DNA of 64,000 nt, taken from positions 7,528 through 71,527 of the forward strand of contig CAZKWY010000001.1 in assembly GCA_964556655.1 (NCBI GenBank), in the 5' to 3' direction. Below, piece by piece: positions 1 to 64,000 of this stretch. How positions within the stretch are numbered: position 1 is the stretch's first letter; each line of letters begins with the position of its first letter. The DNA comes from an uncultured Candidatus Saccharibacteria bacterium. GTDB lineage: Bacteria > Patescibacteriota > Minisyncoccia > Portnoybacterales > UBA2143. A program made the position numbers and the translations under genes. The notes under the pieces were generated by a model that searched no databases, was not told where the DNA came from, and saw nothing but the letters and a program-made list of their open reading frames with translations.

Positions 1-2067
1 AATGCCCTTTACTTTAACTGGAACAATCTGACCGGCATGAAGAATATCATCCACTTTCTCCACACGATAATCAGCTAGTTCAGAAATATGAGCCAGTCCT
101 TCTTGGCCGGGAAGAATCTCTATAAAAGCGCCGAAATCAACAATTTTGACTACTTTCCCTTGGAAGATCTCGCCCGGCTTAACCTCTCTAGTAAGCCCCT
201 TCACCCATTCTAGGGCTTTTCTGCCTGCCTCTTCGTCAATAGAAGCAATATTGACTGTGCCATCATCTTCAATATCAATTTTAACCCCTGTTTGCTCAAT
301 GATTTCGTTGATTACTTTGCCCCCCGGACCAATCACGTTTCTGATCCTATCTGGATTTATTTTAAAGGAAATTACGCGCGGAGCAAAGGGAGACATTTCT
401 GGATTATATTGAGCAATAGCCTCGCTCATCTTTTTAAGAATATCCCGACGCCCCTTTTTCGCCTGGACAAAAACTTCTTTTAATATTTCTAGGGGAATCC
501 CTTCTATTTTAACATCCATTTGCATAGCTGTCACCCCTTTCTCCGTGCCCGCAATTTTACAATCCATATCTCCATGATGATCTTCTGGCCCTTGAATATC
601 AGTCATAATCTTATACTTCTCTGGCGAACTCATCACCAAGCCCATAGCCACACCGCTAACATGTCTTTTCAGAGGCACGCCGGCATCCATTAGAGCTAAG
701 CTTGAACCGCTTACTGCTGCCATAGAAGAAGATCCGTTAGAAGAAAGTATTTCCGAAACTACTCGGATAATATATGGAAAATCATCTTTTTTTGGAATCA
801 AAGGCAGTAAAGCTCTTTCAGCTAAAACGCCGTGGCCAATTTCGCGACGTCCGGGGCCTCTTATAGGGCCAGTTTCTCCAGTGCAGAAAGGAGGGAAGTT
901 GTAATGGTGCATAAAACGCCTTTTCTCCTCTATTTCCATGCCATCAACAAGCTGCTCCTCTCCCGGCGCGCCTAGAGTACAGACTGAAAGCGCTTGCGTC
1001 TCCCCTCTTTGGAAAAGTCCGGAGCCATGCGCTCTGGGCAAAATGCCTGTCTGCGACTTAATTTCTCTTACTTCGTCTAATTTTCTTCCATCAGGTCTTT
1101 TTTCTTCTCCAGCAGACGCCTCTAAAATATTTTTATGAATCAAACGATCAATCTCTTCTTCAAAAAGTTCTTTAATTTGCTTAATTTTTTCTTCGTCTCC
1201 GCGCCCCAACTGTTCTATAAGACCTTTTTCTAGCTCGCCCAATTCTTCCATGCGATGCGATTTGCCAGGCTGATAAAGAACTTTTTCAAGCTTCTCGCCC
1301 AGCCAAGACCTCATCTCTTCCAATAAAGCGCTGTCAGCCTGTTCTATTGGGAAAGAAACTTTAGCAGGATTAATTTCTGTAATAATCTTATTTTGGAAAT
1401 CAATAATCTGTTTGATATGGGGCTGAGCAAAGCTAATAGCTGACAAAACATCATCTTCTGAAATTTCTCCAGCTTCCCCTTCTATCATATTGATTCGGCC
1501 ATTTTTTCCGGCCACCACTAAATCAAGAGCGTTTTCTTCTCTAGCCTGATAAGGAGGATTAAGCAACCATTCTTTTTGGCTTGCCTCTTCTCCCACTAAA
1601 GAGGAGCCGATTCTAACTGCTCCTACTGGCTCTGGCCAAGGAATATCAGAAATGCCTAAAGCCAACGAGACAGCCAGCAGAGCGGGAACATCAGGATCAT
1701 TTTCTTTGTCAAAAGAAAGCACTGTTACTACTGCCTGGATCTCATTCCTTATTTTCTTGTCAAAGCAGGGACGGATGATGCGATCAATCATCCGAGCAGT
1801 TAAAACCGCTTCATTAGATGCCTGCCCTTCCCTTTTGATAAAACGACTGCTTTTTATCTTGCCCGCCGCATAAAGCTTTTCCTCATAATAAACCGAAAGA
1901 GGTAAATAGCTAACTTCTTTCGGCTCCTGGCTGGCCGCTACTGTTGCCAGCACCATAGTTTGGCCATAGGTGATTAGGACCGAGCCATTGGCCTGCTGGG
2001 CCATACGGCCTAATTCTACTTTAAGCTCACGGCCAGCCCATTCTGTTTTGAATTGTTTATACTCCAT
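1..2067 (-). CDS. pnp: Polynucleotide phosphorylase (PNPase), C-terminus truncated by the window edge
   Basis: The reverse-strand translation from the ATG at 2067 reads MEYKQFKTEWAGRELKVELGRMAQQANGSVLI..., the conserved PNPase N-terminus. Two RNase PH domains (FMHHYNFPPFCTGE, GSSSMAAVSGSSLALMDAGVP), KH (GPGGKVINEIIEQTGVKIDIED) and S1 (GKVVKIVDFGAFIEILPGQEGLAHISELA) motifs follow. A TAA sits immediately upstream in frame. The ORF is missing from the track only because it runs off the window start. Confidence 0.9.
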   Translation of the reverse strand, partial: MEYKQFKTEWAGRELKVELGRMAQQANGSVLITYGQTMVLATVAASQEPKEVSYLPLSVYYEEKLYAAGKIKSSRFIKREGQASNEAVLTARMIDRIIRPCFDKKIRNEIQAVVTVLSFDKENDPDVPALLAVSLALGISDIPWPEPVGAVRIGSSLVGEEASQKEWLLNPPYQAREENALDLVVAGKNGRINMIEGEAGEISEDDVLSAISFAQPHIKQIIDFQNKIITEINPAKVSFPIEQADSALLEEMRSWLGEKLEKVLYQPGKSHRMEELGELEKGLIEQLGRGDEEKIKQIKELFEEEIDRLIHKNILEASAGEEKRPDGRKLDEVREIKSQTGILPRAHGSGLFQRGETQALSVCTLGAPGEEQLVDGMEIEEKRRFMHHYNFPPFCTGETGPIRGPGRREIGHGVLAERALLPLIPKKDDFPYIIRVVSEILSSNGSSSMAAVSGSSLALMDAGVPLKRHVSGVAMGLVMSSPEKYKIMTDIQGPEDHHGDMDCKIAGTEKGVTAMQMDVKIEGIPLEILKEVFVQAKKGRRDILKKMSEAIAQYNPEMSPFAPRVISFKINPDRIRNVIGPGGKVINEIIEQTGVKIDIEDDGTVNIASIDEEAGRKALEWVKGLTREVKPGEIFQGKVVKIVDFGAFIEILPGQEGLAHISELADYRVEKVDDILHAGQIVPVKVKGI

Positions 2068-2140
2068 TTAAGAAAGCCAGCCCGAAAATATTAATCCGGC
2101 TTTCGCACAGGCTTTTATCAGCGTCAAGCAACACTGACAA
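2068..2140 (-). promoter_or_regulatory. pnp 5' leader with a stem-loop (GAAAGCC...GGCUUUC)
   Basis: An inverted repeat sits immediately upstream of the pnp start codon on the minus strand. Structured leaders that autoregulate pnp via RNase III are known in other bacteria. Confidence 0.3.
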
Positions 2141-2149
2141 AGGCCTAAA

Positions 2150-2180
2150 CGAAAAAACCCGACTCAATATCAGTCCGGGC
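2150..2180 (-). terminator. Rho-independent terminator after the NYN gene (GCCCGGACUG...AGUCGGG followed by a U-run on the minus strand)
   Basis: A GC-rich hairpin is followed by TTTTTTCG on the minus strand. Confidence 0.5.
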
Positions 2181-2189
2181 ATGGCTGGT

Positions 2190-2696
2190 TTATCTTTTTA
2201 TTAAGTACTTCTCTTTCCCTTCGCCTAAATCAATAAAATCATCGGCAATCTCTTTTAGCTTTCCAGAAGCGCTTTTAGCAAAAGCAATTACTTCGGCTTG
2301 CTGGCCTTTGGCCTTAAGATATTCCAAAAGAGGGATGAAATCGCCATCTCCAGTCACCAGCACTAAAACATCAAGAAGGGGAGATAATTTAACCGCGTCG
2401 ATAGTAATACCGACATCCCAATCTGCTTTTTTGAGACCGCCATAAAAGATTTGCAAATCCTTAACCCTTGTTTCAATGCCCGCTTTTTCCAATGCATTAA
2501 AAAAGGTCTTTTCTTCGCCAGTTTCTGTTCTGATAACATAAGCAACTGCTCTTATCAGCTTGCGTCCTGCTACAGCTGTTTTAAGGACTTCCTTGAAATT
2601 CACCCGCGCTCCGAAGAGATTTTTGGCTGAATGGTACATATTCTGGGCGTCTATCAAAACGCCAACGCGCTGTTCTTTGTGTTTAATAATGCTCAT
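2190..2696 (-). CDS. NYN/LabA-like PIN-fold domain protein
   Basis: 168 aa. The motifs GVLIDAQNMYHS and VLVTGDGDFIPLLEYLKAKG are typical of NYN/LabA (DUF88) predicted RNases. Confidence 0.6.
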   Translation of the reverse strand: MSIIKHKEQRVGVLIDAQNMYHSAKNLFGARVNFKEVLKTAVAGRKLIRAVAYVIRTETGEEKTFFNALEKAGIETRVKDLQIFYGGLKKADWDVGITIDAVKLSPLLDVLVLVTGDGDFIPLLEYLKAKGQQAEVIAFAKSASGKLKEIADDFIDLGEGKEKYLIKR

Positions 2697-2717
2697 TAAC
2701 GACTGAAGAATTAAAAA

Positions 2718-2984
2718 TTAGCGCTTTAAACCAAGTTTCTTGATCACTTTTTTGTAGCGCTTTTCGTTTTCTTTTTTAAGATAATCCAAAAGTTTTCGTC
2801 TTTTAGCGACCATCTTTAAAAGGCCACGCCTAGAATGATTGTCTTTAGGATGCTTCTTAAGGTGTTTAGCCAATTCATCAATTTGCTCGGTTAAAATAGC
2901 TACCTGCACGTCGGAAGATCCAGTGTCTGTATCGTGAGCCTTGAAATCCTCGATAATTTTTGTTTTTTTGTCTTGCTTGATCAT
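2718..2984 (-). CDS. rpsO: 30S ribosomal protein S15
   Basis: 88 aa. [51 protein letters not shown] matches the S15 consensus. It lies upstream of pnp, the conserved rpsO-pnp arrangement. Confidence 0.9.
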
Positions 2985-3221
2985 AACTAATTATACTTTA
3001 TCAAAAAAAAATAAATAAGGCAAGTTTTTGCCTTAATTATTCTTCTGGTGCAGGATACTTGAATTAGTGCGAACCCACCGCGCCTGCGATGTGGCAGAAC
3101 CCCCGCCAAAAATACAGGCGACGGAGCCGCGCCGCTGACAATTTCAAGTTTTTCTTTGACGGCAAATAATTTTGAGTTTGCGAAGCAAACACTAAAAATA
3201 TGATAACAAATTTTCAAAAAT

Positions 3222-3268
3222 TAAACAAAGAAAAAGCCCGCCAGAGGTCCTTTGGACATGGCGGGCTG
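3222..3268 (-). terminator. Rho-independent terminator for the GC-rich orphan ORF
   Basis: The hairpin GCCCGCCA-(15 nt)-UGGCGGGC is followed by a U-run on the minus strand. Confidence 0.5.
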
Positions 3269-3283
3269 GTGCTGGTGATCGGG

Positions 3284-3625
3284 TCACTTCTTGAACTCAC
3301 TCGGATAGATGACAGTCGTCTCCCAGTCGTCCGGCAGCAGCCTAAGCTCCACAGCCCAACTGCCGATACCGTCGAGAAGAAACTGCCACTTCGCCTCAGT
3401 CAGTTCGTCGATCTCGAAACACACGCAGGAGACCGGCTTCTCGTGGTTTTCCCAAACGCCCTTGTGAGCGAGGTAGCCACGATGCATTACGGTCGTCATG
3501 CCAGCGTTTCGGAGAATCGACGGGTTTCGGTAGCAATACCCCGCTACTTCACCTAAGATGTACCTCCGATCGTACGGCTCTCCGTAGTTTTTAACGATTT
3601 TGTCAAGAACAACGATCTTCGTCAT
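3284..3625 (-). CDS. Hypothetical protein encoded on a GC-rich, atypical insert
   Basis: 113 aa from the ATG at 3625, with a strong AAAGGAG Shine-Dalgarno 7 nt upstream. Local GC is clearly higher than in flanking genes. I recognise no domain. Confidence 0.4.
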   Translation of the reverse strand: MTKIVVLDKIVKNYGEPYDRRYILGEVAGYCYRNPSILRNAGMTTVMHRGYLAHKGVWENHEKPVSCVCFEIDELTEAKWQFLLDGIGSWAVELRLLPDDWETTVIYPSEFKK

Positions 3626-4050
3626 ATTAGCTCTCCTTTGTTTGTTTGGCGGAATTGCCAAACTTGCATCGGAGCGCTTACCCGCTTGCCTCCATTAATG
3701 GAAGGGATGAAGGGTAGAGAACCATACTTCCTCAAAGCCCTGATTATCCGTACAGACTATGAGGTGCCGGGACATACCGGGGTTTCTGGTCGCTTTGCGA
3801 TGATCGTGCGGCTGTGGACGCATGTATCGCTCAGCCAAGCTCTGAAGTGCATACTAGCATATCTATGTATTCCTGTCAAGTGCAACAGAAAAAAGCCCGT
3901 ATTTTAAGGCTTTTTCTAGGAGTTCGTATTGGATTAAAAATTTTTCTTCCTCTCAATCAAAATCGCAAATTCAGTTTTGAGCCGAAAATACACTGCGCGC
4001 GAGCCGCCGAGCACCGCAAGGCGGCGAGCTCTGACTTGCAATTTCCTTTC

Positions 4051-4125
4051 TGGTGCCCCCGCTAGGATTCGAACCTAGAACCAATTGCTTAAGAGGCAAC
4101 TGCTCTGCCATTGAGCTACAGGGGC
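4051..4125 (-). tRNA. tRNA-Lys (anticodon CTT), CCA encoded
   Basis: Manual cloverleaf: acceptor GCCCCTG/CGGGGGC, D-arm GCTC..GAGC, anticodon loop CTCTTAA, T-arm CTAGG-TTCGAAT-CCTAG, discriminator A, then CCA. Confidence 0.8.
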
Positions 4126-4133
4126 GAACAAGG

Positions 4134-4207
4134 CACGCCCGGAAGGACTCGAACCTCCAACCTTATGGTCCGAAGCCATACGCTCTATCCAATTGAGCTA
4201 CGGGCGC
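4134..4207 (-). tRNA. tRNA-Arg (anticodon TCG)
   Basis: Manual cloverleaf: acceptor GCGCCCG/CGGGCGT with a G-U wobble at pair 1-72, D-arm GCTC-AATTGGATA-GAGC, anticodon stem TATGG/CCATA with loop CTTCGGA, T-loop TTCGAGT. Confidence 0.75.
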
Positions 4208-4249
4208 CTTGGTCCGCATATTAGCATAAACAAGCCAAACAGGCAACCC

Positions 4250-4471
4250 TTATTGGCAGTCCTCAGGACAGCTTTCTCTTGTCTCTGGACAAGGACAGCC
4301 AAATGCTTGGCAAACCATTTCTTGACAAACGCCATCGCCACAAAGATCCTGGCATATTTCTGTTTTATTTTCGCCGCCTCCTTTTCTTTCGTTGTTTTCT
4401 CTGGCCAATAAAAAAGCGGCGAAAATAAGAGAAATTACAACTAATAATAAAATTATCTTTTTGTTAAACAT
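4250..4471 (-). CDS. Small secreted or membrane-anchored cysteine-rich protein
   Basis: 73 aa from the ATG at 4471 (the track's longer ORF begins at TTG). An N-terminal hydrophobic segment MFNKKIILLLVVISLIFAAFLLA is followed by 10 Cys in about 35 aa: CQDLCGDGVCQEMVCQAFGCPCPETRESCPEDC. Confidence 0.4.
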   Translation of the reverse strand: MFNKKIILLLVVISLIFAAFLLARENNERKGGGENKTEICQDLCGDGVCQEMVCQAFGCPCPETRESCPEDCQ

Positions 4472-4559
4472 AAAAATTATCTCTTTATTATTGATCAAAA
4501 AGTTGCTCTAAGCGCTTAACCATGATATGATTTTACCGTAAGATCAGCCAATTATCAAT

Positions 4560-5999
4560 ATGGAAAAATTACCTAGTATCATTAAGAATATCCTTGAGAA
4601 ACTGGAGAAAGAAGGCTTTGAAGCTTATGCTGTGGGAGGATGCGTTCGCGACTTGCTCCTCGACAGAGAACCGAAAGACTGGGACATTGCTACTAGCGCT
4701 CTTCCTGAAGAAATTCAAAAAATATTCCCCGAAAGCTTTTACAAAAACAAGTTTGGCACGGTTACCGTTAAAACAAAAAGCTTGGTTGAAACGCTTAAAG
4801 AAGTTGAAATAACCACTTTTAGAACAGAAGAGGGGTATTCTGATAAAAGGCATCCCGACAGAATAGAATTCGCTAAAACGCTTAAAAAAGACCTTTCTAG
4901 AAGAGACTTTACCATCAACGCCCTGGCCTTAAATAAGGAAGAAAAGCTCATCGATTTTTATTGCGGCCAAAAAGATATAGAAAAAAAGTTTCTTCGGGCA
5001 GTCGGGACGCCCAACAAACGATTTGAGGAAGACGCTCTGCGCATGCTAAGAGCTGTTAGGCTGGCCGTAGAGCTCAATTTTAAAATAGAAGAAAAGACTT
5101 TGTCAGCTATAGAAAAAAACGCCGGCTGGCTTCAGGCTATCGCTAAAGAAAGAGTTAGAGACGAATTCTCCAAAATGATTATGACTGACCGCCCTCACCA
5201 AGGGATAGAGCTTTTAAGAAAAAGCGGATTGTTGAAATATATTATTCCAGAATTAGAAAAAGGTATTGGGATAAGCCAAAACCGCCACCATATCTACACC
5301 ATCTATCAACATGCTGTCCTTTCTTTGAAATTTGCCGCCCAGAGGAAATATAGCATGGAAGTTCGCCTTGCCGCTCTTTTGCATGATATTGCCAAACCGC
5401 AGACTAAAAGAGGGGAGGGGCCTGATGCTACTTTCTACAATCACGATAACTTGGGAGCGCGCTTTGCCGTAAAAATCCTTAGTCGATTGAAGTTTCCTAA
5501 AAAAACCATAGAGAAAACAGCCCTTTTAGTACGCTATCATATGTTTGTTTACGGAGTAGAAGAAGTCAGCGAAGCTGGCGTAAGAAGGCTTTTGCGCCGC
5601 GTCGGGCCGGAAAATGTTCAAGATTTAATTGATTTAAGGGTAGCCGACAGGCTGGGTAGCGGATGCCCCAAAGCTGTCCCCTATAAATTACGCCATTTGC
5701 GATATATTATTGAGAAAGTCTCCAAAGATCCTATTTCTCCTAAAATGATCAAAATTAATGGCAGCGACTTAATAGAGCGCCTCGGTCTAGGGCCTGGACC
5801 AAGAATCGGCCTGCTTCTAGAGGCGCTGCTTTCAGAAATTTTAGAAAATCCTAAAATTAATATCAAAAAACACCTTCTTGAGAGAGCCGAAGAGCTAAAC
5901 AAGTTATCTGAAAAGGAATTAGAGAAAAAAACAGAAAGAGTAAAAGAAAGAAAAGAAGAAATAGATCTCCAAACAAAGCAAAAACACTTCGTCAAATAG
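4560..5999 (+). CDS. cca: CCA-adding tRNA nucleotidyltransferase with HD domain
   Basis: 479 aa. The N-terminal pol-beta NTase motif GGCVRDLLLDREPKDWDIAT, the downstream RRDFTINA motif and the HD motif LLHDIAKP are all present, followed by a K/E-rich C-terminal tail. Confidence 0.85.
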   Translation: MEKLPSIIKNILEKLEKEGFEAYAVGGCVRDLLLDREPKDWDIATSALPEEIQKIFPESFYKNKFGTVTVKTKSLVETLKEVEITTFRTEEGYSDKRHPDRIEFAKTLKKDLSRRDFTINALALNKEEKLIDFYCGQKDIEKKFLRAVGTPNKRFEEDALRMLRAVRLAVELNFKIEEKTLSAIEKNAGWLQAIAKERVRDEFSKMIMTDRPHQGIELLRKSGLLKYIIPELEKGIGISQNRHHIYTIYQHAVLSLKFAAQRKYSMEVRLAALLHDIAKPQTKRGEGPDATFYNHDNLGARFAVKILSRLKFPKKTIEKTALLVRYHMFVYGVEEVSEAGVRRLLRRVGPENVQDLIDLRVADRLGSGCPKAVPYKLRHLRYIIEKVSKDPISPKMIKINGSDLIERLGLGPGPRIGLLLEALLSEILENPKINIKKHLLERAEELNKLSEKELEKKTERVKERKEEIDLQTKQKHFVK

Positions 6000-6000
6000 C

Positions 6001-6028
6001 AAGGACTGTCATTCTAGGACAGTCCTTG
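6001..6028. repeat. Palindromic repeat element, copy A (single unit AAGGACTGTCATTCTAGGACAGTCCTTG)
   Basis: A perfect inverted repeat GGACTGTC/GACAGTCC lies between the cca stop and tRNA-Pro. It belongs to the same family as the copies at 8143, 23578 and 23956. Confidence 0.7.
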
Positions 6029-6033
6029 AAAAT

Positions 6034-6104
6034 CGGGATGTAGTATAACGGAAGTACGCATCCTTCGGGTGGATGTAGTCTGGGTTCGATTCCCAGCATC
6101 CCGA
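6034..6104 (+). tRNA. tRNA-Pro (anticodon CGG)
   Basis: Manual cloverleaf: acceptor CGGGATG/CATCCCG, anticodon stem CATCC/GGATG with loop TTCGGGT, T-arm CTGGG-TTCGATT-CCCAG, discriminator A. CCA is not encoded and the variable loop is short (4 nt). Confidence 0.7.
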
Positions 6105-6158
6105 CTAAGATAGTATTTTTTAAAAAAGGTCGAAAAATAAAATAAGGAGAAAAACAAT

Positions 6159-6440
6159 ATGCTTTCGAAGTTGCCCATTGACCTAAAAAAGGTTGATAAA
6201 AACAACATCGACAAAGAAATTCTAAGACTTGGCGTCATCGCAGAACTTGATGCGGTAAGTCTTTACGAACAATTGGCCGCTATGACCGAAAACGAAAAGA
6301 TTAAGAAGATTATGTTTGACGTTGCCAAAGAAGAAAAAACTCATGTAGGGGAGTTTCAAGCACTTCTTTTGCAACTTGACCAGGAGCAAACAAAAGAGCT
6401 AGAAAAAGGCAAAGAAGAAGTAGAAGAAATAACAGAATAA
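6159..6440 (+). CDS. Ferritin-like (rubrerythrin/EncFtn-like) small protein
   Basis: 93 aa. ELDAVSLYEQLAA and the EExxH motif AKEEKTHVGEF are characteristic of small ferritin-like di-iron proteins. Confidence 0.45.
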   Translation: MLSKLPIDLKKVDKNNIDKEILRLGVIAELDAVSLYEQLAAMTENEKIKKIMFDVAKEEKTHVGEFQALLLQLDQEQTKELEKGKEEVEEITE

Positions 6441-6515
6441 GCAGAGAAATGAAAAACTGCCGCAGAAAAAAAGATCTGCGGCAGTTAATGCGCTGGATAA
6501 TTAAGTTCTTAAAAA

Positions 6516-6588
6516 GGGCCAATAGCTCAGCTGGGAGAGCGCAGCATTCGCATTGCTGAGGTCGAGGGTTCGAATCCCTCTTGGTCCA
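6516..6588 (+). tRNA. tRNA-Ala (anticodon CGC)
   Basis: Manual cloverleaf with the G3:U70 alanine identity pair (acceptor GGGCCAA/TTGGTCC), anticodon stem CAGCA/TGCTG with loop TTCGCAT, T-arm GAGGG-TTCGAAT-CCCTC. Confidence 0.8.
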
Positions 6589-6604
6589 CCGAAGAATAAG
6601 TCTT

Positions 6605-6979
6605 ATGCTGGCAAAAGATAAACTAGGCAAAACCGGAGAAAGAATCGCGGAAAAATTCTTAAAAGAAAAAGGTTATTTTATTCTAGCAAAAAACTACAGA
6701 AAACCATGGGGAGAAATTGATATTATTGCCGAACAAAATAAAGAAATAATTTTTGTCGAAGTGAAAACAAGAACAAGTAATAATAAAAACCCAGTTCTTC
6801 CGGAAACGGCAGTTAACTACTACAAGCAAAGAAAGATTATTAAAACAGCCCAAACGTATCTTTTAGAAAAAAGTTACCACGAAGAAACACCTTGGCGAAT
6901 TGATGTTATCGCCATAGAAGTTTCCGCCCTTAAAGAACATCCTCTTATAACCCATATAGAAAACGCTGTCTGGGAATAA
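6605..6979 (+). CDS. YraN-family (UPF0102) endonuclease
   Basis: GERIAEKFLKEKGYFILAKNYRKPWGEIDIIAEQNKEIIFVEVKTR is the YraN signature. I placed the start at the ATG at 6605 because the longer ORF overlaps tRNA-Ala. Confidence 0.65.
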   Translation: MLAKDKLGKTGERIAEKFLKEKGYFILAKNYRKPWGEIDIIAEQNKEIIFVEVKTRTSNNKNPVLPETAVNYYKQRKIIKTAQTYLLEKSYHEETPWRIDVIAIEVSALKEHPLITHIENAVWE

Positions 6980-6995
6980 AAATATTTTTGTCTTC

Positions 6996-8213
6996 TTGCC
7001 AAAACTTAAATTTATGGATTATTCCAAAGAATCTCTTTCTTTGCACAAAAGAAACAAAGGTAAAATAGAAATAAAATCTAAAATAAAGCTTAGCGACAAG
7101 AGAGATTTAAGCCTGGCCTATACTCCTGGCGTAGCCGAACCGTGCAGGAAAATAGATCAGCAGACTTCTCGAGTCTATGATTACACCATTAAGGGCAACA
7201 GCGTAGCAGTAGTCTCCAACGGCACTGCTGTCCTAGGGCTTGGAGACATAGGGCCCCACGCCGCTATGCCAGTAATGGAAGGTAAATGCCTGCTTTTCAA
7301 AAAATTTGCCGGCATTGACGCTTATCCAATATGCCTAGATGCCAAAGACTCTGAAAAAGTAATTGAAATAACTAAAGCAATAGCGCCAGGCTTTGGAGGC
7401 ATCAACCTAGAAGATATCAAAGCGCCTGAGTGTTTTAAAATAGAGGAGAAACTAGCTCGAGAGATAGACATTCCTGTTTTTCACGACGATCAGCATGGCA
7501 CAGCTATTGTTGTTTTAGCGGCTCTTATTAACGCGCTAAAAATCGTCAAAAAAGAAATAGGGGAGACAAAAATTGTCGTTAGCGGAGCAGGAGCCGCTGG
7601 AATAGCCACAGCCAGACTACTTTTAGCAAAAGGCGCGCAAAAAATAATTCTCGTTGACAGAAAAGGAATAATTTACAAGGGTAGGGAAGAGCTAAATCCT
7701 GAAAAACAAAAAATGGCTGAACTAACTAATCCGGAAAAAATCAAGGGCGACCTCCAAGGAGCGCTTGAAAAAGCCGATGTTTTCATCGGCATTTCGTCAG
7801 GCAACCTACTAAAAAAAATAGACATTAAAAAAATGTCCTCTAACGCAATCGTTTTTGCTATGGCCAATCCTATTCCAGAAATTATGCCTGATGAAGCCAA
7901 AAAAGGCGGAGCTATCATTGTTGCCACAGGAAGAAGCGACTTTGAAAACCAGATCAATAATGTTCTCGTTTTCCCAGGTTTTTTTAGAGGGCTTTTAGAT
8001 AGTCGGGCTAAAAAAATAACCACGGAAATGAAATTATCTGCCGCCCACGCCCTAGCCAAGATAGTTAAAAATCCTACTCCCAAAAAGATCATTCCTTCGG
8101 TTTTTGAGAAAAATATTGCCAAAATCATATCGTCAAACATCCAAGGACTGTCAAAAAAGGACTGTCCTAAAATTACAGTCCTTGGAAGGACTGTCAAAAA
8201 AGGACTGTCCTAA
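6996..8213 (+). CDS. NAD(P)-dependent malic enzyme (small type), with the last ~23 codons supplied by a palindromic repeat element
   Basis: 405 aa. [27 protein letters not shown] and [11 protein letters not shown] are malic-enzyme motifs. The C-terminal [23 protein letters not shown] is encoded by repeat copy B. Confidence 0.8.
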
Positions 8214-8232
8214 AATTACAGTCCTTGGAAAG
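8143..8232. repeat. Palindromic repeat element, copy B (two tandem ~43-bp units)
   Basis: The unit AAGGACTGTCAAAAAAGGACTGTCCTAAAATTACAGTCCTTGG occurs twice and is 90 bp in total. It overlaps the malic enzyme 3' end and lies just upstream of the trxB-like start. Confidence 0.8.
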
Positions 8233-8238
8233 GGATTA

Positions 8239-9126
8239 ATGAAAGATTTAATAATTATAGGAGCGGGGCCAGCAGGAATATGCGCAGGAGTATATGCCGA
8301 AAGGTATAAAATGAATTTTTTAATAATGGGAGAAAAGCCGGGAGGAACAGTAAATGAAGCGCATAAAGTAGAAAACTATTTAGGTTTTGGCTCTATTAAT
8401 GGGAAAGACCTAGCCGAAAGGTTCGCTAGCCACATAAAATCAGACATTGTCAATGAAAGAGCGGAAAGAATCTGCTCTCAAAAAGATTTCTTTGAAATAC
8501 AAACTAACCGAAACAAATATAAAGCGAAATCATTAATTATCAGCTTAGGCATGAAGTCAAAAAAGCTAGACCTAGAAAATGAAGCTAAATTTCTCAACCA
8601 AAGCATTTTTTATTATCTTCCTTCAAAGGCAAGTATTTTCAACCAAAAAGAAGCGGCTGTTGTCGGAGGAGGCGATAGCGCTTTAGACGCCGTTCTTAAA
8701 ATTTCTCTAGAAGCTAAAAAAGTCTATCTTATTCATAGAAGGAACGAGTTTAGAGGGTCGCCTGATCTTTTAGAAAAAGCGGAGCAAAAAGAAAATGTCA
8801 CCATCCTGCGAGAAAGGCGGGCTAAATCAGCGCGAGGAGGGAAAAAATTAGAAAAAATTATTCTTGACAATGGAAAAGAAATTAAGATAGATCTTCTTTT
8901 TGTCCAGATAGGAGGAGTGCCTAATGTTTCCCTGTGCGCAAACCTTAGCCTTGAGATGAAAGGAAGCTTTATTAAAACAGACAAAACCCAGTCTACAAAC
9001 AGAGATGGAGTATTCGCCGCTGGAGATATCACTAACAACCCATTAAAACAGATTATCACCGCCGCGGCTGAAGGCGCCATCGCGGCAACCAGCGCCTATC
9101 GCTTTATTAAAGGGACAAATAATTGA
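8239..9126 (+). CDS. Thioredoxin-reductase-like FAD/NAD(P)-binding flavoprotein lacking the CxxC redox centre
   Basis: IIIGAGPAGICAGVYAERY (FAD GxGxxG), VVGGGDSALDAV (NADPH site) and FAAGDITNN motifs are present. Where TrxR carries CAT/VCDG the sequence reads YYLPSKASIF. Start is the ATG at 8239 with a GGAAAGGGA Shine-Dalgarno; the track's longer ORF begins inside the repeat. Confidence 0.7.
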   Translation: MKDLIIIGAGPAGICAGVYAERYKMNFLIMGEKPGGTVNEAHKVENYLGFGSINGKDLAERFASHIKSDIVNERAERICSQKDFFEIQTNRNKYKAKSLIISLGMKSKKLDLENEAKFLNQSIFYYLPSKASIFNQKEAAVVGGGDSALDAVLKISLEAKKVYLIHRRNEFRGSPDLLEKAEQKENVTILRERRAKSARGGKKLEKIILDNGKEIKIDLLFVQIGGVPNVSLCANLSLEMKGSFIKTDKTQSTNRDGVFAAGDITNNPLKQIITAAAEGAIAATSAYRFIKGTNN

Positions 9127-9180
9127 CAATCTCTCTGAAAACATGATAAGCTTTTAATAAGGTAAGAAAAGAGTTATTTT

Positions 9181-9207
9181 GTCCGCCCGAAAGCGGACTT
9201 TTGTTTT
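9181..9207 (+). terminator. Rho-independent terminator after the trxB-like gene
   Basis: GTCCGC-CCGAAA-GCGGAC followed by TTTTGTTTT. Confidence 0.6.
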
Positions 9208-9220
9208 AAAAGAAGCATTT

Positions 9221-9229
9221 TGTTATAAT
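9221..9229 (+). promoter_or_regulatory. Extended -10 promoter element (TGtTATAAT) upstream of nusA
   Basis: TGnTATAAT matches the extended -10 consensus and lies 43 nt upstream of the nusA ATG. Confidence 0.4.
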
Positions 9230-9271
9230 TTAAGATTCCTACTATTTTAAATAATTTCTCAAAATAAAATT

Positions 9272-10645
9272 ATGGAACAACAATCATTTGTCTCAGCCCT
9301 AGAACAAATTTGCGAGGAAAAAGGAATTTCCAAAGAAAAAGCCATAGAAACAGTGGAGCTAGCTTTAGCGGCGGCCTATAAAAAAGAATACGCGTGCAGA
9401 AATAAAAATATTCGAGTAAAACTAGACCCTAAAAGCGGCGAGATGAAAATTTATCAGATCAAGACAGTCGTTGACGAGTCAATGATTAAATCAGAAGAGG
9501 AAATTGCTCAAGAAAAAGAAGAAAAAGGGATAGATAGCGAGCCAGAAAATAAGCAAGAACAGGAAGACGACCTCCCAGAAGAAGAAAAAAAAGTAAGATT
9601 TAATCAAGAAAAGCATGTTATGGCAGACAAGATAAAAGAAGATGAAGACATTCCTAAGAAGAAAAAAGAGAAAGAATATCAAGTAGGAGAGGAGATAAAA
9701 ATCCCTCTTAAAATTACTCATGACTTCGGCCGCATTGCCGCCCAAACAGCCAAACAAGTTATTATCCAAAGGATAAGAGAGGCTGAAAGAGACGCAATTT
9801 TTGAAGAATATAAAGATAAAGAAGGTCAGATAGCCAGCGGCATTATCCAGCGGATAGAAGGCAATACCGTCTTTTTGGATATTGGCAAAGCCACGGGCGT
9901 CCTTTTTCCTGAAGAGCAAATCTCGCATGAAAGATACCGTCTCGGGCAAAGAATTAAAGTGTATCTTGCCGAAGTGCAAAAAGACTCGCGAGGTCCCACC
10001 ATTGCTCTTTCGCGATCTCATCCTCAAATGATCAGTCAGCTCTTTTATCTAGAAGTTCCAGAGATAGCAGCTGGATCAGTGGAGATCAAAGCTGTGGCGC
10101 GCGAAGCAGGCTCCCGTTCTAAAATAGCGGTCAGCTCAACAGAAGAGAAAATCGACCCCATTGGCTCAATGATCGGACAAAAAGGGACAAGAGTTCAAGC
10201 AGTCATTAACGAACTAAACGGAGAAAAAATAGATATTGTTGAGTGGTCAGAAAACCCTGTCCAATATATTACTAATGCTCTTTCTCCTGCCAAAGTAATT
10301 GACGTTAGAATGAAGAAAGAAAAGAAGGAAGCAGAGGTGGTTGTTCCAGAAGAACAACTCTCTCTAGCGATCGGGGTAAAAGGACAAAATGTTAGATTAG
10401 CCGCCAAGCTAACTGACTGGAAAATAGACATCAAGCCACAAGAAGAAAGTCCCAAAGAAAAGAAAGGGGAAAAGGGGAAAGAAGAGAAAAAAACAAAACT
10501 AAAAGGCAAAGAAGAAAAACCAGCTCAGACAGAAAAAAAAGAGAAAAAAACCTCCAAAAAGAAGGCAACAAAAAAAGAAACGGAGGGGGACAAGGAAGAA
10601 AAGCTAAAGAAAAAAAGTAAAAACATTGCGAAAAAAAATAAATAG
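9272..10645 (+). CDS. nusA: Transcription termination/antitermination factor NusA
   Basis: 457 aa. It has an N-terminal domain, an S1 region (GQIASGIIQRIEGNTVFLDIGKATGVLFPEEQ), tandem KH motifs (IGQKGTRVQAVINELNGEKIDIV, AIGVKGQNVRLAAKLTDWKIDIK) and a long K/E-rich low-complexity insert and tail. Confidence 0.85.
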   Translation: MEQQSFVSALEQICEEKGISKEKAIETVELALAAAYKKEYACRNKNIRVKLDPKSGEMKIYQIKTVVDESMIKSEEEIAQEKEEKGIDSEPENKQEQEDDLPEEEKKVRFNQEKHVMADKIKEDEDIPKKKKEKEYQVGEEIKIPLKITHDFGRIAAQTAKQVIIQRIREAERDAIFEEYKDKEGQIASGIIQRIEGNTVFLDIGKATGVLFPEEQISHERYRLGQRIKVYLAEVQKDSRGPTIALSRSHPQMISQLFYLEVPEIAAGSVEIKAVAREAGSRSKIAVSSTEEKIDPIGSMIGQKGTRVQAVINELNGEKIDIVEWSENPVQYITNALSPAKVIDVRMKKEKKEAEVVVPEEQLSLAIGVKGQNVRLAAKLTDWKIDIKPQEESPKEKKGEKGKEEKKTKLKGKEEKPAQTEKKEKKTSKKKATKKETEGDKEEKLKKKSKNIAKKNK

Positions 10646-10656
10646 AAAAAACAAAA

Positions 10657-10690
10657 AGAGGATGTCTTGCCAAGCATCCTCTTTTTGTTT
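10657..10690 (+). terminator. Rho-independent terminator after nusA
   Basis: AGAGGATG-(10 nt)-CATCCTCT followed by TTTTGTTT. Confidence 0.6.
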
Positions 10691-10928
10691 GACAAAACAG
10701 GCCATCTCCTGATAAAATTAAGCGGTCATTAAAAGACATTAATAAAAATAAATGGCAAATTTCCCTTTGTTTATCTATTTATTGATCTAAAAAATCTATG
10801 AGAAAAGACCAAGCAAAACACATATTTTTTCAGACAGGCCAGTTTCTGCCTAATTTAGCTTTTCTTTTTTTTAATGTAAACGCACGCATTCAAAAGATAA
10901 CCATAAAGGAATTTACCAAAAGAGAAAT

Positions 10929-12461
10929 ATGGACAATCAACTTATTCTTATTGGAATTTTTTTCGCTACTCTTATTTTCGGCTCAACCTTGGGCTATTAT
11001 ACCAGGCAAACTATCGCCAAGAAACAAGCTGGGACAATTGAGGCAAAACTAAACAAGCTTATTGGCCAAGCCAAAGAAGAAGCCAAAGAAACTGTTTCAC
11101 GAGCCAAAGAAAAAGCCAATACTATCCTAGAAGAAATCAAGGAGCAAGAAAGAGAAAGACAAAGCCAGCTGACCAGAATGGAAGAAAGATTGCTTAAAAA
11201 AGAACAATTTGTCGATCAAAAAGGCAATCAAATAGAAAAAGAACAGCACCGACTTAAGGCCAAAATTCAAAAAGTAAAACAAATTAAGGACGAACTTTCC
11301 CAGGCCAGGCAAGAACAAACAGAAAAACTTGAAAAAATAGCTAATCTCAATCAAGATCAAGCCAAAGAAGAACTGCTTAAACTAGCCGAAGAAGACCACC
11401 AGCAAGTATTGGTGGAAAAAATCAAGAAGCTAGAACAGGAGGGGCAGGAAGAGTTAAATAAAAAGGCTCAAAGAATTATTGCTCTGGCTATGCAACGCTA
11501 CGCTGCCTCCCAAGCCAGCGAAACCACTTCTACGGCCGTTGACCTTCCCAACGAAGAACTCAAAGGGAGAATCATCGGCAAAGAAGGAAGAAATATCAAA
11601 GCGCTGGAAAAGTTTACTGGGGTAGAAATATTAGTAGACGACACTCCGGGAGCAATCATTATTTCCGGATTCGACCCGGTTAGAAGGCAAACAGCTAAGA
11701 TGGCTCTAGAAAAACTAATGGGCGACGGGAGGATCCAGCCAGCGCGCATTGAAGAAGCGGTAGAAAAAGCCACTGAGGAAATAGGGCAAAAAATTATTGA
11801 GGCAGGAGAAGCAGCCGTCTATGATGTGGGCCTTGCCGGAATCAACCCCCAGCTGGTTAAAACACTAGGACGCCTGAGGTTCAGAACCAGCTACGGCCAA
11901 AATGTTCTGCTTCATTCTGTAGAAACCGCCCATTTAGCAGGCGCCATCGCCTCTGAGCTTGGCGTTGATATTAATATAGCCAAAAAAGCCGGCCTTTTCC
12001 ATGATATTGGCAAGGCCGTTGACCATGAAGTCCAAGGCTCTCATGTAGAAATTGGCAGAAGAATTCTTCAAAAATTCGAAGTGGACGAAAAAGTTATTGA
12101 AGCTATGCAGGCACATCACGAAGAATACCCTTTTGACAGCTTGGAGTCTATCATCGTCCAAGTGGCTGACGCCATTTCCGGCGCCCGACCAGGAGCCAGA
12201 AAAGACACTCTGGAAGCTTATCTCAAAAGGCTGGAAGAGCTGGAAAGCATTGCCAACGCCTTCCCCGGAGTAGAGAAAACATACGCTGTGCAGGCAGGAA
12301 GAGAAATAAGGATTTTTGTAAAACCGGAAGAAATAGACGACCTCAAAGCCCATAAAATGGCCAGAGAAATTGCCTCTCAGATTCAGCAAGATCTTAAATA
12401 CCCCGGAGAAATTAAAGTTAATGTTATCAGAGAAACAAGAGCGATAGAATATGCCAGATAA
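10929..12461 (+). CDS. rny: Ribonuclease Y
   Basis: 510 aa. It has an N-terminal TM helix, a coiled-coil region, a KH domain (GRIIGKEGRNIKALEKFTGVEI) and an HD domain (LLHSVETAHLAGAIASELG...GLFHDIGKAVDHE). Confidence 0.85.
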   Translation: MDNQLILIGIFFATLIFGSTLGYYTRQTIAKKQAGTIEAKLNKLIGQAKEEAKETVSRAKEKANTILEEIKEQERERQSQLTRMEERLLKKEQFVDQKGNQIEKEQHRLKAKIQKVKQIKDELSQARQEQTEKLEKIANLNQDQAKEELLKLAEEDHQQVLVEKIKKLEQEGQEELNKKAQRIIALAMQRYAASQASETTSTAVDLPNEELKGRIIGKEGRNIKALEKFTGVEILVDDTPGAIIISGFDPVRRQTAKMALEKLMGDGRIQPARIEEAVEKATEEIGQKIIEAGEAAVYDVGLAGINPQLVKTLGRLRFRTSYGQNVLLHSVETAHLAGAIASELGVDINIAKKAGLFHDIGKAVDHEVQGSHVEIGRRILQKFEVDEKVIEAMQAHHEEYPFDSLESIIVQVADAISGARPGARKDTLEAYLKRLEELESIANAFPGVEKTYAVQAGREIRIFVKPEEIDDLKAHKMAREIASQIQQDLKYPGEIKVNVIRETRAIEYAR

Positions 12462-12481
12462 TCTTTAAAGAGCTAAAAACT

Positions 12482-13270
12482 ATGAAAATAATATTTTTTG
12501 GAGATATTGTCGGTCGCCCTGGGCGAGAAGCAGTCAAAAAAATTATCCCCCAATTAAAAAAGGCCTACCAGCCTGATTTTATTATCGGCAATGGAGAAAA
12601 CGTGGCCCATGGCTCGGGCATCACTGAAGCAACCATGAAAGAGCTTTTAGAAGCGGGCCTTGATCTGATTACCTTAGGCGACCACGCTTTGCGCAAAAAG
12701 GAAGCTTTTCGCCTCCTAGAAGACAAAGAAGCAAAAATCATTAGACCAGCTAATTTTCCTCCGCAAGCGCCAGGCAGAGGATGTCAAGTTATCAAAGTAA
12801 GGACCAAAAAAATTATGGTGGTAAATCTAATCGGGCGCGTTTTTATGAAACAAGATTACGACTGTCCTTTTAGAAAAGCAAACGAAATTCTCCAAGAACA
12901 GGAAGAAAGCCTTGATGGCATTGTTGTTGACTGGCACGCTGAAGCTACCTCGGAAAAAGTATGCTTAGGATGGCACCTAGACGGCCGCGTATCAGCTGTC
13001 CTAGGCACTCATACCCATGTCCAAACCGCTGATGCAAGAATTCTTCCCCAAGGCACAGCATATCTCTCTGACGTCGGCATGACGGGAGTCAAAGATTCCA
13101 GCCTGGGGCTAAACAAAGAAGAAGCGATAAAAAGGTTTATTACCCAAGCGCCGTCCAACATAAGCATGGCCAGCGGGCCATCAGAAGCAAGCGCCGTCTT
13201 GGTAGAAATAGGCCAGGATAAAAAAGCTAAAAAAATAAAGCCCCTTCAAGAAGCAGCTGCCAACGATTAA
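12482..13270 (+). CDS. ymdB: YmdB-family 2',3'-cyclic-nucleotide phosphodiesterase (metallophosphoesterase)
   Basis: MKIIFFGDIVGRPGR, GNGENVAHGSGIT and GTHTHVQTADARIL are YmdB/TIGR00282 motifs. It sits directly downstream of rny, as in Bacillus. Confidence 0.75.
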   Translation: MKIIFFGDIVGRPGREAVKKIIPQLKKAYQPDFIIGNGENVAHGSGITEATMKELLEAGLDLITLGDHALRKKEAFRLLEDKEAKIIRPANFPPQAPGRGCQVIKVRTKKIMVVNLIGRVFMKQDYDCPFRKANEILQEQEESLDGIVVDWHAEATSEKVCLGWHLDGRVSAVLGTHTHVQTADARILPQGTAYLSDVGMTGVKDSSLGLNKEEAIKRFITQAPSNISMASGPSEASAVLVEIGQDKKAKKIKPLQEAAAND

Positions 13271-13477
13271 CAATTAGCTGTTGATTAATTTTGTTGACTA
13301 ATAATAAAATTTAGTAAAAAATAGCTTAATAGCTTGCTCTGGCACAAAAAAACCTGTTAAAATAAACTGTTGTTGGCAAAAACAGCATAAAGGTCGAAAA
13401 ACAAAAATAAGCTTGCGAAATCTGTCCAAAAGAATAACTGTTATTCAAGATAGGATTCGTAAGCCATTAACGACATT

Positions 13478-13747
13478 ATGACTAAAGATGATTTAATTGA
13501 AGCAGTGGCTAAAGTATGCGACTCAAAAAAACAAGCCACTGACGCAGTTAACGCCATAACTGACGCAATTGCCAAGGCTCTCTCTAAAGGAGAAAAAGTT
13601 AGTTTGCCAGGATTTGGCACTTTCAGTATTTCGAAGAGAGCGGCTCGCACCGGCGTCAACCCAAGGACAGGCGAAAAAATTAAGATCGCGGCAACAAAAG
13701 TTCCTAAGTTCAAAGCAGGCAAGTCTTTGAAAGACGCGGTCAAATAG
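13478..13747 (+). CDS. hup: HU-family DNA-binding protein
   Basis: 89 aa. MTKDDLIEAVA...GEKVSLPGFGTFSISKRAARTGVNPRTGEKIKIAATKVPKFKAGKSLKDAV is the canonical HU sequence. Confidence 0.9.
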   Translation: MTKDDLIEAVAKVCDSKKQATDAVNAITDAIAKALSKGEKVSLPGFGTFSISKRAARTGVNPRTGEKIKIAATKVPKFKAGKSLKDAVK

Positions 13748-13782
13748 ATAAACTTTTCAAGACATTGAAAGTCCAACGAAAA

Positions 13783-13808
13783 AAGGCGCTTTTTACGCGC
13801 CTTTTTTA
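13783..13808 (+). terminator. Rho-independent terminator after hup
   Basis: AAGGCGC-TTTTTAC-GCGCCTT followed by a T-run. Confidence 0.6.
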
Positions 13809-13843
13809 ATATGCCCTAGGATGCATTGGCTTAGGCAAAAATG

Positions 13844-13914
13844 AGCGGGTAGGGGGAGTCGAACCCCCGTCATCAGGTTGGAAACCTGAGGTAATACCGT
13901 TATACAATACCCGC
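13844..13914 (-). tRNA. tRNA-Gly (anticodon TCC)
   Basis: Manual cloverleaf on the reverse strand: acceptor GCGGGTA/TACCCGC, anticodon stem TCAGG/CCTGA with loop TTTCCAA, T-arm GGGGG-TTCGACT-CCCCC, discriminator U (typical of tRNA-Gly). Confidence 0.75.
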
Positions 13915-13931
13915 TTATATTAAGATTGCTG

Positions 13932-14004
13932 TCGGGGATACCAGACTCGAACTGGTAACCTCCTGCTCCCAAAGCAGGCGCGCTAGCCATTGCGCCAATC
14001 CCCG
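13932..14004 (-). tRNA. tRNA-Pro (anticodon TGG)
   Basis: Manual cloverleaf on the reverse strand: acceptor CGGGGAT/ATCCCCG, D-arm GCGC-AATGGCTA-GCGC, anticodon stem CCTGC/GCAGG with loop TTTGGGA, T-arm ACCAG-TTCGAGT-CTGGT, discriminator A. Confidence 0.8.
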
Positions 14005-14125
14005 TTTCTACACTAAATTAACCGGCTTTCTCTAGCCAGCTTTTTATCTTAATCCAGAAAAAGCACCAAGTCAATCATCCCCAGCCGCCACTAGAACAGT
14101 TTTCGCACTTATGATATAATATTGA

Positions 14126-15115
14126 TTGATTATGATAAAAGAAATTTGCGAAAATATTAATTTCTTCAAACAATGCCGCAAATATAATATCGGACTCTGG
14201 CAGTGTCCGACTTTCCTTTTTCTTATCACTGGAATAGTGACTATCTCTGCTATCATCACGACCTACTTTATTGGGACAAAATACGCTAACCCGGAAATAG
14301 TTGTTTTAATTGTCATTGGCATGTCAATTATTCTTCTAGTGGTTAGTTATCTCATTATTCATGGCTTCGAAAGACTGGCTGAGGCCAACCGCATGAAGTC
14401 AGAGTTCGTCAGCGTCGCCTCCCACCAGCTAAGAACTCCTCTCACTTCTGTAAAATGGGCCCTTAACATCATCGACCAACGAAAAGACAAACACCATCTT
14501 GATGGCCAAGAAATAAGCTTTCTAAAAGACGTGGAAAAAGGCAACCAGCGCATGATTGATCTAGTCAATGATCTCTTAAACGTTTCCCGCATTGAGCAGG
14601 GAAGATTGTTTTTTAATCCTAAAAAAACTTCTTTTGTTAAAATAGTTCAACAAAAAGTAGATGAATATCGACCCATCGCTAAAGCTAAAAACATTAAATT
14701 AACCTTAAAGATAGAAGACCTCCAAGAAATCCCTTTGCTTTTTGTTGATCCGCAAAGCATTAAATTGGCCGTTAATAATCTTATTGACAATGCCGTTAAA
14801 TATAGCCGTGAAAAAGGAGAGATATTGGTTCGGCTAGAAAAAGACAAAAAATGTTTGAGATTTTCCGTTAGAGACCACGGAGTGGGCATCCCAAAAACAG
14901 AGCAAAAAAAGATTTTTGATAAATTCTTCCGCAGCCAAAATATTTTAAAATACCAGACTGAAGGCACGGGATTGGGGCTTTTTATCGCCAAGGCAGCCGT
15001 GGAAAGCTACGGCGGAAAAATGAATTTTAAAAGCCAGGAAGGCAAAGGATCGCTTTTCTGGTTTGCCGTACCAATTAAACAGCCTAATAAAGAGGCCGTA
15101 ACCGAGATAGAATAA
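14126..15115 (+). CDS. Membrane-bound sensor histidine kinase
   Basis: Two TM segments precede HisKA (SEFVSVASHQLRTPLTSVKWAL) and HATPase_c (DNAVKYS, RDHGVGIP, GTGLGLFIAKAAVESYGGKM). Confidence 0.85.
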   Translation: MIMIKEICENINFFKQCRKYNIGLWQCPTFLFLITGIVTISAIITTYFIGTKYANPEIVVLIVIGMSIILLVVSYLIIHGFERLAEANRMKSEFVSVASHQLRTPLTSVKWALNIIDQRKDKHHLDGQEISFLKDVEKGNQRMIDLVNDLLNVSRIEQGRLFFNPKKTSFVKIVQQKVDEYRPIAKAKNIKLTLKIEDLQEIPLLFVDPQSIKLAVNNLIDNAVKYSREKGEILVRLEKDKKCLRFSVRDHGVGIPKTEQKKIFDKFFRSQNILKYQTEGTGLGLFIAKAAVESYGGKMNFKSQEGKGSLFWFAVPIKQPNKEAVTEIE

Positions 15116-15155
15116 TGGCTATCTCCGGAAATGTCTCTTTCTAGCGTTTTGCTAT

Positions 15156-15530
15156 ATGAAAACAATATTGTTTATTGAAGACGAACCAACTCTACAAAAA
15201 ACAGCTGGACGTTTTTTAGAGGAAGAAGGATACGAAATAAGAAGCGCCCTTGACGGAGAGGCCGGTCTTGCTCTAGCTAAAAAAATAAAGCCGGACTTGA
15301 TCCTGCTAGATTTAATCCTACCAAAAAAAGACGGCTTTGAGGTACTTGAAGAACTCAAGACAGACTCCTCTACCAAAGAAATTCCTGTTATTGTCTTAAC
15401 TAACCTCGAAGGTAGCCACGATGTAGAAAGAGCTCTTTCTTTGGGCGCGACTACCTATTTAGTCAAGGCTAATTACAAATTGAACGAAATTTCAAAAAAG
15501 ATTAAAAAAGCCTTTGAAAGCAAGAAGTAA
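15156..15530 (+). CDS. Single-domain response regulator (CheY-like receiver)
   Basis: 124 aa. ILFIEDEP, the phospho-acceptor context PDLILLDLILP, and TNLEGSHDVERALSLGATTYLVK are receiver-domain motifs. Confidence 0.85.
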   Translation: MKTILFIEDEPTLQKTAGRFLEEEGYEIRSALDGEAGLALAKKIKPDLILLDLILPKKDGFEVLEELKTDSSTKEIPVIVLTNLEGSHDVERALSLGATTYLVKANYKLNEISKKIKKAFESKK

Positions 15531-15568
15531 AAACGCCTTACTAAATGTTTTTATTGCCGCTTTAATAT

Positions 15569-17320
15569 ATGAAGGTGGATAATTCCCAATTAAAAGCTTT
15601 CATTCTTGACGCAGAGCTAGTTAAAAAAGAAGACCTGGAAAAAGCTGATCAGAAAGCAAAAAAAGAGAAAAAAAGCCTGGGAGATATCTTAGTCCAACAA
15701 AAACTCCTTACTCAAGAACAGCTTATTAAGCTCAAAGCCTATATCCTAGGCATTCCTTTTGTAAACTTGGAAGAAGCCAATATCGACCAAGATGTTTTAA
15801 GAATTATCCCAGAACCGATTGCCAGGCGTCATAACATCATCGCTTTTCGTAAAAACGGACGCGATCTAGAAGTGGCGATGCTTGACCCCAGAGACCTTCA
15901 GACGATTGAGTTTATCAAAAAGAAGTCAAGCTTAGAAATTCTTCCCCGCCTAACTACCCCGGAAAGCATTAAAAATATCCTCAAGCAGTATCAAAAAAGT
16001 CTAGAAGCGGAATTTGGCGAGCTTATTAAACAAGAGTCTGAAATGGTCTCTCTCCCTGAAGAAGCCACCGAAAAAGAAAGCAAAGAAGACCTGGAAAAAG
16101 CAGCCGAACAAATGCCAATTATTAAAATTGTTGATACTCTTTTAAAGCATGCTATTCTCCAGCAGGCCTCGGACATTCACATTGAGCCAACAGAGAAAGA
16201 AGTTGTCGTCAGATATCGCATTGACGGCATTCTGCGCGATGCTATGACTCTGCCCAAAAAAGTTCATTCCGGCATTGTCGCGCGCATCAAAGTCCTTTCC
16301 AATTTAAAATTAGATGAACACCGCCTTCCCCAAGACGGAAGGTTTAAAATAGAAACGCCTGATTATAAAATCTCTTTCCGCGTTTCCATTCTGCCTGTCT
16401 ACGACGGAGAAAAAATAGTTATGAGGCTGCTTTCTGAAGACAATAAAGGCCTCACCTTAGAAACTCTCGGCTTGGCCGGCAAAGCGCTGGAAAAAGTCCA
16501 CCAAAACATCGCCCGTCCCAATGGCATGATTCTAGCAACCGGCCCAACAGGATCCGGAAAGACAACCACCCTCTACACTATTTTAGATATTCTCAATCAG
16601 CCAGAGGTTAACATCTCCACTGTTGAAGACCCCATTGAATACCGTATGCCACGCATCAATCAGACTCAAGTAAGACCGAAAATAGGGTTGACTTTTGCTA
16701 ATGGCCTGCGCGCTCTTGTCAGGCAAGACCCCGACATCATTATGGTAGGCGAGATTAGAGACAACGAAACAGCTGGCTTAGCTGTCAATGCCGCTTTAAC
16801 CGGTCATTTAGTTTTATCTACCCTCCATACCAACAGCGCTTCCGGCGCTTTTCCACGATTAATCGACATGAAAGCGGAGCCGTTTCTCATCACCTCTACT
16901 GTTAACGTGATCATCGCCCAAAGGCTGGTCAGAAAGCTTTGCTCAGAAACCAGAAAGGCTTATCATTTAAGCGAAAAAGACTTAAAGAATTTTTCTGAAC
17001 AAGTTGACTTAGAAAAACTATTAACTACTATGAAAAACGAAAAAATTGTCGGTCCCAAGGACACTTGGGAAACAATTAATTTTTTCCGGCCTCAAAAATC
17101 CGAAGACTGTCCTGACGGATACAAAGGACGCTTGGGTATTTATGAAGTGCTAGAAATAAGCGAAAAGATAAGAGAAATGATCGTTAAAGAAGCTAATACC
17201 GACCAGATAGAAAAGCAAGCGAAAGAAGATGGCATGCTCACTCTTATTGAAGACGGCATCATTAAAGCCGCCCAAGGGCTAACCAGCATTGAAGAAGTCC
17301 TGCGCGCTACCCAGGAATAA
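15569..17320 (+). CDS. pilB: Type IV pilus assembly ATPase PilB (GspE family)
   Basis: 583 aa. It has an N-terminal GspII_E_N-like domain, Walker A GPTGSGKTTTLY, aspartate and histidine boxes (DPIEYRMPRINQTQV, STLHTNSA), and Walker B in PDIIMVGEIRD. Confidence 0.9.
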   Translation: MKVDNSQLKAFILDAELVKKEDLEKADQKAKKEKKSLGDILVQQKLLTQEQLIKLKAYILGIPFVNLEEANIDQDVLRIIPEPIARRHNIIAFRKNGRDLEVAMLDPRDLQTIEFIKKKSSLEILPRLTTPESIKNILKQYQKSLEAEFGELIKQESEMVSLPEEATEKESKEDLEKAAEQMPIIKIVDTLLKHAILQQASDIHIEPTEKEVVVRYRIDGILRDAMTLPKKVHSGIVARIKVLSNLKLDEHRLPQDGRFKIETPDYKISFRVSILPVYDGEKIVMRLLSEDNKGLTLETLGLAGKALEKVHQNIARPNGMILATGPTGSGKTTTLYTILDILNQPEVNISTVEDPIEYRMPRINQTQVRPKIGLTFANGLRALVRQDPDIIMVGEIRDNETAGLAVNAALTGHLVLSTLHTNSASGAFPRLIDMKAEPFLITSTVNVIIAQRLVRKLCSETRKAYHLSEKDLKNFSEQVDLEKLLTTMKNEKIVGPKDTWETINFFRPQKSEDCPDGYKGRLGIYEVLEISEKIREMIVKEANTDQIEKQAKEDGMLTLIEDGIIKAAQGLTSIEEVLRATQE

Positions 17321-17347
17321 GCCCAACACAGGCGCATTTTTTAAACT

Positions 17348-18580
17348 ATGCCTAATTTTATCTATACCGCCAAAGACCAAACAGGAAGGGATATCGAAGG
17401 CCACAGCGAAGCCTCCAATATTCATGAATTGGCCAATATCCTCAGAAGAAAAAATCTTTCTCTTATCTCGGCTGATATAGCCGGAGAAGAAAGTGGCGGA
17501 TTACTGAAAAAAATCAAAATAATCTTTACCAAAACAGGCTTTGGCAAAGTTTCTTTGGTAGATAAAATGGTTTTTACTAGGCATCTTTCCGTTATGATTG
17601 AAGCTGGCCTATCTCTCAATCAATCCCTTCAAGCTCTTTCTAAACAAACTAAAAACCCGAAATTTAAAAGAATATTAAAAGACGTTGAGCAGAAAATTAA
17701 AAAGGGAGTTTCATTTAGCAACGCTTTAGGCCGGTATCCAAAAACGTTTCCTGATCTTTATGTTAATATGGTGCGGGTAGGAGAGTCTAGCGGCAATCTA
17801 GAAGAGGTGCTTAAAAAACTAGCCGAACAGATGAAGAAAAACCACGAACTGGTTAGCCGCGTCCGAGGAGCTATGATTTATCCATCTGTTATTGTGGCTA
17901 CTATGATTGGAATAGGTGTTTTTATGATGATTATGGTAGTGCCAAAACTAAGCCAAGTCTTTGCGGAACTAAAAATAGAGCTGCCTTTAAGCACGAGGGC
18001 CATTATTGCTATCAGTGAATTTCTTAAAAATAATTATCTGCTATCTCTTATCGGCTTAGCCTGCTTGGCAATCCTTTTAAAGATAGCTTTAGGCAATAGC
18101 GCCGTCAAAAAGGTTCTACAAAAAGCCTATCTCCGCATGCCTGTTTTCGGCCCTCTAATCAAAAAAGTAAACTCCGCCCGTTTTGCCCATACTTTTAGCT
18201 CTCTCATTGAAAGCGGAGTACCTATTGTTGAATCCCTTAAAATTACCGGCGGGACCCTAGGCAACATCAACTTCAAAAATTCGCTTTTAAAATCAGCCGA
18301 AAAAGTACAGGAAGGAAAACCGCTAAGCAAGGCGCTGGCCCGGCACACTCGGCTCTATCCTCCTATGATTATCCAAATGATAAGCGTAGGAGAAGAGACC
18401 GGCCGTCTTTCTGACACCCTTAAAACGCTGGCTGACTTCTATCAAGAAGAAATCGACAATACTACTAAAAATCTTTCTTCCGTTATTGAGCCAATTATTA
18501 TGGTTGTTATAGGCGCTGCGGTGGCCTTTTTTGCTATTTCTATGATCCAGCCAATGTATTCAATGATGGGAGAAATGTAA
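17348..18580 (+). CDS. pilC: Type IV pilus platform protein PilC (GspF family)
   Basis: 410 aa with duplicated T2SS_F domains (VFTRHLSVMIEAGLSLNQSL; NFKNSLLKSAEKVQEGKPLSKAL) and three TM segments. Confidence 0.85.
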   Translation: MPNFIYTAKDQTGRDIEGHSEASNIHELANILRRKNLSLISADIAGEESGGLLKKIKIIFTKTGFGKVSLVDKMVFTRHLSVMIEAGLSLNQSLQALSKQTKNPKFKRILKDVEQKIKKGVSFSNALGRYPKTFPDLYVNMVRVGESSGNLEEVLKKLAEQMKKNHELVSRVRGAMIYPSVIVATMIGIGVFMMIMVVPKLSQVFAELKIELPLSTRAIIAISEFLKNNYLLSLIGLACLAILLKIALGNSAVKKVLQKAYLRMPVFGPLIKKVNSARFAHTFSSLIESGVPIVESLKITGGTLGNINFKNSLLKSAEKVQEGKPLSKALARHTRLYPPMIIQMISVGEETGRLSDTLKTLADFYQEEIDNTTKNLSSVIEPIIMVVIGAAVAFFAISMIQPMYSMMGEM

Positions 18581-18581
18581 A

Positions 18582-19439
18582 ATGATAATTAAAAAAGACC
18601 AAGGTTTTACTGCTATTGAAATTCTGATCGTTATTTCTATCCTGATTATTCTGCTGGCTATCACTATAGGAAGCTACTTATTTTTTGAGAGAAGAAGCGA
18701 GCTTGATGATGCTACCCACCGTATTCTTGAAATTATCCGCTCGGCCCAAAATAAAACTCTTGCTTCAAAAGATGACACCCAATACGGAGTCTATTTTCAA
18801 AATGACCGCATAACCATTTTTAAAGGAGATTCTTATTCGGCTACTTCTACCGACAATGAAATATTTACCCTTCCAGACCGCTTAGAAATATACGATACCA
18901 GCCTGCGGGGCGGCGGCAATGAGCTAGTTTTTGAAAAGTTAAGCGGCCGCACCGAACAATATGGCAGCACAACTATTAGGATGATTGATCAGCCCTCTCA
19001 AGCAACCACTATTTTTATTGCTTCTTCCGGCCAGCTTAATACCAGCCAGCCTAGCGCTTGTTGCCAGAGCAATAGAATCACTGACACTAGACATCTTCAT
19101 TTTGATCTTGGCTGGAGCATCCAAAATTCTGCTACTACAACGCTTATTTTTTCCGACTCTCCGACAATAACTGAAACCATTAATATGGCTGACTATTTCG
19201 ATCCGACCAAGACAGAGTTTGACTGGAAGAAAACAATAGATGTCAATGGAGAAAATCAAACTTTGCGCATCCATACGCATTCTTTAGACGCTTTTAACAC
19301 TATTTTATGCGTCCATCGAGACCGCATGAGAAACGATAAACCTGTTCAAATAGAAATTGACGGCAAAAGCATTGTTTCTTATGACGCCGATGGAGCTATT
19401 TCTGTAGAAGCCTATGGCGGAACAGTGGAAAAACAATAA
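18582..19439 (+). CDS. Prepilin-type N-terminal cleavage/methylation domain protein (large pilin or pseudopilin)
   Basis: 285 aa. KDQG|FTAIEILIVISILIILLA is the class III signal, with G at -1, F at +1 and E at +5. Confidence 0.7.
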   Translation: MIIKKDQGFTAIEILIVISILIILLAITIGSYLFFERRSELDDATHRILEIIRSAQNKTLASKDDTQYGVYFQNDRITIFKGDSYSATSTDNEIFTLPDRLEIYDTSLRGGGNELVFEKLSGRTEQYGSTTIRMIDQPSQATTIFIASSGQLNTSQPSACCQSNRITDTRHLHFDLGWSIQNSATTTLIFSDSPTITETINMADYFDPTKTEFDWKKTIDVNGENQTLRIHTHSLDAFNTILCVHRDRMRNDKPVQIEIDGKSIVSYDADGAISVEAYGGTVEKQ

Positions 19440-19902
19440 ACAAAAAGGCATTGGCATGATAGAGGTAATGATTTCTCTAGCGATTATAGTCATCGTCTTT
19501 TTCTCTTTTATCCTGCTTATCAAAATTAATCTGCAAATCCAAAGAGAAAATCAAAACAGCCTGAAGGCCCTTAACCTTGCCACAGAGACAATGGAGGCAG
19601 TTAGAAGCTTTAAAGAAAATGACTGGAGCGCTTTTTCTTCACTGAGCACAGCTAGTCCCTATTATCCAGTTATCTCTGGAAACGAATGGACGCTTTCCGA
19701 GTCTGATCCGGGCGAAATTGACAGCTTCAGCCGATGGATTGAAATAGAAGAAGTTTACCGCGATGCTAACGACAATATCGCTGAAACAGGCAATCTTGAC
19801 AATAAAAGTCGCGAAATTAAAGCTTTTGTCCAATGGGAGGAACGGTCCAGAATAAAACAAATTACTCTTTCAAGCATTTTAACTAATTGGAAAAACCAAT
19901 AA
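19414..19902 (+). CDS. Minor pilin or pseudopilin with a prepilin-like N-terminus
   Basis: KQKG|IGMIEVMISLAIIVIVFF has G at -1, E at +5 and a hydrophobic helix. The start is ambiguous, and an alternative ATG lies at 19456. Confidence 0.5.
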   Translation: MAEQWKNNKQKGIGMIEVMISLAIIVIVFFSFILLIKINLQIQRENQNSLKALNLATETMEAVRSFKENDWSAFSSLSTASPYYPVISGNEWTLSESDPGEIDSFSRWIEIEEVYRDANDNIAETGNLDNKSREIKAFVQWEERSRIKQITLSSILTNWKNQ

Positions 19903-19906
19903 GCTT

Positions 19907-20440
19907 ATGCGCTTGCCCATCAAACAACAATCCGGCTTTACCCTGATTGAATTAGTTGTCTACGCGGCTGTTTTTATTCTTGTTATTATTCTGCTGACTT
20001 CCTTTGTTTTTGATTTGATTAAGGCGCAAAACAGGACTAGAATTAGCAAAGAACTGACTGAAAACAATAAAAGAGCGCTGGAAGCGATTGTTTACGAAAT
20101 AAAACACGCCCAAGAAATATATCTGCCTACCAGCAATTTGAGCGCAGACAAAGGACAATTAAGCCTAAAAACATCCCAAAACGCTCCTTCCGGGGAAGAA
20201 AATTCCTATATTGATATTTATTTAGACGACAACGACTGCTTATGTGTCAAAAGAGAAAGCAGCCAACCGGAAAGAATGATGTCTGAAGACATTAAAACAT
20301 CTCGTCTTTTTTTTAGCAGCTTAGGCACCAGCACTAGCCAAACCATTAGAATAAAACTAACCTCTTTTTACGATCATCCGCAGGCTAAATACCGCGCCAG
20401 CTCAACAATTATCACTTCAGCAGGATTAAGAAATGATTAA
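19907..20440 (+). CDS. Type IV pilin or pseudopilin
   Basis: 177 aa. KQQSG|FTLIELVVYAAVFILVIILL is a canonical prepilin signal. Confidence 0.75.
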   Translation: MRLPIKQQSGFTLIELVVYAAVFILVIILLTSFVFDLIKAQNRTRISKELTENNKRALEAIVYEIKHAQEIYLPTSNLSADKGQLSLKTSQNAPSGEENSYIDIYLDDNDCLCVKRESSQPERMMSEDIKTSRLFFSSLGTSTSQTIRIKLTSFYDHPQAKYRASSTIITSAGLRND

Positions 20441-21698
20441 ACACCAACAAAAAGGAGCCGCCCTTATTATAGGCATCATTATTATTATGTCTATTACTTT
20501 AATTATTGGCCTAAACCTAAGTTTTTTGGCTTTTAGCGCTATGGCTAATATGAAGAACAAAATTTATTCCGCCCAAAGCCTTTACGCCTCAGAAGCCGGC
20601 CTAGAAGACGCTCTCCTAAAATTATCTGACAGCTCTCTTTCTCTAACCAGCCCCTACAGCTTCTCCCTAGACAACCAAGCAGTGGAAGTTAATGTTTCAG
20701 AGTTAGTTGGCGGAGCAAGAACTATCACCTCTCTGGGAAACGCTGAAGAAAGAATCAAAAAATTAGCCGTCACTTATATGATTAAATCGGACGATGTCTC
20801 TTTTCACTACGGTGTTCAGATAGGAAAAGGAGGTATGATTATGGGCAACAACAGTCTAGTGGAAGGCAATGTTTTCTCCAACGGCAGCATTGTTCCGGCC
20901 GGAGGAGGCAACGGAGAGATTGACGGCACAGCTATTGTCGCCATTGACAACAACGTTCTTGATAGTATTGATGTGACCAACGGAGACGCTTACACCTACT
21001 CCTGCAAGGACTCCAATATTTCAGATACTCTTTATTATGTTTCCGGCGGTACTGTTGATAATTGCTCTTACGGCAGTTTGGTTATGCTAAATGAAGAGAT
21101 AGCCAGCGAGCCCCTGCCTATTTCCAATAACGATATTCAAGAATGGAAAACCGAAGCCGAAGCAGGCGGGACTATTACCGGAGACCATACTTACGATTCT
21201 CAAAACGCCTCTTTGGGGCCGGTAAAGATCACAGGCAACTTAACAATCACTAATAATTCTATCGTAAATATTACTGGCACCATCTATGTGCAAAAAGACC
21301 TAATTATTGACAACAACGCCATTGCAAAACTTGATTCAGAATATGGCTCTTTAAGCGGCATGGTTATCGCTGACGGGAAAATCTCTTTTAGAAACAACGG
21401 CATTGCTGCCGGATCAGGAGAAGAAGGAAGTTTTATTATGCTTCTTTCTACCAATGCTTCTCTTAACGCAAACAGCCCGGCCATAGATGTTACCAACAAC
21501 ACCGAAGGAGCTATTTTTTACACAAACACTGGTTTGATCCATCTGCATAATAATATTAATATTAAAGAAGCTACGGGCTACCAAGTTCAGCTAGACAACA
21601 ATGCTGAGGTTAATTACGAAACTGGCCTAGAAAACATCAGCTTTACTAGCGGGCCAGGAGGAAGCTGGGAAGCAGTTAATTGGCGAGAAATAAAATAA
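20433..21698 (+). CDS. PilX-N-like minor pilin with a repeat-rich (beta-helix-like) body, possibly tip or adhesin
   Basis: 421 aa. The N-terminus KGAALIIGIIIIMSITLIIGL resembles the PilX N-terminal domain. The body is N/T/G-rich with repeated motifs (NNSIVNITGTIYVQKDLIIDNNAIAKLD). Confidence 0.5.
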   Translation: MIKHQQKGAALIIGIIIIMSITLIIGLNLSFLAFSAMANMKNKIYSAQSLYASEAGLEDALLKLSDSSLSLTSPYSFSLDNQAVEVNVSELVGGARTITSLGNAEERIKKLAVTYMIKSDDVSFHYGVQIGKGGMIMGNNSLVEGNVFSNGSIVPAGGGNGEIDGTAIVAIDNNVLDSIDVTNGDAYTYSCKDSNISDTLYYVSGGTVDNCSYGSLVMLNEEIASEPLPISNNDIQEWKTEAEAGGTITGDHTYDSQNASLGPVKITGNLTITNNSIVNITGTIYVQKDLIIDNNAIAKLDSEYGSLSGMVIADGKISFRNNGIAAGSGEEGSFIMLLSTNASLNANSPAIDVTNNTEGAIFYTNTGLIHLHNNINIKEATGYQVQLDNNAEVNYETGLENISFTSGPGGSWEAVNWREIK

Positions 21699-23579
21699 AT
21701 GAACGTTTTATCTTCTCTCAACAGTAAACAAAAACAAGCAGTCACGGCTCTCAAAGGGCCTGTTTTGGTTATTGCCGGACCCGGAAGCGGGAAAACCAGA
21801 TGTCTAACCCATCGCATTGCCTATCTCGTTACTAAAAAGAAAATCCCCGCTTTTAATATTTTGGCCGTCACCTTTACTAACAAAGCAGCCCAGGAAATGA
21901 AGGAAAGATTAGCTAAAATTCTTCCACCTTCTTTTCAGAGAATGCCTGATATCGGAACTTTTCACGCTATTTGCCTGCGGATTCTTAGGCAGGATATTGA
22001 CAAACTCCCCCAAACCTCTTTAGGCAGAAATTTTGTCATTTACGACGAAGCTGACCGATTATCCTTAATCAAAAAAATTATTAACGACTTAGCTGTTAAC
22101 ACCGACCAATTCAAGCCTTCTACTCTGCAAAACACTATTTCTAGAGCAAAAGACGAATTAATTGACCCCGGATCATACCAGGAACAAGCTAAAGAATATT
22201 TTCCTAAAACAGTCGCCCAAGTTTATCAAGCCTATCAAGAGGCTCTAGCTCAAGCCAATGCCCTTGATTTTGACGATCTTATTATGCTAACCGTTAAGCT
22301 TTTCCAAACACGGCCCGATGTCTTAAAAAAATATCAAAACAGATGGCGCTATTTTTTGGTAGATGAAGCCCACGATACCAATTTAAGCCAATACAAACTG
22401 ACCAACCTTTTGGCGCGAAAGCGCCAAAACTTGTGGCTGATTGCTGATCCAGACCAGTCTATCTATATGTGGCGAGGCGCCGACTTTAGAAATATTCTTA
22501 ATTTTGAAAAAGATTATCCTAAGGCTCGCGTTATCCTTTTAGAAGAGAACTACCGCTCTACTAAAAATATCTTGGAGGCTGGCCATTGCGTTATTAATAA
22601 AAACACCCAACGCCGAGAAAAAAATCTTTGGACAAAAAATGGACAAGGCGCGCCCATTAATTTAATTCTAGCGTCAAACGAAAGAGCGGAAGGCGATTTT
22701 ATTGTCAACGAAATTGAGGGATTAATTAACGAAAAAGGATATACTCTAAAAGACTTTACCGTTCTTTACCGCACCAATGCCCAATCCAGAGCCATTGAAG
22801 AAGCCTTCCTGCAAGCCGGCTTCCCCTATAGAATTATTGGCACAGTCAAATTCTACGAAAGAAAAGAAATTAAAGATATTTTATGCTACCTCCGACTAAC
22901 AGCCAACCCTCAAGACCTCGTCAGTCTGCAAAGAGTAGTCAATCTCCCCCCGCGCCGCCTTGCTAGATACAGCAAAGATCCGTCTTTGGTCTTAAGAAAA
23001 AACGACAAAGCCCTAGAGAGTTTCAATCAGATAATGAACTCTTTTAGAATTTTCAGCCGGCAAAATTCCTTAACTGCTCTTATTAAAAAAATAATTGAAG
23101 AAATCGGCTATGAGAAATACATTAAATCCTTTGCCTCTGACGCAGAAGAAGGGGAGAGAAGATGGGAGAATGTAGAAGAAATTTTTACCGTGGCTAGCCG
23201 CTATGACAAAGAAGATCCAGGCACAGGATTAGAAAAATTCCTTGAAGAAATCAGTCTTTTGACAGGCCAAGACGAGATTGAAACCAACAGCGAAGTTATT
23301 AACTTAATGACTCTTCACTGCGCTAAAGGATTAGAATTTCCTGTTGTCTTTATCGCCGGATGCGAGGAAAGCATCCTGCCTCATTCCAGAAGCCAGCTTC
23401 ACCGGGACCAGATGGAAGAAGAAAGACGCCTATGCTATGTCGGCATTACCCGGGCTAAAGAAATTAGCTATCTTACTTTCACTAATCAACGCCGCCTGTG
23501 GGGACAAACAATGGCTAATTATCCTTCCCGCTTCCTTTCCGACTTGCCCGAACACCTCATCGCCTTCCGCCAATTCTAG
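21699..23579 (+). CDS. UvrD/PcrA/Rep-family ATP-dependent DNA helicase
   Basis: 626 aa. Motif I AGPGSGKT, Ia TFTNKAAQEM, II FLVDEAHDTN, III DPDQSIYMWRGAD, V LEENYRST, and VI TLHCAKGLEFPVVFI are all present. Confidence 0.85.
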   Translation: MNVLSSLNSKQKQAVTALKGPVLVIAGPGSGKTRCLTHRIAYLVTKKKIPAFNILAVTFTNKAAQEMKERLAKILPPSFQRMPDIGTFHAICLRILRQDIDKLPQTSLGRNFVIYDEADRLSLIKKIINDLAVNTDQFKPSTLQNTISRAKDELIDPGSYQEQAKEYFPKTVAQVYQAYQEALAQANALDFDDLIMLTVKLFQTRPDVLKKYQNRWRYFLVDEAHDTNLSQYKLTNLLARKRQNLWLIADPDQSIYMWRGADFRNILNFEKDYPKARVILLEENYRSTKNILEAGHCVINKNTQRREKNLWTKNGQGAPINLILASNERAEGDFIVNEIEGLINEKGYTLKDFTVLYRTNAQSRAIEEAFLQAGFPYRIIGTVKFYERKEIKDILCYLRLTANPQDLVSLQRVVNLPPRRLARYSKDPSLVLRKNDKALESFNQIMNSFRIFSRQNSLTALIKKIIEEIGYEKYIKSFASDAEEGERRWENVEEIFTVASRYDKEDPGTGLEKFLEEISLLTGQDEIETNSEVINLMTLHCAKGLEFPVVFIAGCEESILPHSRSQLHRDQMEEERRLCYVGITRAKEISYLTFTNQRRLWGQTMANYPSRFLSDLPEHLIAFRQF

Positions 23580-23647
23580 GACTGTAATTCTAGGACAGTC
23601 CTTTTTTGACAGTCCTTCAAGGACTGTAATTCTAGGACAGTCCTTGG
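23578..23647. repeat. Palindromic repeat element, copy C (about 1.7 units, inverted relative to copy B)
   Basis: AGGACTGTAATTCTAGGACAGTCCTTTTTTGACAGTCCTTCA plus a partial second unit. It begins at the helicase stop codon and ends 3 nt before the rsmA ATG. Confidence 0.8.
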
Positions 23648-23649
23648 CT

Positions 23650-24519
23650 ATGAACCTTACTTCGCCCAAAATATTAAGGGAAACATTTAAAAAACACGAC
23701 TTTAAACCCCAAAAAAGACTGGGGCAAAATTTTTTAATTGACCAAAATATTGTTAATAAAATTGTCAAAATAGCTCAAATAAGTAAGAAAGACACTATTT
23801 TAGAAATCGGTCCCGGCACAGGCGCTATTACTAAAGCACTAGCGCAAAAGAGCAAAAAAGTAATTGCCGTAGAAAAAGACCCTCAACTATCAAAGATCCT
23901 AAAAGAAAACCTTTCTTCTTTTAAAAACACATCCATTATTACCTCCGACATCCGCAGGACTGTAATTCTAGGACAGTCCTTTTTTGACAGTCCTTCAAGG
24001 ACTGTAATTCTAGGACAGTCCTTGAAGGACTGTCCTTGGAAGGTGGTGGCTAATTTGCCTTATTATCTTAGCCAGCATGTTATTAGAAAGCTTTTAGAAT
24101 TAGAAAATCAGCCGGAAAAAATAGTTCTTCTAGTTCAAAAAGAACTTGCCCAAAGGATTTGCGCCAAGCCCCCGCGAATGAACATTCTAGCTGTTTCAGT
24201 CCAGTTTTACAGCCAGCCCGAAATTAAAGGATATGTTTCCAAAACTTGTTTTTGGCCTCAGCCAAAAGTAGATTCTGCCATTATTGAAATAAATCCCCTT
24301 GAAAAAACACAAGAGATATCCTCGGAGAGATTTTTTAAAACAGTTAAGGCCGGATTTTTTGCCCCCCGCAAACAGCTAGCCAATAATTTAACCAGTCAAC
24401 TAAAAAAAGGAAGGGAAGGAATAATAAAAGCGATCAAAAAGACGGGGATAGAAGAAAAGGCCAGAGCAGAAAACTTAACCATTAAAGAATGGATTAATTT
24501 AAGCCGTTTATTAACATAA
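23650..24519 (+). CDS. rsmA: 16S rRNA (adenine1518/1519-N6)-dimethyltransferase RsmA/KsgA, carrying an in-frame 28-codon repeat-element insertion
   Basis: The SAM motif ILEIGPGTGAITKAL and motif IV VVANLPYYLS are present. The insert [30 protein letters not shown] (nt 23956-24039) is encoded by the palindromic element and sits just before motif IV. The track's longer ORF (from 23344) overlaps the helicase in another frame. Confidence 0.8.
   Translation: MNLTSPKILRETFKKHDFKPQKRLGQNFLIDQNIVNKIVKIAQISKKDTILEIGPGTGAITKALAQKSKKVIAVEKDPQLSKILKENLSSFKNTSIITSDIRRTVILGQSFFDSPSRTVILGQSLKDCPWKVVANLPYYLSQHVIRKLLELENQPEKIVLLVQKELAQRICAKPPRMNILAVSVQFYSQPEIKGYVSKTCFWPQPKVDSAIIEINPLEKTQEISSERFFKTVKAGFFAPRKQLANNLTSQLKKGREGIIKAIKKTGIEEKARAENLTIKEWINLSRLLT
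23956..24039. repeat. Palindromic repeat element, copy D (84 bp), inside the rsmA coding sequence
   Basis: It is near-identical to copy C plus a GAAGGACTGTCCTTGG extension. The length is a multiple of 3 and the reading frame is preserved across it. Confidence 0.8.
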
Positions 24520-24545
24520 AAAAACCGACCGCTAGGCGGTCGGTG
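24518..24545 (-). terminator. Terminator for the minus-strand lipoprotein gene (hairpin shared with the rsmA 3' end)
   Basis: CCGACCGC-TAG-GCGGTCGG with a U-run on the minus strand (an A-run on plus). Confidence 0.5.
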
Positions 24546-24554
24546 GGTGAAGGG

Positions 24555-25064
24555 TTATCTTAATTTTCGGTAGCTTCTGATGTGCCAGAAGCCTTCCTCC
24601 CCTCTTCTGACTCGGATACGCCTACTGGCTGTCCCGAGCAACTCAGAACCGCTATAGACTCTGACCATAATGAGTGTCTCCTCTCTTCTTCGCGCTCCCC
24701 ATCCCCTAGGAACATCTTTCACAAGTATCCCGCCGGGATTAAGGGAATGCCAAGCCGCGTCATCCTGGATGTAAACTAGAACTTTGCGGCTAAGGCCATT
24801 AAAAATTTTGAACCGCCAGTTGAAAAATCCAGGCGGCTCGGACGGATCTACGTAGGCTTTCTCCTCCCCGCTTTTGGAAAGATGATCCACGACCGACCCG
24901 ACTCCAGCGCCAGTTAACCCGCCTACGAGAGCGCCTCTTTCATCTCCCGTATGAAGGCCAATACCAGCGCCCAGAAGGGCGCCTGTCGCTGCCCACTGAT
25001 GAGTGCATCCAAAAGAAAGCGCCATGACTATTGCCATTGCCATTGTTGCCCTAATTCTTTTCAT
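24555..25064 (-). CDS. Glycine-zipper lipoprotein
   Basis: 169 aa. The signal peptide has a lipobox (MAMAIVMALSFGC). The glycine-zipper TM-like motif is GALLGAGIGLHTGDERGALVGGLTGAGVGSVV. GC content is visibly higher than in neighbouring genes. Confidence 0.5.
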   Translation of the reverse strand: MKRIRATMAMAIVMALSFGCTHQWAATGALLGAGIGLHTGDERGALVGGLTGAGVGSVVDHLSKSGEEKAYVDPSEPPGFFNWRFKIFNGLSRKVLVYIQDDAAWHSLNPGGILVKDVPRGWGARRREETLIMVRVYSGSELLGTASRRIRVRRGEEGFWHIRSYRKLR

Positions 25065-25239
25065 TTTCTCCTCCTTTGTAAAGAACTAAAATATTTTCTA
25101 AATTATACCACTTAAAATTATATATTGTCAATAGAAGAAGAACGAAAGGAGAAAGCTAATTTCACCGAATTAAAAAGGCTATTAGTTGTGGATAGGATTT
25201 TGTTGTTTTTGGCTACACTGTGGTATAATAAGCTAACAA

Positions 25240-26046
25240 ATGATGAAAAAAAAGCAATCTTCTATTAAAAAGAAAATTTTCGGAGGCTTTTTTATCTTTT
25301 CAGCGGCAATGGTAGGATGGTTTTTAATCAAAGACGATCCCGCTAAAAATAGCCCTAAAAATAACGGACCAGAAAGATTCAGCGGAGAAAAGCAAAGCAT
25401 CCAAGATCTTCCCGGCGGAAAAGACTCTGACAATGATGGGCTTACCGACAGAGAAGAGAAGGCTTACGGCACGGATCCATATAATCCTGACTCCGACCAA
25501 GACGGATATTTAGACGGAGAAGAAATCGCCGCTGGATACGATCCGCTAGTTCCTTCTCCTGGGGATAAAATCACCAATTTGGAAAATTTCTTGGCTAAAA
25601 TTAATCCCAGCCTAGACATTCAGATGCCGGATGAAAAAGATCTTAATATTTCTCTAGAAACAGGGCCAGAAGCATTAGAAAAATATTTTCAAGAAGCGCA
25701 AACTCCGTCTGAATTAAAAAACCCTGATTTATATAAAGAAGCCTTTCTGGAAGCCAGGCTGGGCAAAAGCGAAAAGATTAACCAGATTATCGCTAATCTT
25801 AAACAAAGCCGCCAGCGCCTTCGACAGATAACCGTCCCCATAGAAGCGCTCCAAGTCCATAAGCTAACTTTAGCTTTAATGACTCCCTTAATCCAACTTT
25901 TTGAAGACCTTAAATCGGCCCAAGACAGCCCCCTTAAAACATTAGTCTCTATCAAGGGTTCTCAAGAATTAGTCCCTTATACCGTAGCCCTCCAAGCACA
26001 GACAAATAATTTGGCGAAAAAATACGACATTACTATTCCTCAATAA
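25240..26046 (+). CDS. Membrane-anchored protein with thrombospondin-type-3-like Ca-binding Asp repeats
   Basis: 268 aa. An N-terminal TM segment is followed by DSDNDGLTDREE and DPYNPDSDQDGYLDGEE repeats. A TGgTATAAT extended -10 lies upstream. Confidence 0.45.
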   Translation: MMKKKQSSIKKKIFGGFFIFSAAMVGWFLIKDDPAKNSPKNNGPERFSGEKQSIQDLPGGKDSDNDGLTDREEKAYGTDPYNPDSDQDGYLDGEEIAAGYDPLVPSPGDKITNLENFLAKINPSLDIQMPDEKDLNISLETGPEALEKYFQEAQTPSELKNPDLYKEAFLEARLGKSEKINQIIANLKQSRQRLRQITVPIEALQVHKLTLALMTPLIQLFEDLKSAQDSPLKTLVSIKGSQELVPYTVALQAQTNNLAKKYDITIPQ

Positions 26047-27558
26047 ATGACCGCAAAGAGAACAGCTAAGCTAATAATGATTATAACCGTTTTTAGCGCG
26101 GGCGTTTTTTTGGCGCCCTTAAAAAGCCAAGCGGCTGTACCAGTAGTCGTTTTTGGAGAATACCTTAATCAAATTAAAACCGTTTCCGATATCTCTGATA
26201 CCGATCCGGAAGCAGATCTTCAATCAAAAATTATCGGCGAAAGAGAATACACCGAAGGAGATCCCTATAACGCCACTGTTACTCATACACAGAAAATGCA
26301 AGGATCACCTGACGACAAAGAAATCGTCCTTGACAGCCTTTTAGATAATATCAACGAAAGGATCGTAGAGCTTGAAAGAGCTATTGCCGAAGAAGAAAAC
26401 AAAGAAGATTCTAATAAAGCGCTAATCGACACCATGGAAGAAAGCGTTGGAGAGCTGACAGCTCTACGCGCTAGAATTAACTCTTTAAAAAGCCAACTAG
26501 CAGAAAGCGTAGCCCTTGATGTTCATATTGTCAAAGATACTTCTGATACTCTTGACGACTTAAAAGCGCTGGCAAGAGAAAAGCTGGCCAGAACACAGGT
26601 TTCAGAATTAAGCCGCGCCTTTAATAACCAATACGAAGAGACCATTATTAGAAATTTCCACGACTATATGTATCAAGAGCCGGTCCAAAGCGCCTATAAC
26701 TATTTAGATAATGTCCATTTCAAAGCAGACGAAACTGTTATGAGCGAAGAGAAAAAGGAAGCTATGAGCGTTGCCGTAAAAAGAAGCCTTGTTTCTTCAT
26801 ATTCTGACCCCGCGCTTCCGGAAAAAGATCCTGAATTTGTCGGTATAGAAAACATTTTTAAAAAAGAAGAGGGCGGCGGATGGGACCAATGGCGGCTAGC
26901 CCTCAAACCTAATAATAACGATTACGGCATTTTCTTTTCTGCCAAAAAAGCAGCCCAAGAATTAGCAGAAAGCAAAAAAGAAGAACAAATCACTAAAACA
27001 CTAGCCTATCAAGGCATTAAGCCCATTACTGGCGAAAACGAAAAAGGGGAGCTTGGACCAGGCGGCAATAGCAAAGAAGAAATTCAAGTTCCAGGCAGTT
27101 TAATCGCCTCCAACAAAGCGGCCGTTACCGAAGCCCAGTTTAACTTAGCGGCTACGCCGGAATACGCCGCTCCCCAAGACGCTCTAGGCGCTCCCGGCCA
27201 AACTCCTGAACCGCCCTACAAAGACGTCACCGCCGGAACGGCCAGCCAGGAAAATATTGTCTGGTGGAATAATGTAGCAGCAGACAGCCTTAGCGCTTTA
27301 GAAGATATTTTCTGCGCCTGCTTCCCTGAATTCTGCCGCAGCTATGAAATTTTTGACTTAAGCGGCATTATTCCTGGACTTAAAGTTCCCAGCGTTAATA
27401 TTTGCGGAAGAAGTTTTGATGTTTGCCGCTATTATCCTGAAATGTGCGAGAGCCTTTTAGGCCCGCTTGAAGGCCTTTTAGACAACTTAAACGACTTAAC
27501 CGATGTTAACGTTACCATTCCAGGCCTGCCCGACATTCTGGACGATATCGGAATTTAA
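26047..27558 (+). CDS. Secreted coiled-coil protein with a cysteine-rich C-terminal module
   Basis: 503 aa with a signal peptide and long predicted coiled coils. The C-terminal ~80 aa contain 8 Cys (CACFPEFC...NICGRSFDVCRYYPEMC). Confidence 0.45.
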   Translation: MTAKRTAKLIMIITVFSAGVFLAPLKSQAAVPVVVFGEYLNQIKTVSDISDTDPEADLQSKIIGEREYTEGDPYNATVTHTQKMQGSPDDKEIVLDSLLDNINERIVELERAIAEEENKEDSNKALIDTMEESVGELTALRARINSLKSQLAESVALDVHIVKDTSDTLDDLKALAREKLARTQVSELSRAFNNQYEETIIRNFHDYMYQEPVQSAYNYLDNVHFKADETVMSEEKKEAMSVAVKRSLVSSYSDPALPEKDPEFVGIENIFKKEEGGGWDQWRLALKPNNNDYGIFFSAKKAAQELAESKKEEQITKTLAYQGIKPITGENEKGELGPGGNSKEEIQVPGSLIASNKAAVTEAQFNLAATPEYAAPQDALGAPGQTPEPPYKDVTAGTASQENIVWWNNVAADSLSALEDIFCACFPEFCRSYEIFDLSGIIPGLKVPSVNICGRSFDVCRYYPEMCESLLGPLEGLLDNLNDLTDVNVTIPGLPDILDDIGI

Positions 27559-27573
27559 TAACAAACGATCATT

Positions 27574-28392
27574 ATGTTCAGCCTTAAACAGCTTCTCGCC
27601 ATCTGTCTAGGATTATCAGCAATAATTTTTTTAAATAGTATTGATATTAACAGCCACAAACAAAACAACCTCTCGCCCCAACAAGCTTCTCTGCCCGAAC
27701 CCAGCCTTTTGCCCCTAACAGAAAACAAGGCTTCGCTGGAATATTCCTCCCAAAACACCCTCGCAGAAGAAATTAAAACTATTGCCCAAAAAATAAACTA
27801 TTACAGCAAGGAAGATAATGAAGACGACGTTTGCGAAGCGACATTCCTAATTGAAGAAGACAGTCCCGAAATAAGAAACAACATCCAAGCAGTCTTTGAC
27901 TGGGTAGGCAAGGAAAAAGAAGTTTCTAAAGCTCAGGATCAAGGCATGGAAGCGCCCCAGGAAATAGTTGAAGGGACAAAAGATGTTGTTAGGTCTAGAA
28001 TTAAAGAAGCGGAAAGAATGATTGAAGAAATAGAAGAAAAAAAAGAAGAAGCGGCTCTGTCTATTGAAGAAATGGTCCAGATCCAACACTACCAACAACA
28101 AATTGACTATATCGACGAAATGGTAAAAAAACTGAAAAGAACGATGTCTTTAATAAGCACATCTAATAAAATTCCCTTGGGCATGCAATGCGGAGACGGA
28201 ACACATCCTAAAGAAGGTATTGGCCATAGTTTTTTTGCCTTTTGCTGTTCTGACTGCTGCCTATCGTGCCTGCCTAAATGCTGTTATTGCGGATGCTGCA
28301 TCCCCAGCTGTGAAGTATTGTGCCAATGCCTCTACGGATCATCTGCCTATTTATGGGACTCTGTAACCGGCACTTGCGGATGCGGCAATTAA
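27574..28392 (+). CDS. Secreted protein with an extremely cysteine-rich C-terminal tail
   Basis: 272 aa with a signal peptide and an acidic coiled-coil region. The last ~70 aa contain about 20 Cys (QCGDGTHPKEG...CCSDCCLSCLPKCCYCGCCIPSCEVLCQC...GTCGCGN). Confidence 0.45.
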   Translation: MFSLKQLLAICLGLSAIIFLNSIDINSHKQNNLSPQQASLPEPSLLPLTENKASLEYSSQNTLAEEIKTIAQKINYYSKEDNEDDVCEATFLIEEDSPEIRNNIQAVFDWVGKEKEVSKAQDQGMEAPQEIVEGTKDVVRSRIKEAERMIEEIEEKKEEAALSIEEMVQIQHYQQQIDYIDEMVKKLKRTMSLISTSNKIPLGMQCGDGTHPKEGIGHSFFAFCCSDCCLSCLPKCCYCGCCIPSCEVLCQCLYGSSAYLWDSVTGTCGCGN

Positions 28393-28399
28393 AAACTTT

Positions 28400-30280
28400 A
28401 TGAAAGGAAAAAAGACAATAAAAAACAAGAAAAAAATTTTGGGCGTTTTCCTCGTTTTTATTTTTCTTTTTTCTTCTTTTCTTACCGCGCCCGCCGCTAA
28501 AGCTCAAACTTTTGCAGACTTCGGACCCGGAGGAGGACTGGGCAGTTATACAGTAGGAAAATACATAGGGAACAAAGCTTTGGGAGCAATAGGAGACGCC
28601 TTTCAATGGCTCCTTGAAAAAGCGCTTATGATTGTAGGAGGACTAATGGCCTTAGTAGGAGAATTGTTTGACTACGCCCTCAACATCAGCAGTTTTACTG
28701 ATTCGCCCACTATCCGGGCCGGATGGGAAATAAGCAGGGACATCGTTAATTTATCCCTTATTCTCATCCTTTTAGTAATTGCCTTTGCTACAACCTTAAA
28801 AATTGATAACTACAGCATGAAAAGCCTTCTACCCAAGCTGATTGGCGTAGCTCTTTTGGTTAATTTTAGTTTAGTGGGATGCGGTCTGGTGATTGATTTT
28901 ACTCAATTAATAGCTGGTTTTTTCATAGAAAAAGCTGGCGGATCTTTTTCGGTAGAGCTTATGAGGGGGATAGAACTGCAAAAAGCGATCCAAATGAACG
29001 AAGAAGGAGTTAGAGAAATTGCCACTAATCCAGACCCGTCAGGGAAAGTTATCGTCAGCCTTATAGGAAGCATTATTGTCATCCTTATTGCCACTCTAGC
29101 CCTTTTTCTAGGAGCGTTGCTCATGATTTTTAGAGTGGCCGCTCTATGGATTCTACTTATTTTGGTCCCCTTGGCGCTAATGGCAATGATTTTACCTGCT
29201 ACTCGCGGATCTTGGAATTCATGGGTCAATCAATTTTTAAAATGGTCGTTTTTCGCTCCTCTTTATGCTTTCTTTGTTTATCTCGCCCTTTTGACTGCCC
29301 AAAAAGGGTTGGTCACTCAATATATTACTTCAACCGGAACTGGAAGCAAAGACGGCCAGCAGGCTACCGTTGCCGGACTTAATGGTTTTTCCAACATTGA
29401 TTTGATCCTTAATTATGCTGTAGTAATAGGATTTGTAGTCGGCGGATTGATCGTAGCCCAAAAAATGGGCATAAAAGGATCTAACTTCACCATGAGAACA
29501 GCCAAAGGGTTTGGCGAAAAAGCGAAAAAAATAGGCAAAAGAACAAGCATGGCTCCCGTTAAATGGGCTGGCCGAACGGCGGCCACAAGCGGAGCCATGA
29601 AAAAACTGACTGAAAGCGCGAGTGAAAGCAGATTTGGCAAAAAAATCTCTAAGCCGCTCCAACAATTCACTGAAAAAGAGAGAAAAGCTATGGCAGAATC
29701 AGAGAAGAAGTTTGACGACTTTACCGATGAAAACGTGGTCAGAAGATTTCGCGCAGGGAACCCACGCGAAAAAGCAGCCGCGGCTAAAATACTGGCCAAA
29801 AGAAAAAAGACAAACCTCTTAAATAGAAAAGGAGAAATGGACAAAGCAATGAAATTGGCCAGAAGATACAATGTCCAAGGAGATTTGGAAAAAGCGCGTC
29901 TTGACTTAGCCGCTGACGTCGACAAAACTATTGCCGGACTTAAGCTTAATGATACAGAAAAAATCCAGTCGGAAAAAATAACCCCCGAAATTGCCAGAAA
30001 ATTCACTGCTCAGTTTGAAGCAGGAGGCAATTTTAAAAGCAAGTTCCTAGAAAAAATAGGCGAGACAAACCCAGCCCTCATAGACAAGCTAGAATCAGGC
30101 CTCAAGGAACGCTGGACCGCATTGCGTCCAGAAATTAAAAAATACTTTATGGGCCCGGGAGGACAAGCTTTATGGAATGTCGCTCCTTCAGAAAGAGAAA
30201 CCTCCGAAGGCCCAACGACTACAACTAATAGGATAACCAAACATGGAAAAATACAAAGCGAAAAAATACGTCCAGCCTGA
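28400..30280 (+). CDS. Polytopic membrane protein, VirB6/TrbL-like (type IV secretion channel component)
   Basis: 626 aa. A signal peptide is followed by at least 6 TM helices and a hydrophilic K-rich C-terminal domain. The architecture is typical of VirB6/TrbL/PrgH-like proteins, and it is adjacent to PrgI-like and VirB4 genes. Confidence 0.5.
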   Translation: MKGKKTIKNKKKILGVFLVFIFLFSSFLTAPAAKAQTFADFGPGGGLGSYTVGKYIGNKALGAIGDAFQWLLEKALMIVGGLMALVGELFDYALNISSFTDSPTIRAGWEISRDIVNLSLILILLVIAFATTLKIDNYSMKSLLPKLIGVALLVNFSLVGCGLVIDFTQLIAGFFIEKAGGSFSVELMRGIELQKAIQMNEEGVREIATNPDPSGKVIVSLIGSIIVILIATLALFLGALLMIFRVAALWILLILVPLALMAMILPATRGSWNSWVNQFLKWSFFAPLYAFFVYLALLTAQKGLVTQYITSTGTGSKDGQQATVAGLNGFSNIDLILNYAVVIGFVVGGLIVAQKMGIKGSNFTMRTAKGFGEKAKKIGKRTSMAPVKWAGRTAATSGAMKKLTESASESRFGKKISKPLQQFTEKERKAMAESEKKFDDFTDENVVRRFRAGNPREKAAAAKILAKRKKTNLLNRKGEMDKAMKLARRYNVQGDLEKARLDLAADVDKTIAGLKLNDTEKIQSEKITPEIARKFTAQFEAGGNFKSKFLEKIGETNPALIDKLESGLKERWTALRPEIKKYFMGPGGQALWNVAPSERETSEGPTTTTNRITKHGKIQSEKIRPA

Positions 30281-30752
30281 AGAAAAGCTGGAGGAGATAA
30301 AAAATCCTAGACGAAAAGAAGTTTTTCGCCGCTATTTTAATCTTCCGCCAAAATTAAGAGAAACTCTTTTAAGCACAGAAACGGCCGAAAAGATGTTTCA
30401 GGCGGCAAGAAAAAACAGCTTAAACGAAACCCAGCACTGCCAAGCATCTTGGGCGGCAGGAATGATTATCTTAGGCGAAATTAATATCGTTAATTTCGTC
30501 AAGAAGCTGGAAGAGAAAAGCGGCTTAGAGAAAGAAAGCGCCCGCCAGCTGGCAAGAGATATTAATCAACTCATTTTTTTGCCAGTTAAAGAAGAGCTCA
30601 AAAAAATTCATCATATAGAAGAATGGCCCAGAGAAAAAGAAGCTTCTCCAGCCCCAGAGAAACCTGCCATGCCCGAACCGGAACCAAAAAAACAAAAAGA
30701 AGCTCCTTCCGGCAACGGAAGAATAGTAGATTTAAAAAATAATATTTATTAA
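30243..30752 (+). CDS. Hypothetical protein in the T4SS-like cluster
   Basis: 169 aa, hydrophilic, with no recognisable motif. Its start overlaps the upstream gene by 38 nt. Confidence 0.35.
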   Translation: MEKYKAKKYVQPEEKLEEIKNPRRKEVFRRYFNLPPKLRETLLSTETAEKMFQAARKNSLNETQHCQASWAAGMIILGEINIVNFVKKLEEKSGLEKESARQLARDINQLIFLPVKEELKKIHHIEEWPREKEASPAPEKPAMPEPEPKKQKEAPSGNGRIVDLKNNIY

Positions 30753-30758
30753 TGGGTT

Positions 30759-31055
30759 ATGCAATTTAAAGTGCCACAATTTATTGAAATGGAAGATAAG
30801 ATTGTCGGCCCCTTCACCTTAAAACAGTTTCTCTATCTGGCAGGAGGAACGGGCGTTCTTTTTGTTTTATGGTTTATTCTAAGATTGGGCGCTTTTATTA
30901 TTGCCGCTATTCCTGTTGGCGCCGCCTCTTTATTGCTGGCTTTTCGCAAGGTAAACGGCCGGCCCTTTATCAGTTTTTTAGGCTCTTTTTTTAAATATCT
31001 TAGCAAGCCTAAAATATATCTTTGGCGCAGGAACAATAATAATAATTTTTCCTAA
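30759..31055 (+). CDS. PrgI-family (VirB3-like) small membrane protein
   Basis: 98 aa. The N-terminal VPQFIEMEDKIVGPFTLKQFLYLAGG, followed by two TM helices, matches the PrgI family pattern of Gram-positive T4SS. Confidence 0.55.
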   Translation: MQFKVPQFIEMEDKIVGPFTLKQFLYLAGGTGVLFVLWFILRLGAFIIAAIPVGAASLLLAFRKVNGRPFISFLGSFFKYLSKPKIYLWRRNNNNNFS

Positions 31056-31058
31056 ATT

Positions 31059-31712
31059 ATGGCCTTATCAGACAACAGCACTCCCATTCAAAAACACCTA
31101 GACATTAAAGAAATTAAAAACGATGTAATCATCCTTAAGAGCAAAGAGTTAAGGGCTGTTTTGATGGCCAACAGCTTAAATTTTTCCCTCAAATCAGCTG
31201 AAGAACAAGACGCTATTGTCTATCGCTACCAAGAATTTCTTAATTCGCTTGATTTTTCTATCCAGATTTTAACTTCCTCAAGGCAATTTGACATTACTGA
31301 ATATATTGAGTCACTGGAGAAAAGACAGGCGCGCCAAGAAAACGATTTGTTAAAAATTCAAACTGCTGAATATATTGACTTTATTAAAAGCCTTTCGGAA
31401 ATAGCTAACATCATGGCCAGTTCTTTTTATCTGGTTGTTCCTTACACGCCTAATGTTTTTAAAAAAGGAGGCTTTTTAAGCGGCCTCTTTGGCAAAAAAA
31501 AGAAATCAGAGGCAGAAAACCAGCATTTCCAGACTTTGAAAAACAGCCTCTGGCAAAGAGTAGAATTCGTGGCTACCGGCCTTAGCTCTATGGGCATCCG
31601 CACTGCTCCCTTAAAAACCGATGAATTGATTGAGCTTTTTTACAAACTTTACAATCCCGGCGCGAAAGAAGAACCTGAGCTGCCTAGAAATAAAAAACTT
31701 AAACTGGAATAA
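31059..31712 (+). CDS. Hypothetical protein in the T4SS-like cluster
   Basis: 217 aa, soluble. Its stop lies 2 nt before the VirB4 start, so translational coupling is likely. Confidence 0.35.
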   Translation: MALSDNSTPIQKHLDIKEIKNDVIILKSKELRAVLMANSLNFSLKSAEEQDAIVYRYQEFLNSLDFSIQILTSSRQFDITEYIESLEKRQARQENDLLKIQTAEYIDFIKSLSEIANIMASSFYLVVPYTPNVFKKGGFLSGLFGKKKKSEAENQHFQTLKNSLWQRVEFVATGLSSMGIRTAPLKTDELIELFYKLYNPGAKEEPELPRNKKLKLE

Positions 31713-31714
31713 TT

Positions 31715-33526
31715 ATGGCTTGGTTTAATAAAAACAAAAAAGAAGAGTCTTTCAATTTTAACGGCCAATCTTTAGATCTTACAGATTTAATCGCCCCGGC
31801 GGCTTTAAAGATTGACTCTAACTATATCCAGCTGGGAGAAAAATACGGCCGGACTATTTTTGTTTTTAGCTACCCGCAAGCCCTTACTACAGGATGGCTT
31901 TCTCCCATTATTACCCTCGACCAAGAAACTAATATTTCTCTTTTTATCCATCCTGTAGACACTAGCGACATCTTGAAAAAAATGACCAAAAGGGTAGCTG
32001 AAATTCAGTCTCAGGTCTCTTTACAAATGGAAAAAGGCAAAGTGCGAGACCCCAAACTAGAAGCGGCTTTGCGCAATGTGGAAGAATTGCGCGACCGCCT
32101 CTTGCAAGGACAGGAAAAACTTTTTAAATTCGGCCTTTATATCACCTTCTTCTCTCGGTCGGTAAAAGAGCTTGATGATATTGAAACCCGCATTAGAGCG
32201 CTTTTAGAAAACCAAATTATTTATGCTAAACCGGCTATTTTTCAACAGGAAGAAGGATTTACTTCAACTCTACCCTTAGGCAGCGACAAGCTCTACATCA
32301 ATAACAGCCTTAACACCGGCCCTCTTTCCTCGGCCTTTCCCTTTGTTTCCTCTGACTTAACTGATAACAAAGGAGTTCTTTACGGCATTAACCGACACAA
32401 TAATTCTCTGATCCTTTTTGACAGATTTAGCCTAGAAAACGCCAATATGGTTGTTTTTGCCAAATCTGGCTCGGGGAAAAGCTATTCCGTAAAACTAGAG
32501 GTGCTAAGATCGTTAATGCAGGATACCGAAGTAATTATTGTTGATCCAGAAAAAGAGTATAAATATCTTACCGAAACAGTAGACGGCTCTTTTATTGACA
32601 TCTCTCTAGCTTCACCCAACCACCTAAACCCTTTTGATCTGCCTCTTCCCGGACCCGACGAAAACCCAGCCGACCTACTCAAAGGAAATATTATTAACCT
32701 TGTCGGTCTCTTGCGCATTATGCTGGGCGGACTGACTCCAGAAGAAGACTCTATTATTGACCGCGCCCTCCATGAAACTTATGCCGCCCGCGACATCACC
32801 CCCAAATCAGATTTCAGTAAAATTAATCCTCCTTTAATGCAAGATCTCTGCACTATTTTAAGGGGCATGGAAGGCGCAGAGGGGCTGATTAATCGGCTAG
32901 AAAAATATATCAGCGGAAGCTACGCGGGGTTTTTTAACCAGCCGACTAATGTTAAACTAGATAAAAAACTAGTCACCTTCAGCATCAGAGACATGGAAGA
33001 AGAGCTAAGGCCGATGGCCACTTATGTTATCCTGCGCTATATTTGGAACATTATTCGTTCGAAAAGAAAGAAGCGCCTGATGGTAGTAGACGAGGCATGG
33101 TGGATGATGCAACACGAAGATGCTGCTTCTTTCTTATTCGGCATTGCCAAAAGATGCCGCAAATACTATCTGGGCCTAACGACTATTACTCAGGACGTTA
33201 CAGATTTTATGAAGTCAAGATACGGCAAACCGATTATCACTAACTCTTCACTCCAACTTCTCCTTAAGCAGTCGCCAGCAGCCATAGATTTGGTCCAGAA
33301 AACATTCAACCTCACCAACCAAGAAAAATATATGATCTTGGAAAGCGCGGTAGGGGAGGGCATCTTTTTCGCTGGCGGCAAACACGCAGCCATAAGGGTT
33401 GTCGCCTCCTACACCGAAGATCAGGTTATTACTTCTGACCCAGCCCAGCTCCAAGAAATTGAACGAGCCAAAAGAGAGCTAGATGAAGAAGAGGGCAATG
33501 GACCGCCTTCTGATAATATTTATTAG
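31715..33526 (+). CDS. VirB4/TrbE/CagE-family type IV secretion ATPase
   Basis: 603 aa. The N-terminal CagE_TrbE_VirB-type region (IDSNYIQLGEKYGRTIFVFSYPQALTTGWL) is followed by Walker A (FAKSGSGKSYSV) and Walker B (RLMVVDEAWWMM), then a YLGLTTITQDVTDF segment. Confidence 0.8.
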   Translation: MAWFNKNKKEESFNFNGQSLDLTDLIAPAALKIDSNYIQLGEKYGRTIFVFSYPQALTTGWLSPIITLDQETNISLFIHPVDTSDILKKMTKRVAEIQSQVSLQMEKGKVRDPKLEAALRNVEELRDRLLQGQEKLFKFGLYITFFSRSVKELDDIETRIRALLENQIIYAKPAIFQQEEGFTSTLPLGSDKLYINNSLNTGPLSSAFPFVSSDLTDNKGVLYGINRHNNSLILFDRFSLENANMVVFAKSGSGKSYSVKLEVLRSLMQDTEVIIVDPEKEYKYLTETVDGSFIDISLASPNHLNPFDLPLPGPDENPADLLKGNIINLVGLLRIMLGGLTPEEDSIIDRALHETYAARDITPKSDFSKINPPLMQDLCTILRGMEGAEGLINRLEKYISGSYAGFFNQPTNVKLDKKLVTFSIRDMEEELRPMATYVILRYIWNIIRSKRKKRLMVVDEAWWMMQHEDAASFLFGIAKRCRKYYLGLTTITQDVTDFMKSRYGKPIITNSSLQLLLKQSPAAIDLVQKTFNLTNQEKYMILESAVGEGIFFAGGKHAAIRVVASYTEDQVITSDPAQLQEIERAKRELDEEEGNGPPSDNIY

Positions 33527-33528
33527 CC

Positions 33529-33912
33529 ATGCCAGATTACAGCCAATCATTTAATCAAGAAAGAAGCCTTGAAAGAAAAAAAGCTAGAAAAATTTCAGCA
33601 AGAAAAACTGCTGGAAGTCCTCCAAGCGATCTTAGCGGGGTAGAATTTATTGTTTTTGGCAGCATTGCTTTTTTAAATGACGCTTGCGACTGGATAGGAT
33701 TAGACCTGCTTTTATTTAGAGCTCTTGATTTAGCCACCTCTTTTATTCTCGGTTCATGGTGTTGGCTCCGGCTAAAACGCTTTCCTACAACTAGGTTTGC
33801 CTCTACTTTTGCCATAGAAATTATCCCATTAGTCGGAGATGTTTCCCCTGCCTGGACAATTTTTGTCATCAGCCTTTATTTAGAGCAAAGAAAAAATCAT
33901 AACGCAAAATAA
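33529..33912 (+). CDS. Small membrane protein in the T4SS-like cluster
   Basis: 127 aa with 2-3 predicted TM helices. Confidence 0.35.
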   Translation: MPDYSQSFNQERSLERKKARKISARKTAGSPPSDLSGVEFIVFGSIAFLNDACDWIGLDLLLFRALDLATSFILGSWCWLRLKRFPTTRFASTFAIEIIPLVGDVSPAWTIFVISLYLEQRKNHNAK

Positions 33913-34650
33913 ATGAACCGCCAACTAATCAAAAATTTCGCCGCTCTTTTTCTAGTAGCAATTTTTTTTGCTTTTACAATAAGCGTTGGGGCGCAAAATG
34001 CCCCCTCTGCTAGCCCTATTGATCTGTTATGGTCAACAAACGCCTACACTCCTCCTCTGTACCAAGGCAAAGCTCTGCCTATTAGAGAAAGCACAATAGA
34101 AATCGCGGCTATTACTTATTCTACAGACCGGCCCGATAGCGAGCTTTTTTTTAGCTGGTATTTAAACAACCAACTGATGAGAGAAGAATCAGGGCGGGGC
34201 AAAAATACTTTTTCCTTTGAATGTTTCCGTCCTTCTTGCCAGGTCAGGCTCCGGCTTCAAGACGACAACAAGCTGCCTCTTGCGGACAAAGAGATATCTA
34301 TTCCTCTTGTCTCGCCAGAAGTGGTCTTAGAAAAAAGACACTTTTCGTTAGACGGGCCCCGCTTATCAGGCGCCTTTGCCCTAATTTCCGGCCAAGAAAG
34401 CTCCTTTTTTATCCAACCCTACTTTTTTAATATCAACCAGCCCGAAGAGCTGGCCTATGAATGGCGCTTGGGCGATAAAAAAGCTCAAAATACTAGCGGA
34501 GAGAACCCCCAAGAGCTCGTTTTAAGAGTTGATAATATTAAAAAAATCGTTTCTGGGAATCTGTTTTTTAGCGCTATTGACTCCCAGACCAATCAATCAG
34601 CGAAAAACAGCGCTTTGCTTTATTTAATTCCTCAAAATAATGGCCAATAA
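33913..34650 (+). CDS. Secreted hypothetical protein
   Basis: 245 aa. It has an N-terminal signal peptide and no recognisable domain. Confidence 0.35.
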   Translation: MNRQLIKNFAALFLVAIFFAFTISVGAQNAPSASPIDLLWSTNAYTPPLYQGKALPIRESTIEIAAITYSTDRPDSELFFSWYLNNQLMREESGRGKNTFSFECFRPSCQVRLRLQDDNKLPLADKEISIPLVSPEVVLEKRHFSLDGPRLSGAFALISGQESSFFIQPYFFNINQPEELAYEWRLGDKKAQNTSGENPQELVLRVDNIKKIVSGNLFFSAIDSQTNQSAKNSALLYLIPQNNGQ

Positions 34651-35251
34651 GTCATCACTGCTTGTTTTTATTATTCTTTTTTCTCTCTTTTCAGCGGCTC
34701 TTCTTTTGGCTCCGGAAAATTCTCTTGCCGAATACGAATTGATCATAGATTATCCGGAACTTCCCTTTGAAAACGCCGGAAGCCCCGAAGAAGGCCTGCT
34801 TAGTTATCTTCGTTATATTTATATGGGAAGTATTAGCATTGTAGCCGCCACTGCCTTGATCATGCTGGTTTATTCCGGCTTTGTTTATATGCTTTCGGAG
34901 TCGGTCACCTCTAAAGAAAGCGCGATAGAAAGGATCCGCTCTGCCCTTTCCGGCCTTCTTTTAGCTTTGATGGCTTTTCTTATCTTAAACACCATCAATC
35001 CAGACTTAGTAAGCTTAAGGGAGCCAAAAGCCGCCCCTATCAATATTGAGGGGTCTGGGAAAGAAACAAATTGGTGGGGAGGAAGATATAAATGTTATTA
35101 TCCAAAAGGAAACGAGGAACCTTATTCTATAACATGCAATGGGGAAAACGAAACAAGCTGTCAGTTAAACTGCGAGGAGGCTTGCAAGGAAGGTTGCGAA
35201 GTAAATTGCGCGCCAGTCAACAATTGCGAGCCATCTCCAGCGTCAGAATAA
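34640..35251 (+). CDS. VirB2/TrbC-like T4SS pilin candidate with a cysteine-rich C-terminal extension
   Basis: 203 aa. A signal peptide is followed by two hydrophobic helices separated by a short loop, which is the VirB2-like topology. A C-terminal tail carries 10 Cys (CYYPKGNEEPYSITCNGENETSCQLNCEEACKEGCEVNCAPVNNCEPS). Confidence 0.45.
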   Translation: MANKSSLLVFIILFSLFSAALLLAPENSLAEYELIIDYPELPFENAGSPEEGLLSYLRYIYMGSISIVAATALIMLVYSGFVYMLSESVTSKESAIERIRSALSGLLLALMAFLILNTINPDLVSLREPKAAPINIEGSGKETNWWGGRYKCYYPKGNEEPYSITCNGENETSCQLNCEEACKEGCEVNCAPVNNCEPSPASE

Positions 35252-35257
35252 TAATAT

Positions 35258-36349
35258 ATGTCTTACAAAAATATTCTTATTGGATTAATCATCGCTTTTT
35301 TGGCCAGCCTAGGCGCTTTAATCGCCTATGAGGTCTATTTTAGCGACGAAGAAGAGCCGTCCGGGGGAAAAGAAAAATCCCTCCTTGGCAATCTTAAAAT
35401 TATTTCTGAAGAGCCAGCGTTAGGGCCGATTGTTGACGGACAAAAAGTGAAATACTATCTCCAAAACAACGGCAATGTTTTTCAAGCCAATTTTGACGGA
35501 TCGGACACTAAAAGAATCTCTTCTGATATTTTAGAGGGCCTTGTTAAAGTAATCTGGTCGCCCCAAAAAGACCAAGTCATTACTTTTTTTGAGAAAGAAA
35601 ACAGCATAGAAAAATATCTCTACGATTACCAGAGCCAAAAAGCTCAGCTTTTAGACCAAAACATCAAAGAAATTTCCTGGCATAATCGACAAAACACCAT
35701 AGCTTATCAATATACCAGCCAAGAAACAAATAATATTAGCCTGAAACAATTCGCTCAAGGGCCTCATAAAATTATTTCTAAAACACCGTTAAAAAATCTC
35801 CTCCTTGATTGGCCAAAAGAAAACAAGCTCGCTGCCTCAACGAAAGCCAGCGGACTAGTCCAGGGCTTTATTTATTTAATTGACACTGCTTCCGGCAAAT
35901 GGGAAAAAGCAATGGGAGGAAAATACGGCCTCACTGCCCTTTGGTCGCCCCAAGGCGACAAAATTCTTTTTTCTGAAACCAACGAACAAGGAAAAAAGCT
36001 AAGCCTAAAAATGCTTGACCTTAACAGCCAAAAAACTATAGCCACGGAGTTTGAAACATTGGCTGAGAAGTGCGTCTGGAGCCGCGATAACCGCAGTATT
36101 TTTTGCGCCGTGCCAAAAGAAATTCCTTCTTCTTCAGTTTTGCCAGACGATTACTATAAGGATAAAATAACTTTTTTTGACGATATTTGGTGGATTAATC
36201 TAGACACTCAAGAGACAGAAAAAGTTTTTGATTCTTCAGGGATAAAAGGCGAACCGTATAATATTTCTAAAATTATTCTTTCAGAAACAGAGGACCATCT
36301 TGTTTTCCTTAACAAGCAAGACGGTCACCTTTATTCGCTAGAGCTATAA
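35258..36349 (+). CDS. Membrane-anchored TolB-like beta-propeller protein
   Basis: 363 aa. An N-terminal TM segment is followed by PD40/WD-like repeats (VIWSPQKDQVITF, ALWSPQGDKILFS). Confidence 0.45.
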   Translation: MSYKNILIGLIIAFLASLGALIAYEVYFSDEEEPSGGKEKSLLGNLKIISEEPALGPIVDGQKVKYYLQNNGNVFQANFDGSDTKRISSDILEGLVKVIWSPQKDQVITFFEKENSIEKYLYDYQSQKAQLLDQNIKEISWHNRQNTIAYQYTSQETNNISLKQFAQGPHKIISKTPLKNLLLDWPKENKLAASTKASGLVQGFIYLIDTASGKWEKAMGGKYGLTALWSPQGDKILFSETNEQGKKLSLKMLDLNSQKTIATEFETLAEKCVWSRDNRSIFCAVPKEIPSSSVLPDDYYKDKITFFDDIWWINLDTQETEKVFDSSGIKGEPYNISKIILSETEDHLVFLNKQDGHLYSLEL

Positions 36350-37511
36350 TAAGCCAGAAAATAATTGCTAAATCGTTCTTCCAATAAGGCGTGTCGAAAA
36401 GGCCGTGAACAAGAAAATATAATAAAACTGCCCCCAGATAAAACTGCCAGCCCTGAAATTGAGGGGCTTTTTTAAATGAAAAAACTTTTTTAAAAACGGC
36501 CAATAAAAGCCAGATAAAACCAACAATGCCCAGCAGTCCTGTCTGCAGCCAAAAAGCTAGGAAAATGTTATGTGGCTGGGGAACAGCCCACTCTGGATAA
36601 GGAGGAAAATTATGCTGATAAGCCAAATAATATCTCTGGAACACTCCCGGCCCAATGCCGACAAAAGGGTGATCTTTAGCGATTTCTAAGGCGCTTTGCC
36701 AAATAACCATCCTTGATTTAAGGGAAGGATAAGAAAAATCAACTATTCTTTGCAATTTTTCCTCTGGCCACTGGATTAAAAAGAAAATAATTATCATTAA
36801 AAAAAAGAGAATGATGAGATTTTTTCTATCCGAAAGAAAAGCTGCTTTCTTTAATCCAACCAGCAAAAAGAAAAAGGCTCCGACCAAGCCAAGCCACGCG
36901 CCATAAGAAAAAGTCAGATAAAGAACAAACGCCATACAAAAATAACCAACGGACAAAACAGTTTTTTTAGCTTTTTTTCTCGCTAAAGGCCATAGTCCTA
37001 GAGAAATAGCCAAAATCGGAGCTAAATACATAGCTAGATGATTAGGAGAAAGGAAAAAAGCTTTTAATCGACCGTCATAAGTCAAATCCCCATTGAGCCA
37101 ATACCAAAGACTAACTAAGCTGACTAAGGCGCCTGAGAGAAATAATCCTCGCAGAAGAGAAATAAAATAGCTTCTTTTTTTGATAAGATCAATTAAAACC
37201 AGATAAAAAAGAAGGGGCGCCAAAAACCACCCCTTCCATATGCCAGCGCTGGCAGAAAGATTGGAGGAAAAGAAAACAGCTAAGGTAGCTCCAAAAAAAA
37301 TTAAAAAAACAGGATATGGAAAATCAAAAAAAGATATTTTTTCTTTTTGAAGAGCCTTTTTTAAAAGCCATAAAAAGAAAGTAAGATAAATAAGGATCTC
37401 AATAAAATTAAAAGGGACCCAGCCAGCCTTAAAACGCAGCAAATAGAGAGGCAGGCAAACAATAATGAGATAGGAAAAATGTTTTACTAAACTATGGATT
37501 AAACTAGCCAT
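36309..37511 (-). CDS. O-antigen ligase (Wzy_C) family membrane protein
   Basis: 400 aa with about 10 TM helices. A periplasmic loop carries HPFVGIGPGVFQRYY and HNIFLAFWLQTGLLG. Confidence 0.6.
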   Translation of the reverse strand: MASLIHSLVKHFSYLIIVCLPLYLLRFKAGWVPFNFIEILIYLTFFLWLLKKALQKEKISFFDFPYPVFLIFFGATLAVFFSSNLSASAGIWKGWFLAPLLFYLVLIDLIKKRSYFISLLRGLFLSGALVSLVSLWYWLNGDLTYDGRLKAFFLSPNHLAMYLAPILAISLGLWPLARKKAKKTVLSVGYFCMAFVLYLTFSYGAWLGLVGAFFFLLVGLKKAAFLSDRKNLIILFFLMIIIFFLIQWPEEKLQRIVDFSYPSLKSRMVIWQSALEIAKDHPFVGIGPGVFQRYYLAYQHNFPPYPEWAVPQPHNIFLAFWLQTGLLGIVGFIWLLLAVFKKVFSFKKAPQFQGWQFYLGAVLLYFLVHGLFDTPYWKNDLAIIFWLIIALANKGDRLAC

Positions 37512-38802
37512 TGTTTCGAGAAATATCTTCTAAAAGGCTCCTCGCCAAGCCTAAAATAACCATCAGCAGAGCCAAAAGGGAGGGGTGGTAAAGGCTTGTT
37601 TCAAAAAAGCTATGGCCCAAAAAATAAACAAGCGCTCCCATCAAAGAGACGGACAAGAATAATTCCTCGCTGCCGACCTCGTCCTTTCTTAAACATATTC
37701 TCTTAAAAAGAAAAAGAATAAGACCCAAGAAAAGAGCCAGCCAGACAAGCAGAGAAAAAATACCCATTTCAGAAAAAATATCTAAATAAAGATTGTGGGC
37801 GTTAATCGGACTGCGATAATCAGAATCACTATCAACCACCAAAGTATAGTTTCCAAACCCCACCCCTTGCCAAAAATTACTCCGTCCCGCCGTTCCCGCC
37901 TCTTTCCACATTTCCAATCTGCCTGTGTTAGATCCCTCTTCTAAATCAAAACTGGAATAAAAACGACTGGCAAAAGGATTAAAAGGCAGAAGAAAAATCA
38001 TCAAAGAAGCCAGCCAAATAAAAAGCCATTGTTTTTGTTTTAAACGAAGAAAAATTACTAATCCCGAAAAAGCAAAAAAAGAAACTATTACTGCTAGATA
38101 CGCGCCTCTGGCAAAGCTAAAAAGAAGGGCAACGAACAAAAGCCAATAACCGCCAAAAAGCCACTTTCTTGTCTTTTCTTTTCGGCTCAAGAAAAAACCC
38201 AGAGGAATAATTAAGCCAAGGTAAAAAGAAAAAATATGAGGGTCAGAAAAAACAGAAAAAGCCCTCATTATAGCAACGCCCTTAATTTCGACTAACCAAC
38301 TGGGATAAGCCAAGATTAAAGAGCCAAGATTAAATCCTGAAAAAACAGGTATTATGTTTAGAGCCCAAAAAGAAGCGACTCTTTCCAAGCCAAAAAGAAA
38401 CTGGCCCAAAAACTGACTCCAGCCAACAAAAGCCAAAAGACAAGCGCCTCCCCATAAAGCCCAAAGGGCTTGTCTTCTTTTTCTCCCATTGTCCAATAAA
38501 TCAACGGTTAAAAAATAAAGGGGAAAAATAGAAAGAAAAAACAATATCTTCCTTAGCCCCCAAAGAACATTTTCCGCGAAAAATAAAGAAAAGACAGCCA
38601 ACAGCAAAAATAAGATCAAAAAGAAAGACTCATAATGAAAAAAGAGGGGGCGAGAAAAAGATTTTCTTTTCTGCCAAAGCCAGATTAGAAAAAAAATTAA
38701 AATAAAAACGCGCAAAGAAGAAAGATCTATCCCCGGCAGAGGGTTGAGAGCGATTTGGAAGGGCAAATATGCTATTAAAAGAATCAACCATTTATACAAC
38801 AT
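37504..38802 (-). CDS. O-antigen ligase (Wzy_C) family membrane protein, paralog
   Basis: 432 aa and polytopic. It carries WQGVGFGNY and AHNLYLDIFSEMGIFSL motifs. Confidence 0.6.
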   Translation of the reverse strand: MLYKWLILLIAYLPFQIALNPLPGIDLSSLRVFILIFFLIWLWQKRKSFSRPLFFHYESFFLILFLLLAVFSLFFAENVLWGLRKILFFLSIFPLYFLTVDLLDNGRKRRQALWALWGGACLLAFVGWSQFLGQFLFGLERVASFWALNIIPVFSGFNLGSLILAYPSWLVEIKGVAIMRAFSVFSDPHIFSFYLGLIIPLGFFLSRKEKTRKWLFGGYWLLFVALLFSFARGAYLAVIVSFFAFSGLVIFLRLKQKQWLFIWLASLMIFLLPFNPFASRFYSSFDLEEGSNTGRLEMWKEAGTAGRSNFWQGVGFGNYTLVVDSDSDYRSPINAHNLYLDIFSEMGIFSLLVWLALFLGLILFLFKRICLRKDEVGSEELFLSVSLMGALVYFLGHSFFETSLYHPSLLALLMVILGLARSLLEDISRNNG

Positions 38803-40213
38803 CTTTCCTTATTAAAGGTAAAAGATCTTTTTTAATGGAAAAAACGCCCATCAAATAAAGAACAATGAAATAAACCGCCCCTCCTGAAAAAACGGCTACC
38901 CAAGGATTATTTAATAAACCCGACCAAATAAATAAGGCCATTATTGCTCCAGCTCCGAAATATTTCAATAAAGAAACAAGGGAAGGCAGACGCCCCAGAA
39001 GCCGCCTGACGACCACAAGCATTAAAAACGTGACTATTAATTCGGTAAAAAGAGTGGTGAAAGCCGCTCCAAAGTAAGAATAGCGAGGAATTAAAAGCAA
39101 GTTGGCCGCCAAATTTATTAAAGCTCCTAAGCCATAAAAATAGGTAAGAATTTTTTGTTTTTTAAAGGAAATAATGGTATTGGAAAAAAGAACGGCCAGA
39201 AAAATAACACTAGCTGCGACAACAAGAATGTTAAGCACCGACGCTGAAGCAATAAATTCTCTGCCTCCTACCAACACTACTAATTCCTTGGAAATAAAAA
39301 AAGTGCCGACAGCAAGAGGAACGATAAAAAGAGCCAAAAGATTAAATCCTTTTTGGAAAATATGGTAAAATTTTTCGCGATTTGTAAACGCGTAGCGAGA
39401 CATCAACGGAACGATTAAGCCAACAAACATTGCCGGAAAAAACAAAAGGCTCTCTAAAAATTTATAAGCCAAATTATAAATCCCTACTTCGCCCGGAGGT
39501 CTCATCACTGAAAGCATTAAGGTGTCCATTTTAAAATAAACAGCCGTAAAAATAATTGCCAAAGCCAAAGGAACGGATTCCTGGAGCAAACGGCGCCAAA
39601 AAGAAAAATCAAAATCAAACCCGACTTTAACATAGCGGCGAGAAAAAAGGAAAGTTAAGCCAAAAGAGATCAAGGAACCGACCGCCATAGCCCAAAGCAA
39701 AGAAAAAAATCCTAAGCCAAGTTTAATAAAGAAAAAAACCAGCCCTAACTGAATAAGCCGGCCCAAAAGCTCAGCCAAAGCTACCTTATCCATCCTAAGG
39801 TATTTTTGAAAAATCCCCATTAAAACCTGCTGATTAGACATCAGCCAAAAAGCTAGAGCGCCGATTAAAACGCCCCATTTTACTTGGCCGGGATAAGGGA
39901 ATAAAAGAATTGTCAAAGGAGCCAAAGAAAAAACAGCCAAACCCGCAAAAAATCTTAAAGAAAAAGCATTGCTAGCAATCTTTTTTTTATCGGCAAGAGG
40001 ACGAGAAATATCTCTGACGCAAATAGAGTAAAGACCAAGATCTGATAAAACAGTAAAAAAATACAAAAAAGCCAAGATGGTCGCGTAATAGCCAAAACCC
40101 TCTTGGCCAAGATGACGGGTAATCAACCCGATAATAATTAAAGAAAGGGCTAGACCAATAATTCTAGCCCCCGCAGAAACCAAACTGTTATAAGCTATCT
40201 TTTTATCAATCAT
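38792..40213 (-). CDS. Wzx/MurJ-superfamily oligosaccharide flippase
   Basis: 473 aa with about 12-14 TM helices. The N-terminus YNSLVSAGARIIGLALSLIIIGLITRHLGQEGFGYY is typical of polysaccharide-biosynthesis flippases. Confidence 0.65.
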   Translation of the reverse strand: MIDKKIAYNSLVSAGARIIGLALSLIIIGLITRHLGQEGFGYYATILAFLYFFTVLSDLGLYSICVRDISRPLADKKKIASNAFSLRFFAGLAVFSLAPLTILLFPYPGQVKWGVLIGALAFWLMSNQQVLMGIFQKYLRMDKVALAELLGRLIQLGLVFFFIKLGLGFFSLLWAMAVGSLISFGLTFLFSRRYVKVGFDFDFSFWRRLLQESVPLALAIIFTAVYFKMDTLMLSVMRPPGEVGIYNLAYKFLESLLFFPAMFVGLIVPLMSRYAFTNREKFYHIFQKGFNLLALFIVPLAVGTFFISKELVVLVGGREFIASASVLNILVVAASVIFLAVLFSNTIISFKKQKILTYFYGLGALINLAANLLLIPRYSYFGAAFTTLFTELIVTFLMLVVVRRLLGRLPSLVSLLKYFGAGAIMALFIWSGLLNNPWVAVFSGGAVYFIVLYLMGVFSIKKDLLPLIRKDVV

Positions 40214-40668
40214 TTTTTAGAAACAGATCTGACGACAATTCTTCTTTCAGGTTCCTCGCCAACGCTTTCTGTTTCTATTCGCGGATAAGAGGATAGGACA
40301 AGGTGAATAATTCTTCTTTCGCGAGCAGGCATCGGCTGAAGAGTAACAGCTATTTTTTCTGACAAAGCTTGCTGAGCAATGTTTTGAGCTAATCCCTCCA
40401 ATAGTCTGCTCCGATGCTGGCGATAATTGTTGATATCAAGACAGAAATAAACAGGTTCTCCAGCTTGCTTGCTAACTAAAAGACGAGCTAGATGTTGGAA
40501 AGCTTCTAAATTAATCCCGCCCTGGCCAATTAAAAAACCAGCCTTTTCGCTTTGAATATTAACCAACAAACCCTCTTGGGGATGCTCTTCTATGGAAACC
40601 TCTTCGCGCAGGCTCATATATTCAAGCATCTTGGCAATAGTTTCTTTAATCAGCCTAATCTTATCCAT
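40210..40668 (-). CDS. jag: Jag/KhpB RNA-binding protein (KH + R3H)
   Basis: 152 aa. An R3H-like C-terminus (RERRIIHLVL) is present, and the gene lies directly downstream of yidC as in Firmicutes. Confidence 0.7.
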   Translation of the reverse strand: MDKIRLIKETIAKMLEYMSLREEVSIEEHPQEGLLVNIQSEKAGFLIGQGGINLEAFQHLARLLVSKQAGEPVYFCLDINNYRQHRSRLLEGLAQNIAQQALSEKIAVTLQPMPARERRIIHLVLSSYPRIETESVGEEPERRIVVRSVSKK

Positions 40669-40702
40669 AAGAATACTAATATAATACTTATTGGATTAAA
40701 TT

Positions 40703-41425
40703 TCAAGCCTCTGCCTCTGTTCGAACCTTAGTTAAGCGATGTTGAATAATGCCAAAAACAGTAATCACAGACCAATAAAGAGGCAGAGCGGCGGGAAGAT
40801 TTAAAGCAATAAAAAAAGTAAGCAAAGGCATAAAATAAGTCATTTGGCTGCTTAGGATAGAAGAAACATCAATGCCGCCTACCTTGCCTTTCTGGGCCGA
40901 AGATCCTTTTTTGGGCATTACCATTTTAGAATGAAAAAACTGCAAAATACCAGCAAGAAAAGCGAAGATGATGCTTTTTTGTGAAAGATCAACTAGATTT
41001 AAAAACATAACATTGAAAGAAGCAGGCTCCTGAACAAAATTATAAAGCAAATCAAAATTATGCGCGTCTAAACCGGTAAAAAAAACTCGATACAAAGCAA
41101 TTAAAATCGGCAGCTGAATTAAAATAGGCAGGCATCCAGCCATTGGATTGATACGATGCTTTTGGTATAAGGACATTAAGGCGCGCGCCTGCTCTTCTTT
41201 GTTGGGATGCTTTTTCTGAATTTCCTTAATTTTTGGCTGAAGCTGGCTAATTTCTTTCTGCGAACGAACTGCTTTTTTAGAAAAAGGATAAAGAATCAAA
41301 CGAATAATAGAAGTAAGAACAATAATGGCAATGCCCAAATCGGGAATAATATTATAGATAAAAACAAGAGCATTAAAGAGGGGACGATAAAGAGTTTCGT
41401 TAAAAATAGTAATAAAAATTTCCAT
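40703..41425 (-). CDS. yidC: Membrane protein insertase YidC/Oxa1
   Basis: 240 aa. YRPLFNALVFIY...LTSIIRLILYPF, MAGCLPILIQLPILIALY and polytopic TM segments are present. Confidence 0.85.
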   Translation of the reverse strand: MEIFITIFNETLYRPLFNALVFIYNIIPDLGIAIIVLTSIIRLILYPFSKKAVRSQKEISQLQPKIKEIQKKHPNKEEQARALMSLYQKHRINPMAGCLPILIQLPILIALYRVFFTGLDAHNFDLLYNFVQEPASFNVMFLNLVDLSQKSIIFAFLAGILQFFHSKMVMPKKGSSAQKGKVGGIDVSSILSSQMTYFMPLLTFFIALNLPAALPLYWSVITVFGIIQHRLTKVRTEAEA

Positions 41426-41429
41426 TTTT

Positions 41430-41774
41430 TTATTTTTTTATTAAACCAGCCTTTTCAAATAAGCACGTTAATTCTTCTTTAATAAGCTGATATTCTTTTT
41501 CTATAATCTTATCAGAAGGAATAACTACGATATCAAAACAACATTTAAGCTTCTCTTTTTCATCAAAGACTATTTCTTCTAGCCTTTTTTTTATTTTATT
41601 TCGCCAAACAGCTTTCTTTGATATTTTCAGGCCTACTACAAAAGCAAATCTATTAAAGCCTAAATTATTAGCTTTAGTTTTGATTTTTAAAAAATCTCCG
41701 TAATAAGAACGACCTTGATCAAATAGTTCCTTAAAATCGTTCTTTTTTTTGAGCTTGTGTTTTCGTTTAAGCAT
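41430..41774 (-). CDS. rnpA: Ribonuclease P protein component
   Basis: 114 aa and basic. FGLKISKKAVWRNKIKRRLRE-like motifs are present, and the gene sits between rpmH and yidC. Confidence 0.8.
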   Translation of the reverse strand: MLKRKHKLKKKNDFKELFDQGRSYYGDFLKIKTKANNLGFNRFAFVVGLKISKKAVWRNKIKKRLEEIVFDEKEKLKCCFDIVVIPSDKIIEKEYQLIKEELTCLFEKAGLIKK

Positions 41775-41813
41775 TTACGCGCAAAACAAAAACTCCTTCT
41801 TTTGCAATGAAGG

Positions 41814-41948
41814 CTAGACAGTTATTTTTTTTCTTTTTTTAAGTCTTCTTTTAGAAAGAACCCTTTTCCCAAATTTATCTGCCATTCTTTTTTTAAAACC
41901 ATGGGTTCTTTTCCTTTTTTTTCTCTTGGGATTGTAAGTAAAAGACAT
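41814..41948 (-). CDS. rpmH: 50S ribosomal protein L34
   Basis: Manual reverse-strand translation gives MSFTYNPKRKKRKRTHGFKKRMADKFGKRVLSKRRLKKRKKITV (44 aa), which matches the L34 consensus. It is absent from the ORF track because it is under 60 aa. Confidence 0.85.
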   Translation of the reverse strand: MSFTYNPKRKKRKRTHGFKKRMADKFGKRVLSKRRLKKRKKITV

Positions 41949-42132
41949 AACTAAAATTAATTAAAGACCTAGTTTAGGTTAGCATTTTAAAAAAACTAAG
42001 TCAAATCACTAACAACTTATCCCCAATCAATCCACAACTAAAGAAAAAACAGCATTATCTGTGGATATTTTTTAAAATATCGGGTTTGTGATAGAATAAA
42101 AGCGCTAACAAAAAAATAATTTCCCCAAGTTT
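41949..42132. promoter_or_regulatory. oriC part 1 (rpmH-dnaA intergenic) with DnaA-box-like 9-mers
   Basis: TTATCCCCA (42017-42025), AATCCACAA (42029-42037), TGTGGATAT (42060-42068, reverse complement ATATCCACA) and TGTGATAGA (42088-42096) are compared against the TTATCCACA consensus. Confidence 0.6.
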
Positions 42133-43494
42133 ATGGACTTAAAAGAACTTTGGCAGACAACTTTAACCGAAATAGAGCTGACCACATCCAAAGCCAATTA
42201 TATCACCTGGTTCAAAAACACTGACATTCATGCCAAAAAAGAAGGAACTGTTATCATCAACACTCCCAACGGGTTCACCAAAGAATGGCTGGAGAACAAA
42301 TACAACAAACTAATTTTAAAAATTCTCCGCAATCACTCTCCTGACGTTAAAGATGTCCAATTCGTTATTGGGAAATCTTCTTTTTCACCAAAAGAAAACG
42401 AATACAAGAAAGAAAAAGAAGAAAACTTCTTAAACGACCAGCAATTAGGCTTTCAAGAATTTAATCTTAATAAAGAAACCAATCTCAATCCTAAATATAA
42501 CTTTGACAACTTTATTGTAGGCTCTTTCAACGAATTAGCTCAAGCGGCCGGCCGAGCTGTGGTTAAGCATGCAGGAACTCTCTACAACCCTTTATTTGTT
42601 TACGGCGGCGTAGGATTAGGCAAAACCCACCTCTTGCAAGCTATTGGCAATGAATTAACCAAAAAACACCCGAATAAAAAAATAAAATACTTAAGCTCTG
42701 AAAAATATACCACTGAACTTGTAGATGCTATCTCTAAAAGAGGGATGGAAAGTTTTAAAGATAAATACCATAAAACAGATGTGCTTATTATTGATGATAT
42801 TCAATTTATTGCTGGCAAAGAAAAAACACAAGAAGAGTTTTTCCATACCTTTAATTCTCTTTATCAAAAAAATAAACAAATTATCATTAGCTCCGATAGG
42901 CCGCCTAACGCTATCGCCACCTTAGAAGACCGCCTAAGATCAAGATTTGAAGGAGGAATGATCGCTGATGTGAGCACTCCTGATCTAGAAACAAGATTTG
43001 CTATTTTAAAAAATAAAGCTCAAGAGAAAAAAGTTAAAATCCCTGATGAATCAATTAATTATATTGTCACCCATATCCAAAAAAGCATTAGGGATCTAGA
43101 AGGAGCGCTTAACAGGGTAGTGGCTTTTTCTCAAATTAACAATACCACTCCTACGCTTAAAAATACCGCCAAGATACTTTCTCAGATCATTAAAACACCA
43201 AAAAAAATGACCAATCACAAAAACATCATTCAAACTGTGGCAGAATTTTATGATATCGCCATCAGTGATTTAACTAGCCACTCCCGCAAAAAAGAATTAG
43301 TCAGACCTAGACAAATTACTATGCATCTCCTAAGAGAAGAGCTAAAAGGATCGTATCCTTTTATTGGAGAAAAATTGGGCGGTAGAGATCATACCACTGT
43401 TATTTATGCCTGCCAAAAAATTAATAAGGAGATAGAAGAAAACGACTCTCTTCAACAAGAAATCAATCTCATTAAAGAAAGGCTTTATAATTAA
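42133..43494 (+). CDS. dnaA: Chromosomal replication initiator DnaA
   Basis: 453 aa. AAA+ Walker A GGVGLGKTHLLQAIGN, Walker B LIIDDIQF and sensor RFEGGMIADV are present, with a C-terminal DNA-binding domain (ITMHLLREE). Confidence 0.9.
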   Translation: MDLKELWQTTLTEIELTTSKANYITWFKNTDIHAKKEGTVIINTPNGFTKEWLENKYNKLILKILRNHSPDVKDVQFVIGKSSFSPKENEYKKEKEENFLNDQQLGFQEFNLNKETNLNPKYNFDNFIVGSFNELAQAAGRAVVKHAGTLYNPLFVYGGVGLGKTHLLQAIGNELTKKHPNKKIKYLSSEKYTTELVDAISKRGMESFKDKYHKTDVLIIDDIQFIAGKEKTQEEFFHTFNSLYQKNKQIIISSDRPPNAIATLEDRLRSRFEGGMIADVSTPDLETRFAILKNKAQEKKVKIPDESINYIVTHIQKSIRDLEGALNRVVAFSQINNTTPTLKNTAKILSQIIKTPKKMTNHKNIIQTVAEFYDIAISDLTSHSRKKELVRPRQITMHLLREELKGSYPFIGEKLGGRDHTTVIYACQKINKEIEENDSLQQEINLIKERLYN

Positions 43495-43662
43495 CCTCTT
43501 ATAAGATTTTTATCAACAAGCTTTTCTATTCTTTTTGCCCAAGCTGTTAAAAAGAAAAATAACTCTAATAAACAAAAAAGAAGTTTTTCCCCATAAAAAT
43601 TATCACTAATAATATCAATAATAATTTTATATTTATATTATTAATATTATTATTAATTAATA
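43495..43662. promoter_or_regulatory. oriC part 2 (dnaA-dnaN intergenic): DnaA-box-like TTATCAACA plus an AT-rich unwinding element
   Basis: TTATCAACA lies at 43513-43521. An A+T tract of more than 90% spans 43605-43660 (AATATCAATAATAATTTTATATTTATATTATTAATATTATTATTAATTAATAA). Confidence 0.55.
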
Positions 43663-44775
43663 ATGGAAATTATTTGTCTCAAAGAAAAATTAAAAAAGGC
43701 CCTTAATATTGCGGAAAGAATTATCGGAAGAAACTTAACTTTGCCTATCTTAAATAACCTTTTATTGAATACAGAAAAGAATAAGCTAAGAATTTCTTCT
43801 ACTAACCTTGAAATAGGCATTAATTGTTGGCTTCCTGTTAAAGTTAAGGAAAAAGGAAGCATTACTGTGCCTGCTAAATTGATAGCTGGTTTTGTTAATA
43901 ATCTTCCCAATAAAAAAGTAGAGATAAAAAATAAAAACAACCAACTGCAGATAAAATGCGAAAGCTATAAATCAATTATTAACGGCTTAAGCGCCGATGA
44001 TTTTCCTATTATCCCTAAAGTTAAAAGTGATTGTGTCTTAGAAATCAAAGGCAGTAATTTAAGGGATACTCTTTCTCAGGTGGTGAGCATTGCTTCTTTT
44101 TCAGAATCAAGGCCTGAAATTTCTGGTGTTTTTATTTCCTTTAATAAAAATAATATTACCTTAGCGGCAACAGATAGCTTTAGGTTGGCGGAAAAAAATT
44201 TAGAAGCGGAGAAAAGCAACTTTTCATTCGGAGAAAACAGCTCTATTATTGTTCCTCAGAGGACAATTCAGGAATTAATAAGGATCTTAGGCGAAGAAGA
44301 TAGCGAGCTGGTTAAATTATTTTTTGCTAATAGCCAAATTTTATTTGATATGGGCAATCAGCAGATTGTTTCACGTCTTATTGAGGGTCAATACCCAGAT
44401 TATCAACAAATTATCCCCGACAAACTTGAAACAGAAGCTATTATTAATAAACAGGAGTTAATTAACAGCGTTAAATTATCCGGTTTATTCAGCGGCAAGG
44501 CAGGAAATGTCAATCTATTAGTTAATCCTAAAAAATCGGCGGTCATTGTTTCCTCAAAAGACACTGAACTAGGGCAAAACCAATCCCAAATAGAGGCTAA
44601 GATTAAAGGGAAAGAAATAGAGGCAACGTTAAATTATCAATATATATTAGAAGGATTAAGCAATATTTTTAGCGATAAAGTTGTTTTGGGGCTTAATGAT
44701 AATTCCAAGCCAGTTTTATTAAAACCAGTAGGAGATATTAGTTATAATTATATTGTTATGCCTATTAAAGTATAA
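43663..44775 (+). CDS. dnaN: DNA polymerase III beta sliding clamp
   Basis: 370 aa with the three-domain clamp pattern (LKKALNIAERIIG...LPILNNLLL). It is directly downstream of dnaA. Confidence 0.85.
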   Translation: MEIICLKEKLKKALNIAERIIGRNLTLPILNNLLLNTEKNKLRISSTNLEIGINCWLPVKVKEKGSITVPAKLIAGFVNNLPNKKVEIKNKNNQLQIKCESYKSIINGLSADDFPIIPKVKSDCVLEIKGSNLRDTLSQVVSIASFSESRPEISGVFISFNKNNITLAATDSFRLAEKNLEAEKSNFSFGENSSIIVPQRTIQELIRILGEEDSELVKLFFANSQILFDMGNQQIVSRLIEGQYPDYQQIIPDKLETEAIINKQELINSVKLSGLFSGKAGNVNLLVNPKKSAVIVSSKDTELGQNQSQIEAKIKGKEIEATLNYQYILEGLSNIFSDKVVLGLNDNSKPVLLKPVGDISYNYIVMPIKV

Positions 44776-44776
44776 T

Positions 44777-45541
44777 GATTAGCAAATTAAAACAAATTGG
44801 CTTATCAGACAAAGAAGCTAGAGTTTATCTAGCTTCTTTGGAGCTTGGAGAAGCTTCTATCCAAAAATTTCTTTAAAAGCAGAAGTCAATCGACCAACTA
44901 CTTATGTTCAGATGGATAGCCTTATTAAAATGGGATTAATGGCTTCTGTGGAAAAGAATAAAAAAAAGCGCTTTTCGCCTCTTCCTCCTTCGCAACTGCT
45001 TTCTTTTTTAGATAACAAAGAAAAAGAAATTGCCAAAAAGAGAGAAGATCTTAAATTGTCTCTATCAGAGTTTGATTATATTTATAATTTATCTTCTTCT
45101 AGCGAAAAGCCCAGGGTGATGTTTTTTGAAGGAAGAGAGGGGATTAAAGCTATCCAAAACGATATTCTTAAAAGTAAAATAGATCATATTTGCGAATTTG
45201 TTTCTTTAGATGATTCTTATCGTGTTTTTCCGCCAAAAAAAAACGATCATAGGGCAAAAATGAAAAAGAAGTTAAAAAAAGTTGTCAGTCGTGTAATTTA
45301 TACCACTCAAAAAGGCCCTTTTCTAAAAGAAAAAGACAATCTTACTGAACGGCGGTTTGTGCCTTATGAGAAATATCCTTTTCATACTGAAATTAGTGTT
45401 TATGCCAATAAAACAGCCTTTGTTTCCCATCAAGATAAGCTTATTGGCGCGGTAATTGAATGCCAAGATATTTCTAACAGCTTGGAGATTATTTTTAATC
45501 TAGCTTGGGAGGCAACAGAAAAACACCAAAGAGAAAAATAA
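44777..45541 (+). pseudogene. TrmB-family transcriptional regulator interrupted by a frameshift in an A5 tract (about 44866)
   Basis: Frame 1 gives MISKLKQIGLSDKEARVYLASLELGEASIQKFL followed by a stop. The HTH continues in the +1 frame (ISLKAEVNRPTTYVQMDSLIKMGLMASVEK) into the 209-aa ORF at 44912-45541. Confidence 0.5.
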
Positions 45542-45566
45542 GTCGTAGTTGTTTTTAATTTTTAAA

Positions 45567-45603
45567 GCCCCTATTCCGAAAACAAAGGAATAGGGGCTTT
45601 TAA
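45567..45603 (+). terminator. Rho-independent terminator after the TrmB-like gene
   Basis: GCCCCTATTCC-(10 nt)-GGAATAGGGGC followed by TTTT. Confidence 0.65.
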
Positions 45604-45812
45604 GCTGCCCTCTTTGCAGTGGGCAACCCTAGGTAGTGTGAATTTTTTTATTGCCATAAAGCAGCACTCTCCTTTCTTAATATTTTATTATAGATGTTTT
45701 TTGATAGGATATCAAGTGAATATTTTATGTCAACAATATTTGACATAGATCAACAAAATTTATATGATATCAATAATGTCAGTTTTTTAGCGTAGTTTTA
45801 TGTCATTATCTA

Positions 45813-45841
45813 TTGACATAAAATATAATAAGTGATATAAT
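45813..45841 (+). promoter_or_regulatory. Consensus sigma70-type promoter (TTGACA, 17-bp spacer, TATAAT)
   Basis: TTGACA lies at 45813-45818 and TATAAT at 45836-45841 with exactly 17 bp between them. No protein-coding gene follows on the plus strand. Confidence 0.6.
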
Positions 45842-45847
45842 CTAGAA

Positions 45848-45961
45848 AACAACACTTTTTAGTGCGAGAGTCTCGCCTCGTTCTCCTCCTTACGAGGCCT
45901 CCTTCCGGGGGGATAGGGGCTTGATGCCGTAAGAGGCTTTCGCGCTAAAGGGTGTTTTTTT
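45848..45961 (+). ncRNA. Candidate small RNA (~110 nt) with C/U-rich hairpin loops, class unknown
   Basis: It is bounded by the consensus promoter and a T7 run. Predicted hairpins are GCGAG-AGU-CUCGC, CCUCGU-UCUCCUCCUU-ACGAGG and CCUCC-UUCC-GGGGG; the last contains a U-G pair that is valid only on the plus strand. Confidence 0.35.
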
Positions 45962-48509
45962 ATTCTATTCTTATTTCAACAATATCTTCTGCTTTATTAA
46001 GCGATTTATCATAAACTCTTGCTTTGATAATTTGTTTTTCAGAAGAATGGTCTAGATAAGAAACAATAGGCAGAGTCAAAGAATAAGGCACACGAGTATC
46101 GACTCCGATTAAATAGTCGTTGAAGTAAAATTCTACTTGGCTAACTTTTAATAATGATTTTACTTGAGCAGAAATAGTTAATTCTGATTTTTTTATTGTT
46201 TCGTTGTTTTTAGGAGAGATGATTTTAATATTAATGCTTTCTTCAGGCGAATTGTTTCCATTCTGGCAGGATTGGCAGGGCGGAGTTTGATTATAACAAA
46301 TGTCTTCGGAGCACCCTTGTTCTTGCGCCCATAAAAGAACTGGCGCTTCCCAGTTGTTGAACTGGGGGTCTTGGCTGGGGTTTTTCGGATAATCGCCCAG
46401 AGGATTATCTTTATCAACATAGTAAAGAATATTATGCGCTTGGCGATAATTTCTTTCTTCTATTAGGCCAATAGGAGTTTCGCCAGTAGCAGCCTCTCCG
46501 GTTTTTTTGTTAATAAGAACAGTTGTTTGAGAAAAAAATTCTCCATTTAACATTGGTTTAGTTGGCGGGTTGTTTTCTTGAGGAGGAGCGAACTCTTCAT
46601 TCTGGATGGGCAGATTGAAATAATTATTAGTTGATTTTTTTTCTTTTTTTGTTTCTTCTTTTGCTTGGTAGCTTTTTTCCATAAAAGCTTTCCATATAGG
46701 GGCGGCCACATAAAGACCGGCTGCTCCCGGCTTCATTTTTTGAGAATAATCGTTATTACCAGCCCAGACTCCTACTACTAAGCTGGGCGTGTATCCTACA
46801 GTCCAGCCGTCGCTGTAGTTTTGCGTGGTGCCTGTTTTAGCGGCGGCGGAACGGCCTGGCAGGTAGAGATCTGACTGAGGGCCAAACATAGGCACGCGCG
46901 CTGCTTCATCAGAAAGGATGCTGTTAATTTGACGCGCGGTTTGCGCTTCAAGCACTCTTATAGAATCAGGGCGGTATTCTTCTAGGATATTTCCTTGGGC
47001 ATCCTCTATCTTTAAAATGATGGCTGCCTTGTTCTTAATCCCCTCGGCGGCAAAAACGCCATAGGCGGCTGTTTCATCAAAAAGCTTTACTTCTCCGCCT
47101 CCTAGAACCAGAGAAAGGCCGTATGCTTTTCTGTTTTTGAGGGTAGAGATGCCCATATCGTGGGCAAGATTAATGGTTTCCTCTATTCCTGCCAGGTAAA
47201 GCGTTTTTACCGAAGTTACGTTAATAGATTGGGCCAGAGAATTTCTCATGCTAATAGGGCCGCGATACTGAAGGTCGTAGTTTTTAGGCAAATAAAGTTG
47301 TTCGCCAGCGCCAAAATTGGTAGGCATGTCAAAAAGCATTGTTTCTGGGGTATATCCTTTTCTAAAAGCGGCAGCATAGGCAAAGGGCTTAAAAGAAGAT
47401 CCTGGCTGGCGATAGGGGCTGGTAGCTACATTAAACTGGTCTTCTTGATAATTCTTTGATCCTACCAAAGCCACTACATGGCCTGTTTTAGGATCAATAG
47501 CGACTAGAGCGCCATTGTTCGCGCTATATTTTTGCTGGTTTTTTTCCACTCCTTCGGCTACTATTTCTTCGGCGATCTGCTGGAGATCCCAGTCTAAAGT
47601 AGTGTAAACCTTAAGGCCCGCTTTGTTAATGTCAGCATAAGTTTGCTGGTAGTTTTTCTCTAGGTATTCTTTAACCATAGCAACAAAATGATGCGCTTTT
47701 AGATCTTTCTGGCTGGCGTATTTTATTTCTTCATCTTTGGCTTCTTGCGCTTGCCGCGCCCCTAAATAGCCTAATTGGACCATTCGATCTAAGATATAGT
47801 TTTTTCTTTGTTTTAATTCTTCAACATGAGAGCCATAAGGAGAATAATAGCTGGGAGCTTTAGGCAGGGCCGCTAAGGCGGCTCCCTCCGCGAGAGTAAG
47901 CTCTTTAGCCGATTTGTTAAAAAAAGTTCGGCTGGCGGCTTCTATACCGTAAGCGTTTGAGCCATAAGGAACCTGATTAAGATAGAAGCTCAAAATTTCA
48001 TCTTTCGTATATTTGCTTTCTAGCTCAAGAGATAAGATAGCTTCTTTAATTTTTCTAACAATAGTTCTCTCTGATTGAGGCCCTCCCAGATAGGCGTTTT
48101 TAATAAATTGCTGAGTAATAGTAGATCCACCCTGGGATATTCTTTTTTGGGTGATATTTGACCAAGCGGCTCTAAGGATGCCGCGCCAGTCTAAGCCGAT
48201 ATGATGATAAAAATTATCGTCTTCTATGGCAATAGTAGCCTCTTTGATAAATTGGGGAATTTCTTTATAGGGGATGACGGTCCTTTTTTCTTCGCCATGG
48301 ATGTCGTAAAGAATGACTTCTCCGCTGCGATCATATATTTTGGTTGATTCGATGATTTCTCTTTGCCCCATATTATTAGGATTAGGCAGGTCCTTGGCAA
48401 AATAAGCGAAGAGAAAGATAGTCCCTAAAAGACCGAAGACAAAGCAAAAAACAGCTAACTTAAAAGCTACTTTAACAATTCCCAGGCTTGTTATTCTTTT
48501 GATACTCAT
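45960..48509 (-). CDS. Class A penicillin-binding protein (PBP1A-type transglycosylase/transpeptidase) with a C-terminal extension
   Basis: There is an N-terminal TM anchor. Glycosyltransferase motifs are EDDNFYHHIGLDWRGILRA, GGSTITQQFIKNAY and RKIKEAILSLELE. Transpeptidase motifs are the active-site SSFKPF, plus SINV and KTGT. The start is ambiguous (ATG at 48509 or TTG at 48545). Confidence 0.85.
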   Translation of the reverse strand: MSIKRITSLGIVKVAFKLAVFCFVFGLLGTIFLFAYFAKDLPNPNNMGQREIIESTKIYDRSGEVILYDIHGEEKRTVIPYKEIPQFIKEATIAIEDDNFYHHIGLDWRGILRAAWSNITQKRISQGGSTITQQFIKNAYLGGPQSERTIVRKIKEAILSLELESKYTKDEILSFYLNQVPYGSNAYGIEAASRTFFNKSAKELTLAEGAALAALPKAPSYYSPYGSHVEELKQRKNYILDRMVQLGYLGARQAQEAKDEEIKYASQKDLKAHHFVAMVKEYLEKNYQQTYADINKAGLKVYTTLDWDLQQIAEEIVAEGVEKNQQKYSANNGALVAIDPKTGHVVALVGSKNYQEDQFNVATSPYRQPGSSFKPFAYAAAFRKGYTPETMLFDMPTNFGAGEQLYLPKNYDLQYRGPISMRNSLAQSINVTSVKTLYLAGIEETINLAHDMGISTLKNRKAYGLSLVLGGGEVKLFDETAAYGVFAAEGIKNKAAIILKIEDAQGNILEEYRPDSIRVLEAQTARQINSILSDEAARVPMFGPQSDLYLPGRSAAAKTGTTQNYSDGWTVGYTPSLVVGVWAGNNDYSQKMKPGAAGLYVAAPIWKAFMEKSYQAKEETKKEKKSTNNYFNLPIQNEEFAPPQENNPPTKPMLNGEFFSQTTVLINKKTGEAATGETPIGLIEERNYRQAHNILYYVDKDNPLGDYPKNPSQDPQFNNWEAPVLLWAQEQGCSEDICYNQTPPCQSCQNGNNSPEESINIKIISPKNNETIKKSELTISAQVKSLLKVSQVEFYFNDYLIGVDTRVPYSLTLPIVSYLDHSSEKQIIKARVYDKSLNKAEDIVEIRIE

Positions 48510-48714
48510 TCTTATAATAATGCCAAAATTAAATATTTTTGGCAAGAAAATTACTCAATAAAAAATCTCTTCTTGAGAGAAAAAATCCTATAGCTAGCAG
48601 GATATTTTAATTTTTTGCTTAAAAGATAATCAATAGTTTCCCCGGCCGAGTTCATTTTTTTTCGTGATGAGGGAAGTGGTGGATCTATAATCCAGGAAAA
48701 GAGCAAGATGTCAT

Positions 48715-50211
48715 TTATCCTTTAGCGATAAAGTGAGGAAAAAATATTTTTTTTAGTTTGAGCAGACGGATCGGTCTCAAATCAAATGATTGATAAACAG
48801 CCTCGGCGACGCTTTTGGCCCATTCGTTAAGAGATTGATAATTATCTTGGGCTAGAGTTCTGTTTAAGGAGAGAATGCGGCAGAGTCTTCTGTTGGGGCT
48901 GAAATGAGATTTCTTAAAAGGGACGCCATCAGAAATAAGGAATTCTTCTTCTTTTTCGAGGTGTTTTAAATGGTATCCCGGGCGCAAGTAAGATAGTTTT
49001 CCTTGTTTAAGGCGATAGATTCCTGCCTTGGTTTGTTTATGGTTTCTTGCCCAGTGGCCGGTAAGATTATGCGGGAAGAGCTGGCTTCCTCTTTTGGCTT
49101 GTCTTATCAGGCGATTAATCTCTTGGCAGTTGATGCGGTAGGGATGATTAAGGAATTCCAGCGCGTGGAATCCTATTAGAGGAGGTTCGTTATTAATAGT
49201 TTGGCACATTGTTAAAGCAGGGAAGGACCCTAAAAGGCGCGGATTGCATTCAATTAAAAAAAGTTTTTCTGTTTTTTGGTCTAAAATAAAATCTAATCCA
49301 AAAATGCCTTGATATCCCCGCTGATGGAAATAAAGGCCGATTTTTTCTACCATTTCGTAAGCTTGATGAAGAATTTTTTCAGAAAAGGAAGAGCTTGTCC
49401 AGTCATGGCCACAGAAAAGGCCGCTTCCTTTTTCTGGATTGTAGAGCTGGGGAATATCTAGAATTTGCAATTGGGGATTAGTGGAGAGAATCCCTTGCCT
49501 GGTTACACAGCCAGTAATGCTGGGAGAAGGGCCGTGGATAAATTGAGCTACAATGGCTTCAGTAGGCGGACGGATTATTTTCGCTTCTTCCTTGTTCCAT
49601 TTTTCTTCTAGTTTAGCAATGGCCTTCTGAAAATCTTCTTTATTCTTAATAAAAAAAGTTCCTTTTCCGCCCCCCTTGGCGGGATGTTGAATAACGAAAG
49701 GAAGGCCGTATTTATTAACAAGATGGCCGTAATGGAGGCGACGGGGCGTATCTATTTTTCCCGGCGGAAGATTAAGCTTTAGCTCTTGGGCGATTTTTCT
49801 GAAATTAACTTTGTCTTCAAATAGTTTTTTGCCAAAATTAGTAGGGTTGCTCATTAAAAGCCAATTATTTTCTTGGCATACTTTTTCCATTTTTTCAGAC
49901 GATTTATAAACAGTAATCGCCGGCCGATCGAATTGGTTTAAGTATTTTTTAGTTTTGGGGTGATCTAAGATAGTAGTGGCGTTGCGCGGTGCTTGAATAT
50001 GCTTGGTGCCCATGCCTTTTTCTAGAGAAAGAGTAGGGACATCTTTTTCGATTAAAGCGGTATCTAAACTATAGCGCAAGGCAAGAAGACGGTAATTAGA
50101 AGTGATTTCTTCTAGTCCTAGCCGATCAAAAGCATAAGCCCCCGCGCCGAAGAGGGGATTTTTGATTTCTTTAAAGGCTTGCTTGAGGGAGGAAAGGTCT
50201 TTAACTTCCAT
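48715..50211 (-). CDS. ATP-grasp domain protein (carboxylate-amine/peptide ligase superfamily)
   Basis: 498 aa. PFVIQHPAKGGGKGTFFIKNKEDF and GLDFILDQKTEKLFLIECNPRLLGS fit the ATP-grasp core and catalytic loop. Confidence 0.6.
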   Translation of the reverse strand: MEVKDLSSLKQAFKEIKNPLFGAGAYAFDRLGLEEITSNYRLLALRYSLDTALIEKDVPTLSLEKGMGTKHIQAPRNATTILDHPKTKKYLNQFDRPAITVYKSSEKMEKVCQENNWLLMSNPTNFGKKLFEDKVNFRKIAQELKLNLPPGKIDTPRRLHYGHLVNKYGLPFVIQHPAKGGGKGTFFIKNKEDFQKAIAKLEEKWNKEEAKIIRPPTEAIVAQFIHGPSPSITGCVTRQGILSTNPQLQILDIPQLYNPEKGSGLFCGHDWTSSSFSEKILHQAYEMVEKIGLYFHQRGYQGIFGLDFILDQKTEKLFLIECNPRLLGSFPALTMCQTINNEPPLIGFHALEFLNHPYRINCQEINRLIRQAKRGSQLFPHNLTGHWARNHKQTKAGIYRLKQGKLSYLRPGYHLKHLEKEEEFLISDGVPFKKSHFSPNRRLCRILSLNRTLAQDNYQSLNEWAKSVAEAVYQSFDLRPIRLLKLKKIFFPHFIAKG

Positions 50212-50216
50212 AAGGG

Positions 50217-51548
50217 CTAAGTTCGTTTAATTTTTTTGCCCATAAAGACATTTTTGGCTGGATCTACTAAAAATCTTTTTAAGTCTCTCCGACCGATAAT
50301 AATATCATATTTCATTTCTTTTCTGTCGGCAAGAAAAACTTCTGCGCTGACAATTCTTTTGTCTAAAACAAAGGAAGCTTGGATGAGGGGTCTCTCTTGA
50401 GCCCCTAGGGCGCCGCGGACTTTTTTGTAGCCGATAATTTTTTCATCAAGGCCTAATTTTTCCGCTAGACTTTTGCAGACAGTTGTATGATAAGCGCCAG
50501 TATCTATTTTGGCTATTGCGCTATGCTTGTTTTTGTCTTTGTCGATTATCTCGACTGGTTCGTTAATGCCAATGACTTTGCGTCCGGAAATTTCTTCCAG
50601 TTCCTCTTCTACTTCTCCGCCAAAGAGATCTCGGGCGATCTGAACTCCTTTAGAAACATTTTTAATCTTTAGCCCCTTTACTCTTTGGAGCTTTTCTTTA
50701 AGAGAGGAGAGATTGGCGATTTGAATAGAGAGTCCCGGCCGGGCATTAAGCTCTAAAATAACAGGGCCTTTTTCTCTATCAATAGCGATATCAACGCCCA
50801 AGAAGCCAATGCGGCTGGTCTCTTGGGCGTTGATAGCCATTCTCAAAACTTCTTTCCACTCGGGAATATGGATGCCGCTAAGGAGCAGGCGGCTTTGGGG
50901 CAAATATTCAATAATTTTGTCTTTTTGAATAGCAGTGGTAGTAACTCCGCTGCCCATATCGATGCCTACGCCAATGCCTCCCAAGTGAAGATTGGCTTTA
51001 CCGCCAGATTCTTTAGTGGGCAGGCGCAGTTCGGCCATGACTGGAATAGAGTTGTAAACGATGATTCTAATATCAGGAATGCCGCGGTAAACATAGGGCT
51101 TGAAGAGCTTAAGCAGTTTGATGCGCTCTTCAAAAAAAGCGGTGTCAGGTAGATTGGAAAGAGAATAATTACCTTCAATAATGTTATAGATATGGTTCTG
51201 GAGATCTTTAACGTCAATCAACTTTTTATCAGCTTTAATCCAAGAATAGGGAAATTTCTTTTTGCGGCCGTAAACAATAATGATGCCCTCGCCTGCTAGC
51301 CCTCGATTAGGCTTGAGGGCGAAAGTGGAAGGAAGATTGCGCCAGTCAAGGTTTTTTATCTGGCTTGGCCTCTCAACCACAGAAAAAGTTTGCAGAACAG
51401 GCAAGCCTGCTCGACTAAGGACTTTTTTGGCCAGAAGCTTGTTGTCAGCAATACGAACAGCCCTCATCTTATTTGAGGGCCGGAGGTAGTTAAGATTTCG
51501 CGCGTTGATTCCCAGGACGTATTGAGATTTCTTAAAAAAATCTAGCAT
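50217..51548 (-). CDS. RimK-like ATP-grasp ligase fused to a C-terminal retropepsin-like (DTGA) aspartic peptidase domain
   Basis: 443 aa. The N-terminal region has FALKPNRGLAGEGIIIV and GVDIAIDREKGPVILELNARPGLS. The C-terminal ~120 aa carry KIDTGAYHT (the D-T-G active-site motif) with a PF05618-like pattern. Confidence 0.6.
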   Translation of the reverse strand: MLDFFKKSQYVLGINARNLNYLRPSNKMRAVRIADNKLLAKKVLSRAGLPVLQTFSVVERPSQIKNLDWRNLPSTFALKPNRGLAGEGIIIVYGRKKKFPYSWIKADKKLIDVKDLQNHIYNIIEGNYSLSNLPDTAFFEERIKLLKLFKPYVYRGIPDIRIIVYNSIPVMAELRLPTKESGGKANLHLGGIGVGIDMGSGVTTTAIQKDKIIEYLPQSRLLLSGIHIPEWKEVLRMAINAQETSRIGFLGVDIAIDREKGPVILELNARPGLSIQIANLSSLKEKLQRVKGLKIKNVSKGVQIARDLFGGEVEEELEEISGRKVIGINEPVEIIDKDKNKHSAIAKIDTGAYHTTVCKSLAEKLGLDEKIIGYKKVRGALGAQERPLIQASFVLDKRIVSAEVFLADRKEMKYDIIIGRRDLKRFLVDPAKNVFMGKKIKRT

Positions 51549-51561
51549 TTAACGGATTAAG

Positions 51562-52224
51562 TTATTTTTTTTCAGGCAATTCCACTTCTTTAATAACAGT
51601 CTTGAAGCGAAAATATTCAGAAAGGCGCAAGCCGGTCCATTTACTTAGGATGAAATTAATTAAAAGAGCTCCGACAATAGTCCATAAGGGAAAGTTAAGG
51701 GCTTGGTTTTTTGCCCATGGGCAAACGATCGCGCCGTAGCAAACCAAGGAGAGGAAAAGAGTTTCAGCAGTCAGAAGAACAGCGCCTTTAGGGCCTCTTT
51801 CAATTTGGGCAGCGACAAATTTTTCCACCAAGGTAATCATAATTAAAATAGCGAAAATAGAGCTATAAGGAGGCCCGCTTTGGCCTAAGAGAGGAGCGAT
51901 CAAAAGAAGCGCTAGAATAGCCAATGTAGTAAAAGTTAGGATAATGGCCATGCGAGGGAGGTAAAGCATTCTGATTTTTTTTAGCGCTAATCTAGCTAGA
52001 CTACCAGCAAGAAAAATAGTAACAAAAAAAGCTAGGCCGTATTTTAGGCCGATAGACCAAAAAGCGAAGGCAAGAATAAGGGGGGTATAAATGCCGAATC
52101 CTTTGATGCCAATAACCTGGCGGGCAAAAGCAACAATAGTAGCCGCGACAGGCAGGAGGAGCAAGAAAACGATTGTTTCTTGAGGGACTCCTTGGTTGAT
52201 AATATATTGGGTTAATGGGGACAT
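51562..52224 (-). CDS. Polytopic membrane protein (6-7 TM), candidate partner of the ATP-grasp/peptidase pair
   Basis: 220 aa and almost entirely hydrophobic helices. Its start overlaps the ruvC stop by 13 nt. Confidence 0.45.
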   Translation of the reverse strand: MSPLTQYIINQGVPQETIVFLLLLPVAATIVAFARQVIGIKGFGIYTPLILAFAFWSIGLKYGLAFFVTIFLAGSLARLALKKIRMLYLPRMAIILTFTTLAILALLLIAPLLGQSGPPYSSIFAILIMITLVEKFVAAQIERGPKGAVLLTAETLFLSLVCYGAIVCPWAKNQALNFPLWTIVGALLINFILSKWTGLRLSEYFRFKTVIKEVELPEKK

Positions 52225-52706
52225 TTGAATTGGTAATTATTTATTGAATGAGCGCAACAAATAGCAGCCGCAAGAGCGTCAGCGGCATCGTCTGGCTTAG
52301 GAATTTCTTTAAGATCAAGAATAATTTTAACCATCTGCTGAATTTGTTTTTTATCTGCTCGGCCGTAACCGGTAACTGCTTGTTTAATTTGAAGCGGAGA
52401 ATATTCTTCAATAGTTAATTTAGCTCGACAGACTCTGGCAAGAACGACTCCTCGCGCTTGGCTGACTTTCACCGCTGTTTTAAGATTTTTAAAGAAAAAA
52501 ATATCTTCTATCGCCGCTTTTTCAGGTCGATATTTTTTTATAACGCTTTTTAGCTGCTGGTCTATAATTTGAAGGCGTTGAGCAGTGGCAAGATGGTTTT
52601 TGGTGATAATACATCCATAATCAATCAATTTTATTTTATGGGACTCTTTGGAGATAAGGCCGTAGCCAGTAAGGGCAGTCCCTGGATCAATGCCAAGGAT
52701 AATCAT
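52212..52706 (-). CDS. ruvC: Holliday junction resolvase RuvC
   Basis: 164 aa. MIILGIDPGTALTGYG and the catalytic acidic residues are in place. Confidence 0.85.
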   Translation of the reverse strand: MIILGIDPGTALTGYGLISKESHKIKLIDYGCIITKNHLATAQRLQIIDQQLKSVIKKYRPEKAAIEDIFFFKNLKTAVKVSQARGVVLARVCRAKLTIEEYSPLQIKQAVTGYGRADKKQIQQMVKIILDLKEIPKPDDAADALAAAICCAHSINNYQFKCPH

Positions 52707-52736
52707 AAAAATATTTTTTAAAAAGCTTCTACGGGA

Positions 52737-53276
52737 TTATTTAAGACTGGAATATATTTCCTGAACATCGTCATTTTCGTCAAGCGCTTCGAAGATTTTT
52801 TCTAGCTGGTTATTGGTTTTTTCGTCGCTTATTCCCATTGGATATTTGGCAAGCCATTCGTTGCCTTTTTTATCAAACATATATTTAACGCTTCCGGCTT
52901 CTGCTAATTTGCCGTCAAATTTATTGAGGATTTGCTTGATTTCTGATAGAGTGCGGTTTTTGTTATCAGTAATTCCTTCAATGATTAAAGCAATCCCGCC
53001 AGGCCCGTAAGCTTCGTAAGTAAATTCTTCAATGCTTTCGCTCCCTGTCTGCCCCGCCCCTTTTTTAATAGCCCGTTCAATATTTTCTTTGGGCATATTG
53101 AATTGCTGGGCTTTTTCGATGGCAGCGCGGAGACGCGGATTAGTTTCAGGGTCGCCGCCCTTTTCGCGGGCGGCAATAGTAATAAGGCGGGATATTTTGC
53201 TGAAAACCTTACCCCGCTTAGCGTCAGTAGAGCCCTTTTTGTGTCTAATGGAATGCCAGTGGCTATGACCAGACAT
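52737..53276 (-). CDS. YebC/PmpR-family transcriptional regulator (short form)
   Basis: 179 aa. MSGHSHWHSIRHKKGSTDAKRGKVFSKISRLITIAAREKGGDPETNPRLRAAIEKA is the YebC N-terminal signature. Confidence 0.8.
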   Translation of the reverse strand: MSGHSHWHSIRHKKGSTDAKRGKVFSKISRLITIAAREKGGDPETNPRLRAAIEKAQQFNMPKENIERAIKKGAGQTGSESIEEFTYEAYGPGGIALIIEGITDNKNRTLSEIKQILNKFDGKLAEAGSVKYMFDKKGNEWLAKYPMGISDEKTNNQLEKIFEALDENDDVQEIYSSLK

Positions 53277-53317
53277 GTTCTTATGATACTATTTGGCTTT
53301 TATTGGTGTCAACTTAT

Positions 53318-54913
53318 TTAGTTCTTAAAAATTTTTTGCGGATGGGTTTTTCGCCATTTTCTCCATTTGATAGCCAGCCATGCCATTGCCAAGCCGGCTC
53401 CGGAAGCTGATAGCGCTAGTGGGAGGAGATTTTTCTTGTTGGCAGTATTTTGGTTAAGGCTGGCAAAATGAAGAGATAGCGAGGCAGCAGAATCTTTCCC
53501 TGTTAAACTTGCCATAGAAGTAGAGCTTGTGGATGTTTTTTCTTCCCCCTTGTCTTCTTGGTTTTTGGCTAAAGAGAGATTACCTTGAGGAAAGGATGGT
53601 GTTTCTTTGCTCTTCTTTACAGAAAAACGGCGGTTCTCTTCTATAAGGGCGAGCGGTTGGTGGCTGGTAATAATGTTTTTTGATCCTGGCGTAGGCTGGT
53701 TGGTCCAATGATAATCTCTTCCATCAAAAGACAAAGAAGATCCTGCGGCGCTTTGGCGGTAGTTAATTTCGCAGGCCAAAGAGTTATTGGGATAAAAAAG
53801 TCTTATTTGATCTTGCTCATTATTAAAGGAAAGCTTGGTTGTCTCTTTTTTCAAAACTAAAAATTGCTGGGGGCCGAGAAAGGTGTTCTCGGGGAAGACA
53901 AAAGGGCTGCTTCCTTCTTCTCTGTCATCAATTGTCCAGCCAGAAAGGTTGGCTATGTTTTCGCTTTGGTTAAAAAGCTCCAGCCATTCGCGGTCATCGC
54001 TTCCTTTGGGATTAGGCATCGCTTCATTAATAATAATGGAATCTTGATAAACATTAATTGAAATGATGTCGGTATCAGAAAGGATGCCGTCAGAGGCAAA
54101 GAGACTAGCGAGATATTGGCCGGGATAATGGTAGATATGGTTTACCCGCTCTCCTTCTTGACTGGCCCCATCGCCAAAACTCCAAAAAAAATTCAATAGT
54201 TCGTTTTCGGGATCGTAAGAATTACTGGCGTCAAAGGAAATATTTTGTCCTACCAAAGCAATGAGGTCGGGTCCGGCTTGCGCTTGGGGAGGGCGATTGA
54301 TTGAAGTATTTTTTTCTTCGGACGAAAAAATAGGCGGATTTTCCGGTTCAGCTTCTTTTTGTTTTAATTGGTTTGGATTTTCTCGTTTTTTTTGCTGGCC
54401 AGCGCTGTTTTCTTCTTTGGGCGTACCGCCGGAAATAGCGCTTGTTTGCCATTGTCCGTCCGATGATTTCTCCATTGTTTGCTTGGTTTCATTGTCCCCA
54501 TTCAGCCAGCCGTTAGAACAATCAACAACATCAATGATCTCGTTTTCTCTGTCGTAGAGTTCTAATTTTTCTCCGCTATTGCCAAGGGCGCCCGTATAAA
54601 TTTGGTCGGCGAAAAGATGGGGAAGCGTTTCTTCGCTAGTTCTTTCTAATAAAAAATAGCCGTGAGCGGCTATTGTGTTGGATAAACTTATTCGCGGGGA
54701 GCCGTCCCGCGCTTTGAGGGTCCATCCCTCTAAGTTGATTTCCTCTGCCGTATTGTTTTTAAGCTCTATCCATTCATGGCGGGGGCTTTTTTCTGTTCCC
54801 ATCCAGGCAATCTCATAAAAAATAATTTCTTTTTGTTCTCCCGCGGCAAGGCAAGGCGTTATTAATACAGCCAATAAGGCGGCTGCTCGAAAACCTGTTT
54901 TGAAGTGAGGCAT
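53318..54913 (-). CDS. Secreted, C-terminally anchored protein with two lamin-tail-domain (LTD) modules
   Basis: 531 aa with a signal peptide. The LTD motifs are IIFYEIAWMGTEKSPRHEWIELKNN...GWTL and IIINEAMPNPKGSDDREWLELFNQ...GWTI. The C-terminal TM segment is LLPLALSASGAGLAMAWLAIKWRKWRK. Confidence 0.55.
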   Translation of the reverse strand: MPHFKTGFRAAALLAVLITPCLAAGEQKEIIFYEIAWMGTEKSPRHEWIELKNNTAEEINLEGWTLKARDGSPRISLSNTIAAHGYFLLERTSEETLPHLFADQIYTGALGNSGEKLELYDRENEIIDVVDCSNGWLNGDNETKQTMEKSSDGQWQTSAISGGTPKEENSAGQQKKRENPNQLKQKEAEPENPPIFSSEEKNTSINRPPQAQAGPDLIALVGQNISFDASNSYDPENELLNFFWSFGDGASQEGERVNHIYHYPGQYLASLFASDGILSDTDIISINVYQDSIIINEAMPNPKGSDDREWLELFNQSENIANLSGWTIDDREEGSSPFVFPENTFLGPQQFLVLKKETTKLSFNNEQDQIRLFYPNNSLACEINYRQSAAGSSLSFDGRDYHWTNQPTPGSKNIITSHQPLALIEENRRFSVKKSKETPSFPQGNLSLAKNQEDKGEEKTSTSSTSMASLTGKDSAASLSLHFASLNQNTANKKNLLPLALSASGAGLAMAWLAIKWRKWRKTHPQKIFKN

Positions 54914-54920
54914 GTTTTTA

Positions 54921-55931
54921 TTAAAAAAGACTGTTTTCTTCTTCTGGATAAGTTTTCTTAAGGTGGTGGTAAGCGGAAGGAGTAGTTATTCTCCCTCGGG
55001 GAGTGCGGCAAAGAAAGCCTAATTGCATAAGATACGGCTCATAGACATCCGCGATGGTGTCCGTTTCTTCATTGGAAGCTGCGGCCATGGCCTGAAGGCC
55101 TACAGGACCGCCGTTGAATTTCTCGATAATCATTTCTAAGAGGTGGCGGTCTGACGGCTCTAGTCCGAGGTGGTCTATTTCCATCATTGCTAGCGCTTCT
55201 TGGGCCGATTTTTCGTTGATTATTCCGTCTCCTTTAACTTGACTATAATCGCGGACTCTTTTTAAGAGGCGGTTGGCAACTCGCGGAGTTCGCCGAGCTG
55301 ATTGGGCGATTGTTAAAAGAGCTTTTTCGTTTTTTATTTCAACATTCAATATTTGGGCCGAGCGGGCAATAATTTTTTTAATTTCTGAAGGATCGTAAAA
55401 ATCAAGACGATAAGCGGCTCCAAAGCGGCTTCTTAAAGGGGAGGACAAGAGACCGATTCTTGTGGTGGCGCCGATGAGAGTGAAACGAGGCAGATCTAAT
55501 TGGAGGGTGCGCGCCGATGGCCCTTTGCCAATAACAATATCCAAAACAAAATCTTCCATAGCTGGATACAGGGTTTCTTCCACAGTCTTGTTTAGGCGAT
55601 GACATTCATCAATAAAAATGATGTCGCCGTTTTCCAAGTTGGTCAGAATAGAAGCCAAATCTCCGACCTTTTCAATAGCCGGCCCAGAAGTAATTTTAAT
55701 ATGGCGGCCCATTTCTTTGGCGATAATATAGGCAAGACTAGTTTTACCCAGCCCGCTTGGCCCGTGAAGCAGAGTATGGTCGATAGGCTCTCCTCTTCTT
55801 TGCGCGGCCTCTATTAAGATAGAAAGATTTTTCTTTATTTTTTCTTGGCCGATATATTCGTTAAAACTTCTAGGGCGCAAAGTGTTTTCTATGGTTTTGT
55901 CTTCGCTTTTTTTTTGCGAATTAGTAAGCAT
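54921..55931 (-). CDS. ruvB: Holliday junction branch-migration helicase RuvB
   Basis: 336 aa. Walker [12 protein letters not shown], Walker [11 protein letters not shown] and sensor GATTRIG are present. Confidence 0.9.
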
Positions 55932-55994
55932 AATTTGATTGAGGATGCTCCTCTCTCTATTGACAAAGATTTATAAATCTGTTATTATCTCAAA

Positions 55995-56318
55995 AATGGA
56001 GAAATAAAACTCCATTATTTTTAATCTTTGACAAACTGCAGGCAATAGGGCTTTTTATTTTATGAGACAGCCCGATGGGATTTCCTCTTAGTTTTCGGAT
56101 ATCCTGGCGCCTTCCACTTACTTGCTAAGAGGCATGATGATAAAACATCAAACGGTGAAAACCGCTTTTCTGTTGGCAAGTAAGTGGGAGGACAAGCTGG
56201 GTTATTCCTCGGAGCAATCTTTCTTTCTGTCCTCAGGCAGAGAGTCTTTGCCTGCAGCTTGGCAAAGATTAATTCATACGTCCCTCTTTAATATTTAAAG
56301 AGGGGTTATTTTTTCAGC
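55995..56318 (+). ncRNA. Candidate structured RNA (~300 nt) in the ruvB-pilB2 intergenic region
   Basis: A plus-strand promoter-like TTGACA-17-TATTAT lies at 55962-55990. An 18-bp stem CCUUCCACUUACUUGC/GCAAGUAAGUGGGAGG has a U-G pair that is valid only on the plus strand, and there are nested small hairpins. An intrinsic terminator CCCTCTTTAA-TATT-TAAAGAGGG followed by TTATTTTTT lies at 56282-56314. Confidence 0.3.
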
Positions 56319-58001
56319 GGCTATTTGATAAGAGCCAACCTCTCTTTCTATTTCTTCTAAGCTGGTGATGCCTTCGCTAGCCTTAAGAAGGGCGTCTTGA
56401 ATCATGAGGATCATTCCTTCTCGACGGGCCGTCCCTTGGATTTGGGAGGCAGAGGCTTTATCAATGATTAACTGTCCAATTTTGTGGCTTACTGCTAAAA
56501 ACTCAAAAACGCCAACTCTTCCTTGGTAGCCAAGGCCGTGGCAAGAAGAACAGCCTTGCGGTTGATAGAATTGTCTAGAAGGAGGGATTTTTATGCCGGC
56601 TGAAGAGGGTATGCAAGAAATAACTTTTTCAATAGCCTCCAGGCCTTTTGGCGAAGGCTGGTGTTTCTTTTTGCACTCAGGGCAGAGCTTTCTGACAAGT
56701 CTTTGGGCGATAATAAGGGTAAGCGCTGAAGCTAAAGAATCAGGCCTCGCTCCCATGCCTGTTAAACGAGGGATGGCGCCAGCCGCTTCATTAGTGTGAA
56801 GGGTGGAAAAAACAATATGGCCGGTCAGAGAAAACTGAATGGCGATGTCGGCGCTTTCTTGGTCTCTAATTTCTCCTACCATAAGAATATCCGGGTCCTG
56901 TCTGACAATAGCTCTTAGGGATTGGGCAAAAGTATGGCCGCGACGCTGGCTGATTTGGGTTTGAGTAATGCCTTCCAGTTGATATTCAATAGGATTTTCT
57001 ACAGTGATAATTTTGTTTCCTGGCTGGTTGACGTAATTTAGAAAAGAATAGAGGGTAGTTGTTTTCCCGGAGCCTGTAGGGCCGGTAGAAAGAATCATTC
57101 CATTGGGTTGGCCAATTTGCTTTTCTACCAAGGGGAGAAGCTCTTTTTTAATGCCAAGGTCGCGCAAAGAGGGTTTTACTTGTCCTATTCCCAAAAGACG
57201 CATGACAATTGTTTCTCCGTGGTTACTGGGCAAAAGAGAGACTCTTACATCTATTTCTTGCTTGATTCTGCTTGATGATTTGATGTGAATAGAAAAACGT
57301 CCGTCTTGGCTGATGTCACGGACGTTTAAAAGCATATCGGAAAGCGTTTTAATTCTGGAAAGAATAAAAAGATAATCTTTATTAGGCATATCGGCCGCTT
57401 TTTGAAGGATCCCATCAACGCGATAGCGTAATCTTGTCTTGTTTTTTTCCGGCTCTAAATGAATATCCGAAGCTTTCATCTTGAGGGCGCCTGCGATAAT
57501 AGCCGAAAGAAGTTTTGTCGTAGAAAGATGGCGGATAGTTTTTTCTAATTCTTGGATAGTAGCCAGAGATTTTTCAAGCTGGGACAATTCTTCTTTGGGG
57601 ATATTAAAAACGCCGCGGAGGGGCGCTTTTTTAGATAGAGAAGCGCTAGACTGGTAAGCAGGCCATCTTTTTTTAAGGCCGCTTAAGGAAACGACAAAAA
57701 TTTGGCACTGGAAGCCTTTGGCTTGAAGATGTTCAATAATTTTTTGGGCTTTTTTATTTTGGGGATCTGCGGCAGCAATTATTATTTTGGGGCCGCTTTT
57801 ATCAATAACAAGAACTTTTGCTTGTTTTGCTTGCTCTTCAGGAATAGTGGCCATGTCCTCCGCGTCTATTGGGGCAAGAGACAAATCAAGATAGGGCAAA
57901 TCTAATTTTTGGGCTAGCTGTTTGGCCCTGGTCTCTTCTTCTTGTTTTTTGATTTGAGCCAGTTTTTCCTCTAGTTGTTTTTTGCTCTTGAGCTCGGACA
58001 T
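56295..58001 (-). CDS. Second GspE/PilB-family secretion ATPase with a tetracysteine zinc motif
   Basis: 568 aa. It has an N-terminal T2SSE_N-like domain, Walker A GPTGSGKTTTLYSFL, Walker B in PDILMVGEIRD, and CPECKK...CSSCHG cysteines typical of PilB rather than PilT. Confidence 0.8.
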   Translation of the reverse strand: MSELKSKKQLEEKLAQIKKQEEETRAKQLAQKLDLPYLDLSLAPIDAEDMATIPEEQAKQAKVLVIDKSGPKIIIAAADPQNKKAQKIIEHLQAKGFQCQIFVVSLSGLKKRWPAYQSSASLSKKAPLRGVFNIPKEELSQLEKSLATIQELEKTIRHLSTTKLLSAIIAGALKMKASDIHLEPEKNKTRLRYRVDGILQKAADMPNKDYLFILSRIKTLSDMLLNVRDISQDGRFSIHIKSSSRIKQEIDVRVSLLPSNHGETIVMRLLGIGQVKPSLRDLGIKKELLPLVEKQIGQPNGMILSTGPTGSGKTTTLYSFLNYVNQPGNKIITVENPIEYQLEGITQTQISQRRGHTFAQSLRAIVRQDPDILMVGEIRDQESADIAIQFSLTGHIVFSTLHTNEAAGAIPRLTGMGARPDSLASALTLIIAQRLVRKLCPECKKKHQPSPKGLEAIEKVISCIPSSAGIKIPPSRQFYQPQGCSSCHGLGYQGRVGVFEFLAVSHKIGQLIIDKASASQIQGTARREGMILMIQDALLKASEGITSLEEIEREVGSYQIAAEKITPL

Positions 58002-58084
58002 ATTTTTAAAGCTTCTTTTAAAATAAAATGGCTTTGCTTTTCTTAAAGAAAGTCTAGCTTATTTTTTCCACAGGGTCAAACTGA

Positions 58085-58597
58085 TTGTTTTGGCATTATG
58101 GCTGTAGTATAATAAAAATAGTGAAAGCGAACAATTTATTGGAGGTTGTTGTCAAAAGCAAAGAAGAAATGAAGAAAGTAGGCCTTCTTTTAGGGCGGGA
58201 GATTAAGCAGACTATGGCAGAAAGAAAAAAGTCTTTGGTTATCTGCCTAAAAGGCGAATTGGGAAGCGGCAAGACGACTTTTGTTCAAGGACTGGCCCAA
58301 GGATTAGAGGGGAAAGGTAAAATCACCAGCCCTACTTTTGTGATTATGAAAAAAATTCCTGTTTCGGCTGGCTTTTTATATCATTTTGACTGTTATCGCC
58401 TCCATGGCAAAAAAGAAGCGATCGAGTTGGGCTTTGACGAAATTATTTCTTTTCCCAAAAATATTGTTGTCATTGAATGGCCGGAAAAGATTAGAAGCCT
58501 TCTTCCCGCGGGCGTTCTTTGGATAAAATTTGTTCATTTGTCAGAGGGCCAGAGAAAAATTGAAATTGGAACAAAACGATTAAGCAGGGAAAGTTAA
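58085..58597 (+). CDS. tsaE: tRNA threonylcarbamoyladenosine biosynthesis protein TsaE
   Basis: The P-loop LKGELGSGKTTFVQGLAQGL and SPTFVIMKKI...FHFDCYRL are TsaE/YjeE signatures. The start is uncertain. Confidence 0.75.
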   Translation: MFWHYGCSIIKIVKANNLLEVVVKSKEEMKKVGLLLGREIKQTMAERKKSLVICLKGELGSGKTTFVQGLAQGLEGKGKITSPTFVIMKKIPVSAGFLYHFDCYRLHGKKEAIELGFDEIISFPKNIVVIEWPEKIRSLLPAGVLWIKFVHLSEGQRKIEIGTKRLSRES

Positions 58598-59467
58598 ATG
58601 AAAAAGCAAACGAGCAAAGCAGTTATCCTTGACAGTAATTCTTTGGTCCATCGGGCTTATCATGCTCTGCCGCCTTTAAAGACGCCGCGAGGATGTTTGG
58701 TCAATGTTGTTTATGGTTTTATTTCAATATTTTTCAAAATTATTAATGACACCGCGCCTGCTTATGTGGCGGCGGCCTTTGACTTAGAGGGCCCGACCTT
58801 TAGGGATGAAATTTACCATGAGTATAAGGCTAAGAGGGTTAGGCCGTCACAGGAAATGTATGATCAAATTCCTCTGATAAAGGAATTTCTCGATTGTCTT
58901 TCCGTGGCTATTTACGAAAAAAAAGGCTTTGAGGCAGACGATATTATTGGGACAATTGTAGAAAAAAATTCATCCAGGCCTCTTACTAATATTATTATTA
59001 CTGGTGATTTAGATACTCTTCAATTGGTTAACAGCAAAACAAGAGTTTATTTAAGCCAAGGAGGGGGAAGGGTTAAAATTTATGATTTTTCTTCGGTCAA
59101 AGAACGTTATGGATTCGCGCCTTGTTATCTGCCTGATTTTAGAGGGCTGAGGGGAGATCCTTCTGACAATATTAGCGGAGTGCCGGGGATAGGAGAAAAA
59201 ACAGCCCAAAGTCTTATTGTTGAGTTTGGCCGGCTGGAAAAGCTATATCAAGAAATAGAGAAAAGCTCTCTAGACCAAAAAATTAAATCTCGCTTGCTTG
59301 AATATAAAGGAGAAGCTTTTTTAAGCAAGCGCTTGTCAGAGATCAAAAGAGACGCGCCCATTCCTTATTCTTTAAGGGAATGCCAATGGGGCGGATATGA
59401 TCGCAAAAAAGCAAATGATTTTCTTGAGGGGTTGGGTTTTAAATCCTTAGTTGGGCGTCTGCCTTAA
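58598..59467 (+). CDS. Stand-alone 5'-3' exonuclease/FEN (PolI N-terminal-domain-like)
   Basis: 289 aa. ILDSNSLVHRAYHALPPLKT, VAAFD, YKAKR, IITGDLDTLQLV and GVPGIGEKTA (helix-hairpin-helix) are present. Confidence 0.8.
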   Translation: MKKQTSKAVILDSNSLVHRAYHALPPLKTPRGCLVNVVYGFISIFFKIINDTAPAYVAAAFDLEGPTFRDEIYHEYKAKRVRPSQEMYDQIPLIKEFLDCLSVAIYEKKGFEADDIIGTIVEKNSSRPLTNIIITGDLDTLQLVNSKTRVYLSQGGGRVKIYDFSSVKERYGFAPCYLPDFRGLRGDPSDNISGVPGIGEKTAQSLIVEFGRLEKLYQEIEKSSLDQKIKSRLLEYKGEAFLSKRLSEIKRDAPIPYSLRECQWGGYDRKKANDFLEGLGFKSLVGRLP

Positions 59468-59485
59468 TAATAAATAAATTTTAAG

Positions 59486-60418
59486 ATGGAGCTAAAAAAA
59501 ATCATCAAAGAGAAAATTCTTCTTTTAGGGCCGGAGTATGAATTTGAGGGTGCTGATCTCTATTGCGATCTAAAAAAGAAGATTGCCGAAAACAATCGTA
59601 TTAGATATGTTATTGTAATTATTTTTATTATCAATCCTTTTTTGATGAGATTTCTCTTTGGGGTGGCAATCCCTTACATGGCTTCTTTCCTGGCTGGCAT
59701 TATTTTGATTTATACTTATTTTTCTCAAGTGGTCGTTAACAAAAATATTTTTAAGACTGCTAGCAGTTTAAGTAATTTTTATTTGTTCTTTTTAATCATT
59801 TTAGACCTAATTATTTTCTTGCCGTTTGCTTTTCATTATATGAGCGGACTTAATTGGATTCATCTAATGATTTACTGCTATTTTATTGTTTACGGCTACT
59901 TGGTTTTTCCCAAGTATTGGCAGGCGGGTCTTTTGACGGTGGCAGTAGTTGTTTCGGCAGTAGAAACAGGTCTCTTGGACTATCTTAGGATATTGGAGCC
60001 GGTTCAAATCTTTCCTGAACTAATGAACAATCCCCAGCTTCATAAAGGATTTTTTCTGGCGACTTCAGTAACTTTTTTTATCATTTTATATTTTATTGCT
60101 TATTGGAGCTATTCTTTCGCCCGTTATCTCAAAGATGAAAAAGAAGAACTAAGAGAAGCCAAGACAAAATTAGAAAAGATAAAGAGCGGTTTAGAGGAAG
60201 AGGTGGGGCAGAGAACTATGGCTTTGCAAAAAGAAAAAGAACTTCTTGACAAAAGAGTTAGAGAAAGGACTGAAGAGCTCCAAGAAAAGGTCAATGATTT
60301 AGAGAGATTTCATCGCTTAACAGTTGGAAGGGAGTTAAGGATGATTGAACTTAAAAAGAAAGTCGAACAATTTGATAAAAAGAAAAAAGAGAAAAATAAA
60401 AAAAATAAATCGAGCTAA
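59486..60418 (+). CDS. Polytopic membrane protein with a C-terminal coiled-coil, possibly a truncated sensor module
   Basis: 310 aa with about 6 TM helices, then EELREAKTKLEKIKSGLEEEV...FHRLTVGRELRMIELKKKV. No kinase domain follows. Confidence 0.4.
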   Translation: MELKKIIKEKILLLGPEYEFEGADLYCDLKKKIAENNRIRYVIVIIFIINPFLMRFLFGVAIPYMASFLAGIILIYTYFSQVVVNKNIFKTASSLSNFYLFFLIILDLIIFLPFAFHYMSGLNWIHLMIYCYFIVYGYLVFPKYWQAGLLTVAVVVSAVETGLLDYLRILEPVQIFPELMNNPQLHKGFFLATSVTFFIILYFIAYWSYSFARYLKDEKEELREAKTKLEKIKSGLEEEVGQRTMALQKEKELLDKRVRERTEELQEKVNDLERFHRLTVGRELRMIELKKKVEQFDKKKKEKNKKNKSS

Positions 60419-60439
60419 TAAGGCCGTCATTTTGGTCTT

Positions 60440-61618
60440 ATGGTTTTTAAGCAGATGAAAGTAGGCATTGTTGGGAGCGGAGTGGCCGGTTTAACTTGCG
60501 CTTACCGGCTTTCCCAAAAGAAAATAGAAACTATCAACATAGAAAGAGAGCCTTTTATCGGCGGTCGGCTCTTTTATAATATTGGAGCTATTACTGGCGA
60601 GGATGTTTACCCAAGGACGCACAGTCTCATTAAGGACCTAGGCATAGAAGTCTTAGTGACGCCCCTCGCTCCGTCTGAGCTGGCGGTAGTAGGCGGCAAA
60701 AAAGTGATAGGAGCTGAAACGGCTCCGGAAATGCTAAAACAACTTTCCAAAGAAGATCTTGATTATTACCAGGAATTTATGAAAACTTTAGCCACCCTTG
60801 ACTTTGATGGCGGGACTGGCGAGATAGAAAAATTAAGAGACATCTCTTTAGAGGAGTATTTAAAGGACTGTCCTGATTCTATCAAGCATTTCTTTGTTAG
60901 CGCTATTATGAACTTTGTTTTTGAAAGCGATTACAGCAAGATGGCGGCTGATTACGGACTTTTTGTCTTAAAGCATGGTTTTGATGTTTTTGCCGGCAAG
61001 GGATATATCTTTGAAGAAAGCTTAATCCCTCTAGGCAATGTTTTAGAAGAAAAAGTTAGGCAAGCAGGTGGAAAAATTGAAAACGACTCATTAGTAGAAG
61101 AGATTACGGAAGAAGGAGGAGAATTTAGGATAAAATATGACCAGAAAAAGAAAGAAAAAGATATCGTTGTAGATAGAATTGTTCTGACGACGCCCCTTCC
61201 TGTTGCCAAAAAAATATTCCCTGCCTTAGAAATAACTAGCGATATTTTTTATAAGGACATTAAATGCTTTTTAGTTAAGGGAGAGCTCAAAGAAAATAGA
61301 AAACTTTTTGTCGGTGTTAGAGAACAGGATGTGAGCAATATGGATATTATCTCCACGGGCCTTCCTTTTGAGCATTTAGTGATTCCTTTTGATCCGGGGA
61401 AAGAGATAGATTTTGACGTTTGGTATAATAGTTATTCTGTGATAGACGAAAAAATAGTGCCTAACGGAATGTCTGTCCGCCCTCCAAAGGCGCGAATGCC
61501 AGAGCTAACCACTAATATTAAGGGGGCTTATTTGTGCGGAGATTTTTATCATTACCCGATGATTGAGGCTTCTGTTAATTCAGCTAACCAAGTAGTTGAA
61601 ATGATCAGCAGTTATTAA
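60440..61618 (+). CDS. FAD/NAD(P)-binding oxidoreductase (amine-oxidase/desaturase-like)
   Basis: 392 aa. The N-terminal Rossmann dinucleotide motif is KVGIVGSGVAGLTCAYRL. Confidence 0.6.
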   Translation: MVFKQMKVGIVGSGVAGLTCAYRLSQKKIETINIEREPFIGGRLFYNIGAITGEDVYPRTHSLIKDLGIEVLVTPLAPSELAVVGGKKVIGAETAPEMLKQLSKEDLDYYQEFMKTLATLDFDGGTGEIEKLRDISLEEYLKDCPDSIKHFFVSAIMNFVFESDYSKMAADYGLFVLKHGFDVFAGKGYIFEESLIPLGNVLEEKVRQAGGKIENDSLVEEITEEGGEFRIKYDQKKKEKDIVVDRIVLTTPLPVAKKIFPALEITSDIFYKDIKCFLVKGELKENRKLFVGVREQDVSNMDIISTGLPFEHLVIPFDPGKEIDFDVWYNSYSVIDEKIVPNGMSVRPPKARMPELTTNIKGAYLCGDFYHYPMIEASVNSANQVVEMISSY

Positions 61619-61631
61619 AAATAAAAAATTT

Positions 61632-62231
61632 ATGATTAATGCAGAAGAAGTGGAAAAATTAATGGCTCTGGAAGGGAGATGCCGAGGGGCGGTTTTTCAG
61701 ACTGATGGGCAGTATATTATTAACCAAAAAGGCAGGGCCGGGATGGAGAAAATTAAGGAGCTGGGCAAAAAAATCGGCCAACCTATTCCCTACGGGAAAG
61801 AGGTTCAAGCTACTAGATGGTATCCTTTGGGTTGGCGTGTCATTTCACTATTGATGGCACAAGAAGTTTTTGGCTGGGGAGAAAGAGATTTGTTCGATAT
61901 GGGCTGCGAGGCGCCCAAAAAGTCATTTATTATCAAAACCATTCTTCGTTATTTTATCTCAATAGAAAAAACTTTTGCTGAAAGCTCTAAATATTGGGAA
62001 AAGCATTATTCTGTTGGCTTTCTAACAGCTCCTGAAATTAGCGAAGAAGAAAAGACGCTTGTTCTTCGTTTGGAAGAATTTAATGTCCATCCTATCCTTT
62101 GCCCTTATTTTAGGGGCTATTTTAAGGGACTGGCCAATTTGGTTATTAGGACCGATAAAATAACCATTAAAGAGACGAAGTGCCCTTTTAAGGAAGGCGG
62201 CTACCACGAATTTGTCATTAAATGGGAGTAA
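61632..62231 (+). CDS. Hypothetical protein whose 3' end overlaps the downstream PAS-histidine kinase start
   Basis: 199 aa with no recognised domain. It overlaps the kinase gene by 20 nt, which suggests co-translation. Confidence 0.35.
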   Translation: MINAEEVEKLMALEGRCRGAVFQTDGQYIINQKGRAGMEKIKELGKKIGQPIPYGKEVQATRWYPLGWRVISLLMAQEVFGWGERDLFDMGCEAPKKSFIIKTILRYFISIEKTFAESSKYWEKHYSVGFLTAPEISEEEKTLVLRLEEFNVHPILCPYFRGYFKGLANLVIRTDKITIKETKCPFKEGGYHEFVIKWE

Positions 62232-63807
62232 TTTTTTACTATCAATGGCGGAGGAAGAAAAATATTTACTTGAGCAAACAGAAGAGGATTTAGAAAACCT
62301 CGAAAAATATATCGAAGACTTTTCGATCTTTTTGCCTATGCCTGTTTGTTCGGTCAACCCGGCCGGCAACATTGTGGATGCCAACCAAGCTGCGGTTAAT
62401 CTTACTGGCTACTCTGATATAGAGCTAATCGGTCAAAAAATAGAGTCTATTTTTAAAGATCAGGAAAGCGTCCGCCATTTATTTAATGATGTCTTAGAAA
62501 GGGGCGTAGTTAGAAAGAAAGAATTTATTCTTCTTTCTAAAAAAAGAAACAATATTCCTGTTAGTGTTTCGGCGGCGGCTAGAAAAGACAGCGTGGGCGA
62601 TGTTATCGGAGTCTTTTGGGCTATGTCAGATATTACTGAAGCCAAGAAATGCCAAATAGGGCTGGAAGAAGAAGTCTCTGAAAGGATGCAGGAATTAGAA
62701 AGAACCAGAAGAGCTTTGCTCAATATGCTAGAAGACGCTGAAGGCTCAAGAAGGCTTTTAGAAGAGGAGAAAAATAAAACCAGAGCGACTTTGATAAGCT
62801 TGACTGACGGATTGATTGTTTTTGACAACAAGGAAAGAATTAGCTTAGTTAATCCTCAGGCAGAGCAGATTCTAGGAGTTAAAGAAAGCGAAGTTTTAGG
62901 CAAAAGGATTTCCCAGGCTAGAAAATTTGGGGAAATAAATAAGCTTTACCAGTTATTAGGAGGAGAAATTGCTTGGACTGGGCAAAGATACGAGCTTTTT
63001 CTAAAGGAACCTCTTAAAAGATATTTTCAGGTTTCTATTACTCCTGCTACTGCCGGAGGAGAGATTTTTGGCATGATGGTCGTCCTTCATGATATTACCA
63101 GAGAAAAAGAAATTGATCGCTTAAGAAACGAATTTGTTTCTATTGCCGCTCATCAGCTAAGAACGCCTCTTTCCGCTATCAAGTGGATTTTAAAGATTCT
63201 TCTAGACGGAGACGCGGGAGAGCTGAATAAAGAGCAAAACTCTCTTTTGCGAAAAGGGTATCAAAGCAATGAAAGGATGATCTCCTTAATTAACGATCTT
63301 TTGAATGTGGCTCGGATCGAAGAGGGGAGGTTTGTTTACGAACCGTCTTTTTGCTCCATAGAAAAAATTGTTAAAGAAAGAGTAGAGGGGTTAAAAGAGC
63401 TAGCGGAAAAGAAAGGCGTTAATCTTTCTTTCGATATGCCGGACAAGCCCTTGCCGCGGATTAAAGTAGATAAAGAAAAAATTGATCTAGTAGTGCAGAA
63501 CTTTCTGGACAATGCTGTTAGCTTTACCTCCTTTGGCGGGAGGGTGACAGCGTCAATAAAGCGTGATAATATGGTAATAAGATTTGCTGTTGAAGATACG
63601 GGAATAGGCATCCCAGAATCAGAACAAAACCGTATTTTCAAAAAGTTTTTCAGAGCGGAAAGCGCTATGCGTTCAGAATCAGAAGGAACCGGCTTAGGCT
63701 TATTTATCAGCAAAAATATTATTAAGGCTCATGGCGGAGAAATTGGTTTTGAGAGCGAGGAAAGAAAAGGAAGCACTTTTTGGTTTGAGTTGCCTATTAA
63801 AACATAG
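62212..63807 (+). CDS. PAS-domain sensor histidine kinase (cytoplasmic)
   Basis: 531 aa. PAS-like regions precede HisKA (NEFVSIAAHQLRTPLSAIKWIL) and HATPase_c (DNAVSFT, EDTGIGIP, GTGLGLFISKNIIKAHGGEI). It is a paralog of the kinase at 14126. Confidence 0.85.
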   Translation: MSLNGSNFLLSMAEEEKYLLEQTEEDLENLEKYIEDFSIFLPMPVCSVNPAGNIVDANQAAVNLTGYSDIELIGQKIESIFKDQESVRHLFNDVLERGVVRKKEFILLSKKRNNIPVSVSAAARKDSVGDVIGVFWAMSDITEAKKCQIGLEEEVSERMQELERTRRALLNMLEDAEGSRRLLEEEKNKTRATLISLTDGLIVFDNKERISLVNPQAEQILGVKESEVLGKRISQARKFGEINKLYQLLGGEIAWTGQRYELFLKEPLKRYFQVSITPATAGGEIFGMMVVLHDITREKEIDRLRNEFVSIAAHQLRTPLSAIKWILKILLDGDAGELNKEQNSLLRKGYQSNERMISLINDLLNVARIEEGRFVYEPSFCSIEKIVKERVEGLKELAEKKGVNLSFDMPDKPLPRIKVDKEKIDLVVQNFLDNAVSFTSFGGRVTASIKRDNMVIRFAVEDTGIGIPESEQNRIFKKFFRAESAMRSESEGTGLGLFISKNIIKAHGGEIGFESEERKGSTFWFELPIKT

Positions 63808-63879
63808 AAGGCACTTCTACGGTTTGCCCGCAAGAAGCGCTAGCCTCTTCTTGCGTTGCATTCTGGGTGCTATATAATA

Positions 63880-64000
63880 ATGAAAAAGATACTCATTATT
63901 GAAGATGAAGAGGTCTTGCTTAATCTCATTGAGGCGAAGCTAAGAAAAGAAGGCTACAAAGTAGCAATAGCCAAAGACGGAGTAGAGGGGCTTAAAATGG
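63880..64000 (+). CDS. Response regulator receiver domain (N-terminal fragment; continues beyond the window)
   Basis: MKKILIIEDEEVLLNLIEAKLRKEGYKVAIAKDGVEGLKM is a receiver-domain N-terminus. Confidence 0.7.
   Translation, partial: MKKILIIEDEEVLLNLIEAKLRKEGYKVAIAKDGVEGLKM

What the first reader, a model, noticed from the sequence alone, without database searches (positions are those of the whole stretch)
14126..21698. A T4P locus headed by its own two-component pair and lacking secretin or alignment genes, plus a second distant PilB-like ATPase and O-antigen-ligase-family genes nearby
The HK, single-domain RR, PilB, PilC and four consecutive prepilin-like genes (285, 162, 177 and 421 aa; the last has a PilX-N-like helix and a long N/T/G-rich repeat body, possibly a tip adhesin) sit together. 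PilM/N/O/P/Q and PilT are absent from the window. A second GspE/PilB-type ATPase with the tetracysteine motif lies at 56295-58001. Two Wzy_C/O-antigen-ligase-family proteins and a Wzx flippase (36309-40213) lie nearby; this family includes pilin O-oligosaccharyltransferases (PglL/PilO), so they may glycosylate pilins rather than build O-antigen. That assignment is inference.
Basis: partly seen in the sequence, partly recalled or inferred. Interest (0 to 1): 0.5.

Follow-up and report, generated by a model that had tools for sequence, protein, structure and literature searches.

The report
Kinase-regulated pilus operon in Patescibacteria
An ultra-small (Patescibacteria) bacterium carries a type IV pilus operon led by its own minimal sensor kinase and CheY-like regulator; this layout recurs across the related genomes sampled, but here the usual pilMNO genes are missing and the last pilin looks like a pilus-tip receptor.

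Summary
Window 14126-21698 holds HK, a receiver-only RR, PilB, PilC and four prepilin-like genes.

- **Organism.** It is a Parcubacteria/Paceibacteria-type Patescibacterium, so the missing secretin is expected.
- **Two-component pair.** Among 80 related genomes, the RR sits directly upstream of pilB in 75/76 loci and the HK upstream of it in 61/63. Flanking genes are not conserved.
- **Kinase and regulator.** The HK has two membrane helices, a ~7-residue outer loop and no sensor domain. The RR has no output domain, so it probably acts by protein contact, most plausibly on the motor (inferred).
- **Pilins.** They follow the GspH-I-J-K (FimU-PilVWX) minor-pilin order. No major pilin, PilD or PilT is in the window.
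- **Tip pilin.** The 421-aa model combines a GspK-like domain with an ice-binding-type beta-solenoid. This is the architecture of Thermus ComZ, a tip DNA receptor.
- **Alignment genes.** In 45/49 relatives pilM follows the pilins (pilN and pilO confirmed in two loci). It is missing only here and in the four nearest relatives, where uvrD follows.
- **Second PilB.** It is a conserved orphan beside ruvB and keeps the tetracysteine motif that PilB1 lacks.
- **Wzy_C/Wzx genes.** They belong to a conserved rnpA-yidC-jag block at oriC. Pilin glycosylation has no support.

The parts
14126..15115 (+). Histidine kinase. The likely start is the ATG at 14132. It has a short cytoplasmic N-terminus with a conserved C15...W23-x-C25-P26 motif, two membrane helices with a ~7-residue outer loop, then HisKA and HATPase_c. 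There is no sensor domain.
   Evidence: Pfam; translation; conservation across 71 orthologues; directly upstream of the RR in 61/63 relatives.
15156..15530 (+). Stand-alone receiver (CheY-like response regulator, 124 aa). It has E8/D9, D52, T82, Y101 and K104 and no output domain.
   Evidence: Pfam (Response_reg 4-116 only); sequence; 51-77% identical in relatives and directly upstream of pilB in 75/76 loci.
15569..17320 (+). PilB-type extension ATPase (PilB1). It has an MshEN-like N-terminal domain and a T2SSE core, and lacks the full tetracysteine motif.
   Evidence: (TIGR02538 574 bits, below the 675 cutoff); 0/80 orthologues have CxxC...CxxC.
17348..18580 (+). PilC/GspF platform protein.
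   Evidence: Pfam T2SSF x2; NCBIfam GspF/PilC models below cutoff.
18582..19439 (+). Prepilin, GspH/FimU/ComGD-like minor pilin (285 aa; KDQG|FTAIE).
   Evidence: N_methyl; weak GspH, ComGD and PpdA matches; orthologues in the same position.
19414..19902 (+). Prepilin, PilV/GspI/ComGE-like minor pilin (162 aa; KQKG|IGMIE).
   Evidence: N_methyl; weak PilV and ComGE matches.
19907..20440 (+). Prepilin, PilW/GspJ/ComGF-like minor pilin (177 aa; QQSG|FTLIE).
   Evidence: N_methyl; weak HpsC and ComGF matches.
20433..21698 (+). GspK/PilX-type tip pilin with an ice-binding-type beta-solenoid, the ComZ-like architecture (421 aa; G-1 present, no E+5).
56295..58001 (-). Orphan second PilB/GspE-type ATPase (PilB2) with CPEC...CSSC, co-directional with ruvB. 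Its link to the locus above is unproven.
   Evidence: solitary, with conserved TsaE | PilB2-RuvB synteny in three relatives.

Best explanation
This is the motor-plus-priming-complex operon of a Paceibacteria-type (Patescibacteria) type IV pilus, with a dedicated minimal phosphorelay built into it.

**Shown**
- The gene order is HK, stand-alone receiver, PilB, PilC, then four prepilins in GspH-I-J-K order.
- This order is the norm across the 80 related genomes sampled.

**Inferred mechanism**
- The kinase has two membrane helices and almost no external loop. It would therefore sense something in or at the membrane, such as envelope or contact stress or the membrane pool of pilins, as PilS does in Pseudomonas.
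- It would phosphorylate the CheY-like receiver. That protein has no DNA-binding or enzymatic output, so it would act by binding a partner.
- The most likely partner is the PilB motor encoded immediately downstream, or else PilC. Binding would switch pilus extension on or off.
- The four pilins would form the tip or priming complex. The 421-aa GspK-like subunit would cap the fibre and present its beta-solenoid as the receptor, for a host surface or for DNA as in Thermus ComZ.

**Missing parts**
- The major pilin, prepilin peptidase and PilT are not in the window and must act in trans. Relative L044 has them in a second cluster.
- In this sublineage the pilMNO block that normally ends the operon has been lost or moved. 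The locus is left ComG-like in composition.
For: **Identity of the parts.**

**Organism.** All 80 PilB1 relatives are Patescibacteria/Parcubacteria MAGs.

**Conserved linkage.**
- The RR lies directly upstream of pilB in 75/76 loci. The median gap is about 12 bp and several overlap.
- The HK lies upstream of the RR in 61/63 loci.
- Flanking genes are not conserved: hits in 3 of 80 loci for YmdB, 4 for UvrD and 24 for RNase Y (not corrected for flank length). This argues for selection on the linkage.

**Regulator and kinase.**
- The RR is the best conserved small protein of the operon, at 51-77% identity against 35-55% for the HK.
- The RR keeps all phospho-acceptor and switch residues.
- The HK keeps its H box and its N, G1, F and G2 ATP-binding-domain boxes.

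**A second case.** Another stand-alone receiver sits between PilB' and PilT in the second pilus cluster of L044.

**Pilins.**
- A prepilin cassette follows PilC in relatives, in several size variants.
- The P421 model matches GspK, an IBP-type solenoid and ComZ.
- The ComZ paper describes exactly that two-fold combination, a tip location and DNA binding (PMC6561018).

**Precedents.** Receivers that act on or with PilB are known. Examples are PilG/PilH (review PMC11656802) and, from their titles in the search list, the cyanobacterial PATAN-CheY regulators and Xanthomonas DrdR.
Against: - No direct evidence shows that the RR binds PilB. A Rosetta-stone search for RR-PilB fusions was uninformative.
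- Adjacency could reflect co-expression only.
- ComZ similarity is at fold level only. The family profile finds nothing in PDB by sequence, and the Foldseek TM-score is low because the domains are arranged differently.
- The C-terminal strand of the model has low confidence.
- Without PilMNO, PilD, PilT and a major pilin in view, function in this genome cannot be demonstrated.
- Promoter and terminator scans did not define the transcription unit.
Confidence: 0.6

Rival explanations
1. The kinase-receiver pair is only a neighbour or an indirect regulator. The receiver would be a phosphate sink, or would signal to an unlinked partner such as a transcription factor or cell-envelope machinery. Its position ahead of pilB would reflect co-transcription, not control of the motor.
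For: Single-domain receivers often have distant targets. NCBIfam finds similarity only to generic receivers such as PleD-N, PhoB-N, DivK-like and EpsW. No fusion or interaction evidence was obtained.
Against: The arrangement persists in 75/76 and 61/63 loci while surrounding synteny decays. Gaps to pilB are very short or overlapping. A further receiver is embedded between PilB' and PilT in L044.
Confidence: 0.25
2. In this sublineage the locus builds a short ComG-like competence pseudopilus for DNA uptake, not a long adhesive or twitching pilus. It would comprise an ATPase, a platform protein and four minor pilins, with no PilMNO or PilT in the locus. The ComZ-like tip would be the DNA receptor. 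This overlaps with the best explanation.
For: The gene composition and order parallel comGA-GB-(GC)-GD-GE-GF-GG, with weak ComGD, ComGE and ComGF matches. pilMNO is absent here although present in 45/49 relatives. The tip pilin has a ComZ-like architecture. Saccharibacteria, another Patescibacteria lineage, are naturally competent and lack complete nucleotide synthesis (PMC11623550).
Confidence: 0.3
3. The locus is decaying in this sublineage. Loss of pilMNO disabled the machine, and the remaining genes are relics.
For: pilM (with pilN and pilO where checked) directly follows the last pilin in 24/26 comparable relatives. It is replaced by uvrD only in the window and its nearest relatives.
Against: All eight reading frames are intact with their catalytic and signal motifs. 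The same pilMNO-less arrangement is kept in L001 and L006 at 42-77% protein identity (HK, RR and PilB 51-77%; PilC and the four pilins 42-61%), which indicates continued selection. ComG-type systems work without PilMNO (established knowledge).
Confidence: 0.1
4. One reading: the two Wzy_C proteins and the Wzx flippase at 36309-40213 glycosylate the pilins, like PglL or TfpO, rather than building a surface polymer.
For: Both proteins carry Wzy_C. The organism belongs to a group that lacks LPS (established knowledge), so a classical WaaL role is unlikely. Pilin O-glycosylation has been predicted for Saccharibacteria pilins (PMC11623550).
Against: The genes lie about 15 kb away on the other strand, in a conserved rnpA-yidC-jag-Wzx-WzyC-WzyC block at oriC. 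No homologue lies within 10 kb of any of the 80 pilus loci. Pfam finds no PglL-type accessory domain. NCBIfam gives only weak IctB and RfaL hits. The only solved structural match is WaaL 7tpg, TM 0.60.
Confidence: 0.15

Closest known systems
Saccharibacteria (TM7x / Nanosynbacter) type IV pili T4P-1 and T4P-2 (PMC11623550)
   Same: These are Patescibacteria pili without a secretin. Their genes are spread over several loci, they have several PilB paralogues, and the K- or X-type minor pilin carries an extra domain and a non-canonical signal and is proposed as the adhesin.
   Different: No two-component genes are reported in those loci: no occurrence of 'response regulator', 'histidine kinase' or 'two-component' in the paper. 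Their loci include PilM/N/O, and the PilX2 adhesin domain is a beta-propeller, not a beta-solenoid.
Thermus thermophilus competence pilin locus pilA1-pilA2-pilA3-comZ and ComZ (PDB 6qvi; PMC6561018)
   Same: Minor pilins are followed by a GspK-like pilin that carries an ice-binding-type triangular beta-solenoid. The P421 model hits ComZ, GspK and IBPs, just as ComZ itself does.
   Different: There is no detectable sequence similarity. P421 is smaller (421 aa, against 518 residues in the 6qvi chain). The host is a diderm with a secretin. DNA binding by P421 is untested.
GspH-I-J-K / FimU-PilV-PilW-PilX minor (pseudo)pilin priming complexes
   Different: NCBIfam matches are all far below the family cutoffs. 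The H-type subunit is unusually large at 285 aa, and up to about 460 aa in relatives. No PilY1 was found.
Pil-Chp system (PilG/PilH) and cyanobacterial PATAN-CheY regulators acting on PilB
   Same: CheY-like receivers control the localisation or activity of the type IV pilus extension motor (PMC11656802; search list).
   Different: Those receivers are fed by CheA-type kinases with MCP and CheW partners. Here the kinase is a classical HisKA kinase with two membrane helices, encoded in the pilus operon itself.
PilS-PilR two-component system of Pseudomonas
   Same: A pilus-dedicated two-component pair. PilS senses pilin within the membrane (established knowledge), which is a plausible analogy for a kinase with no external domain.
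   Different: PilR is a sigma-54 activator with a DNA-binding domain, whereas this RR is receiver-only. PilS has six membrane helices (established knowledge), whereas this HK has two.
ComG competence pilus operon of Firmicutes
   Same: ATPase, platform protein and then minor pilins GD-GE-GF-GG in the same order. There is no PilMNO, PilT or secretin in the operon.
   Different: ComGA is short and lacks the MshEN domain. The ComGA model scores 253 against a cutoff of 300. The ComGC major pilin is absent. Relatives of this locus carry PilMNO.

Membership tests
Type IV pilus (T4aP-like) machinery | PilB/GspE-type hexameric ATPase with T2SSE core | tested here: met
   PF00437 at 428 bits and MshEN at 61 bits. 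TIGR02538 scores 574 bits, below the equivalog cutoff of 675.
Type IV pilus (T4aP-like) machinery | PilC/GspF platform with two T2SSF repeats | tested here: met
   PF00482 in two stretches, 233 bits.
Type IV pilus (T4aP-like) machinery | Prepilins with class III signal (G-1, hydrophobic +1, E+5) | tested here: met
   Three of the four genes are canonical and pass N_methyl. The fourth has G-1 without E+5, as GspK/PilX do.
Type IV pilus (T4aP-like) machinery | Major pilin and prepilin peptidase PilD | tested here: not met
   Neither is in the 64-kb window. Both are present in a second cluster of relative L044. The rest of the genome could not be read.
Type IV pilus (T4aP-like) machinery | PilM/PilN/PilO alignment complex | tested here: not met
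   Absent from the window. A PilM homologue is present downstream of the pilins in 45/49 relatives, with PilN and PilO confirmed by Pfam in two.
Type IV pilus (T4aP-like) machinery | PilT retraction ATPase | tested here: not met
   The window holds only the two long PilB-type ATPases. A 355-aa PilT-like gene exists in L044.
GspH-I-J-K / FimU-PilVWX minor pilin set | Four adjacent pilin genes in H-I-J-K order, with the K subunit lacking E+5 and having the GspK fold | tested here: met
ComZ-like tip competence pilin | GspK-like pilin domain combined with an IBP-type beta-solenoid | tested here: met
ComZ-like tip competence pilin | Sequence homology to ComZ | tested here: not met
   The profile of 50 family members finds no ComZ match in PDB sequences even at E up to 10.
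ComZ-like tip competence pilin | DNA binding and tip location | not testable with these tools
   This needs EMSA, protection assays and cryo-ET or immunolabelling.
PilS-PilR | RR with sigma-54 AAA+ and DNA-binding output; multi-pass (six-helix) HK | tested here: not met
   The RR is 124 aa and receiver-only. The HK has two membrane helices read from the translation.
Pil-Chp chemosensory system | CheA-type kinase (ChpA), MCP (PilJ) and CheW (PilI) feeding single-domain receivers | tested here: not met
   The receiver is single-domain, which fits, but the kinase is HisKA-type. No CheA, MCP or CheW was found in the window.
ComG competence pilus | ComGA equivalog and ComGC major pilin in the operon | tested here: not met
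   The ComGA model scores 253 against a cutoff of 300 and covers only residues 190-455. There is no fifth pilin gene.
PglL/TfpO pilin O-oligosaccharyltransferase | Wzy_C core | tested here: met
   PF04932 scores 90 and 67 bits.
PglL/TfpO pilin O-oligosaccharyltransferase | PglL-type accessory domains or family-specific model; linkage to a pilin gene (TfpO) | tested here: not met
   Pfam finds only Wzy_C. NCBIfam gives only weak IctB and RfaL hits, or none. The genes sit in the rnpA-yidC-jag block, and none lies near the 80 pilus loci.
WaaL O-antigen ligase | WaaL fold | tested here: met
   AF2 model pLDDT 80.5. Its only significant PDB match is 7tpg WaaL, with TM 0.60 and 14% identity.
WaaL O-antigen ligase | Lipid A-core acceptor pathway in the genome | not testable with these tools
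   Only 64 kb is available, and no lpx or waa genes were seen in it. That Patescibacteria lack LPS is established knowledge, not tested here.

The most novel reading that the evidence does not exclude
A dedicated two-gene phosphorelay, conserved at least across the sampled Paceibacteria-type genomes, gates the type IV pilus motor of these episymbiont-type bacteria. An intramembrane kinase with a conserved juxtamembrane Cys-x9-Cys-Pro motif would read host contact or the membrane pilin or redox state. A CheY-like protein would then bind PilB directly. In this sublineage the machine would run without PilMNO and carry a ComZ-like DNA or host receptor at its tip. That would be a minimal, signal-controlled pilus for DNA scavenging or host capture.
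Probability: 0.2. Interest if true: 0.7.

Novelty: new variant of a known kind. Interest (0 to 1): 0.5.

Why it matters
Type IV pili are central to how Patescibacteria find and hold hosts and probably take up DNA. Nothing appears to be known about how these reduced cells control their pili.

- **A testable handle on regulation.** A kinase and CheY-like pair is hard-wired ahead of pilB in nearly all of the 80 related genomes sampled. Phosphotransfer, RR-PilB binding and ATPase modulation can all be tested in vitro, without cultivating the organism.
- **A candidate receptor.** The ComZ-like tip pilin is a concrete candidate for the DNA or host receptor.
- **A natural experiment.** The sublineage-specific loss of pilMNO shows how far a monoderm-type pilus machine can be pared down.
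- **A guide for annotation.** The two PilB paralogue types differ in the Zn-finger motif and in genomic context, which helps tell them apart.

Tried and rejected
- **Exact-sequence look-ups.** PilB1 and PilB2 are not on record. A left-end gene gave only a 1.4-kb contig. The rest of the source genome, a 93,973-bp NCBI contig, could therefore not be searched for pilM, pilT, pilD or a major pilin.
- **Metagenome scan with PilB2.** The patterns matched, but no relative was confirmed. Context was obtained through homologues instead.
- **Rosetta-stone test for RR-PilB fusions.** The ranking in the 1.84-billion-protein representative library was swamped by multi-receiver hybrid proteins. Only one orthologue cluster (P0464, 72% identity, 128 aa) was visible, so the test was uninformative.
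- **PDB sequence searches.** Both Wzy_C proteins and the P421 family profile returned no meaningful match (one chance hit at E = 1.1 for the P421 profile).
- **Promoter and terminator scans.** Terminator-like sites occur at chance level and no unit boundaries emerged.
- **Rfam.** Only the six tRNAs were found.
- **c-di-GMP control of PilB1 via MshEN, considered and rejected.** The MshE-type motif model scores 26 against a cutoff of 38. By eye, the motif's key Arg and Gly appear to be replaced (the motif was recalled from memory).
- **A type II secretion pseudopilus, considered and rejected.** There is no secretin or GspC, GspL or GspM, and the organism is monoderm-type.
- **PilB' of L044 as the PilB2 orthologue, considered and rejected.** It is 42% identical to PilB1 and 37% to PilB2, so it is a third paralogue.

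Full report
**1. What is in the window.**

The 64-kb window comes from a Patescibacteria (Parcubacteria/Paceibacteria-type) genome.
- It spans the replication origin, with rnpA-yidC-jag on one side and dnaA-dnaN on the other. The GC-skew minimum lies at about 42-44 kb.
- All 80 closest PilB loci in species-representative genomes are Patescibacteria MAGs. Where named, they are Nealson-, Portnoy-, Wildermuth-, Giovannoni-, Specht-, Terry-, Niyogi- and Azambacteria.
- An identical copy of the 421-aa protein is recorded on a 93,973-bp NCBI contig and in run SRR7048225.

**2.

Eight plus-strand genes lie between tRNA-Pro/Gly (13843-14004, minus strand) and uvrD (21699), with gaps of -26 to +40 bp.

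| Gene | Coordinates | Main evidence |
|---|---|---|
| HK | 14126-15115 (likely ATG at 14132) | HisKA + HATPase_c |
| RR | 15156-15530 (124 aa) | Response_reg only |
| PilB1 | 15569-17320 | MshEN + T2SSE |
| PilC | 17348-18580 | T2SSF x2 |
| Pilin, 285 aa | 18582-19439 | KDQG\|FTAIE |
| Pilin, 162 aa | 19414-19902 | KQKG\|IGMIE |
| Pilin, 177 aa | 19907-20440 | QQSG\|FTLIE |
| Pilin, 421 aa | 20433-21698 | HQQKG\|AALII, G-1 but no E+5 |

These assignments rest.
- The first three pilins pass Pfam N_methyl.
- A motif scan of every ORF of 60 aa or more found no other class III signal in the window.
- Domain scans of the other plausible ORFs found no PilM, PilN, PilO, PilT, PilD or secretin.
- tblastn with a relative's PilM, PilO, PilT, PilD and major pilin found no PilM, PilO, PilD or major-pilin match; the PilT query hit only the two PilB-type genes.

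**3. The two-component pair is an integral, conserved part of the operon.**

I called ORFs in the 80 related loci and compared them with the window proteins.
- A receiver orthologue lies directly upstream of pilB in 75 of 76 loci that have at least 600 bp of upstream DNA. The median gap is about 12 bp and several overlap.
- The kinase lies directly upstream of the receiver in 61 of 63 loci with at least 1.7 kb upstream.
- The neighbourhood outside the operon is not conserved. Hits were found in 3 of 80 loci for YmdB, 4 for UvrD, 3 for KsgA and 24 for RNase Y, the last at variable distance. These counts are not corrected for how much flank each locus has.
- The linkage is therefore more than inherited synteny.
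- The receiver is 51-77% identical across these lineages, against 35-55% for the kinase.
- At 50% clustering only one orthologue cluster was visible among the top hits (P0464, 72% identity).

The receiver keeps E8/D9, D52, T82, Y101 and K104. It has no output domain.

The kinase has intact H, N, G1, F and G2 boxes.
- It has two membrane helices separated by about seven residues (KYANPE).
- It has no PAS, HAMP or extracytoplasmic domain.
- A near-invariant N-terminal motif, C15...W23-x-C25-P26...F30, sits just before the first helix.

I found no description of this arrangement in the searchable literature.
- The detailed Saccharibacteria T4P paper does not mention two-component genes.
- A 2024 review of PilB cofactors does not mention Patescibacteria.
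- Other searches found nothing relevant.
- This is absence of evidence in an incomplete library, not proof of novelty.

**4. The pilins are a minor-pilin set, and the last one is ComZ-like.**

NCBIfam gives weak matches, all below the family cutoffs.

| Pilin | Weak matches |
|---|---|
| 285 aa | GspH, ComGD, PpdA |
| 162 aa | PilV, ComGE |
| 177 aa | HpsC, ComGF |
| 421 aa | none |

This is the canonical H-I-J-K (FimU-PilV-PilW-PilX; ComGD-GE-GF-GG) order, with the E5-less subunit last.

The 421-aa family has 713 homologues at E below 1e-5. Where named they are Patescibacteria, and many are annotated PilX_N.

An AlphaFold2 model built on 50 homologues has mean pLDDT 84.
- Residues 4-65 form a long N-terminal helix.
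- Residues 75-122 form a small beta-sheet.
- Residues 128-400 form a beta-solenoid, mostly at pLDDT above 90.

Structural searches gave the following.
- Foldseek's best PDB hit is Thermus ComZ (6qvi, E 4e-5, probability 0.99), but the TM-score is low.

The ComZ paper reports the same pair of relatives for ComZ: GspK for the pilin domain and FfIBP for the solenoid. It argues that ComZ must sit at the tip, and it shows DNA binding (PMC6561018).

The resemblance is architectural only. The family profile finds no ComZ match by sequence.

Across relatives, PilC is followed by a prepilin cassette wherever pilins were detected; two loci (L008, L021) have pilM directly after pilC.
- The cassette comes in at least three size classes.
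- K-type subunits range from about 400 to 980 aa.
- This variability fits a surface-exposed receptor.

**5. What is missing, and why.**

The missing secretin is expected for this envelope type (established knowledge).

The missing alignment genes are more informative.
- A PilM homologue lies downstream of the pilin cassette on the same strand in 45 of 49 relatives that have at least 6 kb after pilC.
- It starts within 300 bp of the P421 orthologue in 24 of 26 loci.
- Pfam confirms PilM-PilN-PilO plus one small unknown gene in L047 and L039.
- The only exceptions are L001, L003, L004 and L006. These are the four relatives with downstream sequence whose PilB is closest to the window's (73-75% identity).
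- In those four, as in the window, uvrD follows the pilins.
- The window therefore belongs to a sublineage in which pilMNO was lost from, or moved out of, the operon.

Relative L044 shows where the other missing parts can reside. Next to its HK-RR-RR-PilB1 lies a second cluster:
- PilM, a PilN-like gene and PilO;
- a third paralogue PilB';
- another stand-alone receiver;
- a 355-aa PilT and a second PilC';
- a typical 183-aa major pilin (RNG|FTLIELLVV) and PilD.

I could not read beyond the window to test this for the present genome.

**6. The second ATPase.**

PilB2 (56295-58001, minus strand) is 39% identical to PilB1.
- Both score best on the PilB model and below its cutoff.
- PilB2 keeps CPEC...CSSC.
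- None of 80 PilB1 orthologues has a complete tetracysteine motif.
- PilB2 orthologues (56-63% identity) are solitary in three relatives. The conserved order is TsaE (divergent) | PilB2, RuvB, then downstream an LTD/PKD protein, YebC and RuvC where the locus extends that far, with IMPDH inserted after RuvB in two of them.
- No platform or pilin partner is nearby. A link to recombination or DNA uptake is only a suggestion from the ruv neighbourhood.

**7. The Wzy_C and Wzx genes.**

Two Wzy_C proteins, only 24% identical to each other, and a MOP-family flippase are present.
- In two relatives the same trio directly follows rnpA-yidC-jag at the origin, with one small extra ORF after jag in L086. 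In L085 it faces the same T4SS-like cluster; the L086 contig ends too soon to show this.
- No homologue occurs within 10 kb of any of the 80 pilus loci.
- Pfam shows only Wzy_C.
- NCBIfam gives weak IctB and RfaL hits for one protein and none for the other.
- PDB sequence searches find nothing.
- A model with pLDDT 80.5 matches only WaaL 7tpg, at TM 0.60.
- The PDB search returned no PglL or TfpO structure, so the PglL-versus-WaaL question cannot be settled.
- The context points to a housekeeping envelope function. Pilin glycosylation has no positive support.

**8. Mechanism and confidence.**

| Claim | Confidence |
|---|---|
| A T4P motor/platform/minor-pilin operon of a Patescibacterium | about 0.95 |
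| The kinase-receiver pair is functionally tied to it | about 0.8 |
| The receiver acts directly on PilB or another machine component | about 0.45 |
| P421 is the tip subunit | about 0.7 |
| P421 ligand is a host surface | about 0.4 |
| P421 ligand is DNA | about 0.3 |

- The operon identity is shown directly.
- The functional tie rests on conserved linkage.
- Direct action on the motor is inferred from the lack of an output domain, the tight coupling to pilB and precedents in other phyla.
- The tip location is inferred from the GspK-like, E5-less, bulky solenoid.

**9. Novelty.**

Type IV pili in Patescibacteria, minor-pilin tips, and receivers that influence PilB are all known. Three things appear new:
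- a minimal HisKA kinase plus CheY-like pair built into the pilB operon and conserved across the sampled Paceibacteria-type genomes;
- a ComZ-type solenoid tip pilin in this group;
- a sublineage that has dropped pilMNO.

I rate it a new variant of a known kind, with interest 0.5.

Noticed in passing
window 23578-23646 and 23956-24024: Two 100%-identical copies of a 69-nt element made of AGGACTGTCCT-type palindromes. One lies at the start of ksgA. The other lies inside the ksgA reading frame, in frame (23 codons; the peptide [23 protein letters not shown] appears twice). It looks like a REP- or MITE-like insertion tolerated within an rRNA methyltransferase gene.
   Followed up: partly
window 25240-36349: A T4SS-like cluster. 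It includes a TSP3-repeat protein, several unknown proteins, a VirB4/TraG-P-loop ATPase at 31715-33526 and a weak T4SS_pilin match at 34640-35251. The equivalent cluster in relative L085 has TrbL, PrgI and TraC-like genes and is convergent with the Wzy_C genes.
   Followed up: partly
P0122-P0240: Many Patescibacteria proteins of about 965-990 aa outscore the true PilB2 orthologues. Their length and scores suggest a doubled GspE/PilB-type ATPase, possibly a tandem-motor variant.
   Followed up: no
window 45960-58001 (- strand); L082-L084: Conserved block: PilB2, RuvB, an LTD/PKD surface protein, YebC, RuvC, 7TM_transglut, two ATP-grasp proteins and PBP1. An orphan pilus-type ATPase is persistently next to Holliday-junction genes.
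   Followed up: partly
window 61632-63807; L082 3508-5450: A second kinase (PAS + HisKA + HATPase, 531 aa) preceded by a 199-aa unknown protein. In relative L082 a PAS kinase with two stand-alone receivers lies in the same neighbourhood, beyond the 5'-3' exonuclease gene. These small genomes seem to favour receiver-only regulators.
   Followed up: no
L044 12701-21264: Relative L044 has a second pilus cluster fused to the first: PilM, a PilN-like gene, PilO, an unknown gene, a third PilB paralogue, a stand-alone receiver, PilT, PilC', a major pilin and PilD. It is a further case of a receiver embedded between pilus motors.
   Followed up: yes
window 14132-14215 (HK residues 1-27): A near-invariant C15...W23-x-C25-P26 motif lies on the cytoplasmic side just before the first membrane helix of the kinase, across 71 orthologues. 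It may be a redox or metal-sensing element or a protein-docking element.
   Followed up: partly
L031, L033, L037, L073: Some relatives carry a second HK-RR pair directly after pilB, or inserted between pilB and pilC on the opposite strand in L073. This suggests repeated recruitment of two-component genes to this operon.
   Followed up: no

Follow-up and report, generated by a model that had tools for sequence, protein, structure and literature searches.

The type IV secretion systems (T4SS) of Patescibacteria, the closest described relatives of the locus analysed here, have been reviewed (PMC12857230). The survey by Quinonero-Coronel et al. 2025 (PMC12102498) describes the same gene repertoire, set in a dnaA/ksgA/rnpA context. 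Wang et al. 2023 (PMC10633639) report that epibiotic growth requires the T4SS together with its pilins and that T4CP and relaxase are absent; these findings on essentiality and on a non-conjugative role concern a species of the Saccharimonadia, a different class from the lineage of the window. Tubular structures, possibly T4SS pili, have been seen at a parasite-host interface (bioRxiv 10.64898/2026.06.21.733656). This very system is already published (PMC10633639, PMC12102498 and PMC12857230), so a T4SS as such is not new here, and the novelty that an earlier note on this DNA implied for the module is not supported. The Cys-rich parts are the only element of the cluster that appears to be undescribed.

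The window, that is the whole stretch of 64,000 nucleotides that was analysed, carries a chromosomal, non-conjugative T4SS/pilus cluster of the Patescibacteria (candidate-phyla-radiation) near the replication origin. It is an operon of 12 genes at 25240-36349, all on the plus strand (Table 1). The earlier note had taken 26047-35251 as the whole module; because the junctions are tight (-38 to +15 nt) and the synteny is conserved, the unit was widened at both ends. All ORFs that it named are present where it placed them, on the plus strand, but the genes for the 169-aa protein and the 217-aa TrsD had been left out. The stop codon of the first gene abuts the start of the gene at 26047, and the 3' end converges on a minus-strand O-antigen-ligase gene (36309-37511). 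Promoter and terminator scans of the operon gave signals no better than chance. Pfam searches of the window ORFs place uvrD and ksgA in the upstream flank and O-antigen ligases, yidC, rnpA, dnaA and dnaN in the downstream flank. The two PilB-type ATPases in the window are part of type IV pili.

Table 1. Genes of the T4SS operon and the basis of each assignment.
Feature	Coordinates	Strand	Basis
First operon gene, 268 aa, N-terminal membrane anchor, bacterial thrombospondin-type-3 (Ca-binding) repeats	25240..26046	+	Pfam TSP3_bac E=2.3e-14
Secreted protein, 503 aa, 6-Cys C-terminal tail	26047..27558	+	Signal peptide, orthologue comparison
Cys-tail-domain protein, 272 aa	27574..28392	+	HMMER search, operon position in relatives
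'Extended' VirB6/TrbL-like protein, 626 aa	28400..30280	+	
Conserved protein, 169 aa	30243..30752	+	Synteny between VirB6 and PrgI
PrgI-family protein (VirB3 analogue), 98 aa, 2 TM segments	30759..31055	+	Pfam PF12666
TrsD/TraC-like protein, 217 aa	31059..31712	+	NCBIfam, BLASTP
VirB4 ATPase, 603 aa, CD1110 / MPF_FATA-related type	31715..33526	+	NCBIfam and Pfam, Walker A and B
Small protein, 127 aa, 2 weak hydrophobic segments	33529..33912	+	Topology, synteny
Secreted protein, 245 aa, two tandem Ig/FN3-like beta-sandwich domains	33913..34650	+	Predicted structure
VirB2-like T4SS pilin, 203 aa	34640..35251	+	Pfam/NCBIfam matches, topology
Last operon gene, 363 aa, N-terminal membrane anchor, probable beta-propeller-like ectodomain	35258..36349	+	Sub-threshold match, topology

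The core of the machine consists of VirB4, TrsD, PrgI and VirB6. VirB4 scores 377 bits against the NCBIfam model conju_CD1110 (cut-off 325) and matches Pfam P-loop_TraG (E=1.2e-25). The CagE_TrbE_VirB region and Walker motifs noticed earlier are both there: the former just passes its Pfam cut-off (21.2 against 21 bits), and Walker A and B read AKSGSGKS and LMVVDEAW. VirB4 residues 20-554 correspond to 213-757 of a 797-aa VirB4 from C. botulinum, in an alignment with 31% identity over 552 positions. Residues 3-215 of TrsD align with residues 20-209 of the same clostridial protein (BLASTP, E=2e-5). The two are collinear with consecutive parts of one VirB4; TrsD is what forms the first ~200 residues in a full-length monoderm VirB4, here detached as a gene of its own. 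It also matches the NCBIfam models VirB4_plasma (E=7e-10, model positions 105-233) and TrsD (E=1.1e-5), its orthologue in the related locus L081 carries PF26593 TraC-like, and it is present in 78 of 80 related loci. PrgI lies directly 5' of TrsD-VirB4 in 72 of these 80; its family call was borne out by PF12666 (37.0 bits, cut-off 27, E=4.9e-9), the motif KIVGPFTLKQFLYLAGG and 2 TM segments.

The 626-aa protein begins with a signal peptide and a polytopic channel domain that reaches roughly residue 350, with ~7 hydrophobic segments in those first 350 residues; a helical C-terminal domain of ~270 aa, rich in lysine, follows. It gave no direct match to the Pfam VirB6/TrbL models and none in a sequence-profile search of the PDB. 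The VirB6/TrbL-like assignment made earlier is nonetheless supported by its homologues and its predicted fold. VirB8-like and VirB1-like components were not found.

The pilin is predicted to have a signal peptide and 2 TM segments, the latter forming a two-helix hairpin that ends …LNTINPDL and is followed by an 82-aa C-terminal extension with 8 Cys, not the 10 counted before. Its VirB2-like identity holds by topology and by homologues that pass the Pfam T4SS_pilin (PF18895) cut-off at 30-34 bits, although the protein itself scores 20.9 bits, under the cut-off of 26.6; it also matches the NCBIfam Mbov_0395 pilin-like model (E=5.1e-5). The gene is single-copy and is the sole pilin gene of T4SS type in the window. 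C-terminal tails vary widely among the relatives. At least 4 Cys are found in 19 of 29 and none in the other 10, and tail length reaches 399 aa; Cys-bearing tails are common within the lineage.

Two further proteins end in Cys-rich segments, as had been noticed. The 503-aa protein consists of a signal peptide (…PLKSQA, before AVPVV), a long helical middle region and a tail with 6 Cys, and belongs to no Pfam or NCBIfam family. Its L081 orthologue is 44% identical end to end and keeps all 6 tail Cys, and the 570-810-aa proteins at the equivalent position in other relatives show weak motif-level likeness only (GGWxxW…KPxNNxYG). The 272-aa protein, which has no Pfam family, has an N-terminal anchor, an acidic helical stalk and a ~75-aa C-terminal domain holding 15 of its 18 Cys, with the motif PLGxQCGxxT…G[IV]G…CCxxCC…SCExxCxC…AYLWDSxTGxCGCG. 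An exhaustive HMMER search of 1.84 billion cluster representatives returned only 10 matches at E<=1e-3, about 8 relatives, with the alignment confined to the tail. All three relatives with informative context (L081, L084 and L086) sit in T4SS operons, at the equivalent position or in its neighbourhood. The Cys-tail domain is linked to the operon. The label coiled-coil, which the earlier note gave to both proteins, is plausible from their charge-rich runs of 66-76 residues without Pro or Gly. Of all 56 window ORFs, the 272-aa protein has the highest local Cys density, with 15 Cys in 60 aa, and next come the pilin with 8 and the 503-aa protein with 6; mean Cys content over the window ORFs is 0.84%. 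The Cys clusters are real and, within the window, particular to the T4SS operon. That the combination is unusual holds as an observation: no description of the Cys-rich tails or partners was found in the literature searched, but Cys-bearing tails on the pilin are, as noted, common in relatives.

The remaining genes are also conserved. The first, whose product has a single, N-terminal hydrophobic segment, precedes the T4SS genes in 20 of the 80 loci as well as in L081, L084 and L086. The 169-aa protein matches no Pfam/NCBIfam family and is presumably cytoplasmic, as it has no hydrophobic or TM segment. In 20 loci, and with 46% identity in L081, its gene keeps its place after VirB6 and before PrgI. 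Read from the first ATG, the gene overlaps the end of VirB6 by 38 nt, so a later start codon may be the true one. The gene for the 127-aa protein, likewise without a Pfam/NCBIfam family match, is directly 3' of VirB4 in 19 loci and L081. The 245-aa protein, conserved in 23 loci, has a signal peptide (…VGA, before Q) and one N-terminal hydrophobic segment. Its AF2 model (pLDDT 80) finds FN3/Ig tandems as the best Foldseek matches in the PDB (lowest E=5.6e-7), and its candidacy as a VirB8 (NTF2 fold) was rejected on these matches. The 363-aa protein has an N-terminal TM segment and, as its sole family signal, a sub-threshold beta-propeller match; its gene follows that of the pilin in 27 loci and L081.

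From these features we infer a mechanism which, taken together with the identification of 25240-36349 as a Patescibacteria-type T4SS operon, carries high confidence. The VirB6-like polytopic protein, inserted by Sec, would serve as channel and platform in the membrane. On the cytoplasmic face, the VirB4 ATPase would be docked by PrgI/VirB3 and by its own detached N-terminus, TrsD. VirB4 would then drive the Sec-inserted two-helix pilin out of the membrane, where it would polymerise into a VirB2-type pilus. With both pilin termini outside, the tail with its 8 Cys would be displayed on the pilus surface. The TSP3-repeat, 503-aa, 272-aa (with its 18-Cys knob), tandem Ig-like and 363-aa proteins may be building blocks or decorations of the extracellular part, in contact with the host cell. 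The Cys-packed tails on three surface proteins are most likely host-contact modules at the cell surface, and such fast-evolving modules may act as disulfide- or metal-stabilised recognition tips. The role of the machine would be contact-dependent exchange with a host, either host macromolecules in or effectors out, rather than plasmid or ICE conjugation.

The machine might instead be mainly a nucleic-acid importer, like H. pylori ComB or archaeal Ced, aided by adjacent type IV pilus genes and feeding a nucleotide-auxotrophic bacterium. A type IV pilus cluster (PilB, PilC and three pilins) and uvrD adjoin the operon directly upstream, and VirB4 is weakly similar to CedB and CedD. The survey, in which the T4SS genes of class ABY1 are found together with comF, recG and radA, has authors who favour import (PMC12102498). 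A cultured relative feeds on host RNA, with tubular structures at the contact site (bioRxiv 10.64898/2026.06.21.733656). This reading is rather unlikely; against it, Pfam and NCBIfam find no DNA-binding or translocase partner (ComEC, T4CP or CedA-like) in the operon, and in S. epibionticum deletion of comEC ends competence with viability unaffected, whereas the T4SS is essential (PMC12857230). Nothing in the sequence indicates a direction of transport. Import is a matter of cargo only and is compatible with the structural model given above.

The Cys segments may have a different function. The pilin tail could be a pro-peptide removed in maturation, as the C-terminal peptide of TrbC/VirB2-type pilins such as RP4 TrbC is, or the Cys clusters could be metal- or Fe-S-binding or structural basal parts. 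Many relatives have tailless pilins, which shows that the pilin core can do without the tail, and the CC and CxC-rich runs look like metal-binding sequences. This is rather improbable, however, since all three tails are predicted to lie outside the membrane, the 6 invariant Cys of the Cys-tail family and its PLGxQCG and AYLWDS residues point to a folded domain, and the tails in relatives differ from a leader or pro-peptide in being long, varied and of domain size. The even Cys counts of the conserved cores (6, 6, 8) suit disulfide pairing.

Conjugation genes are absent nearby. A Pfam scan of 50 window ORFs, including every ORF of at least 210 aa, detected no relaxase, VirD4, VirB11 or integrase domain, in agreement with the earlier note for the first three; no VirD4 or SLT match was found in the window or within 10 kb of virB4 across 80 related loci. 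That the module belongs to an ICE or integrated plasmid, with relaxase, coupling protein and oriT outside the window, and serves ordinary DNA conjugation is very improbable: its VirB6-PrgI-x-VirB4 order is that of clostridial conjugative or mobilisable plasmids, its VirB4 passes a 'conjugal transfer ATPase' model, the window covers 64 kb of a 94-kb contig (with ~1.7 kb inspected past it at one end) and many Patescibacteria genomes hold T4CP homologues, but these lie far from virB4 and relaxases occur in only 103 genomes, only 15 of them near virB4 (PMC12102498), while here housekeeping genes lie on both sides, GC equals that of the flanks, no tRNA gene occurs within ~11 kb of the operon and no flanking direct repeats were found. 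A coupling protein could be encoded at some other site in the genome. About 20 related loci have the genes in this order, L081 with all 12 of them, and the synteny including uvrD and ksgA is identical in independent genomes. VirB4 is 56-81% identical to Patescibacteria homologues and at most 35% to any plasmid VirB4, which together with the gene order argues for vertical inheritance. The best explanation is descent from monoderm (MPF_FATA, CD1110/CTn2-like) conjugation systems, now fixed beside the origin. The earlier proposal of a compact VirB4-centred T4SS, likelier to serve cell-cell interaction than conjugation, is supported by families, folds, the dnaA-side context, synteny and the lack of VirD4 near virB4.

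The Patescibacteria-clade T4SS (PMC12102498; S. epibionticum SEML1_0006-0019, PMC10633639) shares with the window VirB4, a separate TrsD, PrgI/VirB3, VirB6, a PF18895 VirB2-like pilin, a chromosomal site by dnaA, dnaN, rnpA and ksgA with no relaxase or T4CP nearby, and a monoderm-type layout without VirB7, VirB9 and VirB10. It differs in its array of 2-11 pilins, where the window operon has one pilin gene with an 8-Cys extension, and in the adjacent VirB1-like hydrolase that the window operon lacks. The TSP3-repeat, rare Cys-tail-domain and 6-Cys-tail proteins are additions of the window operon not found described in the parts of either paper that were searched.

The Firmicutes MPF_FATA system of CTn2/CD1110 type (C. 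botulinum pCDC3875) shares the VirB6 - PrgI - x - VirB4 core order, and the window VirB4 passes the CD1110 model. In pCDC3875, however, VirB4 is one 797-aa protein rather than TrsD (217 aa) plus VirB4 (603 aa), VirB6 has 260 aa rather than an extended 626 aa, and the pilin is absent; VirD4 (CD1115), an SLT hydrolase and a MOBP relaxase are present, none of which the window operon has. In the Mycoplasma ICE T4SS (Mbov_0395 pilin-like, Mbov_0397 VirB4; NCBIfam NF045849, NF045975), the window pilin matches the Mbov_0395 model, and PrgI, TrsD and VirB4 align in order to positions 39-103, 105-233 and 275-877 of the 894-position Mbov_0397 model (E=0.063, 7e-10 and 3.9e-85), with all Mycoplasma-model scores below the equivalog cut-offs. 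Both systems have a wall-poor or monoderm envelope, but the Mycoplasma one conjugates and is carried by a mobile ICE, whereas in the window the three genes are separate and belong to a chromosomal operon fixed in place.

Compared with the solved channel subunits R388 TrwI/VirB6 and Legionella DotA, the window VirB6 has only 12-19% sequence identity and an additional ~270-aa helical C-terminal domain, and a VirB5 partner was not identified. F-plasmid TraN is a Cys-rich mating-pair-stabilisation adhesin of the diderm outer membrane, whose conserved Cys stabilise the receptor-binding ectodomain. The likeness to TraN is one of analogy only, that of a T4SS-encoded Cys-rich surface protein, with no sequence similarity detected. 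TraN resides in the outer membrane, whereas in the window it is the pilin itself and an anchored protein with a stalk that bear the Cys modules.

The operon consists of 12 ORFs on the plus strand, with junctions between a 38-nt overlap and a 15-nt gap. The earlier note had read it as a type IV secretion system (T4SS) centered on VirB4, with a VirB6, a PrgI/VirB3 protein and a VirB2-like pilin, and tests of the individual components support this reading. Two genes had been overlooked: that of the 217-aa TrsD and that of a 169-aa protein, which is conserved and shows no hydrophobic segment. The 268-, 503-, 272-, 245- and 363-aa proteins each have one N-terminal signal or anchor segment by hydropathy scan.

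Coordinates of the features discussed (window positions, except for entries with L-numbers, which are related loci from other genomes or metagenomes)
Feature	Position	Strand	Content
T4SS operon	25240-36349	+	12 ORFs
Interval of the earlier note	26047-35251		10 of the 12 operon ORFs
169-aa protein	30243-30752	+	
PrgI	30759-31055	+	
TrsD (217 aa)	31059-31712	+	
VirB4 (603 aa)	31715-33526	+	
PrgI, TrsD and VirB4, aligned to NF045975	30759-33526	+	
Pilin	34640-35251	+	
Type IV pilus cluster	15569-21698		PilB with MshEN domain, PilC, three N-methyl prepilins, 421-aa protein
Second PilB-type ATPase	56295-58001		
Origin-type gene set	40210-44775	-/+	jag/R3H-KH, yidC, rnpA (minus); dnaA (42133), dnaN (plus)
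ATP-grasp/7TM cluster	48715-54913	-	
REP/MITE-like element	23578-23646, 23956-24024; also 6002-6026, 8158-8225		
Small Cys-run proteins directly upstream of VirB6	L003:3001-3681, L004:4547-5113, L006:5905-6474, L011:6229-6807, L014:5496-6452, L021:5882-6490		
Extended T4SS_pilin homologues	L007:12865-13818, L020:3301-4242, L025:13139-14368, L029:7313-8554, L031:12104-13789, L034:12933-14309, L035:10388-12079		

The VirB4 ATPase was identified by NCBIfam conju_CD1110 (377 bits, cut-off 325), P-loop_TraG (E=1.2e-25) and CagE_TrbE_VirB (21.2 bits, cut-off 21). As the earlier note stated, it has both the CagE_TrbE_VirB region and the Walker motifs, which are readable in the sequence as AKSGSGKS (Walker A) and LMVVDEAW (Walker B). 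The PrgI protein, proposed as a VirB3 analogue with two transmembrane segments, matches PF12666 at 37.0 bits (cut-off 27), shows two hydrophobic segments by hydropathy scan and is found in 72 of 80 related loci. The 217-aa protein corresponds to the component named TrsD in the literature. Only 2 nt separate its gene from that of VirB4, and its matches to VirB4 models fall in their N-terminal portion (VirB4_plasma positions 105-233, E=7e-10; TrsD, E=1.1e-5). In pairwise comparison, its residues 3-215 align with residues 20-209 of a 797-aa VirB4 from Clostridium botulinum (E=2e-5); the stretch 213-757 of that clostridial protein pairs with residues 20-554 of the 603-aa protein, at 31% identity. 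The alignments show a VirB4 cleanly split into TrsD and VirB4. Since a separate TrsD/TraC-like gene stands beside virB4 in 78 of 80 related loci, the split is ancient and not an error; the orthologue in L081, a metagenomic contig, has PF26593. PrgI, TrsD and VirB4 also align in order to positions 39-103, 105-233 and 275-877 of one Mycoplasma ICE VirB4 model, NF045975, with a weak match for PrgI (E=0.063). The three genes thus correspond to one fused VirB3-VirB4 protein in the Mycoplasma ICE.

The 626-aa protein has about seven hydrophobic segments within its first 350 residues (hydropathy scan). It has no Pfam match, and NCBIfam gave only CD3337/EF1877 (E=0.006). A sequence profile of 40 homologues searched against the PDB returned coiled-coil noise only and no solved VirB6. 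Several of its 77 database homologues are annotated PF04610 or PF19590, and on rescan 13 of 40 homologues matched TrbL (best E=2.8e-8). An AlphaFold2 model from the 40-homologue alignment has a mean pLDDT of 80. In a Foldseek search of the PDB, the top five matches of this model were TrwI/VirB6 chains of the R388 T4SS (probability 1.00, E 0.01-0.06); TrwI/VirB6 and DotA rank first. The VirB6/TrbL-like assignment is thus borne out by homologue matches and predicted fold and not by a Pfam match of the protein itself. On this basis the protein is accepted as an "extended" VirB6, with a predicted extra C-terminal domain of about 270 residues, helical and lysine-rich.

The pilin scored 20.9 bits with T4SS_pilin PF18895, under the 26.6 cut-off, and matched a Mycoplasma ICE pilin-like family at E=5.1e-5. 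Several BLAST-linked homologues exceed the PF18895 cut-off (30-34 bits). The hydropathy scan showed a signal peptide ending SLA/E and two hydrophobic segments, the second helix ending in a conserved ...LNTINPDL. A profile of the hairpin core of the relatives' pilins matches one window ORF only (E=6e-34), so the window has a single pilin gene. Together these results uphold the VirB2-like pilin with two-helix topology. The C-terminal extension had been credited with 10 Cys; the actual number is 8, all within the C-terminal 82 residues. By the usual VirB2 topology, this tail would lie outside the membrane.

Pilin tails past the TINP motif are highly variable, from 1 to 399 residues in 29 relatives. 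Nineteen of these tails have at least four Cys and 10 have none; the motif C-x2-4-C-x3-C-x3-5-C-...-W-...-C-x-C is common to six, and the tails match no Pfam family. Reading the long tails of two related loci, L019 and L034, as M15-peptidase or SLT domains was unsupported, with no PDB match and, for L019, no Pfam match. The L034 tail gave SLT_3 (lysozyme-like) at E=0.069, below threshold, which may hint at pilin-enzyme fusions. T4SS_pilin homologues in other Patescibacteria have domain-sized C-terminal extensions that can reach about 400 aa and contain as many as 30 Cys; one family of these terminates in ...C..GYWQ.

The pilin, the 272-aa protein (18 Cys in total) and the 503-aa protein (6 Cys) have the three highest local Cys densities of the 56 window ORFs, and Cys overall is 0.84% in the window. 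The Cys-rich C-termini proposed for the secreted partners are real. A search of 1.84 billion cluster representatives gave 10 matches (E<=1e-3) to the C-terminal domain of the 272-aa protein, a knob of about 75 residues. Six Cys are invariant in this domain; its motifs are PLGxQCG and AYLWDSxTGxCGCG, and it contains an insert that is rich in CC and variable. The alignment does not extend into the anchor and stalk at the N-terminus of the protein. All three knob relatives with informative context (in L081, L084 and L086) lie in a T4SS operon beside a TSP3 protein. All six tail Cys of the 503-aa protein are kept in the L081 orthologue. In six other relatives the position of the 272-aa protein is taken by an unrelated small anchored protein ending in CCCxCCxxCCG-like runs, and further relatives have none. 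A profile search for homology between the 272-aa protein and these six came back empty, and they are treated as analogous, not homologous. Extreme Cys runs close such small proteins upstream of VirB6, for example CCCVCCVACCGI and CICLCHCCGPICCG.

The predicted topology is extracellular, the Cys cores are conserved and even in number, turnover is rapid and linkage to the operon is strict; this pattern fits stabilized surface-recognition modules, a fit that is not proof. The Cys-rich TraN of F-type systems offers a functional comparison, by analogy and not homology. A more specific reading is tentative and on present evidence rather doubtful: the 8-Cys pilin tail, the AYLWDSxTGxCGCG knob and the 6-Cys tail of the 503-aa protein would be interchangeable tips with which the pilus apparatus of the T4SS recognizes hosts in Paceibacteria-like CPR. 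They would then make up a new class of adhesins linked to the T4SS, which pilin and accessory proteins would acquire, lose and exchange with each change of host. A possible hint of module swapping comes from the knob profile, whose best non-self matches over about 11,000 ORFs were the pilin tails of two relatives, at E values (0.32 and 1.7) that are not significant for homology. Alternatively, the pilin tail may be cleaved during maturation, or the Cys modules may bind metal. Tails displayed on the pilus, should this be their location, would offer natural handles for antibody labeling, host-range prediction and comparisons of parasite-host co-evolution. The small set of operon-linked Cys-rich surface modules are candidate determinants of host specificity.

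The component identities and established T4SS biology suggest how the machine would work. VirB6 would build the membrane platform and PrgI and TrsD would tether a VirB4 hexamer, which would pull pilin out of the membrane and drive its polymerization. The five accessory proteins bearing a signal or anchor would form or decorate the extracellular part in contact with the host. The cargo may be host macromolecules that are imported, or effectors that are exported. Cargo and host recognition by these very small parasites concern a large share of bacterial diversity. The idea that the 245-aa secreted protein is the "missing" VirB8 was rejected, as its model (pLDDT 80) consists of two Ig/FN3-like sandwiches (best PDB match E=5.6e-7) and not an NTF2 fold.

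The operon lies in ordinary chromosome. Upstream are tRNAs, nusA, RNase Y, the type IV pilus cluster, uvrD and ksgA; downstream are O-antigen-ligase and flippase genes, jag, yidC, rnpA, dnaA and dnaN, and two response regulators follow past the right window end (short Logan contigs). Counts from promoter and terminator scans are inside shuffle expectation. The cumulative GC skew minimum at about 42-44 kb coincides with the origin-type gene set, which places the end of the T4SS operon about 5.8 kb from dnaA, with transcription towards dnaA. The type IV pilus cluster is about 3.5 kb upstream of the operon, and the only genes between them are uvrD, ksgA and, on the minus strand, a small one for a glycine-zipper protein. 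Another PilB-type ATPase is encoded elsewhere in the window. For Saccharimonadia, both the T4SS and type IV pili have been reported as essential to epibiotic growth.

A REP/MITE-like palindromic element, unit AGGACTGTAATTCTAGGACAGTCCT, has seven matches in the window where none is expected. One exact copy, 69 nt long, occupies part of the spacer from the uvrD stop to the ksgA start. Another exact copy is in frame within ksgA, coding for 23 residues in a length-variable loop just ahead of the NLPYY motif; the L081 orthologue is 15 residues shorter there. Further downstream, a minus-strand cluster encodes a 7TM membrane protein of the "inactive transglutaminase-associated" kind and two ATP-grasp proteins, one of which has a Zn-protease-like domain. 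A 531-aa protein with PKD and lamin-tail domains is encoded about 1.1 kb from this cluster.

The close homologues of VirB4 number in the thousands and all come from Patescibacteria/CPR, the best 120 at 67-81% identity. Pairwise identity points towards the Patescibacteria clade and away from a plasmid or ICE clade: it is 56-81% to hundreds of Patescibacteria proteins but does not exceed 35% to any of over 5000 plasmid records. The top-listed plasmid matches are from Firmicutes and Actinobacteria. A scan of species-representative genomes with VirB4 gave 211 relatives, of which the best-named are MAGs of Candidatus Portnoybacteria and of others in the Parcubacteria group. About 20 of the fetched loci share the gene order TSP3, large secreted protein, (small Cys-tailed protein), VirB6, 169-aa, PrgI, TrsD, VirB4, 127-aa, Ig-like, pilin, 363-aa. 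L081 has all 12 operon genes in this order at 34-74% identity, with uvrD and ksgA ahead as in the window.

The alternative is a conjugative element of the MPF_FATA type. The clostridial CD1110-type plasmid module shares the core order VirB6-PrgI-x-VirB4 with the operon. It lacks a pilin, and it has a relaxase, VirD4 and an SLT hydrolase in addition. In the Pfam scan of 50 window ORFs, including every ORF of at least 210 aa, there was no relaxase, VirD4 or VirB11 domain. A clostridial VirD4 query matched nothing in the window, and nothing up to 10 kb from virB4 in any of the 80 loci, at the sensitivity of single-sequence phmmer. These results support the compact T4SS without relaxase or VirD4 described in the earlier note. 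The 12 operon proteins gave no SLT, CHAP or VirB8 match (all against Pfam, 10 against NCBIfam). No integrase was found among the scanned window ORFs and no att-like direct repeats flank the module. The closest tRNA gene is >11 kb upstream of the operon, and GC is uniform across the window at 0.39-0.43, with no deviant composition.

The survey of Quinonero-Coronel et al. (PMC12102498) describes a Patescibacteria clade of VirB4 that is monophyletic and has MPF_FATA as its relative, accompanied by TrsD, PrgI/VirB3, VirB6 and PF18895 VirB2-like pilins. There, a relaxase is almost never present (near virB4 in only 15 genomes), a T4CP is rarely nearby, and a frequent site is beside dnaA, dnaN, rnpA and ksgA. 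Wang et al. (PMC10633639) showed by Tn-seq that Southlakia epibionticum requires the T4SS and its pilins to grow epibiotically, and noted no coupling protein and no relaxase; the requirement for host-dependent growth is shown by Tn-seq in this species only. A 2025 review (PMC12857230) treats the Patescibacteria T4SS as a recognized branch that is new to the superfamily. Tubular structures, possibly T4SS pili, between a cultured relative and its host are reported in a 2026 preprint (bioRxiv 10.64898/2026.06.21.733656), as is feeding on host RNA. In the available text of the published accounts, the Cys-rich modules are the sole element of the locus not found described. The locus brings no new system and is a clean single-pilin example. 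Its added value is modest: the operon-linked Cys-rich modules, an explicit TrsD/VirB4 split and the fold-level recognition of VirB6 in a lineage whose copies often escape sequence searches. The operon agrees point by point with the published Patescibacteria T4SS, a system already described.

Follow-up and report, generated by a model that had tools for sequence, protein, structure and literature searches.

We found that a 64,000-nucleotide stretch of DNA from an uncultured Candidatus Saccharibacteria bacterium (the window, by which we mean the whole stretch that was analysed) encodes a member of a new family of structured RNAs. The family is supported by covariation and has no entry in Rfam 15. 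The RNA lies within a portable cassette of Patescibacteria, which comprises a TrmBL2-like regulator, a convergent micro-ORF, and promoters that overlap operator-like palindromes. We infer a function for the RNA as well: the best overall explanation, to which we give a probability of about one half, is that a four-way-junction RNA is made from a cassette promoter that the regulator would repress; an action as an anti-Shine-Dalgarno (anti-SD) RNA is its most likely role, in which our confidence is low.

The RNA and its promoter

The earlier note had described a gene-less interval that ends in a run of seven T's. Indeed, the interval downstream of the promoter contains no ORF, and it ends with a U7 tract whose last two U's overlap the stop codon of the convergent PBP1A gene (45960-45962, minus strand). 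The GC content is 56% at 45850-45949 versus 20-26% on either side. The features of the locus are listed in Table 1.

Table 1. Features of the RNA locus (positions are counted from the first letter of the window).
Feature	Position	Strand	Remarks
TrmBL2-like winged-HTH regulator gene	44775..45541	+	1-nt frameshift in an A-run (about 44863-44867)
Hairpin with 17-nt arms and flanking A/T runs	45561..45603		Inverted repeat I2, 94% complementary
Micro-ORF MAIKKFTLPRVAHCKEGSLKAPIPLFSE	45571..45657	-	Conserved micropeptide family
Promoter-like TTGATA-N17-TATAAT	45687..45715	-	11/12; faces the micro-ORF
Putative operator O1, palindrome TGTCAA-CAATAT-TTGACA	45728..45745		Inverted repeat
Upstream tandem promoter TTGACA-N17-TATGAT	45740..45768		-35 box is the right half of O1
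Putative operator O2, palindrome TGTCAT-TATCTA-TTGACA	45801..45818		Inverted repeat; right half doubles as the RNA promoter's -35 box
RNA promoter TTGACA-N17-(TGA)TATAAT	45813..45841	+	12/12 with extended -10; -35 at 45813-45818, -10 at 45836-45841
RNA, about 112-114 nt	45848..45961	+	Start predicted from the -10 box, end from the U7 tract
P1, 5' strand	45851..45874	+	Pairs with 45933-45956; 24 bp, 5 G-U, 0 mismatches
P2 hairpin, 7-bp stem GCCUCGU/ACGAGGC	45875..45898	+	10-nt loop UCUCCUCCUU (45882-45891)
P3 hairpin CUCC-UUCCGG-GGGG	45899..45912	+	One U-G pair
Junction AUAGG, P4 hairpin GGC-UUGAU-GCC, junction GUAA	45913..45932	+
P1, 3' strand (45933-45956), into U7 (45955-45961)	45933..45961	+	Resembles an intrinsic terminator

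The plus strand is predicted to fold at -58.9 kcal/mol (z = -6.2; none of 200 shuffled sequences was as stable), while the fold of the minus strand is weaker (-40.1 kcal/mol, z = -3.25). Because a perfect 24-bp terminal helix, P1, encloses three hairpins, the RNA is a four-way junction. The earlier note had seen the hairpins but described a string of three or four of them, and it missed the enclosing helix. It had also chosen the strand from a single U-G pair. The choice was right and the count was too low: all 38 of 38 pairs form only on the plus strand, with six G-U pairs (five in P1 and one in the CUCC/GGGG stem) and no A-C pairs, which identifies the plus strand as the transcript strand. 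Furthermore, our covariance model scores the RNA at 110.5 bits on the plus strand and 22.5 bits on the minus strand (the window sequence is one of the model's three seeds). P1 directly adjoins the U7 tract, but the stem encloses a branched structure and has a base rich in A-U and G-U pairs. Since a simple terminator scan needs a loop of 3-8 nt, P1 and U7 are absent from its results. Overall, the sequence supports the proposal of a plus-strand, promoter-driven structured RNA with a terminator-like end and a length of ~112 nt.

Both of the C/U-rich loops that had been noticed are present. The P2 loop does expose an anti-SD-like core, CCUCCUU, identical to the 16S-type anti-SD, and this loop is conserved; the other loop (UUCC) is not conserved in relatives. 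A second CCUCCUU forms the 5' side of P3, where relatives have CCCC.

The putative RNA promoter has the TTGACA and TATAAT boxes and the 17-bp spacer of a sigma-70 promoter. The note had argued that a perfect consensus is rare by chance in AT-rich DNA; this one is the sole 12/12 match in our promoter scan of the 64-kb window. With up to one mismatch allowed, there are four matches versus 0.39 expected (none of 100 shuffles reached four), and three of the four are clustered within 155 bp at the RNA locus. The promoter is not an orphan, as it had been called: it and a second promoter lie in tandem, each with a -35 box formed by the right half of a putative operator, and the RNA shares a conserved cassette with a TrmB-like regulator gene and a micro-ORF.

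The 18-bp palindromic putative operator has the consensus TGTCAA-N6-TTGACA. Within 391 kb of TrmB-like loci, TGTCA-N8-TGACA occurs 54 times, at 46 of 83 loci; it does not occur in 377 kb of control loci, and in the 64-kb window it occurs only as O1 and O2. A -10 box follows the putative operator by 16-18 nt at 43 of the 54 sites, and the promoter-plus-operator layout is present at 46 loci. (We also considered 45650-45840 as the origin of replication and rejected it: the canonical DnaA boxes and the GC-skew minimum are upstream of dnaA, and the repeats in this region are the putative TGTCAA/TTGACA operators, contrary to that reading.)

The cassette and the RNA family

The start codon of the regulator gene overlaps the stop codon of dnaN (TAATG). 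The window carries it in disrupted form, with a 33-aa HTH ORF (44775-44876) and a 209-aa ORF (44912-45541); only after the frameshift is repaired, by one added A, does it yield a 255-aa protein that matches Pfam TrmB (PF01978; 46.9 bits versus a cut-off of 25.6, E = 2.5e-12). Full-length homologues have 247-258 amino acids and are 50-57% identical. The AlphaFold model of an orthologue (P0124, pLDDT 91.6) matches archaeal TrmBL2 (5bpd, E = 1e-12) as well as TrmB structures. There are at least 541 TrmB-like relatives in one metagenome scan and none in IMG/VR, so the cassette is not obviously phage-borne. BLAST against phage and plasmid collections also gave no match.

The micro-ORF is always convergent with the regulator gene, and the hairpin at 45561..45603 is likely a bidirectional terminator that is common to the regulator (plus strand) and the micro-ORF (minus strand). 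The micro-ORF family is present at 20 of 89 TrmB-like loci (15 distinct groups) and at none of 34 control loci. Its genes have 15-28 codons, lengths that standard gene callers are likely to overlook. The micropeptides (for example MLKRRWMLRAVAHCDEGS) are basic, contain Trp or Phe, and usually end in ...[W/F]x[LV][RP]x[VAI][AT]HCxxGx-stop; the cassette micro-ORF ends in ...VAHCxEGS. Synonymous changes among the Ser codons AGC, TCT, and TCA suggest selection at the protein level. In the window, TTA replaces the TAA stop codon of the homologues, which adds 10 codons at the C-terminus. The regulator, the putative operator, and the micro-ORF are all within 1.1 kb upstream of the window RNA.

Our covariance model (R1) was seeded with the RNA from the window and from two related loci, L044 and L074. 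It identified further copies at L052-54 (two in tandem), L045/46, L055, and L083, with scores of 35-65 bits, and no matches in 377 kb of control origin loci. The homologues are from five further lineages, and every one adjoins TrmB-like genes. With six independent lineages the family is small, and its alignment is fitted to a model that was seeded partly by the window RNA.

The relatives do provide the covariation that could support the hairpins. Across seven sequences, 93.9% of cells are paired, versus 33-57% if the partners are slid, and 29 of 38 pairs have changes on both sides, with the above caveat that the window RNA was among the seeds; none of 500 shuffles reaches the observed values. 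In P1, 22 of 24 pairs have compensatory changes. RNAalifold independently recovers the same four helices, with 28 of 37 pairs compensatory.

Throughout the family, a P1 of 20-27 bp surrounds three hairpins (P2-P4), with two short, A-rich strands at the junction; the window RNA, with all 38 pairs formed, conforms to the definition of a P1 of at least 20 bp around P2, P3, and P4 whose pairing is kept by compensatory changes. The consensus of the junction and P4 is GAURA-N, GGC-N5-GCC, and NNAA, and the signature of the family is GGGG-AURA-N, GGC-N5-GCC, and NNAA plus the inner P1 GRGARYCUY, which the window RNA matches with GGGG-AUAGG, GGC-UUGAU-GCC, GUAA, and the inner P1 GAGAGUCUC. In relatives, the base of P3 is CCCC/GGGG and its insert ranges from 4 to about 130 nt. 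The P2 loop contains CCUCCUU in five of the seven copies (the window, L044, L074, L045, and L055) and lacks it in L052b and L083. We also looked for a tertiary pairing between the P2 loop and J3/4 across the members, and this was inconsistent.

The contexts of the RNA vary. L044 is syntenic with the window (dnaN, TrmB-like gene, micro-ORF, RNA, PBP1A), and its P1 has a wholly different sequence with the pairing kept; its RNA is followed by an SD sequence and a 69-aa ORF that is missing from the window. In the other lineages, the RNA would form part of a longer transcript and precedes the micro-ORF, other small ORFs, or a tRNA. At L074 and L045/55, the operator-promoter, a leader, the RNA, and the micro-ORF are arranged in this order on one predicted transcript. 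Only the window copy has a terminator-like end directly after the RNA, and no terminator follows it in other lineages; as read from the sequence, the discrete-sRNA form is specific to the window genome. In the closest genomes, a simple terminator is all that separates dnaN from PBP1A. Across the TrmB-like loci, the RNA is confined to groups with the micro-ORF (6/6 versus 9/61, Fisher p = 5e-5).

Other searches did not extend the family. Searches with blastn and nhmmer for the RNA in the origin loci of 29 related sequences gave no match, nor did four further TrmB-like loci (from Logan, ENA, and JGI) with filters off, and a hand-written structure descriptor found no additional members. A weak R1 match at 15700-15798 of the window is due to chance (fold z = -0.46), as are six matches of the pattern TCTCCTCCTT-N4-12-CCTCCTTCC in IMG/VR, all of which are low-complexity or coding.

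All members of the family score below the gathering threshold of every Rfam 15 model. At the gathering level, the whole window contains six tRNAs only, and 8 related loci plus 20 further cassette loci contain tRNAs only; at E ≤ 10, region 45540-46020 gives noise only. Scanning both orientations yielded no convincing match to SRP RNA, 6S RNA, or any other family. The earlier note had pointed out a minus-strand 12-mer that resembles the SRP domain IV core without the SRP hairpin, and CCGGAAGGAGGC is indeed there, with the SRP model silent even at E ≤ 10. We ruled out SRP RNA (RF00169), a single long hairpin with conserved domain IV loops and a GNAR tetraloop, which matches neither strand and would lie opposite the four-way-junction fold, and also 6S RNA, which gives no match, is about 180 nt rather than ~112 nt, and forms a long helix with a large central bubble that is absent here. 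The best Rfam match was anti-hemB (RF02837), at 20.4 bits (E = 0.019) versus a gathering threshold of 49.5, and we rejected it as well: just the UCUCCUCC loop and the U tract were aligned to this two-hairpin model, with low posterior probability.

Candidate mechanism and alternative readings

We propose that a dimer of the regulator binds the TGTCAA-N6-TTGACA palindrome and would thereby repress the promoter; the frameshift in the regulator gene may leave this promoter permanently derepressed in the window genome. Transcription would start about 3 nt before P1 and stop at P1 and U7, to give an sRNA of ~112 nt. The rigid junction would display the P2 loop, a copy of the 16S anti-SD, which would pair with the unusually strong SDs on mRNAs of the cassette, blocking the initiation of translation. 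The primary candidate target is the micro-ORF, which is transcribed divergently from the RNA, and the secondary candidate is a gene for a Gly-zipper lipoprotein (24555-25064).

Among the 52 long ORFs in the window, just 4 (~8%) have GGAG or GAGG at -20 to -4. The micro-ORF has an SD of this type, and its initiation region is among the 4% that pair best with the loop. The best-pairing initiation region is that of the lipoprotein gene at 25064 (-18.6 kcal/mol, 11 bp), whose SD region contains an 11-nt perfect complement to the P2 loop. Target prediction, as suggested in the earlier note, thus yielded these two candidates but no enrichment: sites complementary to the loop with up to one mismatch number 7 in the window versus 3.1 expected, which is not significant (4 of 100 shuffles reach 7). 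A second 11-mer complement, at 61113, is inside a coding region and was rejected as a target site. When we looked for locus-specific complementarity or co-variation between the P2 loop and the micro-ORF, we found only generic SD/anti-SD pairing of 6-8 bp. The absence of the loop motif from two of the seven copies is another point against the anti-SD reading. The seed-pairing mechanism that the note had put forward seems plausible, and we have low confidence in anti-SD pairing as the RNA's mode of action. Moreover, the conserved inner P1, junction, and P4 are not explained by simple seed pairing, which suggests a protein partner.

This leads to an alternative that we consider unlikely: the junction RNA might be the partner of a cassette protein, with the basic micropeptide as the best candidate and the anti-SD loop as secondary. 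The micropeptide resembles an arginine-rich motif, and the complex might modify termination or translation or store the peptide. The inner 9 bp of P1 (5'-GRGARYCUY / RAGRYUYYC-3'), GAURA, NNAA, and the GGC-N5-GCC of P4 show conservation of sequence in addition to that of pairing, which is typical of a protein-recognition surface. The strict co-occurrence of the RNA with the micro-ORF, their predicted single transcript at L074 and L045/55, and the persistence of the RNA without the anti-SD loop in L052b and L083 also fit a protein partner. However, nine micro-ORF-positive groups have no RNA, the window micropeptide carries 10 added C-terminal residues, and the resemblance of this arrangement to the lambda N/nut system is one of layout only.

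A related and improbable idea is that the RNA and the ...W-x-LRPVAHCxEGS micropeptide form an N/nut-like complex, or that the micropeptide is a ribosome-arrest peptide, and that together they would be a novel type of regulatory unit for CPR bacteria, making a compact bistable switch with the TrmBL2-like repressor and convergent transcription. For the arrest-peptide version, the stop codon of the micro-ORF could be relevant, as it lies about 5 nt from the terminator that is common with the regulator. If true, the switch would govern hypervariable small-protein and RNA cargo genes, and the loop that mimics 16S rRNA would tie it to the translational state of the cell.

It is also unlikely that the RNA is a by-product of its locus, that is, mainly a bidirectional terminator between the cassette and PBP1A, a 5' leader that was stranded when its ORF was deleted, or both. 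Any activity would then be cis-antisense, since about 110 nt are perfectly complementary to the 3' end of the PBP1A mRNA. In at least 10 relatives, the gap between dnaN and PBP1A contains a simple bidirectional terminator hairpin alone; the PBP1A stop codon overlaps the U tract; and the minus-strand copy, with a fold of -40 kcal/mol, precedes UUGUUUUCU. The 69-aa ORF downstream of the L044 RNA is missing, and two other cassette genes have lesions as well (the regulator frameshift and the change of the micro-ORF stop codon to TTA), so the cassette could be decaying and the window copy be a leader left stranded in it. On the other hand, termination would require neither the junction nor P2-P4, yet the conserved junction residues and all 38 pairs have been preserved. 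The six G-U pairs all favour the plus strand, the RNA has its own 12/12 promoter with a putative operator, and the family is retained in six lineages with unrelated flanks.

We think it very unlikely that the RNA is a riboswitch-like sensor, whose junction would bind a small molecule and control downstream ORFs. Four-way junctions do occur in SAM-I and cobalamin riboswitches, and at several loci the RNA is in a 5' leader before an SD and an ORF. But very few unpaired positions are conserved, a P1 of 20-27 bp (24 bp in the window) is much too stable for a ligand-dependent P1 switch, the downstream genes are mutually unrelated (the micro-ORF, the 69-aa ORF, a tRNA, or, in the window, none), and Rfam gives no match.

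Finally, we see almost no chance that this is a divergent housekeeping RNA (SRP 4.5S, 6S, or Y RNA) that escapes the Rfam models in CPR genomes: despite the minus-strand CCGGAAGGAGGC and a long terminal helix that closes a multi-helix domain, as in bacterial Y RNAs, there is no match to SRP, 6S, or Y RNA on either strand at E ≤ 10, nor in the six other members, the plus strand rather than the minus strand is supported, the flanking genes that we examined include no Ro/Rsr gene, and presence in just 6 of 67 TrmB-like locus groups, with absence at this site in the closest genomes, does not fit an essential RNA.

Implications and comparison with known systems

Patescibacteria (CPR bacteria) are ultra-small, have tiny genomes, and depend on other cells. 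We found no account in the literature of this RNA or its cassette, nor of regulatory RNAs in these bacteria. If the RNA works via its 16S-like loop, this would offer a simple means of selecting the few mRNAs that are SD-dependent. The fusion of an 18-bp putative operator to a consensus promoter probably marks the regulon of a widespread TrmBL2-like regulator. Mapping of the system in thousands of uncultured genomes can start directly from the covariance model and the operator motif.

The RNA has about the size of SRP 4.5S RNA and a GGAA-containing 12-mer on its minus strand, but this is the wrong strand, the long hairpin and the domain IV loops are lacking, and it is not universal among relatives.

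Closer in design are the sRNAs with C/U-rich loops: anti-hemB and the related "toxic" sRNAs of Burkholderia, the alphaproteobacterial CcsR/cuckoo RNAs, and RsaE/RoxS of Firmicutes. These have their own promoter, as is predicted for the window RNA, and an intrinsic terminator, which P1 and U7 resemble; like the window RNA, they expose a CCUCC-type motif in a hairpin loop that is able to pair with ribosome-binding sites. In contrast to these sRNAs, with which it shares no homology, the window RNA presents the motif on a four-way junction with a 24-bp closing helix. Its family also differs in its hosts, which are Patescibacteria, in the occurrence of the RNA domain inside long leaders, and in the loss of the motif from two of seven copies.

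At lambda pL-nutL-N, a repressor-controlled promoter is followed closely by a structured RNA and a small basic peptide. The lambda pL/oL-nutL-N and HK022 put systems resemble L074 and L045, where a strong promoter overlapped by a putative operator precedes the RNA and the gene for a tiny basic peptide. The likeness is of layout alone: there is no similarity of sequence or structure and no phage context, as judged from the lack of TrmB-like relatives in IMG/VR.

As for the regulator, the host is bacterial (CPR) rather than archaeal, the putative operator TGTCAA-N6-TTGACA doubles as a -35 box, and the protein is without an evident sugar-binding subdomain. In other respects it is like archaeal TrmB and TrmBL2, with a TrmB winged HTH, a long coiled-coil helix, and a PLD-like C-terminal domain, and the palindromic site suits a dimer.

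A conserved four-way-junction RNA

The elements that the earlier note had listed at this locus are all present: a promoter that matches TTGACA-N17-TATAAT at 12 of 12 positions, 110 nt without an ORF, hairpins, and a terminal U7 tract, which overlaps the stop codon of a convergent gene for a class-A penicillin-binding protein (PBP). The interval is 56% GC in a neighbourhood of 20-26% GC. Folding energies are -58.9 kcal/mol for the plus strand (z = -6.2) and -40.1 kcal/mol for the minus strand (z = -3.25). All 38 pairs form in the window copy, and because 6 of these are G-U and none would be A-C, the plus strand is fixed as the RNA strand. The three hairpins that had been noticed (P2, P3 and P4) are there, but the dominant feature had been overlooked: a perfect 24-bp helix, P1, encloses them to form a four-way junction.

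SRP RNA, which had been raised as a lead because of a 12-mer on the opposite strand, and 6S RNA, which had been named with it as a match that would recast the region, are both ruled out, as neither matches either strand of 45540-46020 at E <= 10 (Rfam 15). At this threshold, anti-hemB alone matches over the RNA; its 20.4 bits, against a gathering score of 49.5, come from the UCUCCUCC loop and the U tract. At the gathering level, Rfam 15 finds only tRNAs in the whole window. No member of the family described below reaches a gathering score, and none reaches E <= 0.1.

To find homologues, we started from the adjacent TrmB-like regulator gene. (L042 and similar names are our handles for loci with TrmB-like genes.) At L044, whose regulator is P0124, the gene order is that of the window: the dnaN C-terminus, the TrmB-like gene, a micro-ORF, a promoter with operator, the RNA, and a convergent PBP1A gene. 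The L044 RNA forms the same four-way junction (fold z = -10.9). Its P1 has 27 bp of wholly different sequence, yet is paired; P2 is GCCUUGA-UUCCUCCUUA-UUGAGGC; P3 (CCCCC...GGGGG) contains a 36-nt insert; the junction has AUAAA; and P4 is GGC-UAUAU-GCC. Scanning metagenomes with a TrmB-like alignment gave 80 loci. A covariance model seeded with the window, L044 and L074 found two tandem copies at L052/53/54 (65 and 35 bits) and single copies at L045/46 (63 bits), L055 (58 bits) and L083 (41 bits), with no match in 377 kb of control loci or in five extra TrmB-like loci. After de-replication, six independent lineages carry the RNA.

Across seven sequences, 93.9% of pair cells hold standard pairs, versus 33-57% with the 3' partners slid, and both sides have changed in 29 of 38 pairs, including 22 of the 24 in P1. 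The covariation score was 0.72, against 0.30 in shuffles, and was reached by 0 of 500 shuffles, in an alignment that was fitted to the model and has the window sequence among the seeds. From the same alignment, RNAalifold gave four identical helices, with 28 of 37 pairs compensatory. Sequence is conserved in inner P1 (GRGARYCUY / RAGRYUYYC), the bases of P2 (GCC/GGC) and P3 (CCCC/GGGG), the junction strands (AURA-N, NNAA) and P4 (GGC-N5-GCC), while the P3 insert varies from 4 to ~130 nt. Only the window copy has a U tract directly after the RNA.

Of two C/U-rich loops that the earlier note had likened to anti-Shine-Dalgarno seeds, one holds up: five copies have CCUCCUU, a heptamer identical to the 16S anti-Shine-Dalgarno (anti-SD) core, in the P2 loop, and in L045 and L055 it is lengthened to ACCUCCUUU. 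The other forms the 5' side of P3, and as a C/U element it is not conserved.

Comparison of these loci shows that the four-way-junction RNA is conserved and strand-specific, that it lies downstream of an operator-promoter unit, and that it is genetically linked to the genes for a TrmBL2-like regulator and a micropeptide. We found no description of the RNA, the operator or the micropeptide in the literature searched, and we rate the RNA as a new structured-RNA family, described neither there nor in Rfam 15, inside a cassette that comprises all of these elements.

Features of the window and of related loci
Locus	Feature	Position	Strand	Remarks
Window	yidC-rnpA		minus	first in gene order, before dnaA
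Window	dnaA	42133-43494	plus	
Window	dnaN	43663-44775	plus	cassette locus next
Window	regulator gene	44775-45541		A5 run with frameshift at ~44863-44867
Window	33-aa ORF	44775-44876		starts on dnaN stop codon
Window	209-aa ORF	44912-45541		
Window	likely regulator-gene terminator hairpin	45561-45603		
Window	micro-ORF	45657 to 45571	minus	own near-consensus promoter, 45715 to 45687
Window	palindrome TGTCAACAATATTTGACA	45728		18 bp; right half is -35 box of one of two tandem plus-strand promoters
Window	palindrome TGTCATTATCTATTGACA	45801		18 bp; right half is -35 box of one of two tandem plus-strand promoters
Window	perfect promoter	45813-45841	plus	extended -10 TG
Window	RNA	45848-45961	plus	predicted extent; P1, 45851-45874 with 45933-45956; U7, 45955-45961
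Window	PBP gene	45960-48545	minus	convergent with cassette locus
Window	lipoprotein gene	24555-25064	minus	upstream region to ~25140
L042	micro-ORF	4046-4108		
L043	micro-ORF	3137-3193		
L044	micro-ORF	963-1019		
L045	micro-ORF	3983-4069		
L052	micro-ORF	4740-4820		
L058	micro-ORF	3831-3881		
L074	micro-ORF	3839-3904		
L083	micro-ORF	987-1073		
L107, L116, L118, L123, L127	micro-ORF			
L045	GUAGUGAAUUCUGGGAAGGAGG, two copies	4075-4098, 4240-4262	minus	in micro-ORF leader
L052	RNA, first copy	5395-5517		degenerate: P1 and one long hairpin only
L052	RNA, second copy	5680-5780		
L052	tRNA-Glu(UUC)	5795-5869		follows second copy
L042	GC-rich leader	4340-4500		
L043	GC-rich leader	3415-3585		

The regulator, its predicted operator and the micro-ORF

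Alone, the 209-aa ORF has no Pfam match; the 33-aa ORF encodes the first half of a winged HTH. They are separated by a single-base frameshift, and restoring A6 gives a 255-aa protein that matches Pfam TrmB (46.9 bits, E = 2.5e-12). Intact homologues are ~250 aa long and 50-57% identical. For the orthologue P0124, AlphaFold gave a model (pLDDT 91.6) that combines a winged HTH with a long coiled-coil helix and a PLD-like domain and matches archaeal TrmBL2 over its full length (E = 1e-12). These sequence and model matches make the regulator a bacterial relative of archaeal TrmBL2. The frameshift is identical in the NCBI and Logan assemblies, which may derive from the same reads; the split could reflect pseudogenization, slippage or an error in sequencing the homopolymer.

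In 64 kb, the promoter of the RNA alone matches the consensus perfectly. With up to one mismatch, four sites in the window match (0.39 expected), three of them close together at the RNA locus. Because the right halves of the two palindromes are -35 boxes, the "perfect" -35 box doubles as an operator half-site. Among 83 TrmB-like loci, 46 (within L042-L124) contain TGTCA-N8-TGACA, for a total of 54 sites, and 377 kb of control DNA contains none; within the window, only the two cassette sites match. A -10 box lies 16-18 nt 3' of 43 of the 54 sites. The 18-bp palindrome TGTCAA-N6-TTGACA, fused to a consensus promoter and specific to TrmB-like loci, is likely an operator that defines a regulon in the CPR.

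Of 89 TrmB-like loci, 20 (15 groups) have the micro-ORF, invariably convergent with the TrmB-like gene; all 34 control loci lack it. Its synonymous codon variation implies that it is coding. The family has 15-28 codons and a fixed C-terminus, with basic residues followed by [W/F]-x-[LV]-[RP]-x-[VAI]-[AT]-H-C-x-x-G-x-stop. In place of the TAA stop codon of L044, which lies ~5 nt from a terminator hairpin shared with the regulator gene, the window copy reads TTA. Furthermore, the RNA is confined to micro-ORF-positive groups (micro-ORF in 6/6 groups with the RNA versus 9/61, p = 5e-5).

The micro-ORF and the RNA diverge from the operator region in the window, L044, L052 and L083. In L074, L045/46 and L055, a single transcript holds the operator-promoter, leader, RNA, Shine-Dalgarno sequence (SD) and micro-ORF. 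At L045, the second GUAGUGAAUUCUGGGAAGGAGG copy supplies the SD, and pairing is possible between both copies and UUUCCCAGA segments upstream, a hint that sequestration of the SD is regulated.

Elsewhere, the transcripts downstream of the operator-promoters are diverse, and include GC-rich structured leaders, zinc-ribbon mini-proteins, receiver-domain proteins and nucleotidyltransferases. One type of leader, common to L042 and L043, precedes Cys-rich or zinc-ribbon mini-ORFs. Others come right after the operator at L079/80/82/84/94/95/98/99/102/106/113, and also at L072, L121 and L124. Many of these transcripts begin with GGCAGAUUGAAA, and a separate group shares CAUGGGUGGUC. Among these loci, Rfam scans of L042, L043, L072, L079, L080, L082, L094, L095, L106, L121 and L124 gave only tRNA matches; the leaders may be further undescribed RNA families.

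An accessory segment near the replication origin

The window spans the replication-origin region of a Patescibacteria (CPR) chromosome, with both the canonical DnaA boxes and the cumulative GC-skew minimum (at ~42-44 kb) upstream of dnaA. The probable oriC is at 41990-42070 and 43590-43660, with DnaA-box-like 9-mers upstream of dnaA (TTATCCCCA at 42017 and ATATCCACA at 42060); the dnaA-dnaN spacer is extremely AT-rich. There is no close genome for comparison, as the best database homologue of the PBP is just 68% identical and named relatives are Candidatus Portnoybacteria or "Patescibacteria group". The dnaN and PBP genes are convergent in 10 genomes with DnaN ~60% identical and in 4 more reached through the closest PBP homologues. 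In all 14, the gap lacks the RNA; all that it holds is an unrelated small ORF or a simple 60-120-nt bidirectional terminator, so the 1.2-kb segment with the regulator, micro-ORF and RNA is an accessory insertion. The cassette is portable, as its flanking genes are unrelated housekeeping genes; it was not found in IMG/VR. The DnaB gene at L052 contains an intein with a LAGLIDADG domain.

How the RNA might act

The TrmB-like regulator would repress through the palindrome; in this genome, the frameshift may have inactivated it. Transcription would start ~3 nt before P1 and end at P1 and U7. As the mechanism, we weakly favour pairing of the P2 loop with strong SDs. SD usage is apparently very low: in the window, GGAG or GAGG lies at -20..-4 in 4 of 52 ORFs of at least 150 aa, with starts taken by a naive first-ATG rule. 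Unlike these long ORFs, the cassette ORFs have strong SDs, and the micro-ORF, with a GGAG/GAGG-type SD, is in the top 4% for pairing with the P2 loop. The best-pairing initiation region (-18.6 kcal/mol) is that of a Gly-zipper (YMGG-like) lipoprotein gene with its own promoter (TTGACA-N18-TGnTATAAT); its SD region, AAGGAGGAGAA, complements the loop perfectly over 11 nt. The statistics for this candidate target are weak, as is the support for the mechanism: the pairing is generic SD/anti-SD complementarity, no loop-target co-variation was seen, loop-complement sites were not significantly enriched, and two family members have no anti-SD loop, namely L083, with a long hairpin, and the L052 copy that adjoins the tRNA-Glu gene, with a 3-nt P2 loop.

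The conservation of the junction, P4 and inner P1 suggests a protein partner, instead of or besides SD pairing, and the micropeptide, which is basic and contains aromatic residues, is the obvious candidate. A third reading is that the window copy is a stranded leader with a present-day role as a bidirectional terminator and as antisense to the 3' end of PBP1A. The lesions in other parts of the cassette agree with it, but the perfectly preserved fold is left unexplained.

In its geometry, the micro-ORF is reminiscent of arrest or leader peptides (TnaC, for example) or of arginine-rich peptides that bind RNA, and the cassette resembles lambda pL-nutL-N in layout. Functionally, the closest known RNAs to the one that we favour, an SD-pairing RNA, are the sRNAs with CU-rich anti-SD loops (anti-hemB and "toxic" sRNAs, CcsR and RsaE); these are not homologous to it, and they differ in architecture and in cis/trans deployment.
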